DNA of 64,000 nt, from positions 1,792,001 through 1,856,000 of the forward strand of contig CBDCJO010000002.1 in the NCBI GenBank assembly GCA_965217865.1, read 5' to 3'. This document shows positions 1-64,000 of this stretch, piece by piece. The translations under genes and the position numbers were made by a program. The DNA comes from Candidatus Latescibacterota bacterium. Its GTDB lineage: Bacteria; Latescibacterota; UBA2968; SICM01. Numbering within the stretch: the first letter of the stretch is position 1; each line of letters begins with the position of its first letter. The notes beneath the pieces were generated by a model. The model made no database searches. It was given only the letters and a program-made list of their open reading frames with translations, and was not told the DNA's origin.

Positions 1-129
1 TCGCATCACCTCCGGGACGCACATAACAGCGCAAAGCGCGTCTAAGTCCTCCCTCTTGGCAATGCGGTGGACAAGACGTTCGCTTTCAAACAGCAAGGTG
101 CCTTCCAAACTCAGATCATCAAGCGGCAT
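1..129 (-). CDS. GNAT (RimJ/RimL-like) N-acetyltransferase, 5' part; runs off the window start
   Basis: Manual translation MPLDDLSLEGTLLFESERLVHRIAKREDLDALCAVMCVPEVMR resembles the RimL-type N-terminus; SD AGGAG upstream. Confidence 0.6.
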   Translation of the reverse strand, partial: MPLDDLSLEGTLLFESERLVHRIAKREDLDALCAVMCVPEVMR

Positions 130-635
130 TTAGATTTCTCCTGGCATAAACATTAGGCCGGTGAACTCACGTTGGCGTACCTTTCGCCAAGAAATTTCTC
201 GGGACAGGTCAAAACAAAAAAGACCACGACACCCTATTCATGCCGTGGCCCATCCAACAAAAAAACGCCATCCTTGTGCGGATAGCGCAAATCGTTGTTG
301 CAATTTTTATCTATTTATGCCATACGGATGCCACTCCCTCGCACCAAGGGGATGAGCCATATTTTACACATAGTGGAACCTCCTTTCCAGAAGGCTGCTC
401 ACAGAATCTTTATATTGCTCTATACATCATTTAACTTACATCAAACTCAATCTCAAGTCAAACACAATAATCCTTCAATTTCTCGATACGATAGTGGAGA
501 AACCAATGTAGTCAACATCATTTTGTCCCGTAGATGCTTTCCCTCGCAGTCCCTCTTTTGTATGAGCATGGTAAGCCGTCGGATTATTCGGGACAATTCA
601 ATCGCCCGCTCCCCCGCACGGTGCAAGCCGATCTC

Positions 636-2058
636 TCAGGACCTGATTCCGCAGGCCAGATCGGTCAAGCTATCGTAAGTAGTGCACGTAGGTCACTCCA
701 TCGATCACTAAACGGTCGGTGTGCGGCAGGTCTTCTTCCCATGTCATTCGACCGCCCCAGGCATGGGGCGGCTTGTCCCGCTTGCCCCAGCGGTTGCCGT
801 TGTACCGCCGAAACAGTACGGTGCGACCCTCGCGGGTGATGTACCCCAGAACTATCACCTCCCGCTCGGATGATTTTTTCTCGATATTGAAAACGCGCAG
901 ACATTCGAACTCCTGTTCACCGATCTTCACGGCAAACATCCCCGAACTAAACACGTCCGGCGCGTCGGCTTCTCTTTTATAGGTACCGTCCGCCAGTTTG
1001 GTCATATAGCTTTTATCTTCCACAACTCGGGCACTACTTCCGAAGTCCCAGCCGAAATCCTCGTCGAGAAACGTATAAAGCTCCCGAGTCCCATCTGACT
1101 TCATCCGCTCGACGCCAAGCCACTCCACCTTCGTGTCGGTCAATCGACCCCAGACCTTGGTATCGCGATCCCTGTCTTCGGGTTCGCAATTGTAGGGAAT
1201 GAGGCCGTCTCGATTCAGCTCTCGTTGCTCTATTTCAATCTCTACTCCCTCTGTACCGTGAATGATAGCCCGACGACGGGCGATCATTTCGTTCGTTCTG
1301 GATAACCTCCAGGGGGAGCAGCCATCCATAGGCGGTTCGTAGTAGGCCCATCGCACCTCATCATCTATTTCCGGTACTATAAACCACCAGGTCAACTCTC
1401 GCAAATCGAGGGCAATAGGCTTCTTTGACAACCTGGTGATGGAGATCTCAGGCCGATGCTTGGGAAACGGCCCCTTCCTGGTTTTCCGGCTTTGAGTACT
1501 CACACTAATGCTCCTTTCCGTCACAGTAACGCCCAGCTCGCTCCGGACCATGTCCCTGCCATAGGACAGACGCCGTTTGACGGTTCCCGGAGGACAACGA
1601 TGGCGGGCGGCGATTTCGGCTATACTCAATCCTTCCAGGTAGAACGATTTCAGCGCTTCGCTTTCTCTTTCGGGCACAAGTTCGAAGGCGGATACGACGT
1701 CCTGCACTGCCCGGCGTTGACGCGCCTCAGCAACGCCAAAACGATTAACCATCATCGCGAGAGTTTCCGTCTCGACGAAGCGCTCCCGACGTTGAGTAGA
1801 GCGCAGGTAGTCGCTGCAGCGGTTGCGGGCTATCTGGTATAGCCACGCACGTACATTATTGGGCCCCCGAACGCGCAGACCGGACCATGCGTGCACGAGC
1901 GTCTCCTGCAATACGTCCTCTCCTGCGTCGTGCGAGCCCAACCGGTCGCGGATCAAGGCGGCCAGCGATCGCTCGTAGCGCCGGATCAGAGCGACGAAGG
2001 CCTGTTCGTCGCCGGCCCGGGTTCGCTGGGCCAGGATCTGGTCATTGAGGAATTTCAT
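636..2058 (-). CDS. ECF sigma-70 factor with long (~280 aa) C-terminal extension
   Basis: Region 2 (EDVLQET...WLYQIARN) and region 4 (LSIAEIA...GTVKRRL). ORF track ends at 670; an apparent 1-nt indel near 680 hides the ending YDSLTDLACGIRS* at 636. Confidence 0.85.
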
Positions 2059-2083
2059 GGGATCAAGCTCAATTCACCCAAAC

Positions 2084-2111
2084 AAGGCGGAGTTCGGAGG
2101 GAAAAGGTTCA
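2084..2111 (-). promoter_or_regulatory. Candidate autoregulatory ECF promoter TGAACC-N16-CGCCTT
   Basis: ECF-type GAAC -35 and CG -10 with 16-nt spacer, ~25 nt upstream of the sigma ATG. Confidence 0.5.
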
Positions 2112-2319
2112 ATTATGAGAGGAATTCTCGAATGGCGTGCCTCAACCTCGTCCTCATATCGACCTGGTTGTAGAGTTTCACTCCTTCCGCGTTCAACCAC
2201 CTCGTTAATTCCTCTTGACTCCGATTACCTACTCTCCGTATATTTTTTTAAGGAACACGAAGCAGCCCTCCCCCACGCTATGCCTCCCCCCTGTGTCAGA
2301 ATTGTAAGAGCCAAAACGT

Positions 2320-2745
2320 GTTCGACCTCAGGGTCCTAAGACCTGGCCGGGTTAACAATTGAAAACAGACGGGTACTCCAGCGGTGGCCTTGTGATTCCC
2401 TCCCGACTTGCACAGGCCAGCCGCGGTCGGGGTGGAGCTCCCTTGATGGCCCCTGTCTTTCGGGCCGCTAACTTAAGTCCCAAACCTCTCTGCCGACGTT
2501 GATTTTAGCTTACCGCCGGGAAGTTTGAACCTGTGCCCCCCCAAACTTCTCGCAGTTCATTCATTCAACTTCAGGTTAGGTCTCCCCCCCATGTGAGACC
2601 CACCCCTCAATCCCCTCCAAAGGAGGGGATTTTCATATTCAAGACGTATGCCCAACAAAAGCGAATAGACGACCCGCCCCAAGTGGTCCTTCACGACCCT
2701 GCTGTTCTCGTCCCGCTCCGGGGGGACCTTCCAGATTGATCGTAG
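2320..2745 (-). ncRNA. Candidate large structured ncRNA of unknown class
   Basis: Closing helix 2329-2335/2695-2701, at least six internal helices and a pseudoknot; G-U pairs favour the minus strand; no credible ORF. Confidence 0.55.
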
Positions 2746-3047
2746 TGTCATTTAACAGAAAAGGGTGGATTGGGAAAAAGCGTGAAGATTTTGAAGGCTT
2801 TGGCCTGATCCAAATTATCTATTTAACAAAGCGTAATTATAGAAGCTTGACGCCTCCATCAGCCAAATGGCAAAGGCCAAATATCAGAGTCGCCCAAAGC
2901 GCACTTGAAAAAAGCCCCGCTGAAATAGTGAATGTCTCAGGACACCAGCTTTCTACGACCAAGGTAAACCTATCGCTGGCTTCGCTTCGCTCAGGCGCAA
3001 CCAAATAGATGTCCGCATCTTACGGAAAAGTTGTAGTATAAGTGTCT

Positions 3048-3090
3048 AAAACCGAGATCCTTCGCCTTCGGCTCAGGATGACATTTTTGA
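3048..3090. repeat. REP/MITE-like repeat (GAGATCC..TTCG..GCTCAGGATGACATTTTTGA), copy 1
   Basis: Ends near-identical to the copy at 3897-4018. Confidence 0.65.
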
Positions 3091-3156
3091 TTTGAGCTGT
3101 CTGTAAGATTGGTTTAAAATCGATCCAATAGATAGTGTAGATAGAGGCAAGAGACG

Positions 3157-3603
3157 TCACCCATTTTGGTTTTTCTGCCTCGACTTCTTCCTCGGTGATG
3201 ACGTATTTAGAGCCACTTTAAGCACATTTTCCGGGTTCGGAGCTGCATGCCGAATGCGATGAGCCATAAACCAGGCCGTCTGATAGGAACCCAATCCTAA
3301 TTCTCTTTTCAGCTGCATAGCAGAGATACCTTTCTTGCTTGAGTAGAACAAATGAAAGGCCAGTATCCATTTATTCAGGTCAATATGAGTGGATTCCATA
3401 ACACTACCGACCGTCACCGTATATTGATCCCTACACCCATTGCACTGAATAACCCCTGCCCTGTGTGCCGTTCCGTTAAGCTTCGTTGATTTCCTCGATC
3501 CGCAATGGGGGCAAATCGGACCATTGGGCCAGCGTATCTTCTCCAGGTATTCAAAGGCCTCATCTTCACTAAGCTGTGCCGCTTCTGAGAGATTCATTTG
3601 CAA
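3157..3603 (-). pseudogene. IS1595-family transposase, truncated (zinc ribbon + HTH only, no DDE domain)
   Basis: CPHCG...CNGC zinc ribbon and SSKKGISAMQL...YQTAWFMAHRIR; 148 aa only. Confidence 0.85.
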
Positions 3604-3715
3604 CCTCCTTCTTTATGCTTATATTATACACACAAAAGAATACTTTGTAAAGCAGATAACCATTTTAAGTAGAGAGCAGGTGATTGTCGTGAGACACGGA
3701 AGCAGGCGTGGCCGC

Positions 3716-3862
3716 GTGAAGCGTCGATCAAATCCCGACCGTTCATATAAAATGCAAATTAAGTTACGATCTTACAGTAGATTACGCACGATCGAGGCGC
3801 TTCGGTAGTGCCGCACCTTTGGAATTGTGAATACGTGTTCACAATTGGGTTGGACCCACTAC
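3716..3862 (+). pseudogene. Decayed, internally deleted copy of the 5' part of the downstream YhcG-N/nuclease gene
   Basis: 3716-3790 matches 4065-4140 and 3793-3862 matches 4334-4403. Confidence 0.75.
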
Positions 3863-3896
3863 GAAGGGTCTCAACTGGAACAGGTGATTGTTTTCA

Positions 3897-4018
3897 GAAA
3901 AACCGAGATCCCCTTCGACTCCGTGGCCAAGACCGGCCACTCCGCTCAGGACAAAGCTTCGCCGGAGCATGTCCTGAGCGAACGAAGTGAGCCGAAGGGC
4001 TCAGGATGACATTTTTGA
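3897..4018. repeat. REP/MITE-like repeat, expanded nested copy 2
   Basis: Same ends as 3048-3090, with internal CGCTCAGGACA/TGTCCTGAGCG and GTGGCC/GGCCAC inverted repeats. Confidence 0.65.
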
Positions 4019-4064
4019 TGAGAACTGTCTCAAAGACAAAGAGAAATCGATAAACCTCTTTGCT

Positions 4065-5138
4065 ATGAGACGTCGATCAAAACCATACCGGTCAGATAAA
4101 ATGCAAATTAAGTTACACCCTTACAGTAGATTGCGAACAGAAGTCGTCCAGGCCCTGACTTCAGGAAAGGAGCAGGCCCGGCGGGCGGTGGAGGCCGTTC
4201 GTGTGGAGACGTACAGCCAGGTGGGCTGGCTGATCCACGACCATTTGCTCGGCCATAAAGAGCGGGCGGACTATGGGGACAAGGTGGTAGATCGGCTTTC
4301 GGGAGACGTAGGCTTGAGCAAGCGACTGCTTTACGAGGCAATTCGGTTGTACCGCACATTTGGAATTGTGAATACGTATTCACAATTGGGTTGGAGCCAC
4401 TACCGAGTGCTGTTGGCGGTGCCTTCAGCCCGGGAGCGGACGTTCTATCGACGGCAGGCGGACAAGGGGAGTTGGAGCGTGAGGGATCTGGAGGACCAGA
4501 TCCGCGCCGGTGCGTATTCCGAGAAGGAAAGGGGTACGAAGAAGGCCGGGCAATGGTCACGGGGAAGATCGAAACCCCTGCCCGCACTGCGCGGAATGCT
4601 CTACACGTACAGGGTGATCGATTCGCCTTCCGGAGAAGGTCTGCGGCTGGACCTGGGGTTCAACATCCACGCTACGTGGCCGATTTCCAGATTTAAAATG
4701 GGTGAACTTAAATCAGGCGAGATCGTGATGTCCGAGTGGGAAGAGGGGGATAGGGAATTCGTCTTTCGGACCGTGGAGGGACGGGCGGCCGGTCTCCACT
4801 GCTATATCGCCCGGGTTCTAAAGGTCGTCGATGGGGATACAATTTGGCTGGATATCGACTGCGGATTTGGGACCTGGACGCGACAGAAAGTCAGACTTCG
4901 CGGGATCGACACACCGGAGATCTCTACACCGGGAGGCAGGCGGGCGCTGCAATGGGTCGCGGATAGGCTGGCGGGGGCGGGGGTTGTGGGGGTGACGACG
5001 ACAAAACCCGACAAGTACGATCGATACCTGGCGGACGTGTTCTACCTGGAGGGAACGGATGAGCCGGAAGGGGTGGTTCGGGAGGGGAGGTTTCTAAACG
5101 GGGAGCTTCTGAAGAAGGGGCTGGCAAAGCGATTATAG
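4065..5138 (+). CDS. DUF1016/YhcG N-terminal domain fused to a thermonuclease (SNase) domain
   Basis: YhcG-N motifs (YSQVG..I, RADYGDKVVDRLS, LGWSHYRVLL, WSVRDL..QI) and SNase motifs KVVDGDTI, VRLRGIDTPE, DKYDRYLA; start 4065 or 4101. Confidence 0.8.
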   Translation: MRRRSKPYRSDKMQIKLHPYSRLRTEVVQALTSGKEQARRAVEAVRVETYSQVGWLIHDHLLGHKERADYGDKVVDRLSGDVGLSKRLLYEAIRLYRTFGIVNTYSQLGWSHYRVLLAVPSARERTFYRRQADKGSWSVRDLEDQIRAGAYSEKERGTKKAGQWSRGRSKPLPALRGMLYTYRVIDSPSGEGLRLDLGFNIHATWPISRFKMGELKSGEIVMSEWEEGDREFVFRTVEGRAAGLHCYIARVLKVVDGDTIWLDIDCGFGTWTRQKVRLRGIDTPEISTPGGRRALQWVADRLAGAGVVGVTTTKPDKYDRYLADVFYLEGTDEPEGVVREGRFLNGELLKKGLAKRL

Positions 5139-5377
5139 AAGAAATCGGTAAACTTAAATTAGTTTTCGCCTGGTTTGACATCAAAGACAAAACAACTATC
5201 TGTTTTCAATGGCCTGCAGGCGTGAGGTGGGTTATATTTTGAAGGAAGCGAACGAAATTCCATTCAACCAAGGCCTGTATCGCGCTGATGGATACAGAAA
5301 CCTGTTTCGCGAGAATCCGAGAATCAACCTCACTGTCCTGTGTGGCCCTTGTCACAAGGCCCACGAGGGATGGGACG

Positions 5378-5704
5378 ATGAAATACATCAATCGACATTC
5401 AATTTTGGGATTCTTGACCGGGACTGCGGTGACGATATGGTTTATCGGATCGCTCCTCGCATTGTTCGGGTGTGGATCTCAGAAATACGTCTACACGGGG
5501 GACGAGGGCTTTGGGAACAGCAGCGAGAATGACTGTCCGATTTGCTTCGTGAATGACAAGATTAACCGGTCGTTCCTGGCCGGCCACAAGTGCGGACCGG
5601 AGGCCTGTGCGGATCTTTTACAGTGTCTGTCGGGGCACCAATGGAAGCAGATTGTCGAGGCGTGCGAGATGAAGAAACAGCTGCAGAAGGAAAAATTACA
5701 TTGA
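5378..5704 (+). CDS. Hypothetical Cys-rich lipoprotein
   Basis: Signal peptide ending LFGC; CPIC and other Cys pairs. Confidence 0.45.
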   Translation: MKYINRHSILGFLTGTAVTIWFIGSLLALFGCGSQKYVYTGDEGFGNSSENDCPICFVNDKINRSFLAGHKCGPEACADLLQCLSGHQWKQIVEACEMKKQLQKEKLH

Positions 5705-5753
5705 CAACGGGCAAACAGCTCCCCCCAAGCCTGATCTTTATGACGATTCCCAT

Positions 5754-6428
5754 ATGAACTCCACAAATCGACCCACACGCATCCTGATCCTGGATAGCGA
5801 ACCCCTCGTCCTGAAAACGCTCGATCCTCATCTCAGATCTTGTAACTTTGATCCTGTGACCACCTCCCGCTGGACCGAAGCGATGGAAGTGATTACGCAC
5901 GACCCACCCGACATTATGCTTCTGGACCCTCACATGCCTACCGTTCAGGGAACCGCTGTCCTGGAATTCATCCAGGGTCAGGAACTCACCTTTCCTGTAA
6001 TCGTCGTGTCCGCCCACCTCGAAAGAGAAAACCTGGAGGTCCTCCGCCGCCTGGGCGCGGTTGAATTTATCCCCAAACCCTTTCAGTTGAAAGAGATCGT
6101 TGATACAATCCGAAAAACCCTGAAAGATCGGGCGACTCTGCTTAAGCCATTGGTCCGTGAAAATAGCCCCGATCACCATGCCGACGTCAAGGATTCAGAA
6201 CCGAATGGATCCTCCCCCCTTCCCGATGTGGAACAGGGATATACCGCCCTGGAGCAGGATATCTCGGAGATCATCGAAACGTTACCGGAGGCTGGCTCAC
6301 AGCAAAAGGATAAAAAACATCGTTATCGCCCAGACCATCAATATCGTTCCGGCCACCTTCTGTCCCGGAAGATGCTTGTCTATGTTCTGATGGCCCTTTC
6401 CGGTCTAATTTTCGTCATCTTCGGATAA
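5754..6428 (+). CDS. Response regulator receiver protein with C-terminal membrane segment
   Basis: ILILDSE, PDIMLLD..MP, VIVVSA, FIPKPF; hydrophobic C-terminus. Confidence 0.8.
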   Translation: MNSTNRPTRILILDSEPLVLKTLDPHLRSCNFDPVTTSRWTEAMEVITHDPPDIMLLDPHMPTVQGTAVLEFIQGQELTFPVIVVSAHLERENLEVLRRLGAVEFIPKPFQLKEIVDTIRKTLKDRATLLKPLVRENSPDHHADVKDSEPNGSSPLPDVEQGYTALEQDISEIIETLPEAGSQQKDKKHRYRPDHQYRSGHLLSRKMLVYVLMALSGLIFVIFG

Positions 6429-6507
6429 CACCCGAATCCAGGCCCACAAGTCAGCAAACTTTAGCCGTGGCAAAACTAATCATTTTTACAACCTGCAAAA
6501 TCGAACC

Positions 6508-6987
6508 GTGAGAACAGTCCTCCTGATCTGGATTCTCTTCGGTCTCGCTGGAGGTTTAATAGCGGGAACAAGGGTGGCCAAACCCGGAAAATGGTTCTTT
6601 TTCTGCCTCCTTCTCGGCCCGTTGGGCCTTCTGTTGGCGATATTCACAGGAAAACAATGCCCTCATTGCACAAACCGGATGCACGAAAATGCCGAAACGT
6701 GTCCAAAGTGCGGAAAACCCAGCCGGGAAGGGGATGAATCCGCCACCATCGAAGCGGAGAGCGAGGTCATTTCGGATGTGGAGGTCGTCGAACAGCTCGA
6801 AGTTCCAGAACAGGAGGCCCTCGAATTCTTGCGGCTTAAGCTTCGGGATTATCGTGAACAAGATCGTGAGAAAGCTCTAAGCCATATCTACGATCTTCTC
6901 ATCCGCAAGGGGTTTCCCCCCGGGGTCTCACGGAATGCCGCAATGCGGAAGTGGAGAGAAATGGAGGAGCCAAATCCGGAGGAATGA
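6508..6987 (+). CDS. Membrane protein with zinc ribbon
   Basis: Two TM segments (LLLGPLGLLLA) and CPHC...CPKCG. Confidence 0.65.
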   Translation: MRTVLLIWILFGLAGGLIAGTRVAKPGKWFFFCLLLGPLGLLLAIFTGKQCPHCTNRMHENAETCPKCGKPSREGDESATIEAESEVISDVEVVEQLEVPEQEALEFLRLKLRDYREQDREKALSHIYDLLIRKGFPPGVSRNAAMRKWREMEEPNPEE

Positions 6988-7035
6988 TCCCAGCCTAATT
7001 CACGATGGGTTTGAGGTAGGAGGACAAAGTCAACT

Positions 7036-7395
7036 ATGACGGAAAAAGCCGGCAAGGAGGAACGAACCTGGGCGATGCTTTGTCACCTTAGCCCGATGGT
7101 CGGTTACCTCCTCCCATTAGGAAATATCCTTTTACCGCTTTTGATCTGGAAGCTCAAGAAAAGTCAATTTCCCCTGGTGGAAGACCAGGGCAAAGAGTCA
7201 TTAAATTTCCAAATCAACCTTACGCTTTATTTCCTTTTCCTCATGGTGCTCAGCCAGATAGAGGTCCTCGCCGGATTCGCCATGGTTGTGTTCAGCGGGT
7301 TGGCGATTTTCATGTTAGTCATCCTTGTTTTCGCTGCTATTCGGGCCAACCGTGGCGAACGATATCGATATCCCTATACGATCGAATTTGTCTGA
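7036..7395 (+). CDS. DUF4870 (Tic20-like) membrane protein
   Basis: WAMLCHLS, PLLIW, QGKESLNFQI, GERYRYP. Confidence 0.85.
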   Translation: MTEKAGKEERTWAMLCHLSPMVGYLLPLGNILLPLLIWKLKKSQFPLVEDQGKESLNFQINLTLYFLFLMVLSQIEVLAGFAMVVFSGLAIFMLVILVFAAIRANRGERYRYPYTIEFV

Positions 7396-7609
7396 TATCA
7401 TACATTCTGTCTCCTCATGGTCTCCTTTCCAACCCTCTGAAATTTTCCTTGATTGAAGTCGCAAACCCGTAACTTAATCTAACTTGACAGATAGCTCATA
7501 AACTACCATACTTTGTTGGGACGAGATTGACCACTTTATCTATTTGATCATTTGTTTCACCAAAGGTATTGATTTTTCGGTTTATTTCCGGACGCAGAAA
7601 GGAAACGGG

Positions 7610-8608
7610 ATGAAACACTGGGAAGGAAAGTCCGTCGCAGTGACGGGAGCCGGTGGTTTCATCGGAAGCCATCTCACAGAAAAGCTCTTGGGCCTGGGCG
7701 CTTCTGTCACAGCATTCGTCCGGTACAATTCACGAGGTGACGAAGGATTTTTAAAATTGATTCCCACAAACCTTCGAAAGAATTTGGAAACCTTATCGGG
7801 AGACCTCACTGATGTAGAAAGTGGCGCCTTGATTTTTAAAGGCCGCAAAATCGATGTTGTATTCAATCTCGCCGCTAAAATTAGTATTCCATATTCATAT
7901 ACTCATCCGCAAGAAGTGGTCGATAACAACCTGACAAGCACCTTGAACATTCTTTTGGCTTCACGGGACGCAAACGTGAATAGATTTGTTCAAACGAGCA
8001 CAAGTGAAGTTTACGGGTCCGCACAGTTTGTACCGATTAATGAAGCACACCCTAAACAGCCACAATCCCCATATTCAGCCAGTAAGATCGCTACAGATGC
8101 GATTGCATTGAGCTTCCACTACACCTACGGATTGCCGGTTTCAATTGTCCGGCCGTTCAATGCTTATGGCCCTCGTCAATCTGCCCGAGCCGTGATCCCT
8201 TCGGTGATCATTCAGGCATTAACGCAAGATGAAATTTTAGTCGGGACGACAACGACCACCCGAGACTTCACCTTTGTATCCGATTTGGTTGAGGGATTTT
8301 TGAAAGTCGGTGAATCCGAGAATGCTGTCGGTGAAGAGATCAATGTGGGGTCCGGCGTAGAGGTTTCTATTAAAGACACGATCGCCAGAATTGTGGATGT
8401 TTGCGGGCGAGACGTGCGTATCCGAAATGATGAAGCAAGAGTACGTCCGGAGAAGAGCGAGGTACAACGCCTGCTCGCAGACAATCGAAAAGCCAGATCG
8501 CTTGTAGGGTGGAAACCAAAGGTGAATTTTAGAGACGGTTTGAAAAGGACCGTCGATTGGATCAGGGGTCACATTTCAGACTATGACCCAGGACGATATA
8601 ATGTTTAG
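7610..8608 (+). CDS. NAD-dependent nucleotide-sugar epimerase/dehydratase (extended SDR)
   Basis: TGAGGFIG, STSEVYG, YSASK, RPFNAYGPRQ. Confidence 0.92.
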   Translation: MKHWEGKSVAVTGAGGFIGSHLTEKLLGLGASVTAFVRYNSRGDEGFLKLIPTNLRKNLETLSGDLTDVESGALIFKGRKIDVVFNLAAKISIPYSYTHPQEVVDNNLTSTLNILLASRDANVNRFVQTSTSEVYGSAQFVPINEAHPKQPQSPYSASKIATDAIALSFHYTYGLPVSIVRPFNAYGPRQSARAVIPSVIIQALTQDEILVGTTTTTRDFTFVSDLVEGFLKVGESENAVGEEINVGSGVEVSIKDTIARIVDVCGRDVRIRNDEARVRPEKSEVQRLLADNRKARSLVGWKPKVNFRDGLKRTVDWIRGHISDYDPGRYNV

Positions 8609-8617
8609 GAGGTTCGA

Positions 8618-9335
8618 ATGAAGGCGGTTATCCTCGCCGGAGGTATGGGAAAACGTCTTCGTCCCTATACGTTTTCTATACCCAAACCTCTTCTGCCTAT
8701 CGGGGAGCGACCCATCCTGGCGTTAATTATCGACCATCTAAAGCGTTTCGGTGTTGATGAGATTATCTTATGTGTGGGGTATCAGGCGGAGTTGATTGAG
8801 GCTTTTTGCGGCGATGGGGGGAACTTTGGTCTGCGGATTTCTTATGTTAAGGAAAAAACGCCTCTCGGTACGGCTGGGCCCTTGTGTCTGACACAAGACA
8901 AAATCAAGGCCGATGAAACCTTCATCTATATGAATGGCGATATAATTACACGGCTCGATTTTGGAAAGCTTATCGAGTTCCACAAAAATGGTGGTTACGA
9001 GATGACAATCGGATATACCGCTTTTAATTATCAGGTGCCCTTTGGTGTACTGAAATTGAACGAAGGAGAGATAAAGGATATCGTGGAAAAACCCATTAGC
9101 GAGTATTCAATTAGTGCGGGAATCTATTGTATGACCGGAAGCGTAATAAAACACGTGCCGGGGAATGAACCCTTTACCTTGCCAGAACTGGCAAAGGCCC
9201 TGATTCGCATGGGAAAAGTTGTAAGGTGCGTATCCGATAGAAGAGTTTTGGGTCGGCCTGGAAAGTCGGGCCAATATCGATGACGCATTGGAGGAGATTG
9301 GTCGAATAGAGAAAGACTACCTGGAAAATTCGTAA
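8618..9335 (+). CDS. Sugar-phosphate nucleotidyltransferase (frameshift near 9225)
   Basis: ILAGGMGKRLRPYT...PKPLLP, PLGTAG, NGD; the shifted frame continues AYPIEEFWVGLE...ENS*. Confidence 0.85.
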
Positions 9336-9448
9336 CCGCGCAGTCCGTAATTCTGGCCTCCTAAAACCCGATCTGTTTTTCTCCTGCAAAAAACTCCCTT
9401 CGATCCTTCTTCCTTGTTCCCCAATAATATATTACCCCACACATTCTT

Positions 9449-10612
9449 TCAATCAAGCGTCACGAAGATCGATCGACGTGGTTGATTGTTTATTATACGC
9501 GATCGATGACCGTGTCCGTCCGTATCTTCGGCCAGCAGGATATCTCCGCCTCGAAATCGCCTTTTGGACCCGTCGCCGACTTCAATTTCAACCTCCCCGT
9601 CCAACATAATGATATACTGTTTCCGCGGGGCGTTGTGCCAGTCATAATCGTAGTCGGGAGTGTTTTGACGAAAAATGATTCCGGTTGCTGGAAAGACCTT
9701 TGACAGCCGTCCGATCTCCCCGGCGTCTTCCAGGGGAATTTCCATATCTTCGAAATGGGACTGACCGTCGGGGCCGGTATAAAGACGGGTAATTTCCACG
9801 GCATCCACCTGGTCTTCCGGGGAAACTTCCCGCAGGGCGTCCTGATGGCGAGGATCGATATATTTTCGGGCCCACGCCCCGCATACCGCCCCGACATAAA
9901 CCGAATCGGCCTCGTGTGACAACAAGTGATCGGCCTCATCCAGCGAAACAAAACTCTTTGGATGTCTTGCCGCTTTGAAAATCCTGGTCGCATTTTCGAT
10001 TCCAACTGTATTGTCTATTGGGGAATGGAAGATTAGAAGCGCGCCCTCTAGATTCCGAATCACCTCTTCCATATGGGATTCTTCGAGATCGTCTAGAAAC
10101 TGTTTTTTTATCTTGAATTTTCGACCTGCGAGAACGACTTCGGCTTCCCCCTCCGCCTCAATCTTTTCCCTTCGACTTCCTAGAAGATGGGTAACGTGCC
10201 GGGGGTCGGCAGGCGCGCCGATCGTTGCCACCGCGGCGGAGGTTGGGATTTTCGCCGCCGCCAGCAGGACCGCAGCACCGCCCAGAGAATGTCCGATTAA
10301 AATCTTCGGCCCCTCGAACTCCGCTTTGAGGAAATCGGCCGCGGCCACGAGGTCGGAGACATTCGAGGAAAAATTCGTATCCGCAAAGTCACCTTCGCTC
10401 TCCCCTAACCCGGTAAAGTCGAATCTCAGCACTGCGATCCCTTCATCCGTCAACCCCCGACTGATGTGGCCGATCGCCTTCAGGTTCTTCGTGCACGTGA
10501 AGCAATGAGCAAACAGGGCGTAAGCGATCGGCTGTCCAACGGCCGGTAGATCGAGACGTGCTCCAAGCACCTGGCCTTCCGTATTCTTGAAAGAGAGCTT
10601 CCTAAACGGCAT
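9449..10612 (-). CDS. Alpha/beta hydrolase (OsmC-fusion-type N-domain) fused to a C-terminal cupin domain
   Basis: FAHCFTC, GHSLGG, HSPID, ADHLL; C-terminal DWHNAPRKQY...LAEDTDGHGH. Confidence 0.8.
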   Translation of the reverse strand: MPFRKLSFKNTEGQVLGARLDLPAVGQPIAYALFAHCFTCTKNLKAIGHISRGLTDEGIAVLRFDFTGLGESEGDFADTNFSSNVSDLVAAADFLKAEFEGPKILIGHSLGGAAVLLAAAKIPTSAAVATIGAPADPRHVTHLLGSRREKIEAEGEAEVVLAGRKFKIKKQFLDDLEESHMEEVIRNLEGALLIFHSPIDNTVGIENATRIFKAARHPKSFVSLDEADHLLSHEADSVYVGAVCGAWARKYIDPRHQDALREVSPEDQVDAVEITRLYTGPDGQSHFEDMEIPLEDAGEIGRLSKVFPATGIIFRQNTPDYDYDWHNAPRKQYIIMLDGEVEIEVGDGSKRRFRGGDILLAEDTDGHGHRSRIINNQPRRSIFVTLD

Positions 10613-10707
10613 CTTGACCTCACATTTTTCGGATTATACCTGTAACCACGGCGGTTCTCTCACCATCTCATAACCCGCCCGGGGGATGAACGGCGGCGGG
10701 GGGATTC

Positions 10708-11530
10708 TTAGAGGCGAAATATTTTCTCTGCGTTCTTCCGTGTGATACGGTCGAAAGCGTCCTTCGAGAGACCCATCTTCCGGATATATTCGACGATTGG
10801 CGTTTCCTGTCCAAGCTTAAGAATATCTGTGGCGAACAGCATCCGATGCTTCCATCGTTTGAGGAATGAGAAACCGAACTCCGGATCGCGCGTGATCGCG
10901 TTGTACCCGGACCCGGCTGATAGATCCGCATAGAGATTGGTGTACTTGCTTAATAGTTCGTCGATCCTTCCCCCGTAGACGGACGGAACCCCCCGGAAAT
11001 GGAATGTTGGGCGATGGCCGGGGGGAGATCTCCTTCCAGAAATTGGGAGAGTGTCCGATAAAGTTGACATTCCTGTAAGTGGCCAGCATACGCTCAAATC
11101 CCGGAAGTCCGGGCTTGTCCCGGTTGATCCAGGAGTCGAAGTGCATCACCATCGCCAGCTTCAGTCGGTCGCACGCCTCATAAACGCGCTGCTGCATGGG
11201 ATCGTCTACGGTGAGGCCACAGAGGTTCTCCCCGTACCCGACGCAACCCTGATCCATGTAATAGGCGATGATGGGTAAGGGTTCGAATTTCCCTGGATAA
11301 CGGTGGCGGGGATCTACGGCACACAGAGGAAAAAGTCGGTCCCGGTGCCGCTTCGTCATTCGGAGGAGGTCTCGACTCGTAACAAAACAATCGACTTCCT
11401 CCGGGGACTCCACCGCCATGACCAGCGCCTTTTCAATCCCTTGTCGGTCCATCCAACGGAGGAGCTGCGAGGGTTTTAATCCTGGATCGTCTGAAAGGAG
11501 CCTTCCGAGATGGGTGTGGGTGTCGATCAT
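10708..11530 (-). CDS. Amidohydrolase_2 family protein (frameshift near 11020)
   Basis: IDTHTH, FIGH, then LYADLSAGSG, LFATD, KNAEKI in a second frame. Confidence 0.8.
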
Positions 11531-11597
11531 GAACCCGTCGTCCTTAAAATACCTTTTCCGTGAGGCGTCATCTGTCTGCTTTCTCATTTATGAGGAA

Positions 11598-11959
11598 TTA
11601 TTCTTTGAGTAATTCCGAAACGGAACCCAGAATTTCCTGAACGGAAAAGGGCTTTACAAGAATTCGGTGCGCACCCAGATTTTGAGCCGCTGGAAGGCGG
11701 TTGAACCTCCCTCTTGCACCCGTGATGGCGATAATTTTAGGTTCGGAAATTCCCGGCGGATTTCTCGGATAATTTCAACCCCATCTTTTTTAGGCAAAAA
11801 GATATCCGTTATGATCAGGTCGACGGAACCCTGCCCGAGAAGCCGTACCCCCTCTTCGCCGTCTGATGCCTCCACAATCTGGTGTCCGGACTTTTCTAGG
11901 ATATCCAGGCATAACTTCCGGACCAGTTCATCGTCTTCAATGACTAAAATATTCGCCAA
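11598..11959 (-). CDS. Single-domain CheY-like response regulator (frameshift near 11738)
   Basis: ILVIEDD, DLIITDIFLP; the shifted frame gives KIIAITG...LVKPF. Confidence 0.8.
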
Positions 11960-12244
11960 ACCAATTCGCTCTCTTCCTTCATTGACGATCTTCTATAATC
12001 TTCTATGCTGAAACTGTTGGCCGTGTGAGATGAGTGGACTATGGTTGCATAGTAATTTTCAGGGAGTCATAAGTCAAGCCAAATCAAGGCTCTCTTTTGC
12101 GATCCTGAGGGAACTCAACTTCATCATTGGAAATGGCTTTATTTGGGCCGTGAACTGATTTATTATTGACAATGGATGTCGTTTTCCCGATGCTATTCCA
12201 AACCTAATACATATGGCGATAATTCGGTTCTAAAAGGAGTAAAA

Positions 12245-13228
12245 ATGGCTAAGAAAAAAATTCGTCTGGGACTGATCGGCTGTGGCGGCAACATGCGGAA
12301 GGCCCATATGCCCCGCGTTATATCGGACGGGGCCATTGACCTGGTGAGCGTGGCTGACCCGGACGAAGCCCAGATACGAGAGATCAAAAAAATATGGACC
12401 ACTCCGTTTAACGGCTACGCCGACTTCAGGAGGATGTTGGCCAAAGAGAACATGGATGCCGTCATGATCAGTTCCCCCCACCGGATGCATTACGAACACG
12501 CCAGGGCCTCCCTGGGAAAAGGCTTGCACGTCCTGGTTGAGAAGCCCCTGACGATATCGTCGAGACACTCAAAGTCCTTGATCGAATTGGCCAAAAAGAA
12601 ACGCCGTTTTATCCAGGTGGGTTATCAGAGAAATTACTACGCGCCCCACGTATACGCACGCGAATTGGTTCAAAAAGGCGCCATCGGAGACCTGCGTGGG
12701 GTGGTATCCTATGTGACACAAAATTGGGGGGACGTCGGAGGTTGGCGCCTGAATCCGTTCATCTCTGGAGGCGGCATGTTCATGGACACCGGAAGCCACC
12801 TGGTAGCCTCCACCCTCTGGGTCACCGGACTGGAACCGGTTGAAGTTTTCGCGTTCATGGATAATTCAGGAAAGGACGTGGACATCAATGCGGTGGTAAA
12901 CGTCCGTTTTTCGGGGGGTGCGATGGGCACGCTCGATTCGTTTGGAAATGCCAGTCGACACGACGAACGTCTGGCCATCCACGGGAGCCGGGGATGTATC
13001 GTCTTCCGTTTGCACAAATTCCGCTTGAATGAAGTTCTGTTGAACGATCAGCCTATGAAAATTCCTTCCCGGATTAAAGAAACGACCCCAGACGCTGCGT
13101 TCTTCAAATGGATTCGAAACGGAGGAAAAGGATATACCCATCCCCAATATGCGGTTCAGGTCGCCAGGCTATCGGAAGCCGCTTACGAATCTTTCCTACG
13201 CAAAAGACCCGTCAAGGTTGCCCTTTAA
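12245..13228 (+). CDS. Gfo/Idh/MocA oxidoreductase
   Basis: GLIGCG, HVLVEKP, GGGMFMDTGSH. Confidence 0.9.
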   Translation: MAKKKIRLGLIGCGGNMRKAHMPRVISDGAIDLVSVADPDEAQIREIKKIWTTPFNGYADFRRMLAKENMDAVMISSPHRMHYEHARASLGKGLHVLVEKPLTISSRHSKSLIELAKKKRRFIQVGYQRNYYAPHVYARELVQKGAIGDLRGVVSYVTQNWGDVGGWRLNPFISGGGMFMDTGSHLVASTLWVTGLEPVEVFAFMDNSGKDVDINAVVNVRFSGGAMGTLDSFGNASRHDERLAIHGSRGCIVFRLHKFRLNEVLLNDQPMKIPSRIKETTPDAAFFKWIRNGGKGYTHPQYAVQVARLSEAAYESFLRKRPVKVAL

Positions 13229-13241
13229 TCACTGGCTACAT

Positions 13242-14207
13242 CTAATCGTCTCGGATTTCCATTTTTAACGCCCCGACCGGCCTGCTATCGAGGTCAAATC
13301 CATCAGAGCTTCCCACCTCCTGGAATCCAAGCGACTCAAATCGCGATCGTTTGTCCTCATCTTCGATAGATACAGATGCCCAGCACGAACTCGCGTCTCG
13401 ACCAAATCCCCAATCCATGGCTGCGCCCATAAGGTTGTCCCAGGCGTTCATAAAGACCTGGTGTGTGAATCCATCCACCCTGCAACTTCCCGAGTCATCG
13501 AGCCTGGCCGTGGCGAGCCCGACCAGTTTGCCGCGATCCGATCGTGCGACAAACCAGGCCCCCCATCCTCCAAGCCCAATCCCTTCAAACCGAGGATATA
13601 GGCCCATACACGAACCCTGAGTCGCATATCGGGTTGAAATTAAGCCAGTATTTCCATCCAGGATCTGCCAGTCGTGCGGGGCGACGATCAAAGGGATCAT
13701 AGGAATCCGATCTGCGACCGTCCCGGGCCCGATCCGCGCCGTTCCGCTTTCTCTGAAGTAGTCGACGAGGAAGGTCTCGGGAGAGACTTCGCTCACGATC
13801 AAACCCATCACATTGGCCCCGGCAAGTTTTCGCCATCCGAGCCTTGCATACACACGTAAGGCTTCCGGATTTCCAGTCCCAAGGAACAAGGCCTTCCCTC
13901 CCTTCGCTCCAAACTCTTCTCGAGCCATTCCACAGAGGTTATACGCGATCCCCTTGCGGCGAAATTTCGGGTTCGTAGCCACCTCACCCAACCCCCCCAA
14001 TTCGGGATTTGTCCGGGATATGGTCAAGTGACATGTACCGCCCAACGCTTCCCCTTCCCGTAAAAAATAAAAGATGTCGTGGTTCTGTTCGGTTTCCTTC
14101 CCCTCGAAAATCCCCAGAGAACTTTCGTAGGAATTTCCGAAGATCTCCTCCCAGAAATCGGTCAGCTCTTTTGTCAAATCATTCGGCAGCGGTACCTCAA
14201 TCCTCAT
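13242..14207 (-). CDS. GNAT N-acetyltransferase
   Basis: VATNPKFRRKGIA acetyl-CoA motif, ALRVYARLGW. Confidence 0.8.
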   Translation of the reverse strand: MRIEVPLPNDLTKELTDFWEEIFGNSYESSLGIFEGKETEQNHDIFYFLREGEALGGTCHLTISRTNPELGGLGEVATNPKFRRKGIAYNLCGMAREEFGAKGGKALFLGTGNPEALRVYARLGWRKLAGANVMGLIVSEVSPETFLVDYFRESGTARIGPGTVADRIPMIPLIVAPHDWQILDGNTGLISTRYATQGSCMGLYPRFEGIGLGGWGAWFVARSDRGKLVGLATARLDDSGSCRVDGFTHQVFMNAWDNLMGAAMDWGFGRDASSCWASVSIEDEDKRSRFESLGFQEVGSSDGFDLDSRPVGALKMEIRDD

Positions 14208-14489
14208 GAAAACCTCCTTGTATCCCTTGTAACAGGATCTTTATACGGAATACTATCTAATTTAAATTGGAACACGACTTGAAACAAAAACATTCTCATT
14301 TTATCTCGGCTGACGTGGAGACTGAATGATCCCATCGTATTTTGACTTTTCCCTTGCAAACCCAATTTTCCTCGGCCTTGATTCCTCTTGACCCTCGATT
14401 TTGACCACATTATATTGGCCCGTCGCATTTAATGAGGTTTCCAACGGATTCGATTTATTCATCGTATTTTAATCGACGGGTATCAATCA

Positions 14490-15182
14490 TTGTTTAAAAA
14501 GCTCCTCGCTTCAGCTTCGGGTTTGCTCAGGGCAGCTCAGCAAGGGCGCCTGGACAAAGTCCACTCACACCTTCAGGCTGGAATCGATCCCAATACACGG
14601 GATAAAGGTGGGCGATCGGTCATCAGATGGGCCACCGTCAGAGGACACCTCGATATTGTAAAAACCCTTCTCGATGCCGGGGCGGATCCGAACGTTCAGG
14701 ACAGGGAAGGCTATACCGTCCTGATGGTGGCCGCAGGTGAAGGGTCGACCGATATCGCCCTGGCCCTTCTCAAAGCGGGCGCAGAGCCCAACGCGAAAAC
14801 GGAATCCGGCTTAACCGCTCTGATGGCGGCCGCGGAGAAGGGACATCTCGATGTAGTCAAGTCCATGCTCGATGCCGGCGCGGATCCGAACGCGCAGCGG
14901 AGGACCGGCCAGAGGGCTTTGGGCTTGGCGGTCAATGAAGGCATAACGGAGATTGTTCAGGCCTTGCTTGATGCCGGGGCAGACCCGAATGCCAGATTGG
15001 AAGTGGGCATGACGCCTCTGATCATGGCCTCTATCGAACGCCACAGCGATATGGTCCGGATTCTGCTCGATGCCGGGGCGGATCCAAATGCGAAGGACAG
15101 CGTCAGTCAAACACCCCTTCGGCTGGCTCAGGGTCACTCTGAAATCGTTCAATTACTCGATCGAGCCGGGGCAAGGGAATAG
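14490..15182 (+). CDS. Ankyrin-repeat protein
   Basis: About six 33-aa repeats G.T.L..A...G..DIV..LLDAGADPN. Confidence 0.92.
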   Translation: MFKKLLASASGLLRAAQQGRLDKVHSHLQAGIDPNTRDKGGRSVIRWATVRGHLDIVKTLLDAGADPNVQDREGYTVLMVAAGEGSTDIALALLKAGAEPNAKTESGLTALMAAAEKGHLDVVKSMLDAGADPNAQRRTGQRALGLAVNEGITEIVQALLDAGADPNARLEVGMTPLIMASIERHSDMVRILLDAGADPNAKDSVSQTPLRLAQGHSEIVQLLDRAGARE

Positions 15183-15411
15183 GTGGATCCTGATTTGTCC
15201 GGTTCGGAGAATCAATGTGCATATATTAACGGTTTGGCAATAGATTCTGCTTGCCCCCAAGTGTCCTGTTTTACACGTCTCCATTCCGATCCGATCTTCT
15301 ATACCATCCTCAAAATCCCTTGACAACCCTAGCCTCCCACTTTACCTTGGTTTATTCGGATTTGAAGAATACGAGATCCTTTCCTGAATTCACCGGGATG
15401 TCTATGGAGGT

Positions 15412-16170
15412 TTGATGCCATCCGATCAAGCCATGCGGTTTTTGACACAGGGATACCTGGTCATGAGGAATGTCCTCACGCCGGATGAACTCCGGCGAGC
15501 GCGGGAGGCATTCGATGGGGCTGTGGAAAAGGGGCAAATGGCCGAAGAGAAAACCGGGAAGGACTACTTCGGCCTGAAAAACATTTTTGATATCGACGAT
15601 ATCTTCCTGGAACTGGTAAATCACCCCGTCACATTTCCTGTGGTGCGGGAGGCCATTGGGGATGACGTACATCTGGAAACCGCTCAGGGGGTCTTTTTAC
15701 CTCCCGGGGCAGATCTCTTCAAATGGCATTGGGACACCCACGCCTTTCAAGGGGTGAACATAGAGATGTCGCCACGCTTCAGGGCAAAACTTCATTACTT
15801 CCTCGCCGACGTACCTGAAGACCGCGGCTGCCTTGGGTATGTACCCGGAAGTCACAGGTTCCGGACCGACGAGCTGCCGGAAGTGGAGCGGTTGGAGGAC
15901 ATGCCCGGACACGTCCGGTTGCCGATGAAAGCGGGAGATGCGCTTTTGATCCACATACACGGGTGGCACACGGTGTTCCCCAATACGAGCGACGAGCCGA
16001 GAAAGTCGATCATCCTCGTCTACTCCCATTCCTGGATGAAGCGGAACGATAAAGCCAGGCCCTCGGACCTCACGCGGATCCAGGATGACCCGGTGAAAAT
16101 ACACCTCTTCGGGGTTGGTGAAGACAAGGGTTATAAGGGAACGCGTCTTCCCCCGGTTGGGGCCACATAG
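15412..16170 (+). CDS. Phytanoyl-CoA dioxygenase family (Fe/2OG)
   Basis: WHWD, VPGSH, GDALLIH..GWH, PRKS. Confidence 0.88.
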   Translation: MMPSDQAMRFLTQGYLVMRNVLTPDELRRAREAFDGAVEKGQMAEEKTGKDYFGLKNIFDIDDIFLELVNHPVTFPVVREAIGDDVHLETAQGVFLPPGADLFKWHWDTHAFQGVNIEMSPRFRAKLHYFLADVPEDRGCLGYVPGSHRFRTDELPEVERLEDMPGHVRLPMKAGDALLIHIHGWHTVFPNTSDEPRKSIILVYSHSWMKRNDKARPSDLTRIQDDPVKIHLFGVGEDKGYKGTRLPPVGAT

Positions 16171-16232
16171 TCGGTTATGTTAGGTGAAGCCCAAGACCCA
16201 AACCAAGCAGGTGCAACTGAAAGGAGGAAAAG

Positions 16233-16887
16233 ATGATTCGCTCAACGGTTCGCAAATCGTGGGCTGGGATCCTTTCCCTTTTCCTTTTTGCAGTCCCGGG
16301 GTTTACCGAAACCTATCAGATAGATCCGAGTCACTCGTCTGTAGAATTCTCTGTCCGCCATATCTTCAGCCAGGTTTCTGGAAAATTCAAAACTTTTTCA
16401 GGGGTCATTCAGTATGATCCCAAATCTCTGGAAAACGCTTCGGTTGAGGCGACTATCAAGGTCGCCAGCATCGATACGGACAACGAGAAGCGGGATAATC
16501 ATCTTAAAAGTCCCGATTTTTTCGATGCGGAAAAATATCCCGAAATCACCTTTAAGAGCGAATCGGTTAAGAATCAGGAAGGGGGTCTCCTCCTCAAAGG
16601 TGACCTCACCATGCACGGCGTCACTAAGAGCGTTCTGGTATTGGTCGAGGTTCTGGGTGGGCACCCATCCAATGGCCAAAATCCCTATTGCAGGATTTTC
16701 TGCGGGATCGACCCTCAAACGATCGGATTTTGGGGTCAACAACTGGACAGACCCCGCCAATATCGTTGGCGACGAGGTCAAGATTACCTTAAATTTAGAG
16801 GCCGTGGCCAAGCCGATGGCAAATCCCTGTAATCAGCGGAATCCGTGTGGCAAATCCGAAAACCCCTGCAACCCTTGCAGCAAGTAA
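16233..16887 (+). CDS. YceI family periplasmic protein with NPC-repeat tail (frameshift near 16655)
   Basis: IDPSHSSVEF.VRH, RDNHLKSPDFFD, LTMHGVT; second frame KRSDFG...GDEV. Confidence 0.85.
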
Positions 16888-16940
16888 GCCGAGGGTGTAA
16901 AGAGCCTTCGGCTTAACGGAGAAGTGATGACCGCAAAAAA

Positions 16941-17345
16941 ATGATTCGGTCGACGATTTTGGCTTTCATCGTGATGTTCATACTGGGCGGGCTGTGGCAC
17001 GCGGTCCTCATGGTGGATTTCTATAAGGAACTTTTAACCCCAGAATCCCGGGAACCGCACCAGATTCAGTTCATCGCATCCGGCGTCTTCCTCTTGGCCT
17101 TGTCGATGGCCTATCTCTATCCCAAGGGCTACAGAGGAGGGTCGCCAATAAAAGAGGGATTAGTATTCGGGGTAATTATGGGACTAATCTGGATTATTCC
17201 CCACGGCTTGGTCATGCATGGAATGACGGCAACCTCGGGAAAGCTGTTATTAGTCGATGGTCTATGGCACCTTTTCGAACAAGGAATGGGTGGTATTGTG
17301 ATCGCATCGGTTTATGGCAGAGATTCGGAGTCCACATCCACCTAA
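16941..17345 (+). CDS. Small four-TM hypothetical membrane protein (DUF1761-like)
   Basis: Four hydrophobic segments. Confidence 0.55.
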   Translation: MIRSTILAFIVMFILGGLWHAVLMVDFYKELLTPESREPHQIQFIASGVFLLALSMAYLYPKGYRGGSPIKEGLVFGVIMGLIWIIPHGLVMHGMTATSGKLLLVDGLWHLFEQGMGGIVIASVYGRDSESTST

Positions 17346-17722
17346 AAAGCGCTGCTCCCCGAGCTCCATCCACCACTTTCCTCTTGACATCCTTTTTTTC
17401 TAATCGAACGGTGATTATATACTTGATAAAGTCATGATAGTGATGAAGGCTCTGTCTACTCAAACAATCTGTTGGCAGTCCCCATGCCGACAAATATAAG
17501 AAACAGGACATCAAAAATCAGGTAAAGAAATCGCTCGAATCGGACGATCTCCGGCCAAAGGACGGGGCATTCTGCGAAACTTTCGCAAAAAACTCAACAT
17601 TTTGGGATAAAGCAAATAGCCTTTGTCAAGTATATAATTCCCAATCGAACTGTGGTCTAAGCTTCCTCATCGGGAGGAAGCAGATGGATATTCTGCCTAC
17701 ATTAGATTCAAGGCATCTGGCG

Positions 17723-17760
17723 ATCAGCCGCATCTGAATAGGTGCGGCTGATTTATTTTT
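17723..17760 (+). terminator. Intrinsic terminator-like hairpin
   Basis: ATCAGCCGCATC-TGAATA-GGTGCGGCTGAT followed by TTATTTTT. Confidence 0.6.
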
Positions 17761-17832
17761 CGCATAGTAAAACTTAACGCAATTAGCAGATTAAGGCTTG
17801 ACTTTACAAACCAAACTGAGTAACTTCATACC

Positions 17833-19089
17833 ATGTCCAACTTCAAGAACCGCACGATGTGGACGGGTGACAACCTGGACATCATGCGTGGTATGAATTC
17901 CGAAAGCGTCGATCTGATCTACCTTGATCCGCCGTTCAACAGCAACCGCACCTACGCCGCGCCTATTGGATCTGAAGCGGCAGGAGCGGTTTTCAAGGAT
18001 TCATGGTCGTTGTCCGACTTGGATGTTGCTTGGATGGGTATTATCGCCGACAAACACCCGGCCTTATATTCGATTATAGATGCGGCAGGATTGGCGCACG
18101 GGAAAGGCATGAAGTCATATCTCATAATGATGGCCATAAGGCTGCTTGAAATGAAGCGATTGTTGAAGGACACAGGCTCAATTTATCTACATTGTGACCA
18201 GACAGCGAGCCATTACCTGAAGCTGCTCATGGACGCGGTGTTCGGACAAAGAAGCGTTCGGAATGAGATTGTTTGGCACTATAGCGGGTGGAATAAGCGG
18301 ATGAAGCGCCACCTAGAGAAGCGCCACGATACGATCCTGTTCTACGGCATGAGTTCTCATACTACGTTTCACTATCCAGTACGGCCCTGGAACAACAAAA
18401 AAGAGTACGTGGCGCGTCGCAAGCAAAAGGTACACCTAGATTCAGGAGGTAGGGAGTATGTCCTTTCTGATGCTGGCAGTGGCGAACGGGTTCGGCGCTA
18501 TCTTGATGACGCTATGACCTATGGCGTTCCACTTGACGATGTTTGGGACATCCCGAAAATCAACAACTCGGATGCTGAGCGTGTCGGCTACCCAACCCAG
18601 AAGCCATTAGCGTTGCTTGAACGCATCATCAAGGCTTCGTCGAACGAAGGCGATGTGGTCCTGGACCCATTCGCGGGCTGCGCCACCGCCTGCGTTGCTG
18701 CCGAGAAACTGCACCGCCAATGGGTAGGTATAGACATATCGGAGAAGGCGGTTGATCTAGTCCAGGTCCGTATTCGGCAATTCGACCTGTTCAGCGACTT
18801 CACGCCTGTCAAGCGAACCGACGTCCCGAAAAGAACGGACGTAGGCAAGCTTCCCAACTACCGTACACATAGGCATGTCCTGTTCGGCAAACAGGAAGGA
18901 ATGTGCAAAGGATGCCGTTCAACATTTCACTTCAGAAACTTCGTGGTGGATCATATCGTACCCAAAATCAAAGGAGGAACCAACCATCCAGAAAACCTGC
19001 AACTGCTCTGCGGAGCCTGTAATAGTGTCAAGGGAAGCAATACCCATGAATATCTGATCTCCAAATTGAAAGCGGATGGCATTCTGTAA
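17833..19089 (+). CDS. N6/N4 DNA methyltransferase (beta class) fused to C-terminal HNH endonuclease
   Basis: DPPF before DPFAGCAT; YPTQKP; CKGC...VDHIVPK..GG..H.ENLQLLCGACNS.K. Confidence 0.9.
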   Translation: MSNFKNRTMWTGDNLDIMRGMNSESVDLIYLDPPFNSNRTYAAPIGSEAAGAVFKDSWSLSDLDVAWMGIIADKHPALYSIIDAAGLAHGKGMKSYLIMMAIRLLEMKRLLKDTGSIYLHCDQTASHYLKLLMDAVFGQRSVRNEIVWHYSGWNKRMKRHLEKRHDTILFYGMSSHTTFHYPVRPWNNKKEYVARRKQKVHLDSGGREYVLSDAGSGERVRRYLDDAMTYGVPLDDVWDIPKINNSDAERVGYPTQKPLALLERIIKASSNEGDVVLDPFAGCATACVAAEKLHRQWVGIDISEKAVDLVQVRIRQFDLFSDFTPVKRTDVPKRTDVGKLPNYRTHRHVLFGKQEGMCKGCRSTFHFRNFVVDHIVPKIKGGTNHPENLQLLCGACNSVKGSNTHEYLISKLKADGIL

Positions 19090-19129
19090 CGTGTAGGATT
19101 TCTAACTGGCCCACTGAAAGGACGGAATT

Positions 19130-19420
19130 ATGTCTTTGACAGATGAGCAAGTGCGTCGATCTATGAAGAAGGTTCCCGTTGTTTCCCGTCAGGACGCGAA
19201 TAAGCTATCCAATCAAGCTCTTCTTGTGTCAGGCGTGGGGGTTCGCCACGCCACGTCCCGATCAGTTTTAATTCTGGAGATAGCCATCGAGGGTGTTCGC
19301 GGGGAAGAGAGGATCGATCTTGCCCTATCTCCTCCAGCTGCTGCTCAGCTTGCCCGGATGCTGAAGAAGGCGGTGAAGGCCTACCTGTTAGGCGACGAAA
19401 AAAACTCCGTATCCACATAA
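19130..19420 (+). CDS. Hypothetical protein (IS passenger)
   Basis: 96-aa ORF with SD-like GAAAGGA upstream. Confidence 0.5.
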   Translation: MSLTDEQVRRSMKKVPVVSRQDANKLSNQALLVSGVGVRHATSRSVLILEIAIEGVRGEERIDLALSPPAAAQLARMLKKAVKAYLLGDEKNSVST

Positions 19421-19440
19421 TTTAACCTCCCGAAAAAAGA

Positions 19441-20322
19441 CTATGCGAAGCAACCCTTCATGAACGTATCAAACGTCCGCTTGTTCTTCCGGTTGTTGTA
19501 TTTGTAACACGCCTCGGCCACGTAGAACGGCGTGTAACGCTTCGTGTAGTGATGATGGGAACCGTACCACGCTCTCTTTAGCAGGGACCATACGCCTTCA
19601 ATCGTGTTCGTGTGTATATCACCGTCCGCATAATGCCTGGCATGGTGAATCACGGCGTGACTCATGATTTGCCTTACTGCGTTGTAAGCCCCGAATTCGT
19701 CCGTGACAAGCACCGACCCTTCGGGCTCTATCGCCTGCTTGATGAAGTCCAGAACTCCCCTGCCTGACAGATCGTCCGCCACACGGGCAACTACCTTCCC
19801 TCCACGCTCCACGGCTCCTATAACCGGAGTCTTGCGGGTCCCGCGCCCCCTGGGAGCGTTGCCGCCGCCTTTCCGATTGTTGCGTTTCCTGGGCTTGCCT
19901 CCGACGTAGGTCTCGTCGGCTTCGACGATCCCGCGCAACAATATCTTCCCCTGCCTCGTCGCCATCTCGGCGCGAATCCGCTGTTGCATGTACCATGCCG
20001 ATCGTTGGTTAAGGTTCAGGTCCCGGGCAAGCTGGCAGCTGGACAGGCTCTTCTTGGCGTTGAGGATCAAGGCGATTGCCATAAACCACTTCTGGAGCGG
20101 AAGATGCGTACCCTGAAACATTGTCCCCGAAAGAACGTTGAAGCTGGACTTGCAGGCATGGCAGTTCCAACGCCCGACAATGGTTCCCTCTTTCTTTCGG
20201 GCACATTCCCCAACCGCCCCGCACAACGGACAAAACGGGTCACTTCCGAACCGCACCCGCTCAAGGCTTTCAATGCATGATTCCTGAGTCGGGAACCTTT
20301 CAATCGCCGTCAACAAGTTCAT
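19441..20322 (-). CDS. IS1595-family DDE transposase
   Basis: CPLC..CHAC zinc ribbon, VEADETY, RGRGT.K, TDE, HTNTIEG.WSLLKR. Confidence 0.93.
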   Translation of the reverse strand: MNLLTAIERFPTQESCIESLERVRFGSDPFCPLCGAVGECARKKEGTIVGRWNCHACKSSFNVLSGTMFQGTHLPLQKWFMAIALILNAKKSLSSCQLARDLNLNQRSAWYMQQRIRAEMATRQGKILLRGIVEADETYVGGKPRKRNNRKGGGNAPRGRGTRKTPVIGAVERGGKVVARVADDLSGRGVLDFIKQAIEPEGSVLVTDEFGAYNAVRQIMSHAVIHHARHYADGDIHTNTIEGVWSLLKRAWYGSHHHYTKRYTPFYVAEACYKYNNRKNKRTFDTFMKGCFA

Positions 20323-20430
20323 TATCCTTTCTCCCTTTTTTTGGTTAAGTTGGTTGTTTTAACTACACTTAATATAACCAAAAAGGGACCGAAAGTCAAG
20401 CCTTAATCTGCTAATTCCCAAACTGAATAC

Positions 20431-21092
20431 GTGTTTTCCCAAGCGGCGTTACGATTGTTACCGTTATTGCCTACAGGCGCGGCACTGAAAGAGCGCTGGA
20501 ATATCGACCGCGGGCTTGCGATCGTCATTCCTCTCATCTGTTGTATATTTGCCAACGGCAGCGGCGAGGCTGTGACCCCCGATAACCCCTCTCGGGGACA
20601 TGTCGAACACGCCCCGCAGGACATGACCGGAGAGGCCGCCTCCCGCGAGAGGATCCGCCGCCGCCCGGCCTGGTGGCGCGCGACCGCATGGTTCGCACCC
20701 AGATTGAGAAACCAGGCTTTTTCACAACACCCGTCACCAGGCCATCGGTCCTGAACGCGATGCGAGCTGTGCCCAGGCACGTCTTCGTACCCGGACACGT
20801 TCGGGGAAACGCCTATGACAACACACCTCTTCCGATCGGTTACGGACAGACGATCTCCCAACCTTACATCGTGGCCATAATGACAGAACTTGTGGAAATC
20901 GGTCCGGATTCCAAGGTTCTCGAGATCGGCACGGGATCGGGTTATCAGGCGGCCGTGTTTGCACACCTTACCCCCCTCGTATACTCTCTTGAGATTCTTC
21001 AACCCCTGGCGGAACAATCAAGGAATACGCTCTATGGACAGGGATACGAGGTGATGCTTCGGCACGGGGACGGCTACTATGTTGGGGCTTGA
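20431..21092 (+). pseudogene. pcm: Protein-L-isoaspartate O-methyltransferase, frameshifted and C-terminally truncated
   Basis: VPRHVFVP, PIGYGQTISQPY, VLEIGTGSGYQAA; stops after HGDGY. Confidence 0.8.
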
Positions 21093-21267
21093 ACGGTTTC
21101 GCCTCTGTGTTGGCCCCCCCGATTGCGACCGCCATCGCCATGAACTATGGGTTTCGTTTCTCAGCGGGAATCGCAATGTGTCTCTACCTTCTGGCAGCTC
21201 TTGTGATCAAAAGGCTGCCCTGTCAACCCTCAATTCAGTCAATTTAGATTCTCGGAGGAAAAAGCCT

Positions 21268-22506
21268 ATGATGGTGCTTAACGCTGGTCAACCCGTGATC
21301 CTTGACCGGCACGATGGCTATCTGCATCTTCTCGAGGCAACCCACCATTACTGTTCGGTGGGCAAGGCTGCTGACGGGACGATCCTGGCGAGCTTTGGGA
21401 TGCATCCCGATATAAGGATGCCCGAGAACGTCTATGTTCCGGTTGACGTGGAAGGCAGCGATTACCCCCTGTACAAGTTTCGTCCCCGGGAGGCCTATCC
21501 GAACTATCGCTGGCCCCACGATGCGGCGACCTGTCGATCTGAAGACGGGGGACACACCTGGTCCGACCCCGTGGTCGGAGTCGGGTGTTTCGGAGTCGTC
21601 TCCGTGGGTGACAAGACCCTGTGCCCCGGGGGACGGCTTTGGCTCCTCGAACCCGGCCTTGCCGTCACCTTCTTCAGCGAGTCGGACGATAGCGGACTGT
21701 CCTGGAGTGACCGGCCCGGCGTTTTGTTTCACTTTCCGCCCGAACTGGATCTGGTCGTCTCGGAAACCTTCTATCCGGGGGTCAAGGTGGTGATGAATTT
21801 CGAGAACTGCGGAACGTTCAAAGTGGTTTCCGATGGTTCTATCGTGACCTTCGGCACGGCCGCGATGGAGCGCGATGGAAGACAATGGAAATTCCCGCTT
21901 ATGTTTCGAAGCACCGATGGGGGATTCCATTTCGAGTTCGTGGGATTTCCCACGGGAACAGAGCCACCCCTCGACCACGGGGGATTCGTGGAACCCGCCC
22001 TGACGGAGTTGCCCAGCGGGGACCTGCTGGCCGCTTTCCGCACGTCTTACCACAGGCCGGACCGGGTGATGATGCAATGCCGATCCTCGGATGGGGGTCG
22101 GACCTGGAGGGGGCCTGTCGTGTCCCCGGGCGTACCCCGCCATTACCCGCTCCGTGGTTTACAACCGATCCGCAACCAGGGAAAGATGTACTCGAATGCA
22201 GCCAATGTATCCCCCGGGTTGGCATCCCTCCCGAACGGCGTAGTCGTCATGGTATACGGACGTCCCGGCGTACACATCACCTTCAGCGAAGACGGTTCGG
22301 GGGACGAATGGACGGACCGCATCCCTGTGGTCCCGGAGAGATCCCTGTTCGGTATAAACTACGAAAGCTCGGACATGGCGGGGGTCATAGATGTGGGTGA
22401 AAATGAGTTGCTGATGGTTTATGATGTTTACAACTATCAGCCTCCGGAGGGAGGCCCTCAGGGAAATACTGTCTTCGCGCTACATATGACCGCAGAAAAG
22501 GATTGA
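21268..22506 (+). CDS. Sialidase-like BNR/Asp-box repeat protein
   Basis: Asp-boxes SEDGGHTW, SDDSGLSW, STDGG, SSDGGRTW; YGRPG. Confidence 0.8.
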   Translation: MMVLNAGQPVILDRHDGYLHLLEATHHYCSVGKAADGTILASFGMHPDIRMPENVYVPVDVEGSDYPLYKFRPREAYPNYRWPHDAATCRSEDGGHTWSDPVVGVGCFGVVSVGDKTLCPGGRLWLLEPGLAVTFFSESDDSGLSWSDRPGVLFHFPPELDLVVSETFYPGVKVVMNFENCGTFKVVSDGSIVTFGTAAMERDGRQWKFPLMFRSTDGGFHFEFVGFPTGTEPPLDHGGFVEPALTELPSGDLLAAFRTSYHRPDRVMMQCRSSDGGRTWRGPVVSPGVPRHYPLRGLQPIRNQGKMYSNAANVSPGLASLPNGVVVMVYGRPGVHITFSEDGSGDEWTDRIPVVPERSLFGINYESSDMAGVIDVGENELLMVYDVYNYQPPEGGPQGNTVFALHMTAEKD

Positions 22507-22510
22507 AGGC

Positions 22511-23182
22511 ATGATCGGGAACCTGATCTTGAGCGGAGGGGTGGCGCACGACTTTATTTCGACTTCATCTATTCTTGCGGATGTGCTGTCAGAAGTCGGA
22601 ATCGGGTCGGAGATCCACGAGGATTTCAGGGTTGTTGAGGAGGGCGCGATCCACAGATTTGACCTGCTCACCCTGAACTGCGTCCGATGGACCTGTGCGC
22701 ATACACCTCAATGGAAAGACGAGTGGGGATTCCGACTCTCGGAGAAATCAAAAGCCGGATTTCTGAGGTTCCTCGAAGAGGGAAAGGGGCTCCTCGCTCT
22801 GCACGCCGCAACCATCTGTTTCGACGACTGGCGTGAGTACAGGGAAATCCTCGGAGCCTGGTGGGAATGGGGGTCATCCGGACACGCTCCCCTGCAGGAA
22901 CACCGGATCCGGGTCAACTCCGGCAGACACCCCATCGTTCAGAACGTCGGGGATTTCGATGTGTTCGATGAACTTTACACCGACCCCGAAATAACGGACG
23001 AGGTTGATCCCCTGCTCGAAGGCGAGTGGGCGGGAAAGAAACACCCGGTCATGTGGGTGAGAAACTACGGAAAGGCACGGGTATGCTATAACGCCCTGGG
23101 CCACTGCCCCCGGGCATTCGGAAACCCGATGGTTCGACTGCTGTTCCAGCGCGGAGCGCTCTGGGTATGCGGGAAAGGGTAG
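22511..23182 (+). CDS. ThuA domain protein
   Basis: GGVAHDF, GKGLLALH, DELY, GKARVCYNALGH. Confidence 0.85.
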   Translation: MIGNLILSGGVAHDFISTSSILADVLSEVGIGSEIHEDFRVVEEGAIHRFDLLTLNCVRWTCAHTPQWKDEWGFRLSEKSKAGFLRFLEEGKGLLALHAATICFDDWREYREILGAWWEWGSSGHAPLQEHRIRVNSGRHPIVQNVGDFDVFDELYTDPEITDEVDPLLEGEWAGKKHPVMWVRNYGKARVCYNALGHCPRAFGNPMVRLLFQRGALWVCGKG

Positions 23183-23206
23183 GGATCGAGTTCGCAGAGA
23201 GGAAAT

Positions 23207-24394
23207 CTATTCATTTACACCTTCCGGAAAAATCTGGACCAAAATCTGTGGATGAGAAAGGCCCTCTGACCGCAACCGGTCATAAGTGGGGCGATGGGCC
23301 CAGGCTTTTCTCCCAGGCCCTCGAATATCGTATTTCTCCGGATAGCTCAGGGGTAGTTTCCCTTCTTCAATCATCAAGGCCATCGGATTGTCGGTGACCA
23401 AAAGAGGCAGTCGAACGACCTCGTGGTCCCGTGCGGACTGGTAGAGCGCCATCATGATCTCCATCGCCTTACGGGTCTGCACCCCCTCGCTCCGATATGC
23501 CGCCTCACCGTCCATCCACGCCTTCAGCCCTCGAGCCTGCGCCGCATAGGCCACGTGGAAAAACCCCTCCAGATCGGCTTTGTTCGCGCTGGTTTCGGTT
23601 TCAGGATCCCATGGAGTGGATAGAACTGCCTTCCCGCCAGTGCCGTTAATAAGTTGGACCTCTTCAGGCCCTACGATCATCACACCCTCCGCACCTTGTA
23701 TCGTGAAACCATCGGGTTCGTTTCGGGAAGAAAGATCCACCTGAATAAGGGACTGAACCCCTCCGGCATAGGCCGTCAACCCAAGACAGCAGTCCTCGAT
23801 CGGGACCTCTCGTTCCCAACGGTCCGACTTTCGCTCAACCGCCCCCATCACCCACTCGGCCTGAGGGTCCCCGAGGACATATCGAGTCCCATCTACGACG
23901 TGACTGCCCGTGTTGAGGAGGCCATCGATAACGTATCCCGTTGCCATCATCGGTTGACCGATCGCTCCCTGACCGATCAGCCTGCGGGCTTCGGTCCAAC
24001 CCGGATAAAATCGCCGCTGATGGGCGATTGCCAACTTCGTGTCGGAGGCCGTGCAGGCGGCGATCATCCGGTCGGCCTCCGCAAGGCTGCCCGACATCGG
24101 CTTTTCACAAAGCACTGCCTTGACACCGTGTTCATCCGCCATCACGGTCTGGGGCATATGGAGCAGGTGCCAGGTGCACACACTGACAATATCCAGAGAC
24201 TCCTGCTTCAACATCTCTTCCGGATCCGAATACATTTTCGGCACGGAGAATGATGTTTGGAAACTTCGCGATGTCTCGCCGTTGGGTTCCGCCCCTGCGA
24301 CGATCTCGAGGCCTTCCACACTCAGATACCCCTTGGCGTGCCGCTTCGCTATATTTCCGCAACCGATGATGCCGACTCGATATCCACCCGCCAT
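23207..24394 (-). CDS. Gfo/Idh/MocA oxidoreductase
   Basis: GIIGCG, LCEKP, HQRRF. Confidence 0.9.
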   Translation of the reverse strand: MAGGYRVGIIGCGNIAKRHAKGYLSVEGLEIVAGAEPNGETSRSFQTSFSVPKMYSDPEEMLKQESLDIVSVCTWHLLHMPQTVMADEHGVKAVLCEKPMSGSLAEADRMIAACTASDTKLAIAHQRRFYPGWTEARRLIGQGAIGQPMMATGYVIDGLLNTGSHVVDGTRYVLGDPQAEWVMGAVERKSDRWEREVPIEDCCLGLTAYAGGVQSLIQVDLSSRNEPDGFTIQGAEGVMIVGPEEVQLINGTGGKAVLSTPWDPETETSANKADLEGFFHVAYAAQARGLKAWMDGEAAYRSEGVQTRKAMEIMMALYQSARDHEVVRLPLLVTDNPMALMIEEGKLPLSYPEKYDIRGPGRKAWAHRPTYDRLRSEGLSHPQILVQIFPEGVNE

Positions 24395-24439
24395 CTCAAT
24401 CTCCTCGATAATATTCCGACCCCTGCTTGGGTTGCCTAT

Positions 24440-25525
24440 TCATGATTTGGCATTATATTCGGATCTTCCCGCGTAAATGCCGTCTGCGATCGCCTGGTCC
24501 GTCCACATCTCTTGAACCGTGATCATGGGTGTGGCACGCCCGAGCACGCACTCCAGGAAGTGAAGCACTTCTCTCCGAGTCCGCAATCTTGAATCATCCT
24601 TGAAAGATGTCCCAAGGTTCTGAGCCAACTCCTCGGTCCGGTCGACATAGTCCCCATCCTTCCAGGACAGCAGTCTGAGGGGTTTCAACGAGGCGTAGCC
24701 CTTGGTCCCCCAGACATCCACGCCCTTGTTGTCGATCTGTGGAGGCGTCAGCCACATCCCTTCGACCGAAAGGGTCACACCATCTTTGAAACGGGCGTAA
24801 CCCGACACCAGGTCCTCTGTATCGTAGGTATCTCGAACTTCCTCCAGATTTGGGGGCAAAGACGGAAGGTCAGAAAATCGTGAACAGACAAACCCATCCA
24901 CGGATACAAGGGTGGGACAACCCAGGAACCAGACCGCCAGGTCGATCACGTGAACAGCGGTGCTGGCCAGGGATCCCCCACCCGAAAGGGCCTTGATATA
25001 GTGAGGCCCCCAGGTGGGCACGCTTGCCTCGTGAGACCAGGCACGGGCAAACAGCGGACGGCCCAGTCCACCGTCTCGGATGAACCGATGAACCACCAGA
25101 GCGTCATCCCTGAAACGGAAGTTATAACCCACCATAAGGAGCTTGTCCGCGTCCTTCGCCGTCCGGAGCATCTCCTCTGCCTGGCCCAGGGAAGGCGCCA
25201 TCGGCTTGGCCGCGAGGACGTGCGAGCCGGCCTTCAGCGCCGCAACCGTCGCTGCGGGTCGCACATCCGCAAGGGTGCCGACCATGACGACATCGAGTTT
25301 CTCCGCCTCCACCATCTCCCGGTAATCCCGGTAAATCGCAGGTCTGGCGTGATTCTGTTCGTCAAGCAACTCGCTGGCGATCTTCTCCGCTTTTTCAGGA
25401 ACCGCGTCGCAAAGGGCTGCCAGATGAGCCTCCGGATGATCAACGATATTTCGGGCATAAGCGTTTCGACCAAAGCCCCCGCAACCGATGACGCCGACGC
25501 GAAGGGACCCTTCTCTACCGTTCAT
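24440..25525 (-). CDS. Gfo/Idh/MocA oxidoreductase
   Basis: GVIGCG, AAKPM, GYNFRF, SGGG..H. Confidence 0.88.
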   Translation of the reverse strand: MNGREGSLRVGVIGCGGFGRNAYARNIVDHPEAHLAALCDAVPEKAEKIASELLDEQNHARPAIYRDYREMVEAEKLDVVMVGTLADVRPAATVAALKAGSHVLAAKPMAPSLGQAEEMLRTAKDADKLLMVGYNFRFRDDALVVHRFIRDGGLGRPLFARAWSHEASVPTWGPHYIKALSGGGSLASTAVHVIDLAVWFLGCPTLVSVDGFVCSRFSDLPSLPPNLEEVRDTYDTEDLVSGYARFKDGVTLSVEGMWLTPPQIDNKGVDVWGTKGYASLKPLRLLSWKDGDYVDRTEELAQNLGTSFKDDSRLRTRREVLHFLECVLGRATPMITVQEMWTDQAIADGIYAGRSEYNAKS

Positions 25526-25773
25526 CCTGCCTCCTACACGTTGATTCCGAGGTGTGGGACCCTCGGGTGGTGGTGAGTGATGAGGACGTAATATAGAATC
25601 ATATTCATCCTTATGCACGATAAAAATCGGGGGTTCAAACGACCTTTTCCAATTCTACAAATTTCTTGACAGTGCACGGATATCCCTCTATGTTGACGGC
25701 CGCCCTGTTATTTTTGACGAGGGAGGGGAACTTCGTTTTTCCATTTCTTATTAATGGGAAGGAATGGAAGTAG

Positions 25774-26970
25774 ATGAGATACGACCTGCTGATAAAAGGC
25801 GGGACCTTAATCGACCCTTCGCAAGAGATCCACGCGACGAAGGACGTGGCTTTCGCAAACGGTCAAGTGGCGGAAGTGGGCGATGACCTGTCCCCGACGG
25901 ACGCGCGCGAGGTATTGGACGGGAGCGGATTCATCCTCACACCCGGGTTGATCGATCTGCACGTCCACGTATTTCCAGGCGTCAGCCATTATGGAATCGA
26001 CCCCGACCCCACATGTCTGGCCAGAGGGACAACCACCGTTGTCGATGCCGGCTCGGCCGGAGCGGATACGTTTGTTGGATTCCGGAAATACGTGATCGAT
26101 GTGAGTGATACCCGCATCTTCGCCCAACTCAACATCTCCTCGCAGGGAATGGTGACCAAGGATTTCGGGGAGCTTATAATCCCGGAACACGCGGATGTGG
26201 GCAAAGCGTGCGAGTTGATCGAACAGCATAGAGATGTGATCTTGGGGGTAAAGGTGCGTCTCACAAAAAACACCATTGTCAGTGAACAAGCCGGGATGAC
26301 CCCCCTGCTGCGGGCTCGCGAGGCGGCGGATGCGGCCGGCCTCCCGATCATGGTCCATCCTCAAGCCGCCTGGTGTGACTCGATCGACGATATCCTGGTC
26401 CATATGCGCGAACGGGATATCCTGACACACTGTTTCCACGGGATGGCCTGCGGAATTTTAGATGATGGAGGACGGGTTCGCACATCCGTCCACGAAGCGA
26501 TGGCGCGGGGCGTGATATTCGATGTGGGGCACGGAGCTGGCTCTTTTAAATGGGAGGTGGTCGAAACAGCCATGGAGCAGGATATCCACGCGCAGACCAT
26601 CTCCTCCGACCTGCACAAATACAACCTCAACGGACCGGTGTACGACCTTGCGGATGTCGTAAGCAAGTTCCTCCATCTCGGCTTGTCCCTGGACGATGCG
26701 ATTGCAAAAGCGACCCAGGTCCCCGCCCGGGTCATCGGGATGGAAGATAAGATCGGAACCCTATCTGTGGGCGCGTGGGGAGATGCGGTTCTGTTCGAAT
26801 TGCGAGACGGCGATTTTCGGATGGCCGACATCGAGGGAACTGTGCGAATCGGCAAACAAAGGCTCGAGCCCCTTACGGTCATCAAAGGCGGCCGTGTTTA
26901 TCGGAGAAAATGTCATCCAGCGGAACGGGGGGAGTCCGGTCCCACCCGACGTCTTGACACAAGGCCTTGA
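25774..26970 (+). CDS. Amidohydrolase/deacetylase (dihydroorotase-like metallo-hydrolase)
   Basis: PGLIDLHVH, VDAGSAG, GVKVR, MVH, THCF, DVGHG, ISSD. Confidence 0.88.
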   Translation: MRYDLLIKGGTLIDPSQEIHATKDVAFANGQVAEVGDDLSPTDAREVLDGSGFILTPGLIDLHVHVFPGVSHYGIDPDPTCLARGTTTVVDAGSAGADTFVGFRKYVIDVSDTRIFAQLNISSQGMVTKDFGELIIPEHADVGKACELIEQHRDVILGVKVRLTKNTIVSEQAGMTPLLRAREAADAAGLPIMVHPQAAWCDSIDDILVHMRERDILTHCFHGMACGILDDGGRVRTSVHEAMARGVIFDVGHGAGSFKWEVVETAMEQDIHAQTISSDLHKYNLNGPVYDLADVVSKFLHLGLSLDDAIAKATQVPARVIGMEDKIGTLSVGAWGDAVLFELRDGDFRMADIEGTVRIGKQRLEPLTVIKGGRVYRRKCHPAERGESGPTRRLDTRP

Positions 26971-27062
26971 CTCGCGACGGTTATCGATTATATTCATTAT
27001 CCTTAGAAAGGTTCAAGACCCTTCCAATCAAGACCTGTCACACCTTCGGAGGCCCAGGCAAC

Positions 27063-27695
27063 ATGAGAGAAGATACGGACGTGAGATATGAAGACGATGA
27101 CGAGGATGAGGACGAGGAGCAGGAAGACAAGAAGAAAGATAATTCCTTCGACGGCGACCTCGGCAAACAACTGATGAAGTCCCGTACCATCATGTTCACG
27201 GACACTGTCGATTCAAAAATCGCAACCCGCATCACCGCCCAACTCCTCCTTCTTGATCAGGAGGATCACAAAAAACCGATCCGAATGTTTATCAATTCGC
27301 CCGGCGGACACGCCGATAGTGGATTCGCCATTTATGATCTGATAAGATTCATTCAGGCACCGGTAAAAATCATCGTGGCGGGAATCGCGGCCAGCGCAGC
27401 GGCGATCGTACTTGTCGGAGCGAAGAAGGAGAATCGATTCTCACTCCCGAACTCCAGGATCCTCGTCCATCAGCCGATGGTCATGTTCGGGGGTGTAGCC
27501 GCGGACGTCAAAATCGGCGCAGAACAAATCATCAAGATGAGAGAGCGGGGAAATCAAATCATCGCAGAGGCTACCGGACAACCGCTCGAAAAAGTGGCGG
27601 ACGATACGGATCGGGACTTTTGGCTCACCGCCCAGGATGCAATCGAATACGGTCTTATCAGCAAAATCATCTCAAACCACCGAGATCTGAAATAA
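27063..27695 (+). CDS. clpP: ATP-dependent Clp protease proteolytic subunit
   Basis: INSPGG, AAS, HQP, DRD; acidic N-terminus. Confidence 0.9.
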   Translation: MREDTDVRYEDDDEDEDEEQEDKKKDNSFDGDLGKQLMKSRTIMFTDTVDSKIATRITAQLLLLDQEDHKKPIRMFINSPGGHADSGFAIYDLIRFIQAPVKIIVAGIAASAAAIVLVGAKKENRFSLPNSRILVHQPMVMFGGVAADVKIGAEQIIKMRERGNQIIAEATGQPLEKVADDTDRDFWLTAQDAIEYGLISKIISNHRDLK

Positions 27696-27733
27696 CGGTC
27701 CCAGGTTTTCAAGTTCAGGGAAATTCTTCTCGT

Positions 27734-28057
27734 TTACGTTTCATGTTTTCCCTGGTCTTCTTTCCACTGCCTGTCCATTCTGTAGACAAAGGCCAGGACC
27801 TCGGCAACCACCTTGTAGAGTTCGGCCGGAATCTCCGCACCCAAGTCAAGACGACACAAGATCTCCACCAGCGAAGGGTCCTCGTGAATCGGAATGCCGG
27901 CTTCCCGGGCCAGGGCCAGAATCCGCTCAGCAACCCGCCCCCGTCCCGCAGCCGTCAGTCGGGGTGCTGCGTCCTCCTCGCGCTTATATCGTAAAGCTGC
28001 GGCGGCCTTTCGCCGATCGGTCTCTGTCAACTCTTGAATTTTATCTTTTTCTTCCAT
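27734..28057 (-). CDS. EscU/YscU/FlhB C-terminal-like small protein
   Basis: AAALRY, AP...A.G.G..AERI, IP.ELY.VVAEVLAFVY. Confidence 0.88.
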   Translation of the reverse strand: MEEKDKIQELTETDRRKAAAALRYKREEDAAPRLTAAGRGRVAERILALAREAGIPIHEDPSLVEILCRLDLGAEIPAELYKVVAEVLAFVYRMDRQWKEDQGKHET

Positions 28058-28123
28058 TCAGAATTCCGAAATCTGACTATTGCTTTTCTCTTTGATTTTG
28101 AATTCTGACGCCTGATCCTGCAT

Positions 28124-28471
28124 TCAGCTTTTTACCTTCACCCTGGCTCCTGCCTCTCCTGTATTCTGCTTCTCCTCTTCTTTTTTGAGTCTCTCCGAAA
28201 TCTTTTCCAGAAATTTCAATCCCCGTTTCGGATGCTGTCCATACCAGTCGATCGTCCGCTCTACATCTTCCACATCCAGCCCACTGGCTTCAAAAAGTTT
28301 CATCCGTAGAATTTGTAACGAGTCGGAGGAAGCGGCATATCTCCCATTCAGGCGCTCCACCTGCACATAAAGATCCACAAGCCGATCCTCGGCGACCGGT
28401 GGCTCCGGTTCGGGCTTAGAACAACCATAAAGAAAGCTCGAAATCACCAAAACAAGAAACAACGACTTCAT
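28124..28471 (-). CDS. Lipoprotein (DUF4296-like)
   Basis: Lipobox LYGC; WY..HP motif. Confidence 0.55.
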   Translation of the reverse strand: MKSLFLVLVISSFLYGCSKPEPEPPVAEDRLVDLYVQVERLNGRYAASSDSLQILRMKLFEASGLDVEDVERTIDWYGQHPKRGLKFLEKISERLKKEEEKQNTGEAGARVKVKS

Positions 28472-28620
28472 GCCTCAAAGCCAAGGGGGGTTATAAATTC
28501 GCTGCGCAATCCGATTCTTCGTTAGAAGTCTTCGGCCACGCTCGACCTCGTGCGAGCCGTATAACGTACAGAGCTGATCGCTTTTTGGAGTTCGCTCCAA
28601 CGCGTGGTTAGACGTCATAG

Positions 28621-28986
28621 CTACGCTGGCTGAAAGAGCTCAACTACGTTACCAGAAGGGTCTTTACAGAGAATCTGTTTGCCACCCGGCCCCTCTACAA
28701 TATCGTTTCTGAATCTTACACCATCGTTCGTGAGCTTTGAAACGAGGGATTCCAAATCGTCGACAGTCAAGACGAACCTAGACCAGCCTCCCGGACTGGG
28801 TTTAGCGCCATCTGGCATTGGTCTGGACGCAGATGCTTTTGGCCCCGCAACTCACAGCGTCAAGTCGCCATGTACCAAGATTGCCATCGCAGGGCCGTAT
28901 TGCTGTTCGAGTTCAAAGCCAAGCTTTGAGACATAGAAGGCAACGGCATCTGATACGTCATCTACGATGTACCTTACATGTGCCAT
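28621..28986 (-). pseudogene. VOC/glyoxalase family protein interrupted by an in-frame TGA (28852-28854)
   Basis: MAHVRYIVDDV..AVAFY...GDLTL*VAGP...GPGGKQIL..DPSGNVVELF. Confidence 0.75.
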
Positions 28987-29477
28987 CCTTTTGGCTCCTT
29001 TGCGGGTATAGAGGGTCTCCGCACTCAAATAAATTGGGTCCTAATGCACAGAAATTGGACACTCGGTCAGGTTGGAAGAATCGGGCGATGTCATAATTAT
29101 TTGAGGTACAGCCTGTTCTAAAGACACCAGAGTTAAATAAAATTCATCCCACAAAGATACCGTCAATCCAAAGGACTGTCAAGAAAGCACCGGCTTGATG
29201 CAGGCTTATATCCCTTGAGTAATTTGAAATTTGAGGAATAAAAGAGGAAAAAGTATTGATTGACAAAGAAGAGAAAAAATTGTAAGGTATGTATTCTATA
29301 TTAGAAATTTGGTCTCCAGACCAGGATTCCTGGTAAGTCCATTGGTTATATCAGCGTTACAAAAATATAGGCTCCCTTCGGAGGCCCCATTCCGAAGTGG
29401 GGGTCCGTCAAAAAGACGCTCCTTGGCCGCTCAGGTCAAGGAGCGTTTGTGTTTATTCTAGGAGGTCAGGAAATCCC

Positions 29478-30935
29478 ATGCCAAAATTCGTCAAAGAAGC
29501 CCTTACCTTCAATGACGTCATGCTCGTCCCGGGCAGATCGGATGTCCTCCCCAAAGACGCAGACACCGGCACACGGTTAACCAATCGAATCCGGCTCAAC
29601 ATCCCCCTGGTCAGCGCTGCTATGGACACGGTGACGGAGGCCAGGTTGGCCGTGGCTATCGCCCAGGATGGAGGAATCGGGATCATCCACAAGAACATGT
29701 CGATTGCGGATCAGGCCGGTGAGGTGGAGAAAGTAAAACGGTCAGAGAGCGGGATGATCGTCGATCCGATCACACTCTCTCCAACCGATTCCATACACAA
29801 GGCGCTGGAGTTGATGCAGCAGTTTCACATTTCCGGTGTCCCGATTGTTCATGCCGGACGCCTCGTCGGCATTCTGACGAACCGGGATCTCCGATTTGAG
29901 AGGAACATGGACCAGCCCATCGAGGAAGTGATGACGAAAGACAATCTCGTTACCGCGCCTCTGGGAATAACCCTCGATGAGGCAACGGAGATTCTGCACC
30001 AGAATCGAATCGAGAAATTGCCGGTCGTGGATGAAGCGGGAATTCTCAAGGGCTTGATCACCGTCAAAGACATCCAGAAGAAGATTCAGTATCCACACGC
30101 CTGTGTGGACGAAATCGGTCGGCTCCGGGTGGGGGCAGCCGTCGGCGCGAGCCAGGACGCCGAACAACGCATTGAACCACTCCTTGAAAGAGATGTCGAT
30201 GTTATCGTCGTAGATTCGGCTCACGGACACTCGAAAGGGGTCCTCGATACCGTCGAGCATGTTCGAAACAAACATCCCGATATCGATCTAATTGCAGGGA
30301 ACATCGCAACAAAAGAGGCCGCACAGGATCTCATCTCCGCGGGGGTCGATGCGATCAAGGTCGGTATGGGACCCTCTGCTATTTGTACGACCCGGATCGT
30401 TGCCGGAACAGGCGTTCCTCAGATCACCGCCGTGTTGGACTGTGCCGAAGTTGCAGAGAAACAAGATATCCCGGTTATCTCCGATGGCGGCATTGCGCAT
30501 TCTGGAGACATCCCAAAGGCCATCGCAGCAGGTGCTTCAACGGTGATGATCGGATACCTCTTCTCTGGAACGGATGAGAGCCCCGGAGAGACCATCATCT
30601 ACCAGGGTCGCACCTTCAAGGTATATCGCGGAATGGGTTCGCTATCTGCGATGGAACGGGGAAGCGGTGACCGATATTTCCAGGGTGGTGAGGAACCATC
30701 AAAAATGGTCGCCGAAGGGATTGAAGGCCGGGTCCCTTACAAGGGATCGCTATCGGGTTATATATACCAGTTGGTGGGCGGACTCCGGGCAGGCATGGGT
30801 TACTGCGGGGTGAAAACGGTCGAGGAATTGCGAAAAAACGGACAGTTCGTGAAAGTGACACACGCCGGCGTTCAGGAGAGCCACCCCCACGATATCGCGA
30901 TAACAAAAGAGGCCCCGAATTACCGACTGGATTGA
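29478..30935 (+). CDS. guaB: IMP dehydrogenase
   Basis: [12 protein letters not shown] pair, [32 protein letters not shown]. Confidence 0.97.
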
Positions 30936-31083
30936 GACAGTGGCAGTAGTGGCAGTGGCAGTAGGATTTGTAGTAGTAGTAGGAAAATAGTTGATTCTAT
31001 TCCTCAAATGATACTGTTTTTTTTCCCCCCCGACCCCTGATCCCCAATCCCCAGACCCTTCATTTCACGTTTTTGGGAATTTC

Positions 31084-32209
31084 ATGTTTGATCTAGAAAC
31101 GGCCAGGGCGGAATTTCCCGTGACCCGCTCCTGGATCTATCTCAATCACGCTGGAATCGCCCCCGTTTCACGCCGGGTTCAACAAGCCGTCGGGTCCCTT
31201 CTTCAGGACGTAGCAGAAGGTGGAATGGTAAACCATGCGGCCTGGACAAAGACCATCCAGCGAACTCGAAAAATAACCGCGAAAATTCTCAACGCGCGCC
31301 CTTCGGAGATTGCGTTTGTGAACAACACCACTGCGGGTATCCTGATCGTGGCAAACGGCATTCGGTGGCGCCGTGGAGATAACGTTGTCATTGCGGAGAA
31401 GGAGTTCCCTGCGAATGTCTACCCCTGGCTCAATCTCGAGCGAAAAGGTGTATCGGTCAGGATTGTCAGGGAATCTGACGGATGCATTCCCGTCGAAGAG
31501 GTGGCCCGGCAGATCGACGAAAGCACCCGGGTCCTTTCTCTCAGTTCCGTGGAATTCGCCACCGGCTACCGGAACGACCTCGATGCCCTGGGTCGTCTTT
31601 GCCGGGAGCGCAACATATTCTTCTGTGTGGACGCAATCCAGAGCCTTGGGGCTCTTTCCATCGATGTGAAACGTTCGGGCATCGATTTTCTATCCGCTGA
31701 CGGGCATAAGTGGCTCCTGGGTCCCGAGGGGGCTGGGATTTTTTACTGCAGCCGGTCCGCCATGAAGCGGATTGAGGTTTCCAGTTTGGGCTGGGCGGGT
31801 GTTGTGAATCCGACGGACTTTTTGGAATACGACGTAACCCTCGCAGCCACCGCCGAGCGATTTGAAACCGGGACCCCCAACACCGCTGGAATCTACGGCC
31901 TGCACGCGGCCCTCCAACTCATCCTGTCCGCGGGCATCGACAATATAGAGGCCCGCATCCTCTCCCTCACCGACCGTTTGTGTGAAGGGCTTCTCCAAAA
32001 GAATTATCGTGTTCACAGCCCGCGGGGACCCTCGGAAAAATCAGGAATAGTGATGTTCTCTCACCATAAGCACCCGACCGAAGCGCTGTTCCAGAATCTT
32101 TTCGATAAGAAAGTCGTGGGGGCCGTACGAGATGGAAAAATCCGGTTGTCTCCCCACTTTTATAACGGAGCATGAGATCGACACGGTCCTCGATCTGCTT
32201 CCCGATTGA
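31084..32209 (+). CDS. Class V PLP aminotransferase/cysteine desulfurase-like (frameshift near 32168)
   Basis: YLNHAG, VDAIQSLG, DGHKWLLGP, RLSPHFYN. Confidence 0.88.
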
Positions 32210-32316
32210 CAAGAACCTTCCCGATAACCATCTCACCCGTTTCGGGTCCACCCTCCATCCTCCACACTCCCTGTTCCTGTTCCATGTCCCCCGGCCTCCC
32301 CTGAAACCTGAAACGC

Positions 32317-32670
32317 GGAAAATTATAACTTGGGGTTCTCCGTGCTTCTGTCAGCGCCAACGGCGCGTTGTCCCTCAGCCCAGGGCATCGCCCTGGGCTG
32401 TGAAATACAATAGCGTCGTGCGGCCTGAAGGGCCGCGATAATTTCACATCCCCAATCCCTGTCCCGCATCCTGTTTCATTTGGCCGGCATCGAGTGGCCT
32501 ACGATGAACGGTATGTGTGGGATTGATCCGGATTGCGGACCGTTGGCCCGCTCGATTCGCCCACATTCAAACCCAGCCCATTGGACTCCGCCAAGGAATC
32601 ACGGGCCGTTGGGCCGCTGATGCGTCGCCTCACAGGACCTCGCTTTCCACTTTGGAAAATTATAATTTGG
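32317..32670. repeat. REP-like palindromic insert bounded by 17-bp direct repeats
   Basis: GGAAAATTATAAYTTGG at 32317 and 32654; internal AGCCCAGGGCATCGCCCTGGGCT palindrome. Confidence 0.55.
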
Positions 32671-33398
32671 ATACAACCACGATCGTTCTGAACCTCGCCG
32701 CACTCCTGATCGGCCTTTCAAAAGCAGGATTTGGGGGCGGAACGGGAATCCTCGTCGGCCCTTTGATCGCCAACATCCTCCCGGCCAAACAGGCCGTGGG
32801 GCTGATGCTTCCGCTTCTCTTCGCCACAGACATCCTTTCCTTGTGTTACTTTTGGAATCGATGGGACCGGAAAAACGTCTTGACGATGATGCCGGGAGCC
32901 TTTGGCGGAATCGTCCTGGCCTTACCCATTCTGTATGCCATTCCGGATCTCTACTTGAAAAAAATGATCGGGCTTCTGGCGTGTTCGTTCGCGATCTTTC
33001 AGGCTGTCAGGGGTCTTAACATAAACAAAACGCCATTCACCGGAGGCGTCTTCCAGGGACTCGCAGCCGGATTGGTGACAGGTTTTATTTCAACCCTCGC
33101 GCATATAGGAGGGCTTATCACCACCATGTACCTCATCCCTCAGCGACTGGAAAACCGGACTTTTGTGGGCACAACCACGGCAATCTATTTCTTGATCAAC
33201 GCCGCGAAAATACCGCCTTATGTCAGTCTTGGACTCATAAACCGGTCTGTTTTGGTCCAGGATCTCTATCTCCTCCCATCCATCGCCCTCGGAACGGGAT
33301 TGGGAATCATTCTCAACCGACGGATTTCCAGCCAGGCCTTTACAAAGATCGTGCTCCTGTTCGTCTGTTTAACCGGTATAAAATTACTGATCGAATAG
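32667..33398 (+). CDS. TauE/SafE sulfite exporter family permease
   Basis: GLSKAGFGGG, LPLL..D, multiple TM segments; TTG start inferred. Confidence 0.85.
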   Translation: MDTTTIVLNLAALLIGLSKAGFGGGTGILVGPLIANILPAKQAVGLMLPLLFATDILSLCYFWNRWDRKNVLTMMPGAFGGIVLALPILYAIPDLYLKKMIGLLACSFAIFQAVRGLNINKTPFTGGVFQGLAAGLVTGFISTLAHIGGLITTMYLIPQRLENRTFVGTTTAIYFLINAAKIPPYVSLGLINRSVLVQDLYLLPSIALGTGLGIILNRRISSQAFTKIVLLFVCLTGIKLLIE

Positions 33399-33505
33399 CC
33401 TTCCCCAGACGAAGGGGGATGGAGAAGATCATCGACCTTTTTTAACGAGAAAAACCCCCGAAGTCGAAAGTCACCGGGGGTCGCTTCAGCGGAGGAAAAG
33501 CAAAT

Positions 33506-34865
33506 TCACGCCCTAACATCCAGACCGATTTTTGTCCCTCCTTCCTCCGAACCTCCCTCCTCCGATTGAGCCGGACGAACCTCACATCCTAACTTCCTCA
33601 CTTGATAGCCGGAACCCTCAAGACCCGCTTTTAAGTCGTCACTGCCCGCGTTGAACAAAGCCCGCTGCGCCTCATCGTCCACATCGATCCGGCAGTCTAC
33701 AATCCCGTTTGCGATCCGAAGATCGACCTCCACTTTCCCGAGATGAGTCAGATCAAGCCGCATGACAAGGCGGACGTTTTCGGGGTCGATCTTTCTTTCA
33801 CCGTCCTGTTCAGCATAGAACACCCGAAGATCCACTGTCGTCCCCTCTTCTCCGAACCGGACGGGCAATTGGAGATACAGGTGGGGGTCCCGGATCCCGG
33901 GCCGGCAGATTGAGCAACTGAAGATGTTCGATATGCCCGAGGGCCTGACCTACCCTTCCCTTTAACGTTTCCAAAAGTGCGGCATCTCCTGCATCCAAGC
34001 CCCCGATATGCTTTGGGTCGGAGAGTATCGCACCCAGACGGAGAAGCGCAGCTTTCATGTCCGTCTGGAAAAGGTGTTGTAAGGTTCCGGTACTTTCAGG
34101 CTTCTCGGTCATCATCCTCAGTTTCCCTTCCATCCCCAGACCTAGGTTTTGCACCATACGCCTGAGCTCCCCACCCGAAATCATTTCAGCACCCACGAAA
34201 AGGTCGACAAGCGTCTTTTCAAACGACTTCATCTCCGAGTCGACGGAAGAACCGGTACCATGATAGAGGCCTCGAATCAGGTCCAGAAGGTTTCCCAACA
34301 AAACGCCAAGCTCCTGAGGCGCCGGAGACGCCATCGCCGATGCAAGCGTTGAAGAGGTGATCGGAACAGAGCGGGAGGTCAACAGAAGCATCGCATCCAC
34401 CGTTCGGTTCACCCCTTCCGCATCCGATATGTTGATGCCCGCCTGGATCAACCCATCGCGAAGCCGCTGAACCGTTCTTCCGTCCAGGGAAAGCCCCTTT
34501 GCGATCATCCGCCCGAGAACCGCGCGTCCGGCCGGATCGTCCTCGAGACCCAAATCTTTCAATGCCCGGCTCAATGCCCCCTTTTGCTGGGTATCTCCAC
34601 CGAGCACAAACAGCACGACGGGGGGACCCAATCTCTCAACGCGGGTGGAAACGACCGCGCCTTTGCTCAGCGGCATACGGGACTCGGCCATCAATTCCTT
34701 TCCACGGATGCGAAGGATCCATCTTCCATCCGCCGCTTGATCTACGACGCGGGCCTGCAATGTCTGTCCCTCCCGCAGCGACTGGAGAAACGACGCCTTT
34801 TCTCCTTCCGACTCAAACGACAGGTTCAGAGTCCTGAATAGGGAGTTATCAAATCGAACGGGCAA
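33506..34865 (-). CDS. FliK-like hook-length control protein (frameshift near 33885)
   Basis: N-terminal GQTLQARV; C-terminal FliK domain (LDLTHLGKVEVDL...LDVRA). Confidence 0.7.
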
Positions 34866-34889
34866 ACGTTGCCTTCCTTAAAAACAGAT

Positions 34890-34987
34890 TGGCGGGAGCG
34901 TGTGGGAATCGAACCCACCCAGCGTAGGATCGCTGCGCCGCAACGGGTTTGAAGCCCGCGAGGGCCACCAGTGCCCCATGCACTCCC
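34890..34987 (-). tRNA. selC: tRNA-Sec (UCA)
   Basis: Anticodon loop CTTCAAA, long variable arm, GGTTCGATTCC, encoded 3' GCCA, 98 nt. Confidence 0.93.
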
Positions 34988-35229
34988 GCTCATTAACCCG
35001 TATCTCGTGAAGCGTATCTCGTATTTCGTCCACAAGGACACTTGAACTTGAAACTACTCTCAAGATAGCCCGACCCACCCTATTCGTCAAGGCCTGTTTC
35101 TCGGCTTTAACCCGGGCTGGCTCCACGTTGGGACCTTCGAAACCCCGAATATATACTTGACTTCAAAGGGCGTGTCATTATATTGGTTTGCTTGCTATTT
35201 TAATAATAATTTTTCAGGAGTCGGTTGCC

Positions 35230-35688
35230 GTGAAAACCCGCCAGGACATGCTCAGCGAAGCCAAGGCAGCGATCAAAGAGGTTGCTATACAGGAGGTAAA
35301 GACCGATCTCGACAAGGGATTAAAACCCGTCCTGTTAGACGTCCGGGGGTGTGACGAGTACCAGGCCGGCCACCTGACCGATTCCGTCCACATCCCGCGA
35401 GGCCTTTTGGAACTGGAGGTCGAGAAGAAACTCCCCGATAAATCTCGTCCCGTGATCGTCTATTGCGCGGGGGGGGTTCGCTCCGCTTTGGCAGCCCAAA
35501 CCCTAAAGGAGATGGGCTACAACGACGTCTCCTCCATGCTGGGCGGCTACGATGACTGGGCAGAGACGCAGTATCCTGTGGAACAACAGGCCGAGAGCCG
35601 TGAACAGTTGCAAGCCCTGGAGAAGGAGGTGTCCCTCCTCGAGAAACAGATCGAAGAGAAAAAAAGACGCCTCCAATCGCTCAAATAA
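35230..35688 (+). CDS. Rhodanese-domain protein with C-terminal coiled coil
   Basis: LDVR, HIPRG.LE, VYCAGGVRS, GGYDDW. Confidence 0.85.
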   Translation: MKTRQDMLSEAKAAIKEVAIQEVKTDLDKGLKPVLLDVRGCDEYQAGHLTDSVHIPRGLLELEVEKKLPDKSRPVIVYCAGGVRSALAAQTLKEMGYNDVSSMLGGYDDWAETQYPVEQQAESREQLQALEKEVSLLEKQIEEKKRRLQSLK

Positions 35689-35937
35689 AGAGTGGATTGT
35701 CCCTCGAAACCTTACCCCCGGAGACCGGAGTGCGGAAGTTTGGAAGAAAAATTTCCTCCCCTCACATCCCACACTTCCACCCCGCACCTTCTATTTTAAA
35801 TTCCTTCCATCCATCACCGGATCTCCCATTCGACGAATTTCTGCTTAGCATCACAGATTTAACCGTAGTAGCATAGGGTCTGGCGAGACGACACCAGACC
35901 CATTTTTTATAGATCGCTCCGGAATATCGAGTAAGGA

Positions 35938-36123
35938 GTGCTCCAAATGTTGTTGAGACGGCCCCGAAATGTCAACTCCGTCAGGGCGGCCAGCATCCTC
36001 TACGGAGACTGGGGCACCAGCAAAGCGGCCAGAAATCGCATGGTCCGCCTGCTCCGGGGGGACATGGTGGTCCGGATTGCAGAAGACCTGCCCGAGGAGA
36101 TCAAACTGCTCATTTATGGGTAA
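35938..36123 (+). pseudogene. Internally deleted APC-family permease remnant
   Basis: Apparent N-terminus RPRNV...AASILYGDWGTSKA joined directly to an apparent C-terminus LLRGD....I...LPEEI.LLIYG. Confidence 0.5.
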
Positions 36124-36210
36124 CGCCTACCCCCCTTTTCTTTTGACAACCCCAATCGGTTTAGCTAAATTCACTTACATCACACTACCATAACGATCAG
36201 CTTTTGGAAC

Positions 36211-37470
36211 ATGAACGCTCCATCCATTGCGAAACGGGTCCTTCCCAATGGCCTGACGCTCCTCACTAAGACCTCGCAAGCCAACGGCATCACTGCAATC
36301 ACAGCGGTAACCGGGATCGGCAGCATCTACGAAACCGATGCCCAAGCCGGCCTTTCCAACCTGACGCAGACCCTTGTCCTCAAGGGAACATCCTCCCGCA
36401 CCGCAGAACAGATTGCCGTGGAGATGGCGTCCACGGGGGCCCGGATTTCCACCGCTGCGTCGCAGGACTACGGTATCACATCTTACATCTCCACGTCCGA
36501 GGGTCTGGAGAACAGCCTCCCGGTCCTGTTCGATATCCTCAGGTGTCCCTCCTTTCCACAAGAGGAGGTGGTTCACGAGATCTCTCAGACCCTCCAGAAA
36601 ATAAAAGCGAAAGAGGACAACCATCTTCAGAAATCGATGGAACTGCTTGCGGAGACATATTACGGTCGACATCCCTATCATAAATCTCTACTCGGTTATC
36701 CCGAGACCGTCTCAAACCTTACCCGCGAATCAGTTTCCGAATTCTATAAGTCTTATTACAGGTCGAACAACACCGTTATTTCCGCGGTAGGCAACTTCGA
36801 CCGGACTTGGCTTGTAGACGCAATCGCTGAGAATCTTGGGTCCGTCGGCTTCGGCCCAATACCTGACGGAAACGGGACGGAGTTAGAACCGATCATCGAG
36901 CCACGTCTAAAGGTTGAGGGGAGAGAAAGCCAGGTAACGTGGTTGGCTATGGGATTTGGGGCACCATCCGTGACCCACTCCGATTATCCTGCTATGAAAG
37001 TGCTTGACGCCGTCATCGGGGGGTCTATGGACTGCCGCCTTTTCCAGGAACTCCGGGACAAACAAGGATTGGCCTATCAAGTAGGTTCTGCCTATATCGC
37101 CCGCACTGGACCAAGCATTTTTGTGGCTTACATCGGTACAGGTCCGGATAAGTTTGATTCTGCCAGAGACGGGATCCTCTGCCAAATGCAGCGCCTCTGC
37201 GAGGAACCCGTGACCCGTGAGGAACTGAACAATTCAAAGACCTATCTCAAAGGCACCTTCATCATGGGCCAGGAGCGGAACAGCAACCAGGCCGCACTCC
37301 TTGCCCGTTTCGAGTCGGTGGGACTTGGACACGAATTTGTCGATCGCTATTCCGAACTCATCGACAGTGTCACATCCGATGACATCCTTCGGGTGGCCCA
37401 GACCTACTTAGGACAATCTTACGCCCTCGGTGCGGTTGTGCCTAAAAGCGCCGAGGGAACGTCTCGTTGA
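36211..37470 (+). CDS. M16 (pitrilysin) peptidase family, non-catalytic subunit
   Basis: LPNGL, GS.YE, NLTQT in place of HXXEH, RLFQELRDKQGLAY. Confidence 0.85.
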   Translation: MNAPSIAKRVLPNGLTLLTKTSQANGITAITAVTGIGSIYETDAQAGLSNLTQTLVLKGTSSRTAEQIAVEMASTGARISTAASQDYGITSYISTSEGLENSLPVLFDILRCPSFPQEEVVHEISQTLQKIKAKEDNHLQKSMELLAETYYGRHPYHKSLLGYPETVSNLTRESVSEFYKSYYRSNNTVISAVGNFDRTWLVDAIAENLGSVGFGPIPDGNGTELEPIIEPRLKVEGRESQVTWLAMGFGAPSVTHSDYPAMKVLDAVIGGSMDCRLFQELRDKQGLAYQVGSAYIARTGPSIFVAYIGTGPDKFDSARDGILCQMQRLCEEPVTREELNNSKTYLKGTFIMGQERNSNQAALLARFESVGLGHEFVDRYSELIDSVTSDDILRVAQTYLGQSYALGAVVPKSAEGTSR

Positions 37471-37517
37471 AAGACCCTTCGCCACACTCCGACGCTCACG
37501 ACTTTAAGGGGTAAGGA

Positions 37518-38597
37518 ATGGGAAATACATTTGGCCATCTCTTTCGGATCACCACCTGGGGGGAATCTCACGGGCGGGGGATCGGCGTCGTTGTGGATGG
37601 TTGCCCCCCGGGTCTCCCCGTGACAGCGGAAGAGATACAGATGGAATTGGACCGGAGACGGCCAGGCCAGAGCCGAATCACGACCCAGCGGAAGGAGGAG
37701 GACCGTGTGGAGATCTTCTCCGGGCTGTTCGAAGGGAGAACTTTGGGTACGCCGATCCAGATGCTCGTCCGCAATACGGATCCTCGCTCTAAAGACTATG
37801 AAGAAATTAGATTGAAGTACAGGCCTTCGCACGCGGACTATACTTACCAGGCCAAGTTCGGCATCCGGGACTGGAAGGGCGGAGGACGGGCGAGCGCCCG
37901 GGCTACCGTCGGTCAAGTGGCGGCCGGAGTGCTCGCGAAAAAAATCCTGAAGAGCCAATCCGGGACAGAGATCATCGCTTATGTCAAAAGGGTAAAGGAT
38001 CTCGAAGCCCAGGTGGATATGTCATCTGTCACTCGGGAACAGGTGGAGGAAAGCATCGTGCGGTGTCCCGACCCGGATATGGCCAACCGTATGATCGAAT
38101 TGATCGAAGAGACAAGAAAGGATGGCGATTCCCTCGGGGGCGTCGTCGAGTGCGTTTCCCGGAATGTCCCCACGGGATTAGGCGACCCGGTGTTCGACAA
38201 ATTGGAGGCAGACCTTGCCAAGGCTCTTATGTCCCTGCCGGCTTCCAAGGGATTCGAGATCGGATCCGGGTTCGGGGGAACCCTACTGACCGGATCTCAG
38301 CACAACGATCTCTTCTACAATGCCGGGGATCGGATCCGCACCCGGACCAATCGATCAGGGGGTGTTCAAGGAGGCATATCCAACGGGGAGGACATCCATT
38401 TAAAGGTGGCGTTCAAACCGACCGCTACCATCTTGAAGCCACAGAAAACCGTGGACATCGAAGGCAAAGAGACGATTCTCGAAGGCCGGGGCCGCCACGA
38501 CCCCTGTGTCCTTCCTCGCGCCGTTCCGTTGGTGGAGGCGATGGTGGCTCTGGTGCTGGCCGATCACTATTTACGTCACAAGGCCCAATGTGTGTGA
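37518..38597 (+). CDS. aroC: Chorismate synthase
   Basis: [31 protein letters not shown]. Confidence 0.97.
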
Positions 38598-38701
38598 AGT
38601 TACGAGTCCGGGGGTGGAGGAACCAGGTTCTCGGAACCGGGAACACCGACATGGGTCCGAAATTGACATTTTTCAGATATCATCTTATATTTTAACATTG
38701 T

Positions 38702-39061
38702 GGGGGCGCTTTGGGTTCGACGGGGGAGGAATGGTAGTGGCTGCGCGCCGAGGTCCCAGTGCCTCGTTAAACAATTGGGAAAAAACTTAAATGCAGACGA
38801 CTTTTCGTATGCAATGGCGGCCTAACAAATAGGCTTCCCGTCCTGCCCGATCTCGTCCGTAGGGTCGGAGCGGGGCGTCATCTCTTGCGGACTGGTCAAT
38901 GATCTCTTGCCCCGGGATCGCTGATGAGAGTTTTTGGGCTGGCCCTTCATCAACCCTGTCCGTCGGGGTGACGGGGGGCGAGAATAAATGACGGACTATG
39001 CGTGTAGACGTCTCTGTTGGACTTTCTCCGGACGCGGGTTCGATTCCCGCCGCCTCCACCA
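38702..39061 (+). ncRNA. ssrA: tmRNA, tag (A)ADDFSYAMAA
   Basis: 5' GGGGGCG..GGTTCGAC, tag ORF GCAGACGAC...GCGGCCTAA, 3' GGGTTCGATTCCCGCCGCCTCCACCA. Confidence 0.96.
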
Positions 39062-39427
39062 TTCTTCAAGACACAACTCGTCTCTCCATGTAGGTCCTCC
39101 GGAGGGGCGTTCGTCCCATAACCTATTATTTTCAAAGGGTTATGGCGTTCTCCACATCATTCCCGCTTCATTTCCCACCGGTCGAATTCGTCCTGTTTTC
39201 CGGCCTCTCATTCTCTGTTCGGCCCGTATTCTCCGTTCCTGCCGGACCTCGTCCGAAAGTCGTCCGATTGGGTTAATCCATTCAGTATCAACGGGTTGAT
39301 CCGAAAGGGCCGTTTTCGGGGGTTGTGGCAACACGCCCTGTGCCCGGTCTTGAGCACCCGGGAGTTCGAACGGCTCGTCCGATGGCCGATTTCCCCCCTC
39401 TGGTCTGAATCCCGATTCCCGTACCTC

Positions 39428-39458
39428 CCGACAGTCGTGGCCCGCCTCCGGTAGGTAA
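39428..39458 (+). promoter_or_regulatory. Element motif CCGAC-N15-CCGGTAGGTAA, copy 1
   Basis: One of four copies with identical spacing. Confidence 0.65.
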
Positions 39459-39630
39459 CCGGCGACAGAGCCGGGGACGGCGCCCGGCCGCAGCGTCAGA
39501 AACCAGACAACGGACCGGCAGCGAGAGCTGAGGCGGTTGTGGGTGCCGGCGAACCCGCTCCCACGCCGTCCGGCGAGTTCCCACGGCATCCACCATCGTC
39601 CCACCCGGTCGCGAGCTGCCGGAGGTCACG

Positions 39631-39834
39631 ATGTGGAACGCCGATTTCGAGTTGGGAACCATCCGTCCCGACCTGCCTGAAGCAGGGGTCCGCCCCGAGC
39701 CCGAACCGCTTGCCCCGAAAGCGAATCTGGAAGCCATCGCCTCGATTCTGGCCGTTGGTGTGCTCCGCCGGAGAGCCCGAAAGGGCGGCTTTCCGCGCGA
39801 TATCCGGAGAAAGGCGAAGAATCTCCAAATATAA
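39631..39834 (+). CDS. Small hypothetical protein preceding DUF2924
   Basis: SD GGAGG; EAIASILAVGVLR helix. Confidence 0.5.
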   Translation: MWNADFELGTIRPDLPEAGVRPEPEPLAPKANLEAIASILAVGVLRRRARKGGFPRDIRRKAKNLQI

Positions 39835-39902
39835 GTGGGAGAAGGACTTGACTTCTGACGCCAACAGAGCGTTCGTGTCTGACAAACGCGTCCGGTACGT
39901 CA

Positions 39903-40433
39903 ATGAGGGGGTTGCCCGTGAATCAGTTCGGAAAGGGATCGCAAGAGAGCCGCAAGGGTTCCCGCGCCCGCCATTCCGTCCTGCGGCAGCTGGCCACGCT
40001 CGAGACGATGTCGCTGGAACAACTGCACGAGAAGTGGCGCGATCTCTATGGCGGCGAGCCACCCCGCTACAGGAGACGGTTCCTCATCAAGCGCCTGGCA
40101 TATCGCATCCAGGAACTGTTCTACGGCGGCCTGTCGGAGGCCGCCAAGGCGCATTTGCGGCAAGTCGCCCAGGGCGACCCGGTGGCCCGGGTGGACCACC
40201 GGATCTCCGGCAATCCCCAGAACAAGGCGGACATCCTGCCGGGCACCCGGTTCGTCAGGATATGGAAGGACCGACGTTATGAGGTCCTCGCCCACCCGAA
40301 CGGCTTCGAGTACGACGGCCGGATCTTCCGGTCCTTGAGCGCCGTGTCTCGGGAGATTACCGGCACCCGGTGGAACGGCAGGCTCTTCTTCGGGCTGAAG
40401 AAGGGCGACGACGCAGGTGGCCGGCATGCCTGA
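39903..40433 (+). CDS. DUF2924 protein
   Basis: L...W..LYG, LAYRIQE..YGGL, PGT...R.W, SLSAV.R.ITGTRWNG..FFGL. Confidence 0.88.
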   Translation: MRGLPVNQFGKGSQESRKGSRARHSVLRQLATLETMSLEQLHEKWRDLYGGEPPRYRRRFLIKRLAYRIQELFYGGLSEAAKAHLRQVAQGDPVARVDHRISGNPQNKADILPGTRFVRIWKDRRYEVLAHPNGFEYDGRIFRSLSAVSREITGTRWNGRLFFGLKKGDDAGGRHA

Positions 40434-42012
40434 TACGGGCACGAACAACCCCACGGAGAAGAAGCTCATCAACTGCGCCATCTACACCCGCAAGAGTCAC
40501 GAGGAAGGCCTGGAACAGGAATTCAACTCGCTGGATGCCCAGCGGGAGGCGGCCGAGGCCTACGTCGAAAGCCAGCGCATGCAGAGCTGGCGCGCTCTGC
40601 CGGACCGCTACGACGACGGCGGCTTCTCCGGCGGCGACATGGAGCGCCCTGGATTGCAGCGTCTGCTGGCCGACGTGGATGCGGGGAAGGTGGACGTGAT
40701 CGTGGTGTACAAGATCGACCGCCTTTCGCGGTCGCTGCTGGACTTCATGAAGATGATCGAGCGATTCAACCAGCAGGGCGTGAGCTTCGTCTCGGTCACC
40801 CAGCACTTCAACACCACCGACCCGGCCGGGCGCATGTTCCTGGGCATTCTGATCACCTTCGCCCAATACGAGCGGGAGGTCACCGCCGAGCGCATCCGGG
40901 ACAAGGTGGCGGCGGCCAAGCGGCGGGGCAAGTACTGCGGGGGCCCGGCCATCCTCGGATACGACGTGGACCGGGAGCGAAAGAAGCTGCTCGTCAATCC
41001 GGAGGAAGCGCCGCTGGTCAAGCACATCTTCCGGCGATTCACCCATCTGGGCTCGGCCAAAGCGCTGGCCGCGGAGATCAACGGGCAGGGATACCGGACC
41101 AAGTCCTGGACCACGAAGAAGGGAAAACACCGGCTGGGGAGCCCCTGGAATACCGGCCACATCTACCGCCTGCTGGGCAACCGCACCTACATGGGCGAGG
41201 TGGTCCACAAAGGGAAAGGCTATCCCGGAGAGCATGAGGCCATCGTTTCCAAGGGACTGTGGCAGCGGGTTCAGGCGGGTCTCTCGGAGAACACCCGGGC
41301 CAGGCAGACGAAGGCCCGAACGAAGATCATCTCTCCGCTCCAGGGGGTGGTTCGCTGCGGCCATTGCGACGGTGCGATGGGCTTGACCTACACGCAAAAA
41401 GGACCGCGGCGCTACACCTACTATCACTGCGCGAAGGACGCCAAGCGAGCGGTCAGCCGCTGCCGGCTCAAGCGTGTCCCGGCCGGGGACATTGAAAAGG
41501 CGGTGCTGGAGCAACTGAGCGCGGTGTTTCGAACCCCGACGCTGGTGTCCCGGACCTACTTTGCCGCCAAGGGGATGGAAGAAGCCGGGCGGGAGCGGCT
41601 GCTGAAGCGGAAAGAGCGACTGGAAGCCGATCTCCTGAAGGTCCGCGAGCGGGCGCTCGAGGAGGTAACGCCCGACGGCGACGGGTCGGACCCCGGACCG
41701 ACGTTGGTCGAACTCAATCAGGAGGCGGTGACCCTGAGCCGCAAGCTGACGGATGTCTCGGCTCAAGCCCGGGCGTTCGAGGCAGACCCGGTCTCAGAAC
41801 AGGAGGTCGCGGAAGCCTTCCAGAGCGTGGAGACCTTTTGGGAGGATCTGTTTCCCCTGGAACGCAACCGGCTGATCCGGCTGCTGGTCGAGAAAGTGGA
41901 AATCCGGGAAACCGGCATCGACATGGAATTGAAGACCCAGGGCATGACCAGTCTCATCATCGAGCTGAGCGGCCTGGCGACCGAGGCCAGGGAACGGAGC
42001 AACGGCCGATGA
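40426..42012 (+). CDS. Large serine recombinase
   Basis: AIYTRKS catalytic Ser, DRLSRS, FAQYERE, recombinase domain, CGHC zinc ribbon, coiled coil. Confidence 0.93.
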   Translation: MPDTGTNNPTEKKLINCAIYTRKSHEEGLEQEFNSLDAQREAAEAYVESQRMQSWRALPDRYDDGGFSGGDMERPGLQRLLADVDAGKVDVIVVYKIDRLSRSLLDFMKMIERFNQQGVSFVSVTQHFNTTDPAGRMFLGILITFAQYEREVTAERIRDKVAAAKRRGKYCGGPAILGYDVDRERKKLLVNPEEAPLVKHIFRRFTHLGSAKALAAEINGQGYRTKSWTTKKGKHRLGSPWNTGHIYRLLGNRTYMGEVVHKGKGYPGEHEAIVSKGLWQRVQAGLSENTRARQTKARTKIISPLQGVVRCGHCDGAMGLTYTQKGPRRYTYYHCAKDAKRAVSRCRLKRVPAGDIEKAVLEQLSAVFRTPTLVSRTYFAAKGMEEAGRERLLKRKERLEADLLKVRERALEEVTPDGDGSDPGPTLVELNQEAVTLSRKLTDVSAQARAFEADPVSEQEVAEAFQSVETFWEDLFPLERNRLIRLLVEKVEIRETGIDMELKTQGMTSLIIELSGLATEARERSNGR

Positions 42013-42431
42013 CTCCACAGCCGACCCTCACGCTGACCGGGACCGGCAATCTGCAGATCCATATTCCGATGCACATCCGGCGGATGCGGGGCCGGAAGAT
42101 GATTTTCGCCCCCCAGGCGCTGGATGGCGACGTTCCGGATGGCCCATCGGAGATACAGGCGGCCGTGGTTCAGGCCCTGGGCCGGGCTTTCTCCTGGTCG
42201 GACGCGATTGAGAGCGGGGAGTTTCGCTCCATTTCGGATCTGGCGAGGAACCTGGACGTGGACAACTCCTACGTGGTGCGCATCCTGAAGCTGACCACGC
42301 TGGCCCCGGACATCATCGAAGCGATCCTCAACGGCGAGGAACCGTCCGGCCTGTCGCTGGCCCAACTGATCCGCACCTTCCCCATGGACTGGGAGCGGCA
42401 GAGAGCCCTGTTCGGGCTCACCCCGGGCTAA
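42009..42431 (+). CDS. Recombinase-associated HTH hypothetical protein
   Basis: RGRK.I, ALGRA..W, SYV.RIL.LT.LAPDIIEAIL.G. Confidence 0.7.
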   Translation: MTPQPTLTLTGTGNLQIHIPMHIRRMRGRKMIFAPQALDGDVPDGPSEIQAAVVQALGRAFSWSDAIESGEFRSISDLARNLDVDNSYVVRILKLTTLAPDIIEAILNGEEPSGLSLAQLIRTFPMDWERQRALFGLTPG

Positions 42432-42651
42432 GCCCAACACCCCCGTCGCGGGCGGTCCGAGGCCGCGATCCCATCTGTGAGCAGGACGTCCGTCACACCG
42501 CCGGCACCCCGCACAGGACCCGCCAGCGCACGATGTCGGCCCAACTCGTCACCCGTCAGCTGAAGTAGCAGCAGCACCCCCTCCAGCCCGGGTCCGGACA
42601 TCTCAAAGCAGGGTCGGCCCTACCTTTTTTCTCGACCTCTTAATTTTTCTG

Positions 42652-42681
42652 TTGACCTCCTATATGCAGGAGGGGTATATA
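42652..42681 (+). promoter_or_regulatory. Sigma70 promoter with operator-like palindrome CCTCCT-N6-AGGAGG
   Basis: TTGACC-N18-TATATA; palindrome 42656-42673 overlaps the -35 box and spacer. Confidence 0.55.
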
Positions 42682-42802
42682 TTGTGCCTTTGAAACAGGA
42701 CCTGGGTGAGCCGCGTTGGCCCGATAGGCAGACCCGGACGCCAGTCCTGGTCTCCGGTACATGAGCATACCAACCGCGATCTCCCTTGAGAGAGGATTTG
42801 CC

Positions 42803-43481
42803 ATGAGCGGTCAGGCGAGAGGCAGACCACCCGTTGTGGAAATTACCGGCCCACAACGGCGCACATTGCGCGAACTGTGCCGCTTCACCAACCTGCGGGG
42901 GTTTCCCCCGACCATCCAGGAACTCGCGGACATCCTCGGGATATCGACCCCAAGCGTGCGCGACCAGGTCAAGCAACTCGTGCGGAAAGGCTACGTGAAA
43001 CGGGAGTCGAGGAAGGCCCGCGGGCTTACCGTCGTGCGCGAGCCAACAGATGAAGTGTTCGACCTGCAGACCGTTCCCATCATCGGCAGAGTAGCGGCCG
43101 GGCAGCCGATCCTGGCAGAGGAGAACATTACCGGCGAAGTTCTGATCGACAGCCATGCCGCCCGCTCCGGTCGCTGCTTCGCGCTGGAGGTCCAAGGCGA
43201 CAGCATGATCGACGCCGGCATCCGCGACCGGGACCCTGGTCGTGGTTCGGGAGCAGCCCGTGGCGGAGAGTGGCGACATCGTGGTCGCGCTGCTCGATCG
43301 GGACGCCACGGTCAAGCGGCTCTTCATCCGTGATGAGCGTATCGAGCTCCGGCCCGAAAATGCGAGATTTCGCTCCAGGCGGATCGGCCCCGACGATGGA
43401 CTGCGCATCCTGGGCAAGGTCGTCGCGGTCAGCCGGTCCGGGATCAACCGTTCTAACGGTGGAGCGGCCCAGGAAGAGTAA
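42803..43481 (+). CDS. lexA: LexA-like repressor (frameshift near 43235)
   Basis: FPPTIQEL wHTH, GRVAAG cleavage site, GDSM Ser, ATVKRL Lys. Confidence 0.85.
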
Positions 43482-43499
43482 ACAGGGAGAGTCCGGCCA

Positions 43500-44651
43500 A
43501 TGGCAACCTTCAACCTCCGACGCTTCGCCCATCCCGCCGGTCTCAAGGCTATCGCGCCAAAGCACCTCTTGGCGTTTCTGGAACCGCATCGAGCCTACTT
43601 CGCGAGCCGAGGGTTGAGGTTGCCGCCGCCGTCCGCGGCCAACGGGCTGGATTACGAACGACTCGTCTCAGTCCTTATGGACCCGGTCCCGGATACCCCG
43701 AAAGAGCTGCTCGATGCGCTCTTCTTCGTTCATGAGATGTCCACCAACGAGTGCATGGACGTCCTGCTGGAAGAGGCGGAGAGCCACGGCCTCTCGCTGA
43801 ATGGTCAGACGGACCCGACCGCTGCGGACGTCGCCGTCCAGATCTTCTTGAAGGACAAGGCGCTGCTGGAGCGCAAGCACGCCGAGCGTTATCTCACGCG
43901 GCCGCGGTCCTTCGAGCACTTCCAGACGGAGGTGCGGCCGGTCCCTGCGTTCAAACAGCCCTCACCACAAATTCTGGCCGCGCTCGAACACGACCTCGAC
44001 GACTGGTTCCAGCTGAAGAAACGTGGTCGAGGCTCACGGGTGTTCGTGTATCCGAAGGGCGGTTCGATCTGGTTTCTGGTGCGCCACGGCGATCCGTTCC
44101 GGCGCGAAGGCAGCCTCGACGGCGGTCGAACCTCGAGCGTGTTCTACCGGCCGGAGCGGCATGACGTGCTGGTCTATGAACCGGCCATCGGTGAAATTCG
44201 CATGCACGCCCGCAGCAAGGGCGAGAAGGAGCTCTACCGCGTGTCGTTCGGCCGTCATGTCTTCGGCGACGAGGACTTTTTCCCCCGCGCCGGCAAGTAT
44301 ACGCTCGATCCGATCCGGCGGGATGGGGCGGCGTCCGTCGTCTGCACGGACGTCGATGGGATCGACTGGGTGCGGCTCAAGGAAATCCAGATCTTGTGGG
44401 GCGGTGCGGAACAGGAGATCGAGATCCGCAAGGCCGACGATCTGTTCGCCGCGCTGGAGGGAAGAGGACGAAGCATTCCGGTCACGGCGCCGATCCTGCG
44501 AGCGAGCTTTCTGGTCATGTTCACCGATTCGAAGACGCCCCGCACCGTCACCATCCGGCCCTCGAACATCGCCCAGTACAGCCGCGACAGCGACGCCGAC
44601 GTGGTGGAGGACTGGCTCACCAAGCGAGGCTTCATTGAACAGGACGAATGA
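43500..44651 (+). CDS. Hypothetical protein, 383 aa
   Basis: Long ORF with SD directly after the lexA-like gene. Confidence 0.7.
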   Translation: MATFNLRRFAHPAGLKAIAPKHLLAFLEPHRAYFASRGLRLPPPSAANGLDYERLVSVLMDPVPDTPKELLDALFFVHEMSTNECMDVLLEEAESHGLSLNGQTDPTAADVAVQIFLKDKALLERKHAERYLTRPRSFEHFQTEVRPVPAFKQPSPQILAALEHDLDDWFQLKKRGRGSRVFVYPKGGSIWFLVRHGDPFRREGSLDGGRTSSVFYRPERHDVLVYEPAIGEIRMHARSKGEKELYRVSFGRHVFGDEDFFPRAGKYTLDPIRRDGAASVVCTDVDGIDWVRLKEIQILWGGAEQEIEIRKADDLFAALEGRGRSIPVTAPILRASFLVMFTDSKTPRTVTIRPSNIAQYSRDSDADVVEDWLTKRGFIEQDE

Positions 44652-45724
44652 CGAATAGGCCCGGATGCTTCTGGCAAGCGCTGGAATCCGTTCCCGGTTT
44701 GTCGGCCGTGGACGCGGAATGGCGCATGCGTTGCGGCGCCGGGTACGCATCGGCCAAGTCGTTTCTTCGGCCCAACGGCCGGCGGGCCTCGTCGCATCCC
44801 TGTACGGTTCGTCCCGGCTGTGGGTGCGCGCACGAGGTGGTGGTGCACGGGCAGGACGACATCGTCGCGGTCTGTCGATGTGGGCGTGGCTGCATGACGT
44901 ACCCGTTGAAGGCGTCTGATATCGTCCTATACGAACTGGACCGCGCAGCCTTCGACCAGGCGGTGGCTGGCGCCCTCAATCTGATGGGAGAACAGGTCCC
45001 TGTGCCCGGCCTCCATCAGACGACGCGGCTTGGCGTCTACGCACCCACCGCGGGCTTTCGCTTTCCCGTCTATCTGACGATCCAGCTGGAACCGGGCGAC
45101 TTCGATCACATCGTCAATAGTCTCGCGAACCGGACCGATGCACCGTTTGTCCTGTTAGCTCCCACACGCGATCTCTGCACTGTGCGGACGGAAGAGCTTC
45201 TGACAGGCAGGACGTCCGCCTTCGTTTCATTGTCGGAGGAAGTCGCCATCGGTGTAAGCGAGAGGCTGCGCCTCCTCCGGCCCCTCAAGGAGATCCTGTC
45301 GTCGTTCCGGACGGCCAATCTCTCGTCTCCCAAGCATGTCGACTCGATGGTCTTTTTCTCGACGCCACCCGAGGCGACTTGGCGCGACGTAGCGATCAGC
45401 TTCATTGACGGTCACACCGTCTCGGCCCAGGTGAAGTCCGTGCGCAGCGTGTGCAACTACACGCAGATGGGCATGGCCAACAGGAAGAACGGTGAGCCGA
45501 CCAAGCAATGGAAGCTGTTGGAAGGCTTCGCCAACTCCCATGGTCAGATTGACTGGCACGGCAGGCACGCAGCGCTCAGTGTGAAGAAGCAGAAGCAGGA
45601 ACTGTCGAAGCGGCTGCGGGCATTCTTCAGGATCGACGATGACCCCATCGAGTGGGTGAAGGACACTTCAAGCTACTACAGGTGCAAGTTCAGGATTCTT
45701 CCAATCGGAGGTGACGAGTACTAA
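44648..45724 (+). CDS. Hypothetical protein with Cys-rich N-region and possible C-terminal winged HTH
   Basis: ATGA overlap with the previous gene; C..PGCGC.H...CRC...C; VKKQKQELSKRL. Confidence 0.65.
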   Translation: MTNRPGCFWQALESVPGLSAVDAEWRMRCGAGYASAKSFLRPNGRRASSHPCTVRPGCGCAHEVVVHGQDDIVAVCRCGRGCMTYPLKASDIVLYELDRAAFDQAVAGALNLMGEQVPVPGLHQTTRLGVYAPTAGFRFPVYLTIQLEPGDFDHIVNSLANRTDAPFVLLAPTRDLCTVRTEELLTGRTSAFVSLSEEVAIGVSERLRLLRPLKEILSSFRTANLSSPKHVDSMVFFSTPPEATWRDVAISFIDGHTVSAQVKSVRSVCNYTQMGMANRKNGEPTKQWKLLEGFANSHGQIDWHGRHAALSVKKQKQELSKRLRAFFRIDDDPIEWVKDTSSYYRCKFRILPIGGDEY

Positions 45725-46097
45725 AGGCTGCTCTCGTCATCATCCTGTGTCTGAGCCTCGAGCCAGTCTGGTTCGGGGCTTTTTTCATGTCCTCCCGCCC
45801 GCCTCCAGCGAAATTTCGCTGTGCCTGCGGAAGCAGAATCAAAAAAATTTTCCCCTCCGTAAGCCCTCCATCCGACTGATTTCCCAGGCTTTGCCCGCAC
45901 TTGCGCCCCGACCGCCCGGGGCGTCCCACGCCGTCCATCGAAATTTCGCCATTGAGGGGTGAACGCTCCGGCGGGAGCTTCGCCCCGACGGTGGCGCCCG
46001 GAAACCCCGGGCAACGCCCTCTGGGAGGAACCCTCGCCGGACCCGCCTCTCAGGGGGCGATTTCGTTAATGCGCCAGCGCGCGAAAGGAGGTCCGGA

Positions 46098-46427
46098 ATG
46101 ACTGATGTGACCAAGGCGGCTCTGACGCCTGCCAGGCGACGCCTCGTCGAGCTGATGCAGGAGGTCAACTACGGGCGGATCGAACGGCTCGAAGTGCGGG
46201 AGTGGGAGCCCGTGTTCAAGCCGCCGCCCCGGGTGGTGCGGCAGATCGTGTTCGGGAAGGACAACGGACCGAACGCGCGCCGAGCCACCGACGGCTTCAC
46301 GCTCAAGAAAAAGGTGGCGGAGCTGTTCGAGGTCTTCGACCGGGAGCGGTCGCTCTCGATCCGGGAACTCGTGATCGAAAACGGGCTGCCCGTCCGCATG
46401 GCCGTGACGGACGCGATCCGGATCTGA
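46098..46427 (+). CDS. Hypothetical protein
   Basis: SD AGGAGG; 109 aa. Confidence 0.65.
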   Translation: MTDVTKAALTPARRRLVELMQEVNYGRIERLEVREWEPVFKPPPRVVRQIVFGKDNGPNARRATDGFTLKKKVAELFEVFDRERSLSIRELVIENGLPVRMAVTDAIRI

Positions 46428-46611
46428 CTCCGGGCCCGACAGATAGAGCACGGTCCACACCAGACAACAGACCGGCCGCAAGGGCGGAGGTCGTTGTGGG
46501 TGTCGCCTTAACCAGCGTCCTCACAGCGCTTCCGCCTTCTCGTTTTGAGAGCGGTCGTACCGGCACAGGTCGACACCCGCGCGAGATCCTCCCCGGCCCC
46601 GGGGAGGCTCC

Positions 46612-47199
46612 ATGGGTTTCGACAACCAGTACGAGGGCATCGACGCGTATGCCGTCTGGCTCATCAGGTACAAGGCGAGGCAATTGGTGGGACAAGCAGG
46701 ATTCACAGCATCGGACCGGGACGATCTGGAGCAGGAGCTGATCCTCGACCTGCTGGGACGGCTGCCGAAATACGACCCCAAACGCGCCCGGCGCAACACG
46801 TTCATCGCCCGCGTGGTCGAGCACAGGATCGCCACCCTCATCGAGGCGCGAAAGGCCGGCATCCGGGACTACCGGCGCTGCCGCTGTTCCCTGAACGACC
46901 GGTTCGAGGACGAGGACGGCCGCTCGGTCGAGCGGGCGGAAACCGTCGATCAGGAGGACTATCTGCTTCGCACCGGCGCGCAGTCCAAGCCGTCGGAGGA
47001 GCTGAGCGCGCTGGCCATCGACATGGCCGCCGTCTTCGAAGGACTCCCGCCCGGGCTGCGCGATCTGTGCCGGCGCCTCCGGACCGAGACCGTCACCGAG
47101 ATCTCCCGCGACACGGGCATTCCGCGCGGAACGATCTACGAGTCGATCAGGAAGCTGCGGGAGATCTTCGAGGACGCCGGCCTCGAGGACTACCTCTGA
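46612..47199 (+). CDS. Element-encoded ECF-type sigma factor
   Basis: DRDDLEQEL...YDP.R...TFI region 2; EISRDTGIPRGTIY region 4. Confidence 0.85.
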   Translation: MGFDNQYEGIDAYAVWLIRYKARQLVGQAGFTASDRDDLEQELILDLLGRLPKYDPKRARRNTFIARVVEHRIATLIEARKAGIRDYRRCRCSLNDRFEDEDGRSVERAETVDQEDYLLRTGAQSKPSEELSALAIDMAAVFEGLPPGLRDLCRRLRTETVTEISRDTGIPRGTIYESIRKLREIFEDAGLEDYL

Positions 47200-47205
47200 C
47201 CCGCT

Positions 47206-47236
47206 CCGACGGTCCCGGCCCGCCTCCGGTAGGTAA
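47206..47236 (+). promoter_or_regulatory. Element motif copy 2, upstream of the primase operon
   Basis: CCGAC-N15-CCGGTAGGTAA. Confidence 0.65.
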
Positions 47237-47333
47237 TCACCGGGCCGGGCGTTGACGCGGCGTTTCGAGACGGCACGAAGTCCGGCCCGGGCGCGCCCTC
47301 CTGATGGACCACGACCCTATGGAGGCAAGGCAA

Positions 47334-47606
47334 ATGAATCGAGAGATCTACCGCTACAACTTCAACGCGAAGGTGCCGCTGCGGGACGTCGAGGAATCCC
47401 TGCTCCTGGCCGTGCTCGCCACCGAGAGCCTGCACGGCCGGGCCCTGGTGCGGCTTGACGCATCCTTCCGTCTGGACGCGAAGAAGCGCTCCTGCGTGGT
47501 GGACGCGGCGACCGACGTCGGCCGCGCCATCGCCCGCATCTTCACGGGCTTTCTGACGCGCGAATTCGGCGAGGAGGCCTTCAAGGTCGAGCGGATCGCG
47601 ATATGA
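47334..47606 (+). CDS. Hypothetical protein
   Basis: SD GGAGG; ATGA overlap with the primase gene. Confidence 0.65.
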   Translation: MNREIYRYNFNAKVPLRDVEESLLLAVLATESLHGRALVRLDASFRLDAKKRSCVVDAATDVGRAIARIFTGFLTREFGEEAFKVERIAI

Positions 47607-50600
47607 CACGGACGAGGGCGGGCGACGTCAGGGAGTACTACCGGCTGGTCACCGACGTCGACATCGGCCGGTTGGCACGGGAGGTCCTCGCCGAGCGCAT
47701 CGTCCAGGAGGACGACCGCCTCCTGCAATGCGACTGCCCGAACCACCGGAGCAGCAGCCACCGCTCCCTCCACGTCCTGCTCGACAAGCAGGGCTGGTAC
47801 TGCTTCGGCTGCGGGGTGGGCGGCGACGTGCTGCAACTGGTCGAGTTCATCCAATCCGGCACGGTGACCGCTGGGCAATCCGGTCCCATGCCGGAGACCC
47901 ACCAGCGAGCCCGCGACTTCCTGGCCGCCAAGGCCTCTTTGCCACCGCTCGGCCATTACGGGCTTTCCCCCGAGCAACTGAAGGAGATCGAGTCGGAGCG
48001 GAAGCTGGAGGTGCGCGTCCAGGAAGCCCTGACTGAACTGGCGGCGTTCTACCACCGGCGTCTCAAGGAAGCACCGGAAGTCCTGGACTGGCTACACACC
48101 CACTACGGGATCTCCGACGACACGATCGATTCGCTCGCCATCGGTTATGCCGCCAACGGTCCCTGCAAGGACAACGGCAAGCAATACCGTGGCGTCATCT
48201 CCGCCCTGACCAAGCGGGAGAATCCCTTCAACGACTGCGAGCTCGCCGTCACCGGCGCGTTCCGTACCGCCAGTCACGACGGTCTGTTCCCCTTCTTCGA
48301 GGGCCGCATCGTCTTCCCCTATTGGAGTCGTGGCCGCGTGGTCTTCATGATCGGACGCAAGACGCCCTGGACTCCCGCCAACCAATGGGAGCAGAGTAAA
48401 TACAAGAAACTCCCGGTCCACAACGACCACAGGAACCGGCACATTGCGCCGTCGATCAACAACGGCCACCTCTACAACGAGGACTGCCTGCTCTCCCGGC
48501 CCGAGCGCGTCGTCATCACCGAGGGCGTCACCGACTGCATCGCGCTCGTGGAGCGCGGGTTCCCGGCCGTCTCCCCAGCAACGGTGCGGATCAAAGGAGC
48601 CGACTGGGATCGCCTTCTGCCCAAGCTAAGAGGGGTGAAAACGGTCTACATCTGCCAGGACAACGAGGTCTCGCAGGCGGGCCTCAATGGCGCGCTCAAG
48701 ACGGCGAGCGTGCTCACCGGGCACAAGATTCAGACCCGGCTGGTGGTCCTGCCCCTCGATGAATCGCGGCAGGAGGCCCGTCAGGCACTCAAGGAGCGCT
48801 TTGACCTGGATGCGGCCGTCGGAGCGCGAGAGCTTGCCAAACACCTCAATGGCCGCGCATCCCAAGACATCAAGGAAGCCGAGCGTCTGCTCGGTGCGGC
48901 CAAAATCGATGTCAACGACTACTTCGCGTCGGGCCACACGGCGAAGGACTTCGAAGCATTGCTCGGCGAGGCCACGCCGCCGCTCGAATTCGGCATCGAC
49001 CGGCTACCGGCTGATGCCACCGAATCGGAACGTAACCAGCACCTCGAGCCGATCCTTTGCCAGGTGGCGACTCTTTCTCCCCTGGAGCAGAGCAGCCACC
49101 TGAAGCGCATCCAGGAGCGATTCGGCAAGTCAAACCTGTCACTGACCACGTTGCGCGACCAGGTGCGGGCCCTGCGGAAGGAGTGCAAAGAGCAAGCCCA
49201 GCAAGAGCAACGCCGCGAGAAGCACTTCACCGATGCGCCATCCGGCTCCTGCCGGGCTCGCATCGAGGAGGTGTTGATGGAGACCGCGGAGGGGAACGCC
49301 CCCGATTACACTCAGGTCGCCGAGGCCGCCTACGAGTGGTTCACCGCCCACGGCGCGCAGTTCTTCCACACCCGCGACGGGGAACCCTTCCTGCATTTCG
49401 ACAACGCCATCTACTGGATGGACTCCGCCGACCGGGGGCGCAAGCGGCAGTATGCGGCCATGCTCTACGAGCAGACCGGCCTGGTGCCGACGTCGTCCGG
49501 AGGACGCACCTTCTTCGAGGTCCTTCCCAGCCTGGCCCTCATCCGGGGTCAGATGCGGGACCACTTCTCCTGGCTCCACACAGACGTCTCGAACCACACC
49601 GTCTACTTCAACCTCAACAACGACCAGCACGAGATCGCCAGGATCACGCCCGGCGGCATCGAACTCCTCAAGAACGGCGGCAACGCCGACGGCATCATCC
49701 TCGAAGGCTCGCAGAAGATGATGCCGCTCCGGTTCCTGGCCGACGCCGATCCCGCCGAGGCCGACCGGCTGCTGTCAACGCTGATCCGGGACAACCTGAC
49801 CTGCGCCCCGGGCGAAAGCGCGCTGATCCTCTCGTGGCTGTCCTGCTTCCTGCTGATCGACTTTGCCGGCACACGGCCCATGACCCGCTTCGAGGGGCCC
49901 GCCGGCTCGGGCAAGACCACGGCCAGCAAGCTCATCTCGGCGCTGCTCTACGGCGAGCCCCAGCAGAAGAAGAGCACCGACGCGGCCAACTACACCGACG
50001 GCTCGCGGAATCCGCTCATCGTCCTCGACAACATCGAGGTCAAACAGATGACCGAGGAGCTGACCACCTTCCTGCTGACCAGCATCACCGGCATCGCCAA
50101 GGAGAAGCGCAAGAGCGGCACCGACACCGGGACCGTCATCGAACGCACCAAATGCCTGCTCAACACCACCGGGATCGAGCCGCTGCGGGGGGAGCTTTCG
50201 GAGATTCTGTCCCGTTCCTTCGTCATCACCTTCGACTTGGCCAGCCAGGCCGATCACTGCTTTCTCGAAACCGAGGTCATTTCGGCTATTCAGAAAAACC
50301 GCGACCTGATCCTCTCGGCCATGCTCAAGCGCACCCGGCACGTGCTGGCCATGATGCGCGACGGGCGCCGCAGACAGGCGATGAAACTCCTGCTCGAGAG
50401 CCTGGGCGATCACGACAAGCGCCGCTGCAACGACTATCTGAGCCTGATGTACCTCATGATGCTGGCCAGCTCCCAAGAACACGAAGTCGATGCCGGACTC
50501 GAGGCATTGAATCCAAGGTTCCTCGATCAGATCAACGTCCTCAACGCGACCAGCCAGCAGACCGCCCGGGACTCCAACCCCATCGCCACGGCCCTGGAAT

Positions 50601-50950
50601 CGCTCTTCCATGCCTTCCACAATGCGGTGGATCTGGACGAAAAAGCCCGCCTCGGACAGGACGACGACCGGGCAGACCATGTCGCCAAGTTCATCGAGCG
50701 CTACCTGGTGCGCTTCGAAGACCCCACCACCATGGAACCGGTCTCCGCCGGCCGGTTGCTGGCCGCACTGCGCAGAGTCGCCCGGGAGTTCAGCCTGGAA
50801 TTCGAATACGGCAAGCCCGCGCAGCTTGCCCGCCGCATCAGCAACGACATGCAGGTCCTGGGGCAAGCCGGGTTCGTCATCGAGCGGGAATACAATACCC
50901 ACACCAAGACGTTCGACTACCGGATCAGAAAAGTCCGCAGCCCCGAGTAG
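47603..50950 (+). CDS. Primase-helicase (zinc finger + Toprim + P-loop NTPase)
   Basis: CPNH...WYCFGC, ITEGVTD, CQDNE, GPAGSGKT, VLDN. Confidence 0.88.
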   Translation: MTRTRAGDVREYYRLVTDVDIGRLAREVLAERIVQEDDRLLQCDCPNHRSSSHRSLHVLLDKQGWYCFGCGVGGDVLQLVEFIQSGTVTAGQSGPMPETHQRARDFLAAKASLPPLGHYGLSPEQLKEIESERKLEVRVQEALTELAAFYHRRLKEAPEVLDWLHTHYGISDDTIDSLAIGYAANGPCKDNGKQYRGVISALTKRENPFNDCELAVTGAFRTASHDGLFPFFEGRIVFPYWSRGRVVFMIGRKTPWTPANQWEQSKYKKLPVHNDHRNRHIAPSINNGHLYNEDCLLSRPERVVITEGVTDCIALVERGFPAVSPATVRIKGADWDRLLPKLRGVKTVYICQDNEVSQAGLNGALKTASVLTGHKIQTRLVVLPLDESRQEARQALKERFDLDAAVGARELAKHLNGRASQDIKEAERLLGAAKIDVNDYFASGHTAKDFEALLGEATPPLEFGIDRLPADATESERNQHLEPILCQVATLSPLEQSSHLKRIQERFGKSNLSLTTLRDQVRALRKECKEQAQQEQRREKHFTDAPSGSCRARIEEVLMETAEGNAPDYTQVAEAAYEWFTAHGAQFFHTRDGEPFLHFDNAIYWMDSADRGRKRQYAAMLYEQTGLVPTSSGGRTFFEVLPSLALIRGQMRDHFSWLHTDVSNHTVYFNLNNDQHEIARITPGGIELLKNGGNADGIILEGSQKMMPLRFLADADPAEADRLLSTLIRDNLTCAPGESALILSWLSCFLLIDFAGTRPMTRFEGPAGSGKTTASKLISALLYGEPQQKKSTDAANYTDGSRNPLIVLDNIEVKQMTEELTTFLLTSITGIAKEKRKSGTDTGTVIERTKCLLNTTGIEPLRGELSEILSRSFVITFDLASQADHCFLETEVISAIQKNRDLILSAMLKRTRHVLAMMRDGRRRQAMKLLLESLGDHDKRRCNDYLSLMYLMMLASSQEHEVDAGLEALNPRFLDQINVLNATSQQTARDSNPIATALESLFHAFHNAVDLDEKARLGQDDDRADHVAKFIERYLVRFEDPTTMEPVSAGRLLAALRRVAREFSLEFEYGKPAQLARRISNDMQVLGQAGFVIEREYNTHTKTFDYRIRKVRSPE

Positions 50951-50963
50951 GCGCGCAGGGCCT

Positions 50964-51218
50964 ATGCCTGCAGCAAGCGCCGCTCCCACCTGTCGCGCCG
51001 CCCATCGGCAGTCACCAGCACATAGACGTTGTCCCCGCTCACCCCTTCTCCAGGTCGCGCGCCGCGTCATCGGTCAGCTGAACCGGGAAGGACATCAGCG
51101 GGAAGCGTTTGACGAACGCGCGGAGATAGAGGAGCATGAAGGCGGATTGACTCAGACGCAGGCGGAAGAGCAGGCCGAAGCCGAGCGCAAGGCCAAGCGG
51201 AAGCGCGGGCAGAAATAG
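50964..51218 (+). CDS. Phage-type small hypothetical protein or remnant
   Basis: FDERAEIEEHEGGL...AE motif. Confidence 0.35.
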   Translation: MPAASAAPTCRAAHRQSPAHRRCPRSPLLQVARRVIGQLNREGHQREAFDERAEIEEHEGGLTQTQAEEQAEAERKAKRKRGQK

Positions 51219-51464
51219 CCCCCGGGTCGATCACCTTGCGTCGAAACACGGCCCCAAACCAGGCTGGAACGGGTTTGGCCGGAGGCCGGGCAGGATCATA
51301 CCGGGTAAAAACCGGCTGTTGTATTCAGCAGATGACCCGGCATAGCGGGCTCTTGCATATGGTGGTGACATGGGCACAATAACTACAACGGAAATATGAT
51401 GTCAAAGGTAAAACAATCCAACCGGTTCTTACGTGATATAACCATGGGGGGGTAGGTTATAAAG

Positions 51465-51950
51465 ATGCGACAACGGATAAGCATGGTGGCCCAACGCGAG
51501 GAACGGCGTGACACAGTCATGAAACTGGTGCTGGAAGGCTTTACTTACAGGCAGATCGAAGCGCGGACCGGCTTTTCACGTGGGACTATAGGACGGGACA
51601 TCCACGCCCGCCTTGAGGCGGCTGCTGCCGAGTGCCCGCACACCAAGAGGTATCGGCAACTACATCGCGCGCGAATAAATCAACTTCTGATGTGGTGGTG
51701 GGATAAGGCGGCGGAGGACCTTGGCGCGCTCGACCGCGTGCTCCGAATTCTGGAGCGTGAGGCGAAGCTGCTCGGGCTCGATAAGCCCCAGGAACTCCAG
51801 CACAGCGGCGAGATCGCGCTGGAGAAGCCCGACTTGTCGGCGTTGACCAACAAGGATGTCGAGGATCTGCGGGAGTTGGTGGAGGCGTACGCGGAGGCGA
51901 AGGCGAAGGGAAATGGAAGTGCGCGCCTGCCTCGCCTCAAGAGTAAGTAA
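51465..51950 (+). CDS. HTH protein, small-terminase-like (paralog 1)
   Basis: GFTYRQI..TGFSRGTIGRDI; ALDRVLRILEREAKLLGLDKP..QHSG. Confidence 0.55.
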   Translation: MRQRISMVAQREERRDTVMKLVLEGFTYRQIEARTGFSRGTIGRDIHARLEAAAAECPHTKRYRQLHRARINQLLMWWWDKAAEDLGALDRVLRILEREAKLLGLDKPQELQHSGEIALEKPDLSALTNKDVEDLRELVEAYAEAKAKGNGSARLPRLKSK

Positions 51951-52423
51951 TTCCCAAGCGCGGGGAAGGGGAAGCCGGAGGGTGGCGCGTCCTCGGGCAA
52001 GACTTCCTTGACGGATGTTGCGGGAATTCCCTGGTATACTACCAGCGCCTTAACTGCCATCACAATGAAACGGTCACGAAGGACGTTCTGAAAACCGTCT
52101 GGACCTGGCTTCCTCTTCGGCTTTTTGCGAGTACCATTAAAGACGCCATCTGTCCATTCACGCAATGCGGGCGGAACAGGCAACGGGTCCAGAAGAGGTT
52201 TGTTGTCCTTCCGCAGGATCTTTAAGTGGATCTGAACAGGATGGTTGTCATTCACCCAAGCCTTATACAAGGCATGAAGGACTTGCAATGCGGTGAAATG
52301 TGTTTCAGATCTCTTGATCCACTTCGCGATCTCCTTGTCATCGCCGTAAACAAAAGAGTCATATTTGCCCCTCTTAAACTTGCCATCTTTGCCCGGCTCA
52401 AGCCATACGTAGGATTCATTCAT
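51950..52423 (-). CDS. Hypothetical protein; true 3' end uncertain (frame stays open to 51680)
   Basis: MNESYVWLEPGK... lower-GC ORF whose start overlaps the end of the integrase remnant. Confidence 0.35.
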
Positions 52424-52709
52424 TAGACGGTCCCCCCAGATAGGCCGCCCAATCGTCCATGAGCTTGCGGCGACGGTCGAAAAGGTCCGAACGTGCATAA
52501 GCCGCCTCGATCTGGTTGCGGACCTTGTGTGCCAGCGCTGCCTCCGCCACCTCTCGCGGCGCGTCGGTGCATTCCGCCGCCCAGTCCCGGAAGCTCGACC
52601 GGAATCCGTGCGGCACGGCTGGAACGTCCAGGTCCCGAAGCCGGGCGATGACATCGGCGGCGTGAGCCTTGAGGTAGCTGATCGGCTTGATCCGGCTGGC
52701 CAGCGCCAC
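52416..52709 (-). pseudogene. Chimera: Phd/YefM antitoxin-like N-terminus fused to P4-type tyrosine integrase C-terminus
   Basis: IKPISYLKAHAADV followed by PHGFRSSFRDWA...ALAH...AAYARSDL..RRR.LM..W. Confidence 0.7.
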
Positions 52710-52718
52710 CCGCCTCGT

Positions 52719-53060
52719 TTTGCGGGGGTTGCGGGAGTCGTTTCTGGATATCGCGGGGGTTGCCCCTGCACGGTAAATTCTTACAATAAAACGTGTTAGG
52801 ACCGTTTGCGGGGGTTGCGGGGTAAATCCAGAGGTCCTACCCCCTATAAAGACAAGAAAAAACGTCACTCCCATCTCACAGGGCCGAGCCCTAAAAAAAA
52901 TGGCTGTACACATAAGAGATTTTCCCCCGTTACTGCCGCAACCCCCGCAACCACTCTTTCTCATATTCATAAATATATGAAACATCAAATACTTACTTCT
53001 TACTCCGTCTTGCGGGGGTAAGCGAAATCTACCCCCGCACAACCCCCGCAACCCCCGCAA
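52719..53060. repeat. Iteron-like TTGCGGGGG/CCCCCGCAA cluster; putative replication origin
   Basis: About ten direct and inverted copies around AT-rich spacers. Confidence 0.65.
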
Positions 53061-53118
53061 GAGCCAAGGCACCGCACCGCGATAACGGCGGAATGCGTTC
53101 AGCGCCGCGCGATTGCAG

Positions 53119-53149
53119 CCGACATTGCGGCCGTCTCTACGGTAGGTAA
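53119..53149 (+). promoter_or_regulatory. Element motif copy 3
   Basis: CCGAC-N15-ACGGTAGGTAA. Confidence 0.6.
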
Positions 53150-53289
53150 ACGTGAACGACGATCCGTTCCAAACCGCCGGACCGAGACTCCATGAGCCTG
53201 CTGAAAATGCTGAACGACTGCACCGGGAAGGACGAGTGCCTGTGTTGCGCCTCTGCCTCCAGGCGCCTTACAACCCCCCGTGACGCAGG

Positions 53290-53586
53290 TTGGACGTACC
53301 CTGCGGATGCCGCCTGGAAGCATTGGTGACCGGTGACCCCATCCGCGACCAGGCGCTCGCCCTCGGATGGAGCGAGGCCCAGCTCTACCGGAACCGGGGA
53401 CGGTTCCGTTTTCCCTGCGGACAGGACTGCGGCCTCGTCTGCTTCCTGGAGAAGGACAAGCGCATCGGCGAGGTGAACCGCCGGTCCATCGAGATCGTCG
53501 GCCCGCAGCCCCAGGAGAACCGTCTGCGCTTCCACAACCCGGACCAGGATCAACCATGGCTGAAGACAACGACACGCGACGCCTGA
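53290..53586 (+). CDS. Hypothetical protein (5' end probably damaged)
   Basis: IRDQALALGWSEAQLY...GLVCFL. Confidence 0.5.
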   Translation: MDVPCGCRLEALVTGDPIRDQALALGWSEAQLYRNRGRFRFPCGQDCGLVCFLEKDKRIGEVNRRSIEIVGPQPQENRLRFHNPDQDQPWLKTTTRDA

Positions 53587-53849
53587 GCCGCCGATACGCC
53601 AACGCCATGGACGTTCTGCCGCCGGACCTGCTCCGCGCGGTTCAGCAGCACTTCACGGGCCTGCTGTGGGTGCCGGCCGATACGCACTTCTACGAGACGC
53701 GCCGCAAGCTCGTGCTGGCCCTCAGGGATCAGAGCGTCCATACACGGGAGATCGCCCAGTTGGCCGGCGTCACGCCGCGCCGCGTGCGTCAGATCCTGGC
53801 CAGGGCCCGCGGCGCATCGGAGCCGACACATCCCGGCGACTGCCGGTAG
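53556..53849 (+). CDS. Mor/CD3324-like HTH regulator
   Basis: YANAMDVLPPDLLRAVQQHF.GLLWVP; EIAQLAGVTPRRVRQIL. Confidence 0.65.
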   Translation: MAEDNDTRRLSRRYANAMDVLPPDLLRAVQQHFTGLLWVPADTHFYETRRKLVLALRDQSVHTREIAQLAGVTPRRVRQILARARGASEPTHPGDCR

Positions 53850-53853
53850 GTAA
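53823..53853 (+). promoter_or_regulatory. Element motif copy 4, upstream of the terS-like and ParB-MTase genes
   Basis: CCGAC-N15-CCGGTAGGTAA. Confidence 0.6.
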
Positions 53854-53945
53854 CCGATGGGCCGTCCCGCATGGGGACGGAATCCACGCCCGGCGAATCG
53901 TGTTCAGGGACGAGCGGCCGGGGGAAACGATAGGAGGGGAACACC

Positions 53946-54362
53946 ATGCCGCAGAACCCGACGCTGGAGGAGCGGCGCCTGATGACGTTGCGCCTGCGCA
54001 TCGCGGGCTGGAGCTATCGCGAAATCGCGACACGGGTCGGGGTGTCCCCGACGCAGGTCTTCCGCGACATCGGGCGCGTGTGCGACCGGCTGCGAAAGGA
54101 GCAGTACGCGGTCGCGGCACGGCTGCGCACGCAGACGGCGATGGCCCTCGAAGAGAAGCTCACGCGATGGTGGACGCGGGCCGATGTCGACCCGGTCGCC
54201 CTCGACAAGGTGATCAAGCTGCTGGCCGAGCGCAGCAGGCTCTTCGGCCTGTACGCGCCCGCGCAGCAGCAGGTGGACCTGCAGGATCGCGAGCCGGCGG
54301 AGATCAACATACACTTCGGCGACCCCCCCGGCCAAGCGGAAGAGGACGCCCATGGCGCGTGA
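53946..54362 (+). CDS. HTH protein, small-terminase-like (paralog 2)
   Basis: GWSYREIA.RVGVS..QVFRDI; ALDKVIKLLAERSRLFGL.AP. Confidence 0.55.
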   Translation: MPQNPTLEERRLMTLRLRIAGWSYREIATRVGVSPTQVFRDIGRVCDRLRKEQYAVAARLRTQTAMALEEKLTRWWTRADVDPVALDKVIKLLAERSRLFGLYAPAQQQVDLQDREPAEINIHFGDPPGQAEEDAHGA

Positions 54363-55542
54363 TCGCGTAGTAAAGCTGCGGCGGGTCCGGGCCGGAGACC
54401 TGCAACCCGACCCGCGCAACTGGAGGCGGCATCCTCCCGGGCAGCGTACGGCGCTGTCCCGGATGCTCGACCGCCTCGGCCATGTCGATGCGGTGATTGC
54501 CCGGGAGACCCCGGACGGCCTGGTCCTGATCGATGGCCACCTGCGGGCGGAGCTGTCTCCCGACGCCCGGATACCCGTCCTCGTCGTCGACCTGGACCAC
54601 GCGGAGGCGGGAGAGGTGCTGGCCACCCTCGACCCCCTCGCGGCCATGGCCGAGGCGGACCGCGACGCCCTCGCCCGGCTGCTCTCCGATCTCGACGCGC
54701 CTCCGCCCATCGACCTCGGGAAGATGTACGCGCTCGCTCCGGAGCAGGCGGAGCTGAAGCCGGCGGACGTCGAGCCGGTCCTCCCGAGCGAGCCGGTGTC
54801 CCGATGCGGGGACCTCTGGCTGCTGGGACGCCACCGGCTCATGTGCGGCGACGCGACCGAGCGCGGCCACGTCACCCGTCTTCTCGACGGCGCACAGCCG
54901 TCCCTGATGGTCACCGACCCGCCCTATGGGGTGGCCTATGACGCGTCGTGGCGCAAGGAGGCCTTCGGCTTCAGCGGAGGACGCCTCGGCAAAGTCCGCA
55001 ACGACGCCGATCCGGCCTACTGGGCCGCGGCCCTCGAAGCATACAGGAGTCCCGTGACGTACGTATGGTCTCCCTCGGGGGAAAACGTGCTGGTCTTCGG
55101 CAGCATCCTCCAGGCGGCGGGCTATGGCCTGCGAAACCAGATCATCTGGCGCAAGCCCAAAATGGTGATCAGTCGAGGGCATTACCACTGGCAGCACGAG
55201 TGTCTCTGGTATGGGGTCCTCAACGGAAAGACGGCCGGATGGCGTGGAGACAGGAGTCAGACGACGGTGTGGGACGTCACATGGGACCGCAATGTCGAGG
55301 GCGGGCACTCGACACAGAAGCCCGTGGAGTGTATGGAGCGCCCCATACGCAACCACGAGGGCGACGTCTACGACCCCTTCGTGGGCTCCGGCACCAGCAT
55401 CATCGCCGCCGAGCGCCAGAACCGCACCTGTTACGCTATGGAGATAGACCCCGCCTATGTCGACGCCGCGGTCACCCGATGGGAGACCTACACGGGAGGC
55501 GCGGCGGCAAAGGACGGAAAACGTGGAAATGACGGCGGATAA
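54352..55542 (+). CDS. ParB-like domain fused to phage-type N6/N4 DNA methyltransferase
   Basis: PRNWRRH, LIDGHLR, GRHRLMCGD, TDPPY, HSTQKP, DPFVGSG. Confidence 0.88.
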   Translation: MARDRVVKLRRVRAGDLQPDPRNWRRHPPGQRTALSRMLDRLGHVDAVIARETPDGLVLIDGHLRAELSPDARIPVLVVDLDHAEAGEVLATLDPLAAMAEADRDALARLLSDLDAPPPIDLGKMYALAPEQAELKPADVEPVLPSEPVSRCGDLWLLGRHRLMCGDATERGHVTRLLDGAQPSLMVTDPPYGVAYDASWRKEAFGFSGGRLGKVRNDADPAYWAAALEAYRSPVTYVWSPSGENVLVFGSILQAAGYGLRNQIIWRKPKMVISRGHYHWQHECLWYGVLNGKTAGWRGDRSQTTVWDVTWDRNVEGGHSTQKPVECMERPIRNHEGDVYDPFVGSGTSIIAAERQNRTCYAMEIDPAYVDAAVTRWETYTGGAAAKDGKRGNDGG

Positions 55543-55846
55543 CACCGTGGCCGCTTGCGGCGTGGTCCCCGAACGACGGGGGTTTGCGCCGCTTCGGCAA
55601 GCCGGAATGTCCGATAAGACGTGTTCCCGGACGTTCCGTAACCCACCCCGGGCGGTAAGAATGCGTCAATCCATCCTTCCGACTGCCATCCCAAAGCTCC
55701 GGCACTCCCCGGATCGTTTCCCGGTGATTGCCGTCAAGGACGGGACGGTCAGGGGACTGTCTCCGGCCTCTGTGCGTGGCCTGTCCCGGGGCGGGAACGG
55801 AAAAGCGGCCCTTGCGGGGACCGCTCTTTCCCAGCGCCGCGCGGAC

Positions 55847-56788
55847 TCAGAGCCGTTCGATGGCGTCCTCGAGGGCGTCGTCGACCAGGTGGGTGTAGAT
55901 CTGGGTGGTCGACAGGTCCCGGTGACCCAGCGCCCGCTGGACCACCAGGATGTCGCCGGTGCGGCTGTAGAGGTGGGTGGCGAAGGTGTGCCGCAGGGCG
56001 TGCGGGCTGAGCTTCTTGTCGATCCGCGCGGCCCGCAGCCAGTGATCGAGCCGCCTGGCCACCTGGCGATCCGACAGCCGCGTATCGCGGTTGGACAGGA
56101 ACAACGCCCGGCATTCACCGTGGCCGCGGCTGCGGCGCGCCTTCAAGTAGCTGCGCAGGAGGGAGCGCAGCGTGGACTTCAGGAACTTCACCTGCGGGAC
56201 GCCGCCCTTGGCCCGGATACGGAGATGCCTGGCGTCGAGGTCTACGTCGTCGACGTTCAGGTCGACCAGTTCCCTCAGCCGGATGCCGGTGCCCAGGAAC
56301 AGCTCGACGATGAGCCGGTCCCGGCGCGCGAGCGCCGAGGACCTGCCCCGGAGCTCCTTGAGCAGCCGCCGCTTCTCCACCTTGGTCAGGAAGCTCGGCG
56401 TGGTGCGCGGCAGCCGCCGCAGGGTCACCGACCGGGCGGGGTTCTCCGCGACCTGTCCGGTCTCCTCCGCCCAGGCGAAGAAGGACCGGACGCCCGCCTT
56501 GAAGCGATGCAGCGACGCGGGGGACCGGGTGCCGCCCGTGGCCGAGGTCACGACCGCCGGCGAGGTCAGCGCCTCGTCGAGCAGGGCGCTGGTCACGCGC
56601 CCCAAGGTCAGGCCTGGGTGGCGCTCCGACAGGACAGCTGTCAGCTGCCGCAGGTCCCGCAGGTAAGCGCTGATGGTGTTCGGGGAGCGGCCCCCGGCGG
56701 CGAGCCTTCTAGCGAAGGCCTCGACCGTCCGCTCGAAGGGCTCAGGCCCGGGCGGCAGCTGAAGCGCGCTGTTCGCGGCGTTCGTCAT
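55847..56788 (-). CDS. XerC/D-like tyrosine recombinase
   Basis: TGIR..EL, K, HALRHTFAT, LGH, TTQIY. Confidence 0.9.
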   Translation of the reverse strand: MTNAANSALQLPPGPEPFERTVEAFARRLAAGGRSPNTISAYLRDLRQLTAVLSERHPGLTLGRVTSALLDEALTSPAVVTSATGGTRSPASLHRFKAGVRSFFAWAEETGQVAENPARSVTLRRLPRTTPSFLTKVEKRRLLKELRGRSSALARRDRLIVELFLGTGIRLRELVDLNVDDVDLDARHLRIRAKGGVPQVKFLKSTLRSLLRSYLKARRSRGHGECRALFLSNRDTRLSDRQVARRLDHWLRAARIDKKLSPHALRHTFATHLYSRTGDILVVQRALGHRDLSTTQIYTHLVDDALEDAIERL

Positions 56789-57060
56789 AGATAGCGGCCT
56801 CCTTCCTGTTTGGCGCTCCGGCCCATGGCGGCGCCCTTGGGCAGGGGCAGATTGTCGATCCGGCCGGACTCGTGGGCCCGGACCAGGAACATGCGCGGTG
56901 CCCGCCTGGTCTTATCGACCGTGGGCGGGGAGCGCTCCTTCCCGCTCGGGAGGTTGAGGAGCGCGTCGGAGCGGAGGAAACTGCCCACATGCGACGCCAG
57001 GATGCCCGTGAGCTTCCGGTCGGCGCCGAAGAAGGCTTCAATCCGCTCGAAGTCCTTACA
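56785..57060 (-). pseudogene. Small recombinase-partner gene, 5' end damaged
   Basis: KDFERIEAFFGADRKL...FL.SDALL..P..TVDKTRR; overlaps the recombinase start. Confidence 0.4.
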
Positions 57061-57669
57061 CATGCACGCTTCGTGTGCGCCGGAAGTCAAGGCGAACCAT
57101 GCCCATCCGGCAGGAAAGAGCAGGCCCCGCGCGGGCCGGGGAGGACTCTCATGAGAAAAACGGTTGAAACGATGACCCGGACGGCCCTGGTGGCGGCCCT
57201 GTCGGTCCGCTACAAAGGCGGAGATGATCGGCAACCCCGGAGAGCGGCCTGACCGAACGCATCTCTTCGCTGCAGGAAAAGCGCCAGGGCGTGATGCGCG
57301 GTCACGCCCTGGACCTGCTCGCCAATCTGGACGCCCGGTTGCGTCGGATCGAAGCCGAACTCGGGCTGTCCGCCGGGGAAGCGGAGGAGTTCCGGGCGGT
57401 CATGGCGCACATCCGCAGAGAGGCCCGGCGCATCCACGCCGGGCAGATCGCGGCGGGCATTCACGACGGCCGAGCGAATACCGCCGTTTCGTGTCCGGAC
57501 ATAAGCCCCGGTTCTTCCGCGACTTATAGCCTATAACACATAAATCCTTCTAAATCATGTTAAGGACAAGATTCGCCTTGCTTTCCGTCCGGGAACGAGC
57601 ATTCATGTGTGTGAACACAACGACCCGATTCCATTGCCGGACAAAGGATTACTGGAATCAAGGAGAACC

Positions 57670-57830
57670 ATGGGCCTGTGCGAAATCGATTTCGGGGTCG
57701 AGATAGGGACAGTCAGACGAACACGCAAACGCGTGGTGTCCAGGCCATCCAGTCGGTGGTGGGCGGCGAAGTCGTCGACGAGCGGGGGCGGACATGGCAA
57801 GGTGACTCGGCGTTCCGGAGCGGCAGACCG
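57670..57830 (+). pseudogene. Amidoligase (COOH-NH2 ligase) N-terminal remnant
   Basis: SD AGGAG, DFGVEI, then frameshifted IQSVVGG...DERGRTW. Confidence 0.5.
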
Positions 57831-57947
57831 GCGCCCGGGGACGCCACCCGCCCTCGAGGCGGAATCATCCACGGAGGCGGGGCCGCAAACCCGGCCTCCG
57901 GCTTTCGGGGAGGACGCCGACACTCAAACCGAAGGAGAAACGACGCC

Positions 57948-58439
57948 ATGAGAGTGCGGATCAAGAACACCGCCCTGGACGGCAAGCCCATCCGGGACGA
58001 AGGTGAAGTCTTCACCGGCAAGACGACCCTAGAGGTCGTCCAGGCCATGCGGGGGGCGACGCTCTTCTCCGATCAGAACACGCTCGAGGACTACGTCGAC
58101 ATGGTCCTGCGCAACGCCAGGATGCTCGCCGGCATCGACCTGGTCGTCAAAGGCGACACGCCCGAGGAGAAGGCTCGCGCCCTCCTCGCCTCCCTGATCG
58201 ATCATGGCATGGCGGAATATGTCGAGGACGAGCCGCCAGCGCCGGTCACCGTGCCCGCCGCCGTCTGGCATGGCCTGGAGGCGGTGAAGGACTCCGGAAC
58301 CACCAACATGCTCGACAGGCCCGCGGTCATCAAGATCGCCGAATTCCTCGGCTTTCACGAGACGGCGCGATGGATCGAGGGCCATCACGGGCAATATTCC
58401 GAAGGGCTGTTCCGGGGCTTCGAGGTCGACACGAACTAA
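57948..58439 (+). CDS. Hypothetical protein with DUF5049-like C-terminus
   Basis: GLEAVKDSGTTNMLDRPAV..IA...GF. Confidence 0.6.
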   Translation: MRVRIKNTALDGKPIRDEGEVFTGKTTLEVVQAMRGATLFSDQNTLEDYVDMVLRNARMLAGIDLVVKGDTPEEKARALLASLIDHGMAEYVEDEPPAPVTVPAAVWHGLEAVKDSGTTNMLDRPAVIKIAEFLGFHETARWIEGHHGQYSEGLFRGFEVDTN

Positions 58440-58450
58440 GGGAAGTTCTG

Positions 58451-59293
58451 ATGTACGGACAGGCGGGCATCATCCTGGGGGGGAAAGGCGCCGCGCCGGC
58501 GAGCGCGATCATCTCGCCTGGCTGTTCACCCGGCTCTTCGCATTCAGCGAGCGGAAGGGGCCGCACGCCACGGGCGTGGCCTGGCTCAAGCGCCACGGTC
58601 GGGCACAAGCTCTTCAAGCAGCCGGTGCGGGCCGATCGGTTCAAGAGCGACAAGGCGTTCCACGAGGTCCTGGCCGGGATCGACAACCGCACCACGCTGC
58701 TCTTGGATCACACCCGCCGGCGCACGCGCGGCGACGAGAAGATCAACGAGAACAACCGCTCGATCCGGGCCGGCGACATCCTCGGCACCTACAACGGCAC
58801 GATCTACAACGCCAACACCCTGTTCCGGCGGTTCAAGCTTCACCGCTTCGCCGAGGTGGACAGCGAACTGCTCTTCCGGCTTGCCGCCCGGGCCGGGCGA
58901 AACGGCCGGATCGATGTGGAGCGCTTCAAGGGCCGTCTCAAACTCTGCCGGGGGCAGATGGCGGCGGTCATGGCCTCGCGGCCCGATCCGGAGACCACCC
59001 TCGTGCTCAAGGGCAACAAGCCCCTCGAGCTGCGATCCTCGCCCGCGGCACCACCGACCCGTTGGCGGCCGTGGCCACACAGGCGCACCTGTCCGGTCGA
59101 GTACCCTCCCCCCGACCGGCCCCCGAAAGCGCCACAGCGGGCGCCTGGGGCGCCGTGTCCGGGGAGCTGCTCACCTTCGACGACCCTTACGCCTGCCCGC
59201 CATCGACCGCCTGGAGGGCTTCCGCCCGCGCGGTTCCAGCCTCTACCAGCGGGTGATATACGCCACGGTGAAGGGCGCTCGCGAGCTCACCTG
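58451..59293 (+). pseudogene. Class II glutamine amidotransferase remnant followed by gamma-glutamylcyclotransferase remnant
   Basis: GPHATG, HTR..TRG, NGTIYN, EVDSE; later GELLTFDDP...DRLEGFRP...LYQRV. Confidence 0.6.
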
Positions 59294-59488
59294 AGTCTAT
59301 ACGGCCGAGACGACCGGCATCAAACGGCACCGGATCGTATCCGGCAGTTGGCCGGAGTAACGGCCCATCACCCCCTCCATCACCGCAGAGCGCGCCTCTC
59401 CTGGTGCGCGCCATTCCCTCACCGCAGAGTTTTGAATTGACCACGGAAGCTAGTTTTCATATATATAGGATATAGGAGTCCGGCGAAG

Positions 59489-59716
59489 ATGGCTACTGAA
59501 GAAGGCTGGGTCGATATTGCCGAGGTCGCCGCGTATCTACAGGTGACCAAGGAATCCATATACCGGTGGGTCGACTCAAAGGGCTTTCCAGCTCGCCGGG
59601 TGGGACGGTTGCTTCGCTTCAAGCTCTCACAAGTAGACGAGTGGGTAGAGAAAGCGGAGATGATTCTGAAAGTTAGCTCATCCGGCAAGACGACTAAGAA
59701 CGAGAGTGACCAATAA
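59489..59716 (+). CDS. Excisionase-like HTH protein
   Basis: EVAAYLQV.KESIYRW...PARRVGRLLRFK.S.VDEWV. Confidence 0.85.
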   Translation: MATEEGWVDIAEVAAYLQVTKESIYRWVDSKGFPARRVGRLLRFKLSQVDEWVEKAEMILKVSSSGKTTKNESDQ

Positions 59717-59885
59717 GAATGGCTGAGAACAGGGAGACCCCATTGAGTACTGAAGTACCCATCCGCGAAGGACAAGGCCTGACCGGACCACTGTTTGGCG
59801 ATCCGTTGCCGTTAGAGACCGGCGGCTCATACGGCGTTGGCGCCTGCAACGCCTTTCTCGCGTTCGAACAGATGTGGAGAACTCG

Positions 59886-61995
59886 ATGAAAGCCACTGCG
59901 GCCACGTTTCTGGGTTTTCTCAAGAGGTCACCCCCGTTCACCATCCCGATCTATCAGCGCACTTACTCATGGACCGAGGCGCAATGCCGGCAGCTTTGGG
60001 AGGACATTCTACGAGCGGGTGCCAACAACGAGATCCCTGCCCATTTCATCGGTTCCATCGTTTATATCGAGAAAGGCCTCTATCAGGTCTCCAGTCAATC
60101 ACCGTTACTGGTCATCGATGGCCAGCAACGGCTCACGACTGTGTCACTCATCATCGCGGCTCTGGCACGGCACCTGGGCGATAGCGAACCCATTGATGGC
60201 TTCTCTGCCAAGAAACTTCGCCATTACTACCTGCTTAACCCATTGGAGGACGGTAAACAGCGATACAAGCTGCTGTTGACGCAGACCGACGAGCAGACCC
60301 TCCAGGCGATTGTGGACCAGAAGCCGCTTCCAACCCAGTCATCGTTACGCGTGCGGGAGAACTTCGGCTTTTTCAAGGAGCGAGTGACGGCACTGGGCGA
60401 AGACCTCGTTCCGTTTTGCAAGGGGCTGGAGAAGCTGATGATGGTGGACATCTCGCTGAGCCGAGAGCAGGATAATCCCCAGTTGATCTTCGAGAGCATG
60501 AACTCGACCGGACTTGAGCTCAGTCAAGCCGATCTAATTCGCAACTTCGTGTTGATGGGCCTCGAGCCCGACCGCCAGATGAGACTCTACACCGAACACT
60601 GGCGACCTATGGAGCTGGCCTTTGGCCAGGCCGCCTATGGAAAGCACTTCGACGGCTTCATGCGGCGCTACCTGACCTTCAAGACCGGTGACATCCCCAA
60701 CGTCAGCCAGGTCTACGAAACATTCAAATCCTATGCCCATAGGGCGGAAACTGCATCAAATGGCGTGGAAACACTTGTGGCCGATCTCCATAAGTTTGCC
60801 GACCACTACTGCGCCATGGCCCTCGGGAGGGAGTCGGAACAGCGTCTCGATGTGGCCTTCCGCGACCTACGCGACCTGAAGGTAGATGTTGCGTACCCAC
60901 TTCTGCTCGAACTGTACGACGATTACTCCAGTGGCAAGTTGTCATGTAAAGATCTGGTCGAGGCCGTCCGACTCGTCGAAAGCTACGTCTTCCGACGAGC
61001 TGTCTGCGCCTTCCCTACAAACTCGCTGAACAAGACGTTTGCTACGTTCGGTCGGTCGCTGAAGAAGGAGCGATATCTGGAGAGTATTCTCGCCCACTTC
61101 CTGCAATTGCCATCCTACCGCCGATTTCCGGGCGACGACGAGTTCCAACATGAGATCAAGGCGCGCGACCTCTACAACTTTCGCAGTCGCAGCTATTGGT
61201 TGCGGAGATTGGAGAATCATGACCGAAAAGAACTCGTTTCCGTCGACGAATACACCATCGAGCACATTTTGCCCCAGAACGAGCACCTGTCGAAGGCTTG
61301 GCAGGACGCCCTTGGTGGGCAACTGGCAGCGGGTCCAGAAAACATACTTGCATACCCTCGGCAATCTAACCCTGACTGCCTACAACGCCGAATACAGCGA
61401 TCATCCGTTCAAAAAAAAGTGCGATATGAAGGGAGGCTTCCGGGAAAGCCCACTCCGAATTAACAGAGGCCTGGATGACGTTGATTCCTGGAACGAGGCA
61501 GCTATCCGCGAACGGGCCGAACGCCTCGCCCGTATGGCGGTCGACGTGTGGAAAGGCCCGTCGCTGAGCTTGGACGTGCTAGACACATATGGGGTCAAGG
61601 AGGAAAGGAAGGGGAGGGCGTACTCGATTGCGGATCACCCGTACCTCGAGGAGCGAAGCCCCATGCGTGAACTCTTTGAATTGTTCCGCAAAGAAGTGCT
61701 AACGCTCGATCCCTGTGTCTCTGAAGAAGTCCTTAAGGTCTACATTGCCTACAAAGCCGAGACGAACTTCGTGGACATCGTGCCGCAGGCCAGACAGCTT
61801 CGCCTATCGCTAAACATGCAGTTTCACGAGTTGCAAGACTCCCGTGGCTTAGCCAAGGATGTAACGAACCTCGGCCGCTGGGGCAATGGAGACGTGGAAG
61901 TCGAGTTAAACAGGTCGGAGGAGCTGCCCTATGTGATGGGTCTGGTACGCCAAGCCCTCGAGATGCAACTGGGGAACGGAGAAAACGAGGGCTAA
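59886..61995 (+). CDS. GmrSD-like DUF262-DUF1524 protein with C-terminal extra domain (frameshift near 61315)
   Basis: IPIYQR.YSW, IDGQQRLTT, IFESMN.TG, TIEHILPQ, LGNLTL..YN. Confidence 0.88.
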
Positions 61996-62007
61996 GAGGT
62001 CCCCCAC

Positions 62008-62229
62008 ATGACTCCAGAAAAGATCACGTTGAACCAGCTGGAATCCTTCCTGCTAAAGGCCGCCGACATACTTCGAGGCAAGATGGATGCCTCCGAGTTC
62101 AAGGAGTTCATTTTCGGCATGCTTTTTCTGAAACGGATGTCCGACGAGTTCGACCGCAAGCGTGAACAACTCCGGGAGCAGAACTTCGCTCACCTAAAAG
62201 ACCAACCTGATCTACTGGCGGAACGGTGA
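62008..62229 (+). pseudogene. hsdM: Type I R-M HsdM N-terminal stub
   Basis: [34 protein letters not shown]; stops at 73 aa. Confidence 0.8.
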
Positions 62230-62377
62230 TCGATGCCTGGATCGAGGTGAAGAGCAATGCCGCTGGCGTTCAATCGGACAACGATGACGTGAAGCCGTCG
62301 CGCTCCAGCCGGGAGAATTGATCAATTCGAATGGACTCGGCCTTTACCTCAGTGAATCTGGAGATCGAAAAGCCGCG

Positions 62378-64000
62378 ATGAGAATCGTTTCCAACACAGG
62401 GACGGATCGCGTGGTCGATTTCATTCGACCGTGGCTTCGGTCTGGCCATCAAATTGACTTGGCCTCCAAAGCTCTATCCCTCCACGCGTTCGGAGAACTT
62501 GCCGAGAAGCTGTCCCGCATGGCGAAAGCGCGGTTCATCCTGCCGCCTGATGACACCGGACTCAGCCTCCTCGGCACCGATGCCGACAGGGCTGCGCGCA
62601 ACCGGCTGCAGGGCCGGTGGCTGGCCAGACGCTGCGCCGAGTGGGTCGAGAAAACCGTCGAGGTGCGCCGGGCTAACCAACCCATTCCTCAAGGCGCCGT
62701 TGTTCTGCGCAACGGTGACGGGAGCCCACAGCAAGTCGTGCTCGGCTCGTTTTCGTTCAGCACGGACGGGCTCGGTCTTGCTCCTGGTAACCCGCTCAAC
62801 CTGATCCAGGCATCCGAGACGCCTGAGGAAAGCGTTCGCTTATGCGAATGGTTCGACGGGCAATGGTCTGCCTTGGCCGTAGGGGAAGCCGCGAAGGCCG
62901 ATATCGTTGACCTGCTCCGATCCCTTGCTGCGCACCAAGACCCGCTCAGCGTCTACGCGTTGGTCTTGCACCACCTCTTTCACACCCAAGGCGACGAACT
63001 GGATGAGGAGCAAGTCGTCAAGTCGGCCACGGGAATCCGCAATACGGCGGTATGGAAGAAGCTCTTTAAGTTCCAGCGCGACGGCGTCGTGGGTGCCATC
63101 GACAAGCTCAATCGTTTCGGCGGCTGCATCATTGCCGACAGCGTGGGGCTTGGGAAAACTTTCGAGGCCCTAGCTATCATCAAGTATCACGAGCTGCGCA
63201 ACGACCGGGTCTTGGTTCTTTGTCCCAAGCGTCTGCGCGACAACTGGACCCTTTATCGCGCCAACGACCGTCGCAACTTCCTCGCCGGCGACCGCTTCAA
63301 CTACGACATCCTCAACCACACGGATCTGTCGCGTGACGGCGGCCTGTCGGGCGATATCGACCTTAGCTACGTGAATTGGGGGAACTACGACCTCGTCGTC
63401 ATCGATGAGTCCCACAACTTTCGTAACAAGCGCACCCCCCGACAGGGTGGCGAGACTCGCTATGACCGGCTGATGCGGCGGATTGTCAGGGAAGGCGTCA
63501 AGACGCGGGTGCTCATGCTCTCCGCCACCCCGGTCAACAACCGCTTGGCCGACTTGCGCAATCAGATCGCTTTTGCGACCGAGGGGGACGACACCGCGTT
63601 GGTCGACCACGGCATCTCCAGTATCGATGGCACGACACGGCTCGCGCAGAAACAGTTCAACGGATGGCTCGATCTCGACGATGCCGAGCGTACCCCGTCA
63701 CGGCTCATCGAGATGCTGGGGTTCGACTATTTTGCGCTGCTGGATCGACTCACCATCGCACGCTCGCGCCGGCATCTCGAGAAGTACTACGGGACATCGG
63801 AGACCGGCCGTTTTCCAGAGCGCCTGAAGCCCATCAACGTCAAACCCGACGTAGACCTGGCGGGAGAATTCCCCTCCATCCGCGAAATCAACTTCGAGAT
63901 CCGGCGTCTGAACCTGGCTGCTTACGCGCCGCTCCGCTACGTGTTGGCGCACAAGCGGGACGCGTATGACGCGAAATACAGCACCAAACTCGAGAGCGGT
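62378..64000 (+). CDS. SNF2-family helicase, partial (runs off the window; absent from the ORF track)
   Basis: Manual translation from ATG 62378: FQRDG, ADSVGLGKT, IDESHNFRN, LSATPVNN. Confidence 0.85.
   Translation, partial: MRIVSNTGTDRVVDFIRPWLRSGHQIDLASKALSLHAFGELAEKLSRMAKARFILPPDDTGLSLLGTDADRAARNRLQGRWLARRCAEWVEKTVEVRRANQPIPQGAVVLRNGDGSPQQVVLGSFSFSTDGLGLAPGNPLNLIQASETPEESVRLCEWFDGQWSALAVGEAAKADIVDLLRSLAAHQDPLSVYALVLHHLFHTQGDELDEEQVVKSATGIRNTAVWKKLFKFQRDGVVGAIDKLNRFGGCIIADSVGLGKTFEALAIIKYHELRNDRVLVLCPKRLRDNWTLYRANDRRNFLAGDRFNYDILNHTDLSRDGGLSGDIDLSYVNWGNYDLVVIDESHNFRNKRTPRQGGETRYDRLMRRIVREGVKTRVLMLSATPVNNRLADLRNQIAFATEGDDTALVDHGISSIDGTTRLAQKQFNGWLDLDDAERTPSRLIEMLGFDYFALLDRLTIARSRRHLEKYYGTSETGRFPERLKPINVKPDVDLAGEFPSIREINFEIRRLNLAAYAPLRYVLAHKRDAYDAKYSTKLESG

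Follow-up and report, generated by a model that had tools for sequence, protein, structure and literature searches.

Sigma factors encoded by mobile elements are a familiar strategy. SigN (ZpdN) of the B. subtilis plasmid pBS32 is ECF-like, has a regulon confined to its element that includes replication genes, is directly repressed by host LexA and activates its own expression (accessible part of PMC6751061). SaPh711_gp47 of Salmonella phage 7-11 and gp36 of phiEco32, two lytic podoviruses, steer the host core polymerase to bipartite phage promoters with the consensus GTAAtg-16-aCTA, for late genes only (PMC8948821, available text). Excision of the conjugative element Tn916 requires a split sigma factor of two subunits, Sig7-Sig8 (bioRxiv 10.64898/2026.10.01.756105, available text). 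The targets of the sigma factors of Wolbachia phage WO are called undetermined in the accessible part of a review (PMC7397232). A literature search, with subscription journals mostly outside its scope, found no paper on the phage WO sigma regulon or on the promoters of the sigma family described here. The family may already have a group number in the ECF classification.

The locus studied here lies in a 64-kb stretch of a Candidatus Latescibacterota genome (the window) and holds a phage-derived island that begins at the 3' end of the tmRNA gene (Table 1). It encodes an ECF-type sigma factor and four copies of the motif CCGAC-N15-MCGGTAGGTAA (P1 to P4). Very likely, these copies are promoters of the island-encoded sigma factor, since sigma residues and motif bases change together across about a hundred related elements and a related signal in phage WO lies just upstream of measured transcription starts. 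The earlier note on this DNA had read the motif as the -35 and -10 boxes of this sigma factor, an idea now supported by its position, by covariation with the expected domain polarity and by the starts in a distant homologous system.

Table 1. Features of the island and its integration site (window coordinates).
Feature	Position	Strand	Remarks
tmRNA gene, integration site	38702..39061	+	Rfam match
att core, 18 nt	39053-39070		direct repeat at window-relative 89711; island 1 ~50.7 kb
P1, predicted sigma promoter, integration operon	39428..39458	+	predicted +1 at 39463-39464
Leader element, candidate cis-regulatory RNA	39502..39572	+	also in region ahead of sigma gene; without Rfam match
DUF2924 protein	39903..40433	+	PF11149, E 3.6e-47
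Large serine recombinase (integrase)	40417..42012	+	PF00239, PF07508, PF13408; phrog_95
Palindrome CCTCCT-N6-AGGAGG, candidate operator	42656..42673	.	over sigma70-like promoter region of LexA-like gene
LexA-like repressor, frameshifted	42761..43481	+	PF01726, PF00717
Orf383, conserved	43500..44651	+	without family match; homologue in 33/108 loci
Orf358, candidate activator of sigma operon	44648..45724	+	C-terminal domain resembles OmpR/PhoB winged helices
Two CGAAATTTCG palindromes, candidate Orf358 sites	45809-45818, 45939-45948	.	ahead of orf109-sigma
Orf109, conserved, ahead of sigma	46098..46427	+	homologue in 80/108 loci; without family match
Long conserved hairpin, candidate attenuator	46459..46534	+	ahead of sigma gene
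ECF-type sigma factor, 195 aa	46612..47199	+	TIGR02937, PF04542, phrog_1740; single copy in genome
P2, predicted promoter of replication operon	47206..47236	+	6 nt past sigma stop; predicted +1 at 47241-47242
Orf100, first replication-operon gene	47304..47606	+	after post-sigma site in 81/90 loci; without family match
Primase-helicase	47603..50950	+	family-library matches incl. PHROGs
P3, predicted promoter	53119..53149	+	ahead of broken ~270-aa gene, then Mor-like ORF; predicted +1 at 53154-53155
Broken conserved ~270-aa gene, C-terminal part	53308-53574	+	remnant after P3
Mor-like HTH protein	53556..53849	+	phrog_836, E 5e-4, weak match to late transcriptional activator family
P4, predicted promoter of late operon	53823..53853	+	same place relative to Mor-like gene in relatives; predicted +1 at 53858-53859
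HTH protein	53946-54362	+	terminase label without library match
ParB-domain DNA methyltransferase	54352-55542	+	family-library match

An exact search of the window returned the motif at all four positions named in the earlier note, on the plus strand and with identical spacing, and 100 dinucleotide shuffles of the window returned none. When three mismatches were allowed, only one extra site of poor quality appeared in the window. The whole genome (6.43 Mb) contained six exact matches, four being the island copies and the other two lying downstream at window-relative 90085 and 99638, in a tandem sister island, in agreement with the note's having seen none in the host half. The spacers, described there as mostly variable, differ freely in P3 and P4, but P1 and P2 are identical at 27 of 31 bases and their spacers are therefore not independent. 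The modules assigned to the copies stood in part: P1 and P2 precede the genes claimed for them and the methyltransferase follows P4 behind an HTH protein, whereas P3 first meets the remnant of the ~270-aa gene and then the Mor-like ORF, the stop codon of which lies inside P4, and the terS label of the HTH protein had no support in any library.

Two prophage traits were found in the island, an integrase (the serine recombinase) and flanking direct repeats. In Rfam searches of positions 38600-60000 the tmRNA was the sole match. Sequence related to the island was found in four DNA sequencing runs. The element copy studied here has decayed in part, and it bears defence cargo. An exonuclease-Sak4-SSB-resolvase-RecD2 block, which lies between orf100 and the primase gene in relatives, is missing. 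No terminase, portal or capsid gene was found among 43 window ORFs, 26 ORFs compared with PHROGs and 36 downstream ORFs of at least 100 aa, all picked mechanically. The suggestion of packaging genes under the sigma factor thus fits some relatives, such as L128 with its terminase and portal genes, but not the scanned ORFs of this island. These losses, the frameshift in the lexA-like gene, the broken ~270-aa gene and the numerous element relics in the host genome would be expected if the motif were a real sigma promoter family-wide and a silent relic in this island. We consider this somewhat unlikely, though worth keeping in mind, as the four sites are perfect, the reading frames for sigma and recombinase are unbroken and neither att core is missing. 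Silence of this copy would be compatible with the motif being a sigma promoter at the family level.

The sigma protein scored barely above the cutoffs of its sigma2 models (PF04542: 24.2 bits, cutoff 24; TIGR02937: 44.3 bits, cutoff 42.9), and for sigma4 it matched generic HTH models in Pfam, not Sigma70_r4. The family profile aligned to sigma2 of RpoE and SigE and to sigma4 of RpoE, SigE, RpoS and SigA, and the predicted model showed the helices of the sigma4 helix-turn-helix. The protein has a linker of about 50 residues and neither sigma1 nor a full sigma3. A fold search of the model gave no match under E 0.001, and all 47 matches shown were sigma factors or sigma-holding complexes. In the plasmid collection searched the protein had no match. 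As regards an anti-sigma factor, the neighbours Orf109 and Orf100 matched no family; as regards autoregulation, no site of at least 8 bits lay between lexA and the sigma gene in the window, apart from one 9-bit site on the other strand. The motif DLEQE, which we take to be a core-binding-type motif of ECF sigma factors, is conserved in the family. Together with the GC-rich window sites, which have no sigma70-like promoter, and with the covariation of each sigma domain with its own box, in ECF order (see below), it argues against a sigma-like protein that would read the motif as an activator or sigma-appropriating factor alongside the host primary sigma factor, rather than as a free-standing sigma factor. 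We regard such an activator as very improbable; it would be consistent with the marginal family scores, with TATATA-like runs in the phage WO sites and with the upstream box CCGACA, which has 4 of 6 bases in common with the sigma70 -35 consensus (consensus from PMC12558409).

Since an alignment of 133 sigma sequences was too diverse for pattern scans, whole-genome profile searches and a narrower alignment were used. Without any seed, Gibbs sampling recovered the motif from the 80-nt stretches that follow 108 non-duplicate homologues of the sigma gene. With the four window sites as seed and the post-sigma regions of these loci for refinement, a matrix found a site of >10 bits behind the sigma gene in 90 of 108 loci, compared with 0.6% of 2160 random windows. 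Such a site was absent behind the sigma gene in 18 of 108 and 32 of 86 loci, many of which had drifted sites and some none. Among 93 sites >10 bits, 82 fitted best with a 15-nt spacer, the spacing at which the matrix had been trained. A further 102 sites were found in 1.63 Mb of homologous loci (6 in shuffles), and were followed by the DUF2924-recombinase pair (37), the Mor-like/HTH/methyltransferase module (12), orf109 or the sigma gene (8) or orf100 (2); 43 were unassigned. In 71% of 102 sites a pyrimidine-purine step peaked at motif positions 36/37. Variant boxes were repeated inside single loci (L200, L203, L205, L152, L154 and L166). Exact matches were also present in viral contigs, 42 of 67 without an island-gene homologue within 3 kb. 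The comparison of homologous islands with the host genome, which the earlier note had advised, thus recovered the motif at relatives and placed exact host-genome copies only in element DNA.

Covariation between sigma residues and motif bases was analysed with 105 sigma representatives (<75% identity) and pointed to a bipartite promoter at fixed spacing, read by sigma4 and sigma2. Motif positions 1-4 covaried most strongly with E177, T174, G173 and Y176 in sigma4, and positions 22-28 with E78, A74, H71, R50 and T63/R67 in sigma2. This matches promoter geometry, with the upstream box paired to sigma4 residues 173-177 and the downstream box to sigma2. Residue 78 and base 22 (-14) formed a strong pair, with E-C in 18 of 18 and R-G in 16 of 18 training loci. 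In held-out loci with the base masked, Arg78 predicted G in 23 of 24 cases and any other residue C in 29 of 30. The pair was concordant in 101 of 105 representatives, a count that none of 265 tree simulations reached (maximum 83). For each of three sigma4 pairs, chosen after a scan of all columns, the agreement exceeded that in all 2000 tree simulations. On well-supported branches of the poorly resolved tree there were three independent contrasts, all concordant (sign test, p 0.25). Glu78 and Gly173-Glu177 of the island sigma factor are the predicted base readers.

There is hardly any chance that the Mor-like protein, Orf109 or Orf100 binds the motif and that the sigma covariation reflects the shared ancestry of a linked cassette. 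The motif does lie no more than tens of bases away from the sigma gene and is co-inherited with it, supported independent contrasts are few, and Orf109 and Orf100 (86/108 loci) are nearly as widespread as the sigma factor. Against this, with 11-14 switches on the tree for each of the two, residue 78 and base 22 stay concordant, the next-best column reaches only 85, the signal falls on known promoter-reading helices, and the Mor-like gene was detected within 10 kb in only 3 of 108 loci. A chance origin was ruled out by the shuffles, the genome-wide count and the matrix search, and coding constraint at the ends of HTH genes by the location of the motif after the stop codon in some homologues and within the reading frame in others. 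A host regulon was rejected for the strong sites: of 52 genome sites at >=15 bits with the family-wide matrix, the top six were the island copies, 28 of the 46 lower-ranked sites belonged to one dispersed repeat, and 21 of these 28 could be aligned, through the site itself, with left ends of related elements (L112/L106).

Mapped starts behind a related motif come from phage WO. The family profile gives its small sigma factors (KX522565, MN180251, MW788656, HQ906663) 100-109 bits and the remaining proteins of the host genome no more than 22 bits, which places the former in the same family. They differ from the island sigma factor in sequence (26% identity) and in an AT-rich motif variant. The layout is the same, with the sigma gene ahead of the replication operon and a homologous motif there and before late operons. 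The DUF2924-recombinase pair also occurs in phage WO (PMC10299305, available text). In published Cappable-seq data, the primary starts of wMelPop-CLA fall on motif positions 36 and 40, and those of wAlbB on 36 and 37 (PMC12558409). With 36-37 as the predicted position, a single start among the four deviates, by 4 nt. For a third motif copy in wMel, the differential-expression table searched lists no start. Being AT-rich, the WO sites could also serve host sigma70.

The earlier note had also proposed a direct cascade from the LexA-like repressor to the sigma factor, for which we found no support. Compared with intact homologues in L122 and L088, the lexA-like gene has a frameshift near 43234 that splits the peptidase domain; the position is a short run of Cs, and the frameshift may stem from the assembly. 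The palindrome over the gene's own promoter, the repressor's candidate site, is not repeated exactly ahead of the sigma gene, which makes a direct step doubtful. An intervening activator is more likely, and the repressor probably acts indirectly, via a winged-helix protein. Orf358 is the candidate, based on its co-occurrence among close kin and on a fold match with Z 5-6. In its predicted model (pLDDT 87), residues 246-356 align to the DNA-binding domains of CadC, AdeR, PrrA and KdpE with middling Z scores (5.2-5.7). Orf358 had no sequence match in Pfam or the PDB, and the atlas neighbours of its C-terminal part were without family.

We therefore hypothesize that release of the LexA-like repressor would free the lexA-orf383-orf358 operon, and that Orf358 would then activate orf109-sigma from the two CGAAATTTCG sites. 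The sigma protein would bind core RNA polymerase and itself read the motif, with the sigma4 helix reading CCGACR and the sigma2 domain reading CGGTANGT, and transcription would start 5-6 bases past the motif. The protein would thus turn on the genes for integration/excision and replication together, along with packaging genes in relatives that are intact. The sister island, which has two promoter copies and no sigma gene, would be driven in trans. As exact sites occur only in element DNA of this genome, the sigma-promoter pair is a candidate orthogonal switch; the scarcity of sites elsewhere suggests orthogonality to host promoters.

On balance, we favour a wider interpretation, in which one sigma lineage with a readable promoter code serves a widespread family, so far undescribed, of phage-derived elements that range from uncultured phyla of sponge and sediment type to Wolbachia phage WO. 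The code would include a new switch in which Arg78 reads G at -14 and Glu reads C. If so, related elements that share a cell could, through this code, either remain orthogonal or be driven in trans, the promoters of the orphan sigma factor of phage WO would be named, and nature would offer a library of sigma-promoter pairs that are orthogonal to one another and controlled by exchangeable upstream activators. A gene that many prophages and islands carry under the anonymous label 'sigma-70 family' would become a master switch with named promoters and predicted starts. The targets of Wolbachia's extra sigma factors, open in the accessible part of PMC7397232, can now be tested with existing start-site data.

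Among described systems, SigN shares with the island an element-encoded ECF-like sigma factor, an element-confined regulon including replication genes and a LexA-type switch upstream, a likeness by description and not by sequence comparison. In contrast to SigN as presented in the accessible part of PMC6751061, the island encodes its own repressor, which seemingly acts via a second regulator, has no promoter copy ahead of its sigma gene and includes the integrase in its regulon. The proposed redirection of host core to bipartite promoters resembles that by SaPh711_gp47 and gp36, neither of which was among the island sigma factor's three phage-collection matches. The Tn916 factor is split, whereas the island sigma factor is a single chain and its family of elements is phage-derived, with a serine recombinase. 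Its two-domain architecture is that of the ECF (group 4) sigma factors, and four code pairs reappear in this independent family: by alignment to RpoE/SigE the covarying residues correspond to Ser172/-34, Arg171/-31, the Asn84 turn/-13,-12 and Arg76/-8, all pairs of the published ECF code (PMC7776599, Table S1). Residue 78 (about RpoE 87) and the -14 base, a further strong pair, are absent from that table, and the -14 contacts described in the available text on the SigH structure are backbone contacts from K96 and R99 (10.1101/534826). The held-out residue-base test is the new contribution of this work, and with it the ECF recognition code gains a candidate specificity position that is testable by a single substitution.

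The earlier note had described four copies of the pattern CCGAC-N15-MCGGTAGGTAA as promoters of an ECF-type sigma factor encoded on the island, and all four (P1 to P4, table) were recovered as exact matches, in position and strand as claimed, with none in 100 shuffles of the window. Genome-wide (6.43 Mb, 2 contigs) there were six exact copies, the other two lying in a tandem sister element. In the comparison with the host genome, these six copies ranked at the top of 52 weight-matrix sites scoring at least 15 bits. One dispersed repeat accounted for 28 sites, and the 18 sites outside the islands and this repeat scored at most 21.1 bits. The dispersed repeat, present at approximately 28 places on both contigs, resembles a left end of the family's elements, with a near-consensus promoter copy inside; 21 of the 28 sites align with left ends of related elements. 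Judged from sequence, these could possibly be miniature derivatives of the element family, activatable by the island sigma factor. A second repeat, with CCGAC-N16-CGGTAGGGTAGG, occurs in five copies (G000:C2, a contig of the source genome, at 455897, 628318, 3330548, 3509720 and 3741771).

The motif was also found in homologous islands. From 147 loci, 136 had a usable sigma gene end and 108 remained after removal of duplicates. Unseeded Gibbs sampling of the 80 nt behind the sigma gene in these 108 loci returned CCGACR-N15-CGGTAGGTAW. A matrix that started from the window sites, and whose refinement used the same 108 regions that it later scored, gave sites above 10 bits in 90/108, versus 0.6% of 2160 random windows. 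Within the homologous loci there were 102 further sites (6 in shuffles): 37 ahead of the DUF2924-recombinase genes, 12 in the Mor-like/HTH/methyltransferase module, eight ahead of orf109 or sigma, two ahead of orf100 and 43 unassigned. In a reverse search of viral contigs, 25 of 67 exact matches had homologues of island genes within 3 kb (nine directly behind sigma, ten ahead of DUF2924, four at the end of the Mor-like gene) and the other 42 had none. Two loci, L111 and L113, retained sigma and four to six promoter copies among genes without a phage family match (0/12 ORFs scanned in L113), perhaps as a domesticated regulon.

The sigma gene is single-copy in the genome. Its product passes TIGR02937 and PF04542, narrowly both times, and is an ECF sigma factor by sequence criteria. 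The family profile matched R. sphaeroides RpoE and Mtb SigE best among solved structures. The predicted structure has two helical domains (pLDDT 75), and the listed matches of a fold search were all sigma factors or sigma-holding complexes (best E 2.7e-3). The family comprises 2027 clusters (50% identity, E up to 1e-10), the weaker of which may include other ECFs.

The residues predicted to read the motif covaried with its bases. In 37 training representatives (<75% identity), residue 78 was Glu with C at motif position 22 in 18/18 cases and Arg with G in 16/18. This rule was fixed and then tested on 159 other loci, 153 from whole-genome profile searches and six from the motif scan, with the position-22 base masked during site calling. 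Scoring was possible for 149; a set of 86 shared <75% identity among themselves and with the training loci, and 54 of these had a site above 10 bits. Arg occurred with G in 23/24 and other residues with C in 29/30, or 24/25 after subtraction of the five motif-scan loci, in which C was forced and none of which had Arg. In a pooled scan of 105 representatives, including held-out sites above 5 bits, motif positions 1–4 paired best with the sigma4 recognition-helix residues E177, T174, G173 and Y176, and positions 22–28 with sigma2 residues that included E78, A74, H71, R50, T63 and R67, as expected for the proposed −35 and −10 boxes; D137 was the top-ranked partner of the nearly invariant position 24. 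The E. coli RpoE residue numbers are those that we take to correspond by conserved motif. Through family-profile alignments to solved sigma structures, the pairs map to Ser172/−34, Arg171/−31, the Asn84 turn/−13,−12 and Arg76/−8 among the entries of PMC7776599 Table S1, which list no −14 determinant. The chief reservation concerns kinship: well-supported tree branches offered only three contrasts, all concordant (p 0.25). In simulations of a binary trait evolving on the tree, matched in number of changes, the residue-78 agreement was reached in 0/265 runs and that of each of three sigma4 pairs in 0/2000.

Numbering from the mapped pairs places +1 at motif position 36–37, where the main pyrimidine-purine peak lies (71% of 102 sites; a second peak, 55%, is at 33/34). 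In an annotated phage collection, sigma matched only the sigma factors of Wolbachia phage WO (26% identity; 100–109 bits on the family profile), whose motif, GGACG-spacer-CGTGTATAT or CGTACATAT, is located behind sigma and ahead of late operons. By eye, the four WO sigmas fit the residue-78 rule (Arg/G twice, Glu/C, Lys/T). In Cappable-seq supplements, primary starts of wMelPop-CLA fall at motif positions 36 (WD0590) and 40 (WD0593), and those of wAlbB behind two tandem copies at 36 and 37, counted by eye (PMC12558409). A third wMel copy had no row in the tables searched, which are differential-expression lists rather than all 966 starts. The WO sites are AT-rich and could therefore also be used by sigma70; the authors of that paper report sigma70-like motifs only.

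Sequence features in and near the window (window-relative positions)
Feature	Position	Strand	Remark
Selenocysteine tRNA	34890-34987	minus	host part
tmRNA	38702-39061		island begins at 3' end
P1 to P4	39428, 47206, 53119, 53823	plus	motif copies
~75-nt element	39502-39572		P1 leader
Orf358	44648-45724
Terminator-like hairpin	45753-45781		between Orf358 and Orf109
Two CGAAATTTCG palindromes	within 45809-45948		ahead of orf109
~75-nt element	46459-46534		ahead of sigma
Sigma	46612-47199	plus	195 aa
HTH paralogues	51465-51950, 53946-54362		both match phrog_645
Small HTH protein	59489-59716		head of defence cargo
Sister island	from 89711		G000:C2 1881711 to about 1911700
Att-like repeat of sister island	near 119700		degenerate

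In the claimed cascade from a LexA-like repressor to sigma, a direct step is doubtful: the palindrome overlapping the promoter region of the LexA-like gene has no exact copy ahead of sigma. A step through Orf358, a candidate activator, may lie in between. Paired CGAAATTTCG palindromes occurred in 19/20 loci with a close Orf358 homologue, 0/10 whose homologue was distant or confined to the N-terminal part and 2/47 without, one partial case being set aside and many loci being close kin. The C-terminal domain of the Orf358 model aligns with OmpR/PhoB winged helices (Z 5.2–5.7), a likeness that is suggestive only. We consider it somewhat probable that the repressor would act first and Orf358 next, and that Orf358 would then act on sigma, which in turn would drive the regulon. 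No autoregulatory motif site lies ahead of sigma in the island. Loci with different upstream genes carry different repeats at the place of the palindromes, which suggests that activator modules ahead of orf109-sigma are swappable. The conserved ~75-nt element, present both in the P1 leader and ahead of sigma, folds into one long hairpin in which one-sided G-U/G-C changes are numerous (20 sequences), ends in a U-run in several sequences and has no Rfam match; this candidate attenuator or protein-binding RNA may add attenuation to the control of sigma.

At the island boundary, G+C steps from about 0.53 to 0.63. An 18-nt core at the island start is repeated at the start of the sister island; a copy of the left 3.4 kb, with 95% identity, starts at this point. 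The island reads P1, DUF2924, serine recombinase, a frameshifted LexA-like gene, Orf383, Orf358, Orf109, sigma, P2, Orf100, primase-helicase, P3, a broken ~270-aa gene, a Mor-like ORF, P4, HTH protein, ParB-methyltransferase and, on the opposite strand, a tyrosine recombinase, followed by GmrSD, restriction-modification, helicase, Schlafen and SRAP cargo. Of the packaging genes that had been claimed, none was found: the island ORFs scanned included no terminase, portal or capsid gene. In relatives, the stretch from Orf100 to the primase also holds genes for exonuclease, Sak4, SSB, resolvase and RecD2, and at one locus terminase and portal follow a Mor-end site; from this gene content, we class the island as a reduced member of a phage-derived family, laden with defence genes. 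The sister element (L002, L003) has DUF2924, recombinase and primase genes and two promoter copies, without sigma, together with a split RecD2-like gene and type I restriction-modification cargo. Several host sites carry fragments of the second HTH paralogue and of the methyltransferase start. For the small HTH protein, the match to MAD1, from the methylation-associated defence system, fell short of the cutoff (58.5 bits versus 80).

The literature searched, with subscription journals largely outside its coverage, ECF reclassification papers aside, yielded no description of this family's promoters. The island sigma would work similarly to SigN, to gp47 of phage 7-11 and to Sig7-8 of Tn916, a likeness in working rather than demonstrated membership in any of these groups.
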